20,000 bases of DNA, from positions 795,404 to 815,403 of the forward strand of contig AP026149.1 in assembly GCA_030295235.1 (NCBI GenBank), written 5' to 3'. Under the pieces are notes generated by a model. It was not told the DNA's origin. It saw only the letters and a list, made by a program, of their open reading frames with translations, and did no database searches. This DNA comes from Fistulifera solaris. Lineage: Eukaryota. Each line of letters starts with the position of its first letter. The first letter of the stretch is position 1. Position numbers and translations under genes: made by a program. This document shows positions 1-20,000 of this stretch, piece after piece.

Positions 1-1
1 T

Positions 2-601
2 GTCGTCGTCATCGTCAACATCAATAATTGACCCGTCGTCGTCCTCGACACTATTTACTGGTCCTCGCATCAAGTCGCGCACGCTAGCTCTTTGAACATC
101 GTCTTTTTGATACATTCTTCGACCTTCAAAGACATTAAGAACCGGCTGAAGAGCCTCGGGAAGGGCTTTTCGTCTCGGTGAACTTAGCACGGGTTGCTGT
201 TGGTCGGCCTTTGAGCTTTTCTCGTAGAGCGAGGCCTTTTCCCAAATTTTAGTTCGTTTCGCTCTCTCAATGGCTTTGACAGGCGATACGAGAAACTCCT
301 TTGATGCAGATGACTTGCTGGGGCTTGATAGGTCAGCGGGTACTGAGCTAGCCTGAATTTCGTGCCCTGACTCCTGAATTCTTCGACTGACGGCGTTTCC
401 CTTTGCAACAATACGCCTTGGCGAACCAAAGTCGCTCTCGGATTCATCCCTACACGAAAGGTCTTCATACATAGTGATCTTTTGGGAGATTGCTGTTGGA
501 ATTTGTCGTCCTGCTTTGAAATATGCGACAGACGGTTCCGAGCCACTCGAGGAGTCGTCAGAATCTAAGACAACGCATATTTCGTCTTCTTTTGCGTTCT
601 C
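2..601 (-). CDS. Partial gene (internal exon, runs off the left edge) for a Ser/acidic-rich, probably disordered protein of unknown function
   Basis: Manual translation gives 200 stop-free codons (ENAKEDEICVVLDSDDSSSG...ISQKITMYE...IWEKASLYE...EALQPVLNVFE...IIDVDDDDD). The frame is preceded by a pyrimidine-rich acceptor-like TCTTTGCAG at 610-602. It is absent from the ORF track, presumably because it has no stop inside the window. The upstream exon/start was not resolved. Confidence 0.6.
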
Positions 602-1357
602 CTGCAAAGAGCGTGCGCGTTATTCGCTTGAAAAGGATGCCTAGATGGAGGAGTTGTCATTTTGTGGTATGCTTCAGCATTCATGGAGCCGCCGTCGCTT
701 TTGAACTCAACAAGATGATGATCGAGATGCGCTTCCACACATAGTCAAAGCCGTCAAAAATGAGAAATAATATTCTCAAAGCGACTACCTGGTACGACCG
801 ACGACGCAGAGAAGAAAGGAACGAGAGAAGAGAGAAGAGAGAAACGAGAGAAAAAGGCCCAACGTGAATATTATGTCTCTGAAAACTGAAAACATACGTA
901 GTAAGTAGTAAGTGATTGGACACTGGACAAGCCATTGGTCACTGGGTTCTCTGAATATGAATCGTAATGTACTACTGTTCTTCAACTAGTTCGTTGTAGG
1001 AAAATAGAAAGCAGGATTGCGGATTGCGGATTGCGGGTCATTGCGTTCCACATCGTGAATCATGATGACTCATGACTCACGACTCATGTTTTCTCTCTCA
1101 TCACCTCATCGCTCATCGAGCAGGACCACCTTGCCTCGAATGAAAAATGAAAGTGGTTTCTAGGTTTTCTGGTAGTTTCTGAAGTCAAAGGATGAGTGCA
1201 TCATAGATCCTGCTCCTCTAAACATAATTCAAATGAAGTACAACAGTTGCTCCTCTCACCAAGTTTGCAGCACAAATAATACAAAGTATGGAGGTAAGGT
1301 TAGGCATTTAAGGCAATAAATAAAATTGACAAAAGGGGCCTGACGTGAATGATGCAA

Positions 1358-1980
1358 GTGAAAAACCAAGCCCCACATTTTCTGGGTACGTGAAAATAAC
1401 ACACGCCCACATTTTCTGGGTACGTGAGTACAAAGTACGGAGTACGTGAAAATACTACACCCCCACATTTTCTGGGTACGTGAAAATACTACACCCCCAC
1501 ATTTTCTGGGTAAGTAAGTACAAAGTACGGAGTACGTGAAAATACCACACACCCACATTTTCTGGACACGTGAAACTACTACACACCCACATTTTCTGGA
1601 TACGTGAAAATATCACAAATCACAACCCACATTTTCTGGACATGGGAAAATACCACACACCCACATTTTCTGGAGACGTGAAAATATCACAAATCACAAC
1701 CCACATTTTCCGGACACGTGAAAATACCACACACCCACATTTTCTGGCGACGTGAAAATAACACACTCCCACATTTTTTGGATATGCGAAAATACCACAC
1801 ACCCACATTATCTGGAGACGTGAATATACCACACACCCACATTTTCTGGAAACGTGAAAATACCACACACCCACATTTTCTGGCCAAGTGAAAAAATACC
1901 ACACGCCCACATTTTTTGGATATGCAAAGATACCACACACCCACATTTTCTGGAAACGTGAAAATAACACACAACCAGAT
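1358..1980. repeat. Minisatellite, ~16 full copies of a 34-bp unit (ACGTGAAAATACCACACACCCACATTTTCTGGNN)
   Basis: The CCCACATT core recurs 16 times between 1371 and ~1950, mostly 34 bp apart. Two units carry an AGTACAAAGTACGGAGT insert and two carry an ATCACAAATCACA variant. The overlapping ORFs here are repeat artefacts. Confidence 0.95.
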
Positions 1981-2204
1981 TTTATGCGGACGGATGCATA
2001 TTGTGCTGCGCATTGGCTTCAACCGATTTTTCTGAGCGCAACAAATGCGTCATGCGTTTAATATCGCACATCCTCGTCTCTTTTACGAACATAACATTCG
2101 AATACTCCGGTTCGTCGAAATCACAGGCGAAGTACTCGAGCGAGGGGAAACAGATACCTGGTAATTCTTGATATTCTTTCGAAAAAAGTCGAGGCGGACG
2201 AAGA

Positions 2205-3179
2205 ATGCAGCTAATCATACTGCCAGGATTGTTGAAAACCACATCACGAGGGAGTCGTAGCAACGGGAAGTTTATGCGCCCAGGCAACAACTGTCATGTA
2301 TCTTGCAAGGACCGGCCGAGACGTCAATCTGCTACTTATCATTCACCGTCTTTATCGCCTAATCCTTCTCGACCTGTTCTACCTCATTCATCACCATCGT
2401 ACGATTCCTTATCAGTGTCATCCAAATTCTGGATTATAGCACCACGTGCTATCCTGGCTGCCGGTTGGGTGTATGTTGTTCGAGAGTATTGTTTCGATTT
2501 CACACAATGTGAAGGTCCGAGTATGTACCCCACTCTCAAGCCCTTTGGAGAAATCATTTTACTGGAAAAGTTCTGGTGTCGTCGTGCCATGGCGGGTGGT
2601 AGTACCGGAAAAAGTCGCATTCGATATGCTCAGCAACAGCAAGGAGAGGAGGAGCAAGCCGTTTGGTGGGAACCCAAAGTTTCGGTCACGGAATTAAATC
2701 GCTATCAACCACTTTCGTTATGGGGTAAACTCCAACACTTCTTTTCACCACTCAGTGTGGGTGATTTAGTCGCAACGTGGCATCCGAATCGACCAGGAAT
2801 GATTTGTAAGCGTATTTTGGGATTGCCTGGCGATCAGATTTTGTTGTCTCGGGAACAAGCGGAACGATTCCATCTACCTCCGCACCAACGACTGTTGGTG
2901 ATTCCTGACGATTATTTGTGGTTAGAAGGTGATAATCCATTAAATTCGTCGGATTCGCGTGATTATGGTCCTGTACCCACGGAGCTGGTCATCGGACGTG
3001 TTCTATTGCGGCTGTGGCTCATTCGGAAACGAGCGTGGTTTCGTCGTGGCGAGCCTCCCGTCCTTCCTCATACTTATGGAGCCGAGTCGACAGTTTTGCC
3101 AACCGGTTATCAAGGACAAATGATTGTTCGGAGCATTCCGCCACAACCGACAACTAGGAATAAACAACAAAAGACATGA
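2205..3179 (+). CDS. IMP1: Mitochondrial inner-membrane peptidase subunit 1-like (S26 signal peptidase family)
   Basis: Catalytic Ser box CEGPSMYPTL, catalytic Lys box ICKRILGLPGD, and the WLEGDNPLNSSDSRDYGPVP box; hydrophobic segment before the Ser box. The true start codon is uncertain (2205 or 2274). Confidence 0.85.
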   Translation: MQLIILPGLLKTTSRGSRSNGKFMRPGNNCHVSCKDRPRRQSATYHSPSLSPNPSRPVLPHSSPSYDSLSVSSKFWIIAPRAILAAGWVYVVREYCFDFTQCEGPSMYPTLKPFGEIILLEKFWCRRAMAGGSTGKSRIRYAQQQQGEEEQAVWWEPKVSVTELNRYQPLSLWGKLQHFFSPLSVGDLVATWHPNRPGMICKRILGLPGDQILLSREQAERFHLPPHQRLLVIPDDYLWLEGDNPLNSSDSRDYGPVPTELVIGRVLLRLWLIRKRAWFRRGEPPVLPHTYGAESTVLPTGYQGQMIVRSIPPQPTTRNKQQKT

Positions 3180-3290
3180 AATTTAGGACACAGTAGACAG
3201 AAGCAGCACTTTACTTTTCTTTTAGCTAGACATCTTTAAGCTAACGGCCGGCATATCATATATTATTATTTGGTTCAGAGACATAATGAT

Positions 3291-4090
3291 TTAGCCCATC
3301 TTGAGAAGACCCTTTCCAGCGTTAACGGCGAAGAAAGTATCCGCAAAGACAAGAGCCAAGACGGCCTGCAACTTCATGACAATGTTCAAGGCTGGTCCGG
3401 ACGTGTCTTGGAACGGATCACCCACAGTGTCACCGACAACCGCCGCCTTGTGAATGTCCGATCCCTTGCCCTGAAGTTCACTGTCCGGAGAAGCTTTTTC
3501 AATATATTTCTTAGCATTGTCCCAAGCACCACCCGAGTTGGACATATGTGGCCAACTGAATGGAAGCGATCAAAGAACCAACCAAGAGACCCGAGACAGC
3601 CGAAACTCCAAAGAAGATACCGGTCAAAAGAGGAGTGAAAATAACCATGGCCGCAGGGGGAACCATTTCACGAAGAGAAGCCTGAGTACTGATGGCAATG
3701 CAAGCATCGTAGTCCGGTCGTTCCGTAGGGTTGGCATCCAAAAGATGAGGCTTTTCGTCAAACTGACTCTGGACTTCCAAGACCATAGCCATGGCGGCTT
3801 CACCAACACTCTTCATGGTGAGAGCAGCAAAGGCGAACGGGATCATACCACCCACAATCAAGACCACCCACAATCAAGAAGGCAAACGTAACAGGCTCCA
3901 ACATATTGACACCATCGGCAAAGACTTCGTCTCCGGAAGCATGGCGAATGCGTGTAACGAAGGCACCAAAGAGAGCGAGAGAGACAAGAGCCGCGGAACC
4001 GATGGCGAAACCCTTTCCGATAGCAGCAGTCGTATTACCAGCAGCATCCAAAGCATCGGTCTTTTCGCGTTCGGAAGGATATTGCGTCAT
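3291..4090 (-). pseudogene. 5'-truncated, frameshifted membrane H+-translocating pyrophosphatase (V-PPase), C-terminal third only
   Basis: Motifs [40 protein letters not shown] and [23 protein letters not shown] are spread over three frames. A 16-bp tandem duplication (3847-3878) and a ~2-nt deletion near 3547 shift the frame. I see no PPase-like sequence upstream of 4090. Confidence 0.9.
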
Positions 4091-4638
4091 GAGGAGTCAT
4101 GACTCTTGACTGAAGTGCAGTGTGCAGTGGTGTCCTCCTACAGCGTGGGTGTACAAGGATAGAAGGAGGTAAACGCTGGTTGCAATATTCTCGATGCTCA
4201 TCAACGCAAAAGCTATTGCCTGTCGTAACATCATAAGCTTGAGAAAGTTTCAGAATGGACAGAGGATTGGGTGCGATCCGGCTCGAAATATATTACGGAG
4301 TACTCCGTATATCCATTCGTATATGCAAATGAACGTCAAATTTGCATTCTGTCTTGAGGAAATTAGGAATAAATCATATTATACCTGGTAGTAAAAAAAA
4401 ATCGTCTTCGTAATTCGTGACTGAAAGCACTCGTGGCGGAAAGTCGCGTACACTTTAGTGCAGTATCAGTATCAGTATCAGTTTAATGTTGTAGGGTACA
4501 CCAATCATTCGCGGTCATCTTTCTCGTCGGCAATCAAAACAACAGAAACAAAAAGTCATCTTCGCAACGCGATATCCTGACAATATGAAATAATAATGAT
4601 TCGATCATCCCTGAGAAATATATAATATCGTGTTACAG

Positions 4639-7170
4639 ATGAAGTCCACATGTGGTGAATCGATTGCGGCGAAGTTGGCACTCTTTGAAGCAACGATTGC
4701 GACAAACGATGAATCGACTTCCCGTTCGTTCATTGCAAATTTCGCGAAAAAGGAAAGAGGCCAAATGCGCCGAAGGTCTTTAGCTTCTTACCCTCCATCA
4801 GTTCCCGTTCAAGTCGAATCTCTGGAAATTGTAGAAATGAGCGAAGTCACAGAAACAGAAAGAGGCGAAGACATCTTGGAGTACTCGAACAGAGAGCGCT
4901 CCGGAAACCAGCGTCGTCTTGTCCCCGAGCATTTCGAGCCCAGAGCTAGGCGACATAGCATGACAATGACCAGTAGGAAGCAAAGTTTGACGGATTGCCG
5001 ACATAGTTTGACTGGTTCTCTGTACAAGTTAGACGCAAGTACCGATGATTCGCATGATACAAGTGCATTTTCGCGACAAGACACGGTCAAAAGCATAGCC
5101 AGGCAATTCGAGGCACAGCATGAAAAGGATGACTCGACATTCGACCTTGTTCAGCCTGCAAGACACACGTCTGCTGCTTTACAGCCAACGATTGAAGCCT
5201 TTGAGTCAGTGCAACCGGTCAAACATACCGATGACTACGAAAATTACAAAGAAGAGCTTGCACAGACTTGCTCGGGGTTATTAGACCAAAATCGAAGAGT
5301 ATTTCTCATACAGCCAGAGGAAGCGCGGGAAACGAACTCAAGACTATACGTGAGAAAAAGTTCTCGCAGAAAGACTGATTCAAGTAGTGTAAGGCCTCAT
5401 GGATTGGACGAAAGAGCGGACGAAGAGTCATTATCAAGCTCGGAGGAAGACAACGACAGTTCATTTTCGAGCCATTCATCCGATGATCAAAGCCATACTG
5501 AGCCGAGCAATGGTGTAGACGACCAGTCTTGTAAGCGTATTCACTCGTTAAGACCGGGAATGGAGAGAGGGCATAGTATCGAAAATCTAAATGAAGAGAT
5601 GCATTTGATGCACACCCACGAATTGACAGGAAGTTCTGAGTATCAGGATGGAGACTACGAGCGACCCCGTAGACGCGTCAACGCTCTTCGCCCAGGAATG
5701 GAAAGGGGGCATAGTGTCGAGAACCTCTCAGAAGAAATGAAACTGGTAGAAACTGCTGCAACAAGGAAAGGGAGCCCTGCCATTCCGGATGGAATCGACG
5801 AGCGACCCCGCCGACGTGTCAACCCACTTCGTCCGGGAATGGAAAGGGGGCATAGCGTTGAAAACTTATCAGAAGAGATGCAGCTGGAGAGAAATACTGG
5901 AATGGAAGAGAGTTATTACAACCTGGATGGAAAGGAAGAGCGTTCTGGTAGGCGTGTCAACCCGCTTCGCCCAGGAATGGAAAGGTGGCATAGCGTCGAA
6001 AATCTATCAGAAGAGATGCATTCAATGCACAACTCTGAAACGCGAAAAAATTCTTCTGAAGATGAATACCCAAATAAAAAAGAGCGACCTCGAAGAGGTG
6101 TCAACGCACTTCGCCCAGGAGTTGAGAGGGGGCATAGTATTGAGAATTTGTCGGAAGAAATGAGCTTGTTGCACATATCTGCAACGGAAGATATTTTCGA
6201 AAATCGATATGGCGTGGTCGAGCAACCCCGTACACGTGTCAACGCTCTTCGACCGGGAATGGAAAGGGGGCACAGTATTGAAAACTTATCGGAAGAAATG
6301 CAGTTGTTGCATAGCTCTACAAGCAGAGAAAGCTCTGATCATCAAGATGCAGTAGTCGAACGACCCCGTAGACTTGTCAGCTCTCTTCGACCGGGAATGG
6401 AAAGGGGACACAGTTTCGAGAACCTGTCGGAAGAGATGCAATTGCTGCATAACTCTACAAGCGGAGAAAGTTACGAACATCAAGAGGCAATAAACGAGCG
6501 TCCCCGTCGACGAGTTAACGCGCTTCGCCCGGGAATGGAAAGGGGACACAGTTTCGAAAATCTATCCGAAGAGATGCAGTTGATGCACAATTCTACAAGT
6601 GGAGAAAGTTACGATCTTCAAGATAGAACGCACGAGCGTCCTCGTAGACGTGTCAATCCTTTAAGGCCGGGAGTCGAGAGGGGACACAGTATTGAAAATT
6701 TAGTGGAAGAGATGCAGCTAGGGCACCAATCTGAAAAGGGAGCAAGTTCTAGTGGTCATGATGGATACGACGAACAAAGTCGGAAACGTGTGAACCTTTT
6801 AAGACCGGGAGTGGAGAGGGGCCATAGTATTGAAAACTTATCGGAAGACATACATTTGTTGCAGACTTCTATAACGGGAGAAATTTCAGGTGGTAACGAT
6901 GCAAGGGATGAGCGACATCGTAGACGGGTCAATACGCTTAATCCAGGCATAGAAAGAGGCCATAGCTTTGATGACGATGTAGAGGGCCTCGTCGCCATGC
7001 AGTCCTCCTTTGCAGAGGTTGGCGTCGCCGATGATATGAGTTCAGCTTACTCTTCATCATCTGACGAAAGTGATGACTTTCCGATAAAGGAGATTGCTTT
7101 TAAGCGTCGCCGCCGCAGAAGGAGAAGAAAATATTGGAACGACTCACATGCGGCGAGAGAAGCTGTTTAA
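4639..7170 (+). CDS. 843-aa hydrophilic protein of unknown function with 11 tandem ~46-aa repeats
   Basis: Long uninterrupted ORF; first ATG at 4639, preceded by TTACAG, so an upstream exon is possible. The repeat core is RRVNxLRPGMERGHSxENLSEEMxL and the C-terminus has a basic run KRRRRRRRRK. Confidence 0.85.
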   Translation: MKSTCGESIAAKLALFEATIATNDESTSRSFIANFAKKERGQMRRRSLASYPPSVPVQVESLEIVEMSEVTETERGEDILEYSNRERSGNQRRLVPEHFEPRARRHSMTMTSRKQSLTDCRHSLTGSLYKLDASTDDSHDTSAFSRQDTVKSIARQFEAQHEKDDSTFDLVQPARHTSAALQPTIEAFESVQPVKHTDDYENYKEELAQTCSGLLDQNRRVFLIQPEEARETNSRLYVRKSSRRKTDSSSVRPHGLDERADEESLSSSEEDNDSSFSSHSSDDQSHTEPSNGVDDQSCKRIHSLRPGMERGHSIENLNEEMHLMHTHELTGSSEYQDGDYERPRRRVNALRPGMERGHSVENLSEEMKLVETAATRKGSPAIPDGIDERPRRRVNPLRPGMERGHSVENLSEEMQLERNTGMEESYYNLDGKEERSGRRVNPLRPGMERWHSVENLSEEMHSMHNSETRKNSSEDEYPNKKERPRRGVNALRPGVERGHSIENLSEEMSLLHISATEDIFENRYGVVEQPRTRVNALRPGMERGHSIENLSEEMQLLHSSTSRESSDHQDAVVERPRRLVSSLRPGMERGHSFENLSEEMQLLHNSTSGESYEHQEAINERPRRRVNALRPGMERGHSFENLSEEMQLMHNSTSGESYDLQDRTHERPRRRVNPLRPGVERGHSIENLVEEMQLGHQSEKGASSSGHDGYDEQSRKRVNLLRPGVERGHSIENLSEDIHLLQTSITGEISGGNDARDERHRRRVNTLNPGIERGHSFDDDVEGLVAMQSSFAEVGVADDMSSAYSSSSDESDDFPIKEIAFKRRRRRRRRKYWNDSHAAREAV
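5533..6975 (+). repeat. Coding tandem repeat, 11 units of mostly 138 nt
   Basis: The codon preceding the conserved PG starts at 5551, 5689, 5830, 5968, 6112, 6250, 6388, 6526, 6664, 6802 and 6940 (spacing 138 nt, once 141 and once 144). Differences in the core are largely synonymous. Confidence 0.95.
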
Positions 7171-7493
7171 CTATACTTTACTGCAATTATTGATGGTATC
7201 GATCAAATATCTAGTGCAGTCTTTCATTGTTAGCCAAGCTATAAGATCATTAGAAATGCCTCAGATCATGTTGTGTCAAGCTTGGCAACCGTAGATCGTC
7301 TTAAAAAATCAAACGACACCAGACATTGATAAAGCATATTGTTTTGATCTCTAACCCGTTCCATCACTCTAGTTGAAAACAGGAGTATGGCTGAGACACA
7401 TTGTCGTCATTAAAAAATCGCATGTCCGAACAATATCCTCCTTTTTGTAGTCACAAATGTCAGTAGACAACATACTCCCCTTTAAAGTCGGTT

Positions 7494-8625
7494 CTAGGTA
7501 GCCGATGCCTCCTGCTGAGAATGCTGCGCTATCTTCTGGGTGGCTTGCCTTGTAATCGCCACAGGACATGCCTCATCGCCTTTCTCTGCTGCCGCATATT
7601 CATGAGGGCACAAATTACGTCCTTTGTTTCGAACGGCATGAACAGTGTCATGCAAGTACCGTACGACTGGATCGTTCATCTCGTCTTCATCCCATACTTT
7701 TGAATGCAATAAATACAACATAAGCCAGCACGGCAAGTACCAAAGAGACGTCAGAAAAACCTTGCGAGCGTTTGAGTTTGTTTGCTCGTTACAAAACCTT
7801 CGAGCAATTTTCATCGCGTAGGCGTTCAAAACAATACCTTCCAAAGCAAACATATTACTGGTCATTCCGGCCGCAGTAGAAATGAATGGTAGCGTAGCCA
7901 AATACCATGTGTACCGCACAATTAGTTTCGCAGCTCTGTCCGGATCTACACATGAGAGCATCTGAAAGCCACCGCGGGCATAATCAATACGATGCATATA
8001 CGACAAAGCGAAAAAATGCGGCATTTGCCAGACATACAACGTCGTCCCTAACAAAATAGCTTGAGCATCTAATGCACCTCCCGTGGCGGCTGAGTAACCA
8101 ATCTGCAGTCAAGTCGCGAGGGTAAGAAACGACCGATGAACATGCATGATGTGAAATCGCAAACAATAATCTTACCAAAGGCGGTACTGCTCCAACAACA
8201 GCTCCCACCCACGTATTTATAACGGATCGAGGTTTTAGGTATGTGTACACCCCCGAGTAAAGAAGAATATTGCCAAACCCCAGCGCGGCGGCAATAGGGT
8301 CGGTCATAGCCAGAAGCGCAGTCCCACCAGCACCCCATAACGTTGCGGCAGTTTTAGCTTCAGCGATAGAGAGTGCACCAGTAACAAGCGGGCGTGTCTG
8401 AGTCCGTTTCATGCGAGAGTCTTTATCTACTTCAAATATTTGATTTAATGCGGCCGCACTACTACTGCAGAGCGCCGTTCCCATCATACAAAGCGCAAAT
8501 TCAGACGTTAGAACAGGACCAGCAGCAGCCACATATCCTGCTGCGCTTGTTGTTACAACAAGAGCTGAGAGTTTGGCTTTAGCCAAATCTGAGTATGCCG
8601 CGAGCATTGAAATTCGAGGGCGCAT
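7494..8625 (-). CDS. COX10: Protoheme IX farnesyltransferase (heme O synthase), two exons: 8625-8176 and 8102-7494
   Basis: UbiA/COX10 motifs LAKAKLSALVV, NQIFEVDKDSRMKRTQTRPL, YTYLKPRSVINTWVGAVVGAVPPL, WQMPHFFAL and DYARGGFQML. Removing the intron joins VPPL|IGYSAATG in frame. The frame stays open upstream to ~8703 (Ser-rich, transit-peptide-like), so the real start may be on a further exon. Confidence 0.92.
8103..8175 (-). other. 73-nt spliceosomal GT-AG intron in COX10
   Basis: Minus strand reads CCTTTG|GTAAGATT...CTTGACTGCAG|ATTGGT; phase 0; splicing restores the conserved PPL-IG. Confidence 0.9.
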
Positions 8626-9609
8626 TGAGTTTTCAGTCTCAAAGGATGATTTAGATGAACTAGCAAACGGTCTGGAGAAAGCAGACGTTCCGCAACCAGC
8701 CTTTCACTGTATACTCTATGGATTGAACCGACAGTCTTCGTATTCTTTCCATTGAGGATTGGCATATTCGATAAAGTACGAATGAATTCACGATCGGATA
8801 AGCGAAGAATCGGTGCAAACTAACGACGCAATTGTTTTCTCGAGTAAGTCGAAGCTCCAATGACTCGCCCAGCTGACGCAATGAATCACAACAAGCAGAA
8901 AAGATTGACTCTCCGAAATGAAGCAAAGAAAAAAGTTAATGATGATGATTAGTCTTCAGTCAAAACATCGCGTTTTTCCGCAGCAAGACGCGAGCGATGA
9001 GGATGAGGCGAGCAACGAAACAACGACGGATGACAAGCAGACCAATGGTTGTCTCTGCCGCCCGTAATCCTTATTGTAGAAAGTACTTCGTGGAAATATC
9101 GACTGCACTATAATATGTCGAACGCACGACGCTTCGAATGTTTACGAACTCTCACCTAGCTCTGGTAGGGAATTAGAAAACAAAACGTTGATGGAACTAG
9201 TCACGCAACGCTTCAAATGTCTACCTACGTTTACGTAGCTTTCCTACGGAAATTTATCGACCTAGGGATACCCGGATATCGTGTAATTTTGGTCCCACTA
9301 TTATTCGGGTCTTTTGGACGCCGATGTCAACATTACTTTGCCCGGTATCAAACAATAATTGACTTTGAATTGAGAGCAATGGAGAGTTTCTAATTCATAA
9401 AAAAGTAGTTGCAATGAAGTAATGAATACGTTTTTGCTAATATCTCTTGCTCCGTCCGCACCGGTCCGGACATTTCACAGTAGGGACTTATGAAGGAAAG
9501 AAAGGATACTGCGTAGTCTAATTAAGGTATATTTGCCAAGCGACATTAGTGAGGAACACATTCCAGCGCTTCGTAGGCCAGACTGTGTTGAAAATATTAT
9601 CGTATATCG

Positions 9610-11580
9610 CTAAAATTTCGCGGACTCGTCAATGCCACAATCGGCGTCCAGCACCAAAGGGGTGTGCAGGAACAACTTGAGCGCCCTTACTCCCTTCCAT
9701 GTAATATCCGTGTTTCGAAGACACAACCATTTCAAACTTGAATGTCCCATAATCGCCTTGGCAATGTCCAGAGCAGCCACATCCGTAATACGATTACCAT
9801 CAAGGCGAAGGTCTTCCAGCTTTGAAATACAGTAAAGATGAGATAGTCCTGCATCATTTATCCGGTTGTTTGCGACGTTCAGCGAAATCAAACTAGGGTG
9901 ATTCGTTTTATCTCCAAATACGCTTTTGCATATCTCTTGAAAGCCGAGGTCGCCAATGGAATTCCCTTCCAGATCGAGTCGTAACAAAGAGGCATTGTCG
10001 GCCAGCGCCCGCGCAATCTGCGATGACCCGTCCCCGAGATCACATCGTTTCAAAGAAAGGCAGCGAAGTGTTGTATTCTTTATCAGAGCTTTGGCCAATG
10101 CAACAGCTCCGTTAAATCCAAGTGGCGTATCTTTAATGTAAAGTCGCTGCAGATTTACTTGATTTGCCGCAACGACACACTCGGAAAGCCTCCCGACACT
10201 GCGGCGCGAAACCATTGATCCTCCAAATGATGCGCTCGTTACACACGGTTTGAACTTCGCCAGACTGACCATGATAGCCAGCAGCTCTTCGTCGCCATGC
10301 TTTTTCTTCGTCAAATCGAAGCAGATCATTTTCTTTTCCTTAATATCCCGCAATATCTTTCCTAACCAACCTTTTTTATTTTCTCGAAAAGCAAACGCAG
10401 CATGGAGTTGATTTTCAGCTTCATCCGTCAAGACATTCTGCTCGAAATAGAGCGTCTTCAATTTGATCGGGTGGCGGCACACGACATGAATGAATGGTGA
10501 TGGATCTCTCATTTGATTTCCAACCAAGTTCAACTCCTCGAGAGCCATGTCGGCCTTGAGAGACTCGGCTAAAACCTTAATTCCGCTATCACAAATGAAG
10601 TTACACTTCAGATTCAAATGAGTTAGCGCTGAGTTTTGCATCAGCATTTCTGCCAAGAACCCAGCGCCCGCGTCTTTAATACCATTCCACGATACATCCA
10701 AACATTTCAAGCACGTGTCGTCGTTTTCAATGATTCCCTGAGCGACCAACCGCACACCATTATCGCCAATACTATTCCGAGATAAGTTCAATTCTCGCAG
10801 GGTGTGATTGAATTTTAAGACAACGCCAAACGCTTCGGCCCCTTCGGTCTCGATGTTATTATCCATCATGTTCAACATTTTCAACGCCTTGTTGTGTCCT
10901 TTAATAAATGCGTCCGCTAGATGGTAAGCTCCGCTATAGCCAATTTTGTTGTTGCTTAGATCAAGCTCTTCCAGTAAGCATTCGGGTGAAGCTAGCACTT
11001 CACCAATGATATGCGCTCCCCTGTCTCCCAGCTTATTTTGCGATAAATCTAGACGCACGAGACGGCCGAGATAGAGCCCCATACTCTTTATAGATCTTCC
11101 AAAACTGTTATGCGAAAGGAAAAGTTCACGTAAAGAGTGTTCTGATCTCAAAAGCGAGGCAACGACCGATGCACCTTTAGCTCCTAGCTTATTGTTGGAT
11201 AAATGGATCGACTCCAAACGACATGTCGGCAACAGCAAGGCGTGGTCGAGCAAGTATGAGAGCCCTTCCGGCTTGATTTCATTATCTGATAAATCGATTT
11301 CACAAAGAAGTTCAGTTTGTTGAATAATGCGAGCCAGCGAAGGAACCGATTCTGTTGTCAGGCCATTCTTGGGTAGCCTGAGAGACCTTAGTTTGACTTT
11401 TTCATGATTTTCGAAGAGAATAGTATGTAACCTCGCAATATCTTTATTTTGAAAAACGTGCGAGCAATGAATCTTCTCAATATGCGCAATGTTGTTTTCG
11501 AGATACTGAAGGATTTCGTCGCTATTAATAAATGATTCGTCAGAAGGTATCTTGTCGAATTTTGCGACGGCTGTATTCAT
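9610..11580 (-). CDS. Ribonuclease-inhibitor-type leucine-rich repeat protein (NLRC3/RNI-like LRRs), 656 aa
   Basis: Many ~28-aa LRRs such as LRELNLSRNSIGDNGVRLVA, LEELDLSNNKIGYSGAYHLA and LLRLDLEGNSIGDLG, in two blocks. No NACHT domain is visible. The ORF is intact. Confidence 0.9.
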   Translation of the reverse strand: MNTAVAKFDKIPSDESFINSDEILQYLENNIAHIEKIHCSHVFQNKDIARLHTILFENHEKVKLRSLRLPKNGLTTESVPSLARIIQQTELLCEIDLSDNEIKPEGLSYLLDHALLLPTCRLESIHLSNNKLGAKGASVVASLLRSEHSLRELFLSHNSFGRSIKSMGLYLGRLVRLDLSQNKLGDRGAHIIGEVLASPECLLEELDLSNNKIGYSGAYHLADAFIKGHNKALKMLNMMDNNIETEGAEAFGVVLKFNHTLRELNLSRNSIGDNGVRLVAQGIIENDDTCLKCLDVSWNGIKDAGAGFLAEMLMQNSALTHLNLKCNFICDSGIKVLAESLKADMALEELNLVGNQMRDPSPFIHVVCRHPIKLKTLYFEQNVLTDEAENQLHAAFAFRENKKGWLGKILRDIKEKKMICFDLTKKKHGDEELLAIMVSLAKFKPCVTSASFGGSMVSRRSVGRLSECVVAANQVNLQRLYIKDTPLGFNGAVALAKALIKNTTLRCLSLKRCDLGDGSSQIARALADNASLLRLDLEGNSIGDLGFQEICKSVFGDKTNHPSLISLNVANNRINDAGLSHLYCISKLEDLRLDGNRITDVAALDIAKAIMGHSSLKWLCLRNTDITWKGVRALKLFLHTPLVLDADCGIDESAKF

Positions 11581-12034
11581 CGCTTTTGTAGCAAATTAAA
11601 TCATCACATACTCCGTGCTGCTTTGGCAATTGCACCTAGTAAGCAGCAAAACGAGCGCACTGACTGTGTTTGTAACCTGAAAAATATCACTTTCGACGAG
11701 AATGAAGACACTCCGTAATCCGTAATGAATATATAATTGGTTTGGTTGCTTGATTGTTGCTGTTCAACGCGAGCGCGAGGCTCGTTGTTTGTGGTTGAGC
11801 GGACGGCGTTCCAGAAAAAATCGTAAACGAATCTTAGCGGTACTTGTCTCCTTGTGACATGTGACATGCAATCCGCGCCTTTTTCTCCGCAACAAATACT
11901 CCGGAGTAAATAAACGACCCGTAACCCTTGGTTTTCTAATTTTCCCCGCATTCGCATTCAGCACATTCATTATTCTTTTTGATCAAAGAATCATTCATTT
12001 CATTATTTGTTGCTTCGCATAACCATAAAATCTT

Positions 12035-13309
12035 ATGTCGTGCTCTTCTTGGCTGCGCTTGCTATCCTTCGTCTGTTATTGTTGCTTTTTTTTGGCTGCA
12101 AAGTCCATCGACGGCGTCCCTTGCCTTCATCTCTTCACATAACAATATTCATCGTAAGCGATCAGCTTCTCCGTTACGACAAGAGCCACATCAACAAGAA
12201 GAAAATATTCAAGTATCAGATGCACCAAAGGAATGTCCTTATTCGATGCGGTTCTCACCGCAACGGATTAATTTGACGCGACCCAAACAATTGCCTCGCA
12301 AAAGATCCTCGGATTGACCTCCTTCTTTCCGGGACGTCGGAGTCGTTTCGAGCAAACTATTTCCTGTGAGCGATTAGAATGGTGCAAAGAAACAGATGGT
12401 CTTGCTCTTCTTGCTAGACTTTTTCATACAGCAGCCACCGCAACTGAAAACAATCTTGTCATGGCGTTTCCGGATGCGTCGGCTTATTCATTGCTCCAAA
12501 ATGCTGTTGAGATTCTTGGCCCATACGCTACACAATGGGATCTACAAATGATATGGGAGCCTCTGCCGCATATCAAATTCAATAAAACAGTCAACTCGGA
12601 TGCAGCAAACAACAATCAGCACGACAGAGCGTGGATTGACAACGAAACTCACCAGAGACGCACTCAAGAATGGGTCCAACGTCTACTTGTTACGCATGGA
12701 ATTTGTCCCTATACCCGGACTAATACAAAGTCTGGACAAGGGATACCAGGAGTCCCTGTTGCATTAATTGCCTACAGCGCCACACCCGCTACTTCGTTAC
12801 TGGAACTCGTATCTGTCTCGCTCACCAAGATTCAACACGATATGCTCGACGTTGGACCGGAAAAAACAAGTAGTATTCTTCTCGCTGCACCGGAGTTCGA
12901 CAACCGTTTCGAAGAATGGAGTGCACTTTTCTTTTCTATATTGCAAGCCTGCATAGTAGCAGTCTCTTTAACAGACACAATTGGCGTCGTTTGCTTTCAT
13001 CCTGAGTACAAAGTATCCGACGGTCAAACCTGGCCGGGTTTTGGGCACATGCACAGCGTTCCGAAATTGCAACAATTGACAGATATTGATTTGTGGAATG
13101 AAGCTGCCGCAGGTGGTGCTTGGCAACGTCGAACTCCACACGCGACGTTGAATGTACTATGGGCGCCCCAACTCGCTTTGGCAGAAAAGCAACGGAAAAC
13201 AACAAGCCTGTATCGAGAAAATATTCGAAAGCTAGTGCACGGTATTGGTGTTGAGAAATTGCAACAAGATTTGGAACAAGAGCGGAGGCTGTTCAAGGTT
13301 GTTGAGTGA
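12035..13309 (+). CDS. DUF1415-like protein, probably with a signal/bipartite plastid presequence; the 5' part needs two homopolymer indel corrections
   Basis: ORF 12314-13309 has TQEWVQRLLVTHGICPYT, IGVVCFHPEY and WQRRTPHATLNVL, which resemble DUF1415 (W..........CPFA, FHPDY, RSPYP). ATG 12035 plus removal of one T from the T8 run (12086-12093) and addition of one A to the A4 run (12300-12303) gives MSCSSWLRLLSFVCYCCFFWLQSPSTASLA-FISS. Confidence 0.65.
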
Positions 13310-13480
13310 ATCCCCATTTAGTGCTTTTCTGGTCCATGATAATATTATGTTGAATCTGCTCTAAACAATATCTCCTAAGGATAAACACTTTAATGTGCGC
13401 TTTAGTGTACAATTTGCAATTCAAATTAGTTTTGAGCATTTTAAATATAGTTCGACACACTCCAAAATAACAAATAACGA

Positions 13481-13680
13481 ATACCGATATTCACGTTATA
13501 ATAACGTATTATATCAGAGCCATTTTTCCCAATATCGATATTTGTCGATATTCGTACGCCTGACAGACGGATATGTGGCATTTCACGCTAAAATGGCTGT
13601 ATTTTGCGGGCGAAGACAGACAGTCGCCGATATTAATATCGGTTATCATATCGTATAATACGATATTGATATTCGTAAAA
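13481..13680. repeat. AT-rich cluster of short palindromes and CGATAT/ATATCG motifs
   Basis: ACGTTAT-A-ATAACGT (13493-13507), AATATCGATATT (13531-13542), CCGATATTAATATCGG (13627-13642) and ATATCGTAT-A-ATACGATAT (13648-13666). Confidence 0.75.
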
Positions 13681-13692
13681 ATCAAAATATAT

Positions 13693-13810
13693 TTAGGGTT
13701 AGGAATTTGGGAATCGGGATATGGAACATGGAACTTGGAACAAGGAAACGTAGAAGTAGGAAGTAGGAATTAGAGAAACGGTAACTTAGAAGTAGCTAGT
13801 AGGAATTTGA
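13693..13810 (+). repeat. Subtelomeric repeat copy A: TTAGGGTTAGG seed followed by degenerate G-rich 7-mers (GGAACTT/GGAAGTA-like)
   Basis: 13693-13747 is 51/55 identical to 19313-19367. Confidence 0.85.
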
Positions 13811-13875
13811 GTAGCACTTGCAAAAACTGTTGTATCTATCAATGTTTTGCTCCTGTAAAAATACCGACATGGCTC

Positions 13876-14383
13876 TGTCAAAGAGCGAGGTCGAGGTTGA
13901 GTGTCGGACTGAAAGATTTATTCAGTCATGAGTTGACACGTCATCGGATGTCGGAATGGTTCGAAATGACCGCCTAGTTTATTGGGAAAGCATTCTACTC
14001 GTGAAAGGAGTCTCGGAAGTGTTTCGAACTATATGTTTGGGGATTTGGGATCACGGAAGAATCCAGTATGCAATTATGGACGATGACTGTTGCTAGTTGC
14101 TAAGGAACATGCAATAATGGAGAATCTGGTGGATTGGCAGAAAGGGCTATTTTATCCTAAAGTTGTTATTGGAGAAATGGACTTGGCAAGATCGGATCAT
14201 GATCAGATCAAGATCAGATCGGAGACCAGTGAAAAGAGGAAAGCGAAAGTAATCGTAGGAAATCGTCATAATTCTGTAAACGAGTGTTTGGAGCAAAAGT
14301 TCGTTGTTTCAATAGTCTTTCGTCTGGGGTGTGGAGTCCCCGATAGCCGAGAGCAGTTACAGACCGCGGTAGAAATTTCAACA
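13876..14383 (+). repeat. 5' LTR (508 bp)
   Basis: TGTCAAAG...AATTTCAACA; direct repeat of 18744-19254. Confidence 0.95.
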
Positions 14384-14433
14384 CGCTTATAAGCGTGGCG
14401 TTGAGAAAAAAAAAGTTTACGAGACAAGACAAG

Positions 14434-17400
14434 ATGACCGACGAGGGAGAGAAGATGAGGGCTTTGACCTTCTACCCGTTGGACGACAAGGTCGCTGAGA
14501 AGTCGTACGATGACTGGAAGTTCAAGACGATGTCGCTGATCACGAAGAGAGGTTGGACAAGTGTGTTCGATGACCTGAAGGCCGAGATCCCCACGAAGGA
14601 AGTTGCGATGGGAGCAGCGGCGACGGCGAAGGACAAGGAGTTGTATCGAAGCAATCTCGAGATCATCGATTTGTTGGTGATTGCGTGCGAAGGCGTTCCT
14701 TTGGGTCTTGTCAAGAGAGCGGATGGTGATGCGAGAGAGCGCATTCAAGCTTTTGGATGCTAAGTACGCCCGGAACAGCGAGGAAGATTTGGCGGAGGTG
14801 TTGGCGGAGTTCGGACGGTGCAAGTTGGCGTCGAAGGAAGATGACCCTGACAAGTTCTTCCTGGAGTGCGATCGGTTACAGAACCGTTTGAAGACAATCG
14901 GATCGCAGTATGTGAAGCCAAGTTTCGTTTTGAAAGCCCACTATTTGGCCAACCTTCCTGACGAGTATTCGGATGTGATCACGAAGTTGAGCGGAAAGAT
15001 CAACGAGACCTCGATTGAAGACCTCGAGAAGGAGATCCGGAACAAGTGGAAGCGCTGTTTCAAGCCCAAGAACGATGAAGAAAACGAAGAAAAAGAAAAA
15101 AGACAAAAAAGAAAATAAAAATTTAGCATTAAACGTCGAAAAGGGCAAGGGTGGTTTTAAGAAGAAGTTCAAAGGAAAGTGCCGCAACTGCGGCAAACAA
15201 GAACACAAGGCAGCGGAGTGCAAGAGCGACAAGAAGAAAGTCTGCTTCAACTGTGGCAAGGAAGGCCATTTCTCTCGCGAGTGTCCGGACAAGTCGAACG
15301 GCAAGGATCCGAAGTCGGAGAACAAGGACCTGAACATGTTCGTTGGCATGTGCTATGAGGTCGGCAAAGGCGGCGAAGAGTTCTGTGGCGTCGTTCATCA
15401 AGTTGGTGCGGTCGAAACGTCGAGAGTCAACGACAAGGAAAGGTTTCTTCTCGACAGTGGAGCGACGTGCCATGTTGTTTTGGATGAAACGATTTTGCGC
15501 GATGTTATTTCGACGAAGGAGTATTTGGTCGTCGGCGACGGAAAGGAAGTCCAAGTACACAAGAAGGGTACACTCATGCTCGCTACTGTGGGTGGTACTA
15601 TGAAGTTGAGTGAAGTCAAGGTGGCGCCAACGTTCGCAAAGAATATCATCAGTACTGGGGCTTTAGTGAAGCAAGGGTGCAAGATTGAGATAACCAGTTG
15701 TGCGATGAAGATCACTGACCCCTCCGGAAAGAGTGTGTTGACGGTACCTCAGTCACACTATGGGTTATACTACTTGAAGGCTAGCGTTGTTAAGTCAGAT
15801 GTCCATGCGGTGGAGACCAAAGTGAAGATGGACATAAATGCTGCGCACGATATGTACGGACACGCAAGCGACATTCCTTTGAGGAGTCTCATGAAACAGT
15901 TGGGAATCGAGTTAACTGGAACCAAGGAGACATGCGAGGCGTGCGCGTATGCGAAGGCGAAAGCAAAGGCGGTGTGCAAGTCGACGGCTATCAAAGCAAC
16001 GGCGAAAGGAGAACGATTCTACGTGGACACGAGTGGGCCCTACAAGAAATCGTTGGGACAGAGTTGCTACTGGATCTTATTGGTGGATGATTACACGCGC
16101 AAAGCTTGGAGTTACTTCGTTACAAAGAAGTCGATGATTGGCAAAGTCATGACGCTATTTCTTGATCGCTTGAAAGGAGATCCGAACGTAATCGTAAAGT
16201 ACATTCGGTGTGATAATGCAGGCGAGAACGGAACATTCAAGGAGATCTGTGAGGCGAGGGGCATAACTATGGAGTTTACTGCCCCGCATACTCCGCAGAT
16301 GAACGGTGTTGTTGAGAGGAAGTTCACGACAATTCGCGATAAGGCCCTTGCGATGATGTTGGCGGCGAAGTTGTCGGATGAGCATCAAGGAAAGTTATGG
16401 CCCGAGGCTGTTCACACGGCAACGAAGTTGGATAACGCTGTCCCGAATCGGAATGTGGAATCGAGCCCTGATTATGCGTGGTACGGCGAGCATCCTAAGA
16501 TACTGAAACACTTGGTTCAGTGGGGGCGGATCGGATATGTGACTTTACGAAACAAACAGCCCAAGTTGGAGAAGAAGTCAGTGAAATGCGTGATGGTTGG
16601 GTACGCGGATTCGCATGCGGGCGATACGTATCGTGTTTACAAGCCGGATGAAAATATTGTCATTCTCTCACGTGACGTCACTTGGGCAGACTGGCATGGA
16701 TCGAGTGCTTCAGTTGCATCAGAGTTAAGGATGTTTGCAGCTGGAATGGAAGTCGACTTAAAGGATGACCAAATTGGGGAGGAAGTCGCAATCAAACCGG
16801 TGATGCTCGAAGATGTCGATGCTGGAGCAGGGAGGAAAGTTGTGGAAGAGAAAGCGGCAGAGGAAGTTGTCGAAGTGGCTGTGGAAGGTCCTACGGAAGC
16901 TCTGGTACCCGAGGCTACGGCGGACAATACTCCAGCACCGAATCAACGGAAAGAGACGCAATCGACGATGAAAAGACTGAATAGAGAAATGGCAAGGCTG
17001 GACACTTCATATAACCCAACAATGAGCGTAAAGGAGAGATCAATACAATCGATGTGTCGGAAGGTTATTTTCACTACGTTTTGAATACGGAGTTGGCGTC
17101 GGATCCTGGTGCGCCGAAAACTTACAAGGAAGCCTTGGTTGGTCCGGATGCAGACAAGTGGAAAGAGGCAATGAAGAAGGAGATTGAAAATTTCATTAAA
17201 AGAGATGCTTGGAAGATGGTTCCTAGAAAGCAGATGAAGGAGAGAGGACGGAAGCCTGTTACGCCGAAGTGGATTTTCAAAAAGAAGAAAAGAGGCAACG
17301 GGAATTCGTTTCAAAGCTCGGACTTGTGCGCGGGGGTTTGTTCAAATCCCTGGTGTGGACTTCACTCTTTCGCATTCACCTGTTGCATCGGACATGTCGG

Positions 17401-18743
17401 TTCGAATGGTTTTGGCAGTGGTACTTTACATGTGGAAGAAGATGTGGGTCACTGAAGTTATTGACGTTGAGGCTGCGTTTCTAGAAGCGAAGTTGAGAGA
17501 GGAGGTGTATCTTGAATGGCCCTTTGGGCTATATGAGTTTGGGTACATCACGCATGAAGAGTTAATTGACTACATCATCCTATTGGAGAGGGCGATGTAC
17601 GGTTTGGTCCAGAGTCCACGAGAGTACTTCATGCTCTACTGTGCCCAATTGAGGAAGCTGGGGCTTATTCAGAGTGCTGCGGATCCGTGTGTCTGGTTTA
17701 AAGTGGTGAACGGCGAGACAGTATTAATCATTGTGGTGTATGTCGATGATTGTATCCTTGCCGGTCCCCAAGAAGAAATCAATTGGTTCAAGAGAGAGAT
17801 CAAGAAGCGCTTCAACATTACCGAAATGGGCCCGATTCAGAAACACTTGGGAGTTTGGTACGAGAGAAAATCGGATGAAGCAGGAGAGTTCTACGAAGTG
17901 CGAATGGATGAGTACAAAGACGAGATAGTAAAGGATTGGAAGGAGCTGATTGGACCGTTGAAAGCTGAGAAGACACCGGGCTATCCAGGGGAATCGCTTG
18001 TGAAGAACGAAGGCGATCCAGTTAATAAGGATCAGTATCGGAAGTTTCTCGGACGTCTCATGTGGCTGGTGCGGAAAGTAGCTCCGGAATGTGGAAATGC
18101 AGTTAGGGAGCTTGCAATGTTTATGGATTCGCCAGGTGAAGAACATTGGAGAGCGATGAAGAGATTAGTCGGCTATCTCGAGAGTACGGACGTTCATTTG
18201 AAGTTGCGCGAGCCTGTTAATTTGAAGGTTTACGCATGGGTGGATTCAAACTTTGCTACGAACAAGGAGGCAGCGGAAAAGTGTTACTGGCTACTTTGTT
18301 ACCATTGGAGGTTGTTTGTGTGGCTTTTCAAGCAAGTTGCAACCGGCGGTGACACTGTCAAGTACGGAGGAATATTATCACGGCATCTACGTGTGCGACG
18401 GACATCAAGTTTTGCAGATGTTATTGAAGAATTGTTTCCGAAGGTGAAGATTCGACCGGCTACCTTGTTTGAAGATAACACGGGCGCAATCTTCTTGATG
18501 GAAAAACAAGTTGTGGGGAATAGGGCCGAAACACATTGATATTCGAATGCATTTTATAAGGGGAGATGATGGCTGCAACGGAGAAGGAAGAAAGCCAGGC
18601 TGGTTGTGAAGTTTATTCGGTCGGGAAAGGAATATTGCAGATCTGGAAACCAAGAATGTGACAGAGAAAATCCATGATCTTTTGGTGCCTGTTGTTGAGA
18701 AGGACTCATGGCGCGGTTAATCTTAGCAGCCGACAGGGAGGGA
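14434..18743 (+). CDS. Copia Gag-Pol polyprotein, broken by several small frameshifts (~14745, ~15100, ~17060, ~17290, ~18270 and later)
   Basis: Gag N-terminus (YDDWKFK); two CCHC knuckles (CRNCGKQEHKAAEC, CFNCGKEGHFSREC); protease LLDSGATCH; integrase HHCC (HDMYGH...CEAC) and DDE core (VDTSGP, RCDNAGE, NGVVER); RT (DVEAAFL, MYGLVQSPR, YVDD); RNase H (VDSNFA, RKSVTGY, FEDNTGAI, HIDIR). Confidence 0.93.
18735..18743 (+). other. Polypurine tract
   Basis: AGGGAGGGA lies immediately before the TG of the 3' LTR. Confidence 0.85.
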
Positions 18744-19254
18744 TGTCAAAGAAGCTGAGGTCGAGGTTGAGTGTCGGACTGAAAGATTTATTCAGTCATG
18801 AGTTGACCGTCATCGGATGTCCGAATGGTTGAAATGACCGCCCTAGTTTATTGGGAAAGCATTCTACTACGTGAAAGGAGTCTGGGAAGTGTTTCGAACT
18901 ATATGTTTGGGGATTTGGGATCACGGAAGAATCCAGTATGCAATTATGGGCGATGACTGTTGCTAGTTGCTAAGGAACATGCAATAATGGAGAATCTGGT
19001 GGATTGGCAGAAAGGGCTATTTTATCCTAAAGTTGTTATTGGAGAAATGGACTTGGCAAGATCGGATCATGATCAGATCAAGATCAGATCGGAGACCAGT
19101 GAAAAAGAGGAAAGCGAAAGTAATCGTAGGAAATCGTCATAATTCTGTAAACGAGTGTTTGGGCAAAAGTTCGTTGTTTCAATAGTCTTTCGTCTGGGGT
19201 GTGTGGAGTCCCGATAGCCGAGAGCAGTTACAGACCGCGGTAGAAATTTCAACA
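18744..19254 (+). repeat. 3' LTR (511 bp)
   Basis: By eye it differs from the 5' LTR by about 10 small indels and 3 substitutions. Confidence 0.95.
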
Positions 19255-19305
19255 TGGCTCTCGAGGAGTTGAACTTGGTTGGAAATCAAATGAGAGATCC
19301 ATCAC
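19255..19305 (+). other. Inverted exact copy of LRR-gene interior (reverse complement of 10497-10547); continues on the other side of the Copia at 13864-13875
   Basis: TGGCTCTCGAGGAGTTGAACTTGGTTGGAAATCAAATGAGAGATCCATCAC is 51/51 identical to the LRR coding strand (MALEELNLVGNQMRDPS). Confidence 0.95.
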
Positions 19306-19455
19306 GTTAGGGTTAGGGTTAGGAATTTGGAAATTGGGATATGGAACTTGGAACTTGGAAAAAGGAACTTAGAACTAGGTAAATTGGAAGTAGGAATCAG
19401 TAACAAAGGAGTAAGGAAGATGGAATAGAAGGAAATGTTGGAAATAAGGAAAAGA
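19306..19455 (+). repeat. Subtelomeric repeat copy B: GTTAGGGTTAGGGTTAGG followed by degenerate G-rich 7-mers
   Basis: About three telomere units, then AATTTGG AAATTGG GATATGG AACTTGG AACTTGG AAAAAGG; homologous to 13693-13747. Confidence 0.85.
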
Positions 19456-19669
19456 AGAAAGATTTCATTGGAAATGCAAATCAAAGTATCAAAATTATTT
19501 TGTGCAACAAAGACATTTGCAGTTCTGAGTTGGTGCATTTGGATCCATTTCACAGACTTTGATCAATGTTGTATCAAGAGTTAGACTTTGATCAATGTCG
19601 TACCAATGTGAATGGTGTCCTCTTTGTAGAATTGCTGGGTATGATCATAGAGCTTTGTTGTAGTGACTG

Positions 19670-20000: not shown

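Follow-up and report, generated by a model that had tools for sequence, protein, structure and literature searches.

The window, by which we mean the whole stretch of 20,000 nucleotides of Fistulifera solaris DNA that was analysed, runs into a telomere array at its right-hand end. The features relevant to this end are as follows (positions are those of the window).

9610..11580, minus strand: LRR gene of the RNI type, intact, 656-aa ORF (Pfam LRR_6, E = 1.5e-47)
10497..10553, minus strand: donor stretch within the LRR gene, encoding the conserved residues ADMALEELNLVGNQMRDPS; the target hexamer is at 10542-10547
13446..13690, no strand assigned: piece of a dispersed repeat, ending where the first telomere seed starts
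13693..13703, plus strand: inner telomere seed TTAGGGTTAGG, 11 nt, in the orientation of the terminal array
13704..13794, plus strand: left copy of the subtelomeric repeat, with degenerate 7-mers at its start
13795..13863, no strand assigned: 69-bp segment that separates the LRR fragment from the left repeat copy, with no assigned source
13864..13875, plus strand: LRR fragment, left part, CCGACA followed by the TGGCTC duplication (13870-13875)
13876..19254, plus strand: Copia element, 5,379 bp, Ty1/copia, with LTRs of 508 and 511 bp
13876..14383, plus strand: 5' LTR, 508 bp, TG..CA ends
14384..18743, plus strand: internal region of the Copia element (gag, protease, integrase, reverse transcriptase), with at least three frame changes
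18744..19254, plus strand: 3' LTR, 511 bp, TG..CA ends, with a purine tract directly upstream
19255..19305, plus strand: LRR fragment, right part, 51 bp (E = 1.5e-24), opening with the second TGGCTC copy (19255-19260)
19306..19323, plus strand: outer internal telomere seed GTTAGGGTTAGGGTTAGG, 18 nt, directly abutting the LRR fragment
19324..19668, plus strand: right copy of the subtelomeric repeat, 346 bp, separating the outer seed from the terminal array
19669..20000, plus strand: terminal telomere array, imperfect in the assembly

When 13876-19254 and one copy of TGGCTC are deleted in silico, the 57 nt that remain are identical to the reverse complement of 10497-10553. The sequence-only reading had claimed exactly such an inverted match (57/57), and it had also placed the limits of the flanks correctly, namely 12 bp to the left of the element and 51 bp to the right (13864-13875 and 19255-19305), after which the sequence switches. 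Its view that the match itself is not due to chance is upheld by BLAST searches against positions 1-13399, in which the 51-mer gave E = 1.5e-24 and the 57-mer E = 4.4e-29, with a single occurrence of the 57-mer and any further match limited to 12 nt or less. In the same searches, no homology extending past the 57 bp was found on either side. The left flank by itself gives a weak match (12 nt, E = 0.31), and as the duplication accounts for six of these bases, its independent evidence is CCGACA only (1 in 4096), which is nevertheless exactly contiguous in the gene. A repeat search of the window returned a single inverted pair, formed by 10497-10550 and 19252-19305 (54 nt, 100 % identical). The extra three bases of this pair are the terminal ACA of the LTR, which coincides with the ACA that precedes TGGCTC in the gene.

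The LRR gene was also confirmed as intact, and homologues of its product are 93, 90 and 79 % identical to it (aligned). Because the matching stretch encodes ADMALEELNLVGNQMRDPS, which is conserved in these homologues, and the gene is intact, the LRR gene is the source of the 57-bp fragment. The copy is inverted relative to the donor and lies 3.3 kb from it, and 10497-10553 is retained in the intact ORF. The DNA between donor and copy, which is not palindromic, holds a DUF1415 gene, the dispersed repeat, the inner telomere seed and the subtelomeric repeat. A search of the protein collection for shorter LRR proteins returned four matches (best 69 % identity) and no product of a truncated allele, which is weak negative evidence.

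At the left junction, AAAATA/CCGACA at the chromosome end corresponds to TCAAGG/CCGACA in the LRR gene, and at the right junction CATCAC/GTTAGG corresponds to CATCAC/CATTCA; microhomology is 0 at both. The microhomology of copy-paste insertions ranges from zero to a few bases, and their donor stays in place, as is the case here. The absence of microhomology and the intact donor fit a short filler insertion of this type. The captured piece would be 57 bp if the fragment arrived alone and 5.46 kb if the element was copied with it, against a typical range of approximately 50-300 bp. The window itself shows how the end is built, that the match is exact and its donor intact, that the element is flanked by a duplication and that the junctions are blunt.

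The Copia element is a genuine member of the Ty1/copia group, with direct LTRs ending in TG..CA, the appropriate domain order and a short target-site duplication. Pfam domains lie in the order CCHC, Pol_BBD, pre-integrase, rve, SH3 and RVT_2, with zf-CCHC, Pol_BBD, gag_pre-integrs, rve and SH3_retrovirus within 14991-17084 and RVT_2 at 17238-18539 (E = 2.5e-33); the integrase thus precedes the reverse transcriptase. The polyprotein is interrupted, which that of an autonomous element would not be. Alignment of the two LTRs gave 501 matches, three mismatches and 11 gap columns (501/515 columns identical), corresponding to three substitutions versus about 10 small indel events. Given this excess of indels, some of the frame changes may be consensus errors. 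The target-site duplication, TGGCTC, is perfect (13870-13875 and 19255-19260). Copia elements usually generate a 5-bp duplication, so that 6 bp is unusual. In two diatom Copia examples from PMC2806351 (as excerpted), the duplications are 5 and 4 bp.

Two nested modules, each consisting of cut-off sequence, a telomere seed and subtelomeric repeat, make up the chromosome end. The inner seed and repeat (13693-13794), which the sequence-only reading did not mention, resemble the right-hand tract and repeat, with 93 % identity within the repeat family. The left repeat copy aligned to 19324-19668 with a score of 93, while shuffled sequences averaged 19.8 and none of 500 reached 93. Outside the terminal array, TTAGGGTTAGG occurs at only three sites in the window, all in telomere orientation, and at none on the other strand. 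That the dispersed repeat is cut off at 13690 is shown by the loose ends of contigs that run on past this position: five contigs of run X2 and one of run X1 (see below) continue past 13690 into unrelated sequence, and three X2 contigs do so before 13446. At 13544, X2 depth is 107 in six contigs, versus 1-5 in the adjoining unique DNA. At both 13692/13693 and 19305/19306, outward telomere repeats sit directly on cut-off non-telomeric sequence, as in healing. However, neither tract is a functional terminal telomere; they are 11 and 18 nt long and subtelomeric repeat lies beyond. As both seeds are followed by subtelomeric repeat, a further step, either recombination or capture, is needed. The earlier description of the fragment as capped by telomere repeats stands insofar as the 18-nt tract follows it directly, but this tract is internal, with 346 bp of repeat before the terminal array. 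The array itself has a period of 6 and 53 copies, with 87 % matches and 7 % indels, and its 39 perfect units account for 70 % of 332 nt. With the second seed and repeat module at 13693, the site is better seen as an end that was repaired repeatedly.

Contigs from three sequencing runs were compared with the window. The X1 run is apparently from the same species, with 28 % of sampled words at depth 2-6 and depth 0 over 9000-12203. X2, a wetland metagenome, contains a relative with no more than about 92 % similarity (84 of 1070 bases differ in the LRR gene), and X3, a riverine metagenome, covered 6/30 bins. Among the contig pieces listed for these runs, none crosses 13863/13864 or 19305/19306, coverage being too thin to be informative either way. 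A joint between the LRR gene and an LTR was likewise not among them, at a cover inadequate to exclude an LRR::Copia allele, and nor, at the same thin coverage, was an empty site consisting of repeat, 57 bp and telomere seed without the element. The X1 contigs differ from the window mostly in 1-base gaps, the X2 contigs hint weakly at nested seed and repeat arrangements, and X3 contigs contain a second insertion site of the same Copia family, in which the flank after 19257 differs. When metagenomes were scanned for the terminal 21 nt of the LTR, a single match was obtained, in an unrelated contig that by eye lacked LTR similarity around it.

The arrangement calls for a break-repair event at the chromosome end. 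In the explanation we favour, with a probability of roughly 0.45, capture of the 57-bp scrap came first and the Copia element later integrated into it in the normal way, at a diatom chromosome end that had been repaired repeatedly. We infer the following order of events and repair pathway. The chromosome would have been truncated within the dispersed repeat, at about 13690, and would have gained a telomere seed and a copy of the common subtelomeric repeat. A subsequent break within this terminal DNA would have been mended with a 57-bp copy-paste filler from the LRR gene, inverted and joined bluntly on both sides, followed by a further telomere seed, repeat copy and telomere, with the donor gene left intact. 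Finally, the Copia integrase would have inserted the element into this gene-free terminal DNA, landing by chance in the filler and generating the 6-bp duplication. The perfect duplication, the TG..CA LTRs and the purine tract point to ordinary integration. A 57-bp target would be rare under uniform insertion, and the landing is plausible only given insertion into terminal DNA. Of the 581 bp of non-telomeric DNA distal to 13703 (160 + 57 + 18 + 346), the fragment makes up about 10 %, so that a hit on it is a mild coincidence once a terminal insertion is assumed. Some observations count against capture of the scrap followed by integration. Among the contigs listed, neither an empty site nor a contig that bridges a junction was seen. 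This account does not explain the 69-bp segment; a BLAST search found no match to 13795-13863 in positions 1-13399, and 13801-13863 aligned to the right repeat copy with a score of 18, which 123/500 shuffles reached. The 6-bp duplication is unusual for the Copia integration that this account includes, and zero microhomology is also expected of an assembly splice.

The sequence-only reading had preferred another order, in which the LRR gene, as an allele or a paralogue, was the element's original insertion site and the 5.4-kb element with its tiny flanks was then copied by repair into the subtelomere and joined to telomere repeats, independently of integrase. It argued that a chance hit on an orphan fragment is unlikely. 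However, both orders need Copia integration at the same 6-bp site, so this argument cannot separate them and the preference is unsupported; the two readings differ in the captured piece, 57 bp or 5.46 kb. We regard it as improbable that a whole LTR retrotransposon, excised or copied from a heterozygous insertion in the LRR gene with 6-12 and 51 bp of flank, was pasted onto a damaged end that telomere repeats then sealed. The flanks and duplication do prove integration into LRR sequence somewhere, heterozygous insertions are common in diatoms (PMC2806351, as excerpted), templated insertions can reach up to megabases (PMC11724301, as excerpted), and the inversion and 3.3-kb distance would suit local repair synthesis on the sister chromatid or homologue. 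Against this, the insertion of the simpler model is required here too, and in addition a copy of 5.46 kb with its ends 12 and 51 bp from the element; a rough estimate for such ends, with random breakpoints within about 10 kb, is ~1e-5. Template switching would lack microhomology at both junctions, selection is expected against insertion in the conserved coding region, and neither an LRR::Copia joint (among the contigs listed, with inadequate cover) nor a truncated protein product was seen. Speculatively, a 5.4-kb unpaired loop formed when homologues pair in mitotic recombination could be processed and the released piece then captured by end-joining, which would tie both ends to the element. 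We know of no mechanism that yields a 5.46-kb piece ending 12 and 51 bp outside an element. Less probable still is a formerly larger inverted duplication of the LRR region at the chromosome end, for instance by fold-back or a breakage-fusion-bridge cycle, that received the element and was later trimmed on both sides. The fragment is indeed inverted and near its donor, at an end with repeated truncation and healing, but no homology remains past the 57 bp on either side, the DNA from donor to copy is not palindromic, and independent trims at 12 and 51 bp from the element would again be a coincidence.

An assembly artefact that misplaced the element or its short flanks is an appreciable concern, although we consider it less likely than the favoured reading. 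For instance, a heterozygous LRR::Copia allele may have been misassembled, or a terminal Copia element may have been given the flanks of another copy during graph resolution or polishing. The contig end seems poorly polished, judging from the terminal array; the three substitutions versus about 10 indel events between the LTRs are typical of long-read consensus error, and 1-base gaps are the chief divergence of the X1 contigs. Each flank is shorter than a short read and tied to an LTR end, neither junction is bridged among the contigs listed, and in a diatom heterozygous insertions of Copia elements are a common occurrence (PMC2806351, as excerpted). However, there is no shared sequence at either junction to mislead an overlap or k-mer graph, and a three-piece chimera with both breakpoints adjoining the element is very unlikely. 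The flanks of a random family copy would have no reason to derive from a gene 3.3 kb away, and wrong blocks of 12 and 51 bp should not survive polishing if reads of the true locus were used. The protein collection also lacked a truncated, near-identical LRR product (four matches, best 69 %), which is weak evidence against such an allele.

Three other origins were rejected: microhomology-primed fold-back from 13863, as none of the terminal bases pairs; capture of cDNA, by the host flanks and duplication; and copying of a read-through RNA by telomerase or a LINE-type enzyme, as poly(A) is absent, the orientation does not fit and element RNA should be unable to yield a complete 5' LTR preceded by flanking sequence. 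The integrase and the 6-bp duplication also set the element apart from telomere-specific retroelements (HeT-A/TART, MoTeR or Penelope-like), which attach to chromosome ends without an integrase-type duplication and form arrays at many ends.

If the structure is real, this end is a legible record of a diatom chromosome tip repaired at least twice, each repair contributing a telomere seed with a copy of the common subtelomeric repeat, once with a pasted gene scrap, and of a retrotransposon that later settled in gene-free terminal DNA. To our knowledge, diatom subtelomeres are little described, and the layout is a useful diatom example, although every step has precedent in yeast and fungi. If the junctions fail validation with reads, a possible heterozygous LRR knock-out and an assembly error remain. 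For method, the lesson is that a transposon in a tiny orphan fragment is not in itself proof of transport together with its flanks.

In yeast, Ty1 cDNA is captured at breaks and eroded telomeres, and Ty5 targets telomeric heterochromatin. What the diatom case shares with these is that an LTR element comes to lie at a chromosome end or break, or close to one. Captured cDNA lacks host flanks and a target duplication. In contrast to Ty1 cDNA capture, the Copia element here has both, and it therefore either derives from a copy that had already integrated or was inserted where it now lies by integration.

The chromosome ends of Magnaporthe oryzae (PMC7367193, as excerpted) are similar in having internal telomere tracts, internal sequence duplicated onto a chromosome end and LTR retrotransposons near the telomere, including twelve de novo MAGGY LTR insertions in subterminal arrays among 34 isolates. 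However, the Magnaporthe internal tracts derive from MoTeR telomeric retrotransposons, none of which was seen in the window, and the diatom subtelomeric repeat is short and non-coding. The diatom CoDi elements (PMC2806351, as excerpted) are also of Copia type, a likeness at the level of element type, and haplotype-specific insertions and element-linked rearrangements are documented in the group, although the duplications of the two examples differ in length from the 6 bp found here. The templated insertions at breaks in yeast, human and plants (PMC11724301, as excerpted) are mostly ~50-300 bp, made by copy-paste with the donor kept; a large fraction lack microhomology at both ends, and several fragments can be captured together. 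The present case, read from sequence alone, differs in that the break would be subtelomeric and beside a telomere seed and the filler now contains a 5.4-kb retrotransposon, but it resembles these fillers in retained donor, local origin, inversion and lack of microhomology, and also in size if the captured piece was the 57 bp.

Removal of the Copia element and one copy of TGGCTC leaves a 57-nt block that is the exact reverse complement of positions 10497–10553, which fall within the uninterrupted ORF of an LRR gene. The match between this block (the LRR scrap) and its donor was the sole inverted pair found in a repeat search of the window (54 nt, 100 %). When window positions 1–13399 were searched using BLAST, the 57-mer occurred only once (E=4.4e-29), the 51 nt of the right Copia flank gave E=1.5e-24, and no further flank matches longer than 12 nt were recovered. 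The claims of the sequence-only reading, that Copia lies inside a perfect inverted 57-bp LRR copy and that the match is not due to chance, are both borne out, and the match is confirmed as real and far past chance. The features concerned are:

9610–11580, − strand: LRR gene, 656-aa uninterrupted ORF with strong LRR_6 matches
13446–13690: dispersed-repeat piece with abundant CGATAT-type motifs, ending exactly at the start of the inner telomere seed
13693–13703: inner telomere seed, TTAGGGTTAGG, left of Copia
13704–13794: subtelomeric repeat, left copy (repeat start only), directly after the inner seed
13876–19254: Ty1/copia element, defined by LTRs, TGGCTC on either side and domain order
19306–19323: outer internal telomere tract, 18 nt, directly after the right LRR flank
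19324–19668: subtelomeric repeat, right copy, 346 bp, between the outer tract and the terminal array
19669–20000: terminal TTAGGG array, at the window end

The closest relatives of the LRR protein are 93, 90 and 79 % identical, with the next ones dropping to about 50 %. The donor 57 bp code for ADMALEELNLVGNQMRDPS, which is kept in these three relatives, and this conservation indicates that the LRR gene is the source and the terminal 57-nt piece the copy. An S26 protease gene adjoins, and its named relatives are all from diatoms (Fistulifera, Mayamaea, Epithemia and Amphora), which identifies the source of the window as a diatom. Elsewhere in the window, an 846-aa ORF (4630–7170, + strand) has no Pfam match and holds about 8 tandem 138-bp (46-codon) units at 5646–6901, and 1358–1983 is a non-coding tandem array in which a 34-bp unit is repeated 12.8 times; where the array begins, it shows a higher-order period of 90 bp. 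The UbiA prenyltransferase gene (7494–8625, − strand) is represented by two overlapping ORFs and, as there are about 90 extra bases between the Pfam matches, the split is probably a short intron, the alternative being an assembly frame error.

Comparison with the donor revealed no microhomology at either LRR-fragment junction. The left junction is AAAATA/CCGACA where the LRR gene has TCAAGG/CCGACA, and the right junction is CATCAC/GTTAGG where the LRR gene has CATCAC/CATTCA. This argues against microhomology-primed fold-back or template switching and fits blunt end joining of the fragment, the right side having been extended by telomerase or joined in another step.

The Copia LTRs (508 and 511 bp) have TG..CA termini, a purine tract lies immediately 5′ of the 3′ LTR, and TGGCTC is present at both edges of the element. 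The domains occur in the order CCHC knuckle, Pol_BBD, pre-integrase, integrase core, SH3 and RVT_2, placing the integrase ahead of the reverse transcriptase. The polyprotein is broken by at least three frame changes, and alignment of the LTR pair revealed 3 substitutions versus about 10 small indel events. Three sequencing runs were aligned to the window, namely X1 (apparently the same species), X2 (a wetland metagenome containing a relative) and X3 (a riverine metagenome). In an X1 contig, 18507–18741 (the internal 3′ end) is joined to an LTR start matching 13876–14063, which corresponds to the 5′ LTR (0 differences in 188 nt) and not to the 3′ LTR of the window. The private differences of the 3′ LTR are therefore either specific to the window copy or errors. 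In X3, the LTR end (19254–19257) continues into a different flank, showing that this Copia family has also inserted elsewhere. All three runs are thin or distant, with an X1 depth of 0 across the LRR gene, and among their listed contigs none bridged a junction or joined LRR to LTR sequence. An LTR-end scan of metagenome contigs gave one match, which was unrelated, and a query for LRR proteins of reduced length recovered 4 matches (best 69 % identity) and no truncated near-identical LRR product.

As seed and repeat are found on both sides of Copia, the chromosome end carries two nested modules of like structure, namely cut-off sequence, a short telomere tract and subtelomeric repeat, and the LRR scrap and Copia are positioned between the two seed/repeat modules. 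The left seed and repeat resemble the right arrangement (93 % over 55 nt, repeat family D5), and the left repeat copy scores 93 against the right copy, a value reached by 0 of 500 shuffles (average 19.8). For the next 69 bp (13795–13863), the score against the right copy was reached by 123 of 500 shuffles, and BLAST against window positions 1–13399 gave no match. Outside the terminal array, TTAGGGTTAGG occurs at only three sites (13693, 19307 and 19313), all in telomere orientation. The dispersed repeat is multi-copy in X2 and cut off at the inner seed: X2 depth at 13544 is 107 in 6 contigs, versus 1–5 in adjoining unique DNA, and other sequence is found past 13690 in five X2 contigs and one X1 contig and before 13446 in three X2 contigs. 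The sequence-only reading overlooked the left-hand arrangement, and its description of the structure as capped by telomere repeats goes too far: a tract directly abuts the right flank, but this tract is internal and only 18 nt long, and the 346-bp repeat precedes the terminal array. The latter has 87 % matches and 7 % indels, with only 70 % perfect TTAGGG units and numerous GGGG and TTAGGA variants, reflecting either variant repeats or low consensus quality at the contig end.

Our preferred reading, to which we assign a probability of about 0.45, is that the scrap was captured first and Copia integrated normally afterwards. The 57-bp scrap would have been pasted at the chromosome end without loss of the LRR donor, with Copia subsequently landing in terminal non-genic DNA by ordinary integration. 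It is rather unlikely that the Copia/LRR-scrap structure is instead an assembly artefact, although the contig end appears under-polished, judging by the imperfect array, and the indel excess between the LTRs, the polyprotein frame changes and the differences between X1 contigs and the window, mainly single-base gaps, point the same way. A haplotype with Copia inside the full LRR gene is also plausible, as the excerpted text of PMC2806351 describes such heterozygous insertions of Copia as frequent in at least one diatom. However, the junctions have no sequence in common by which an assembler could be misguided. A chimera of three pieces would need both of its breakpoints next to Copia, which is highly improbable, and if a random member of the family had supplied wrong flanks, these would not be expected to derive from a gene 3.3 kb away.

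The sequence-only reading had Copia inserting in an LRR allele or paralogue and then being copied with its flanks, independently of integrase, an order that we consider quite improbable. Whichever order is assumed, Copia must once have integrated at this hexamer in an LRR copy, so that improbability cancels. The orders differ in the piece pasted, 57 bp versus 5.46 kb. Of the non-telomeric DNA beyond 13703 (581 bases), the 57 bp make up about 10 %. The larger piece must begin 12 bp before and end 51 bp after Copia, for which a rough estimate, if breakpoints are random within about 10 kb, is of the order of 1e-5, and we know of no mechanism tying both ends to the element. Such relocation is possible, at the price of an unexplained coincidence. 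In addition, insertion into a conserved coding region would be selected against, whereas insertion into subterminal DNA would not.

The size of the smaller piece, selection and precedents in Magnaporthe all favour capture of the scrap before Copia integration. The most likely account is that known processes combined in an ordinary way at a diatom chromosome end that had undergone repair more than once. In the excerpted text of PMC11724301, break insertions are mostly ~50–300 bp and are copied and pasted without donor loss, a large fraction have zero microhomology at both ends, and multiple fragments can be captured in one insertion. An LRR scrap pasted on its own would be alike in size, and the kept donor and microhomology-free junctions match as well. 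Both steps have a precedent at Magnaporthe chromosome ends, where, in the part of PMC7367193 concerned, internal sequence was copied onto a chromosome end and 12 de novo MAGGY LTR insertions in subterminal arrays were reported among 34 isolates.
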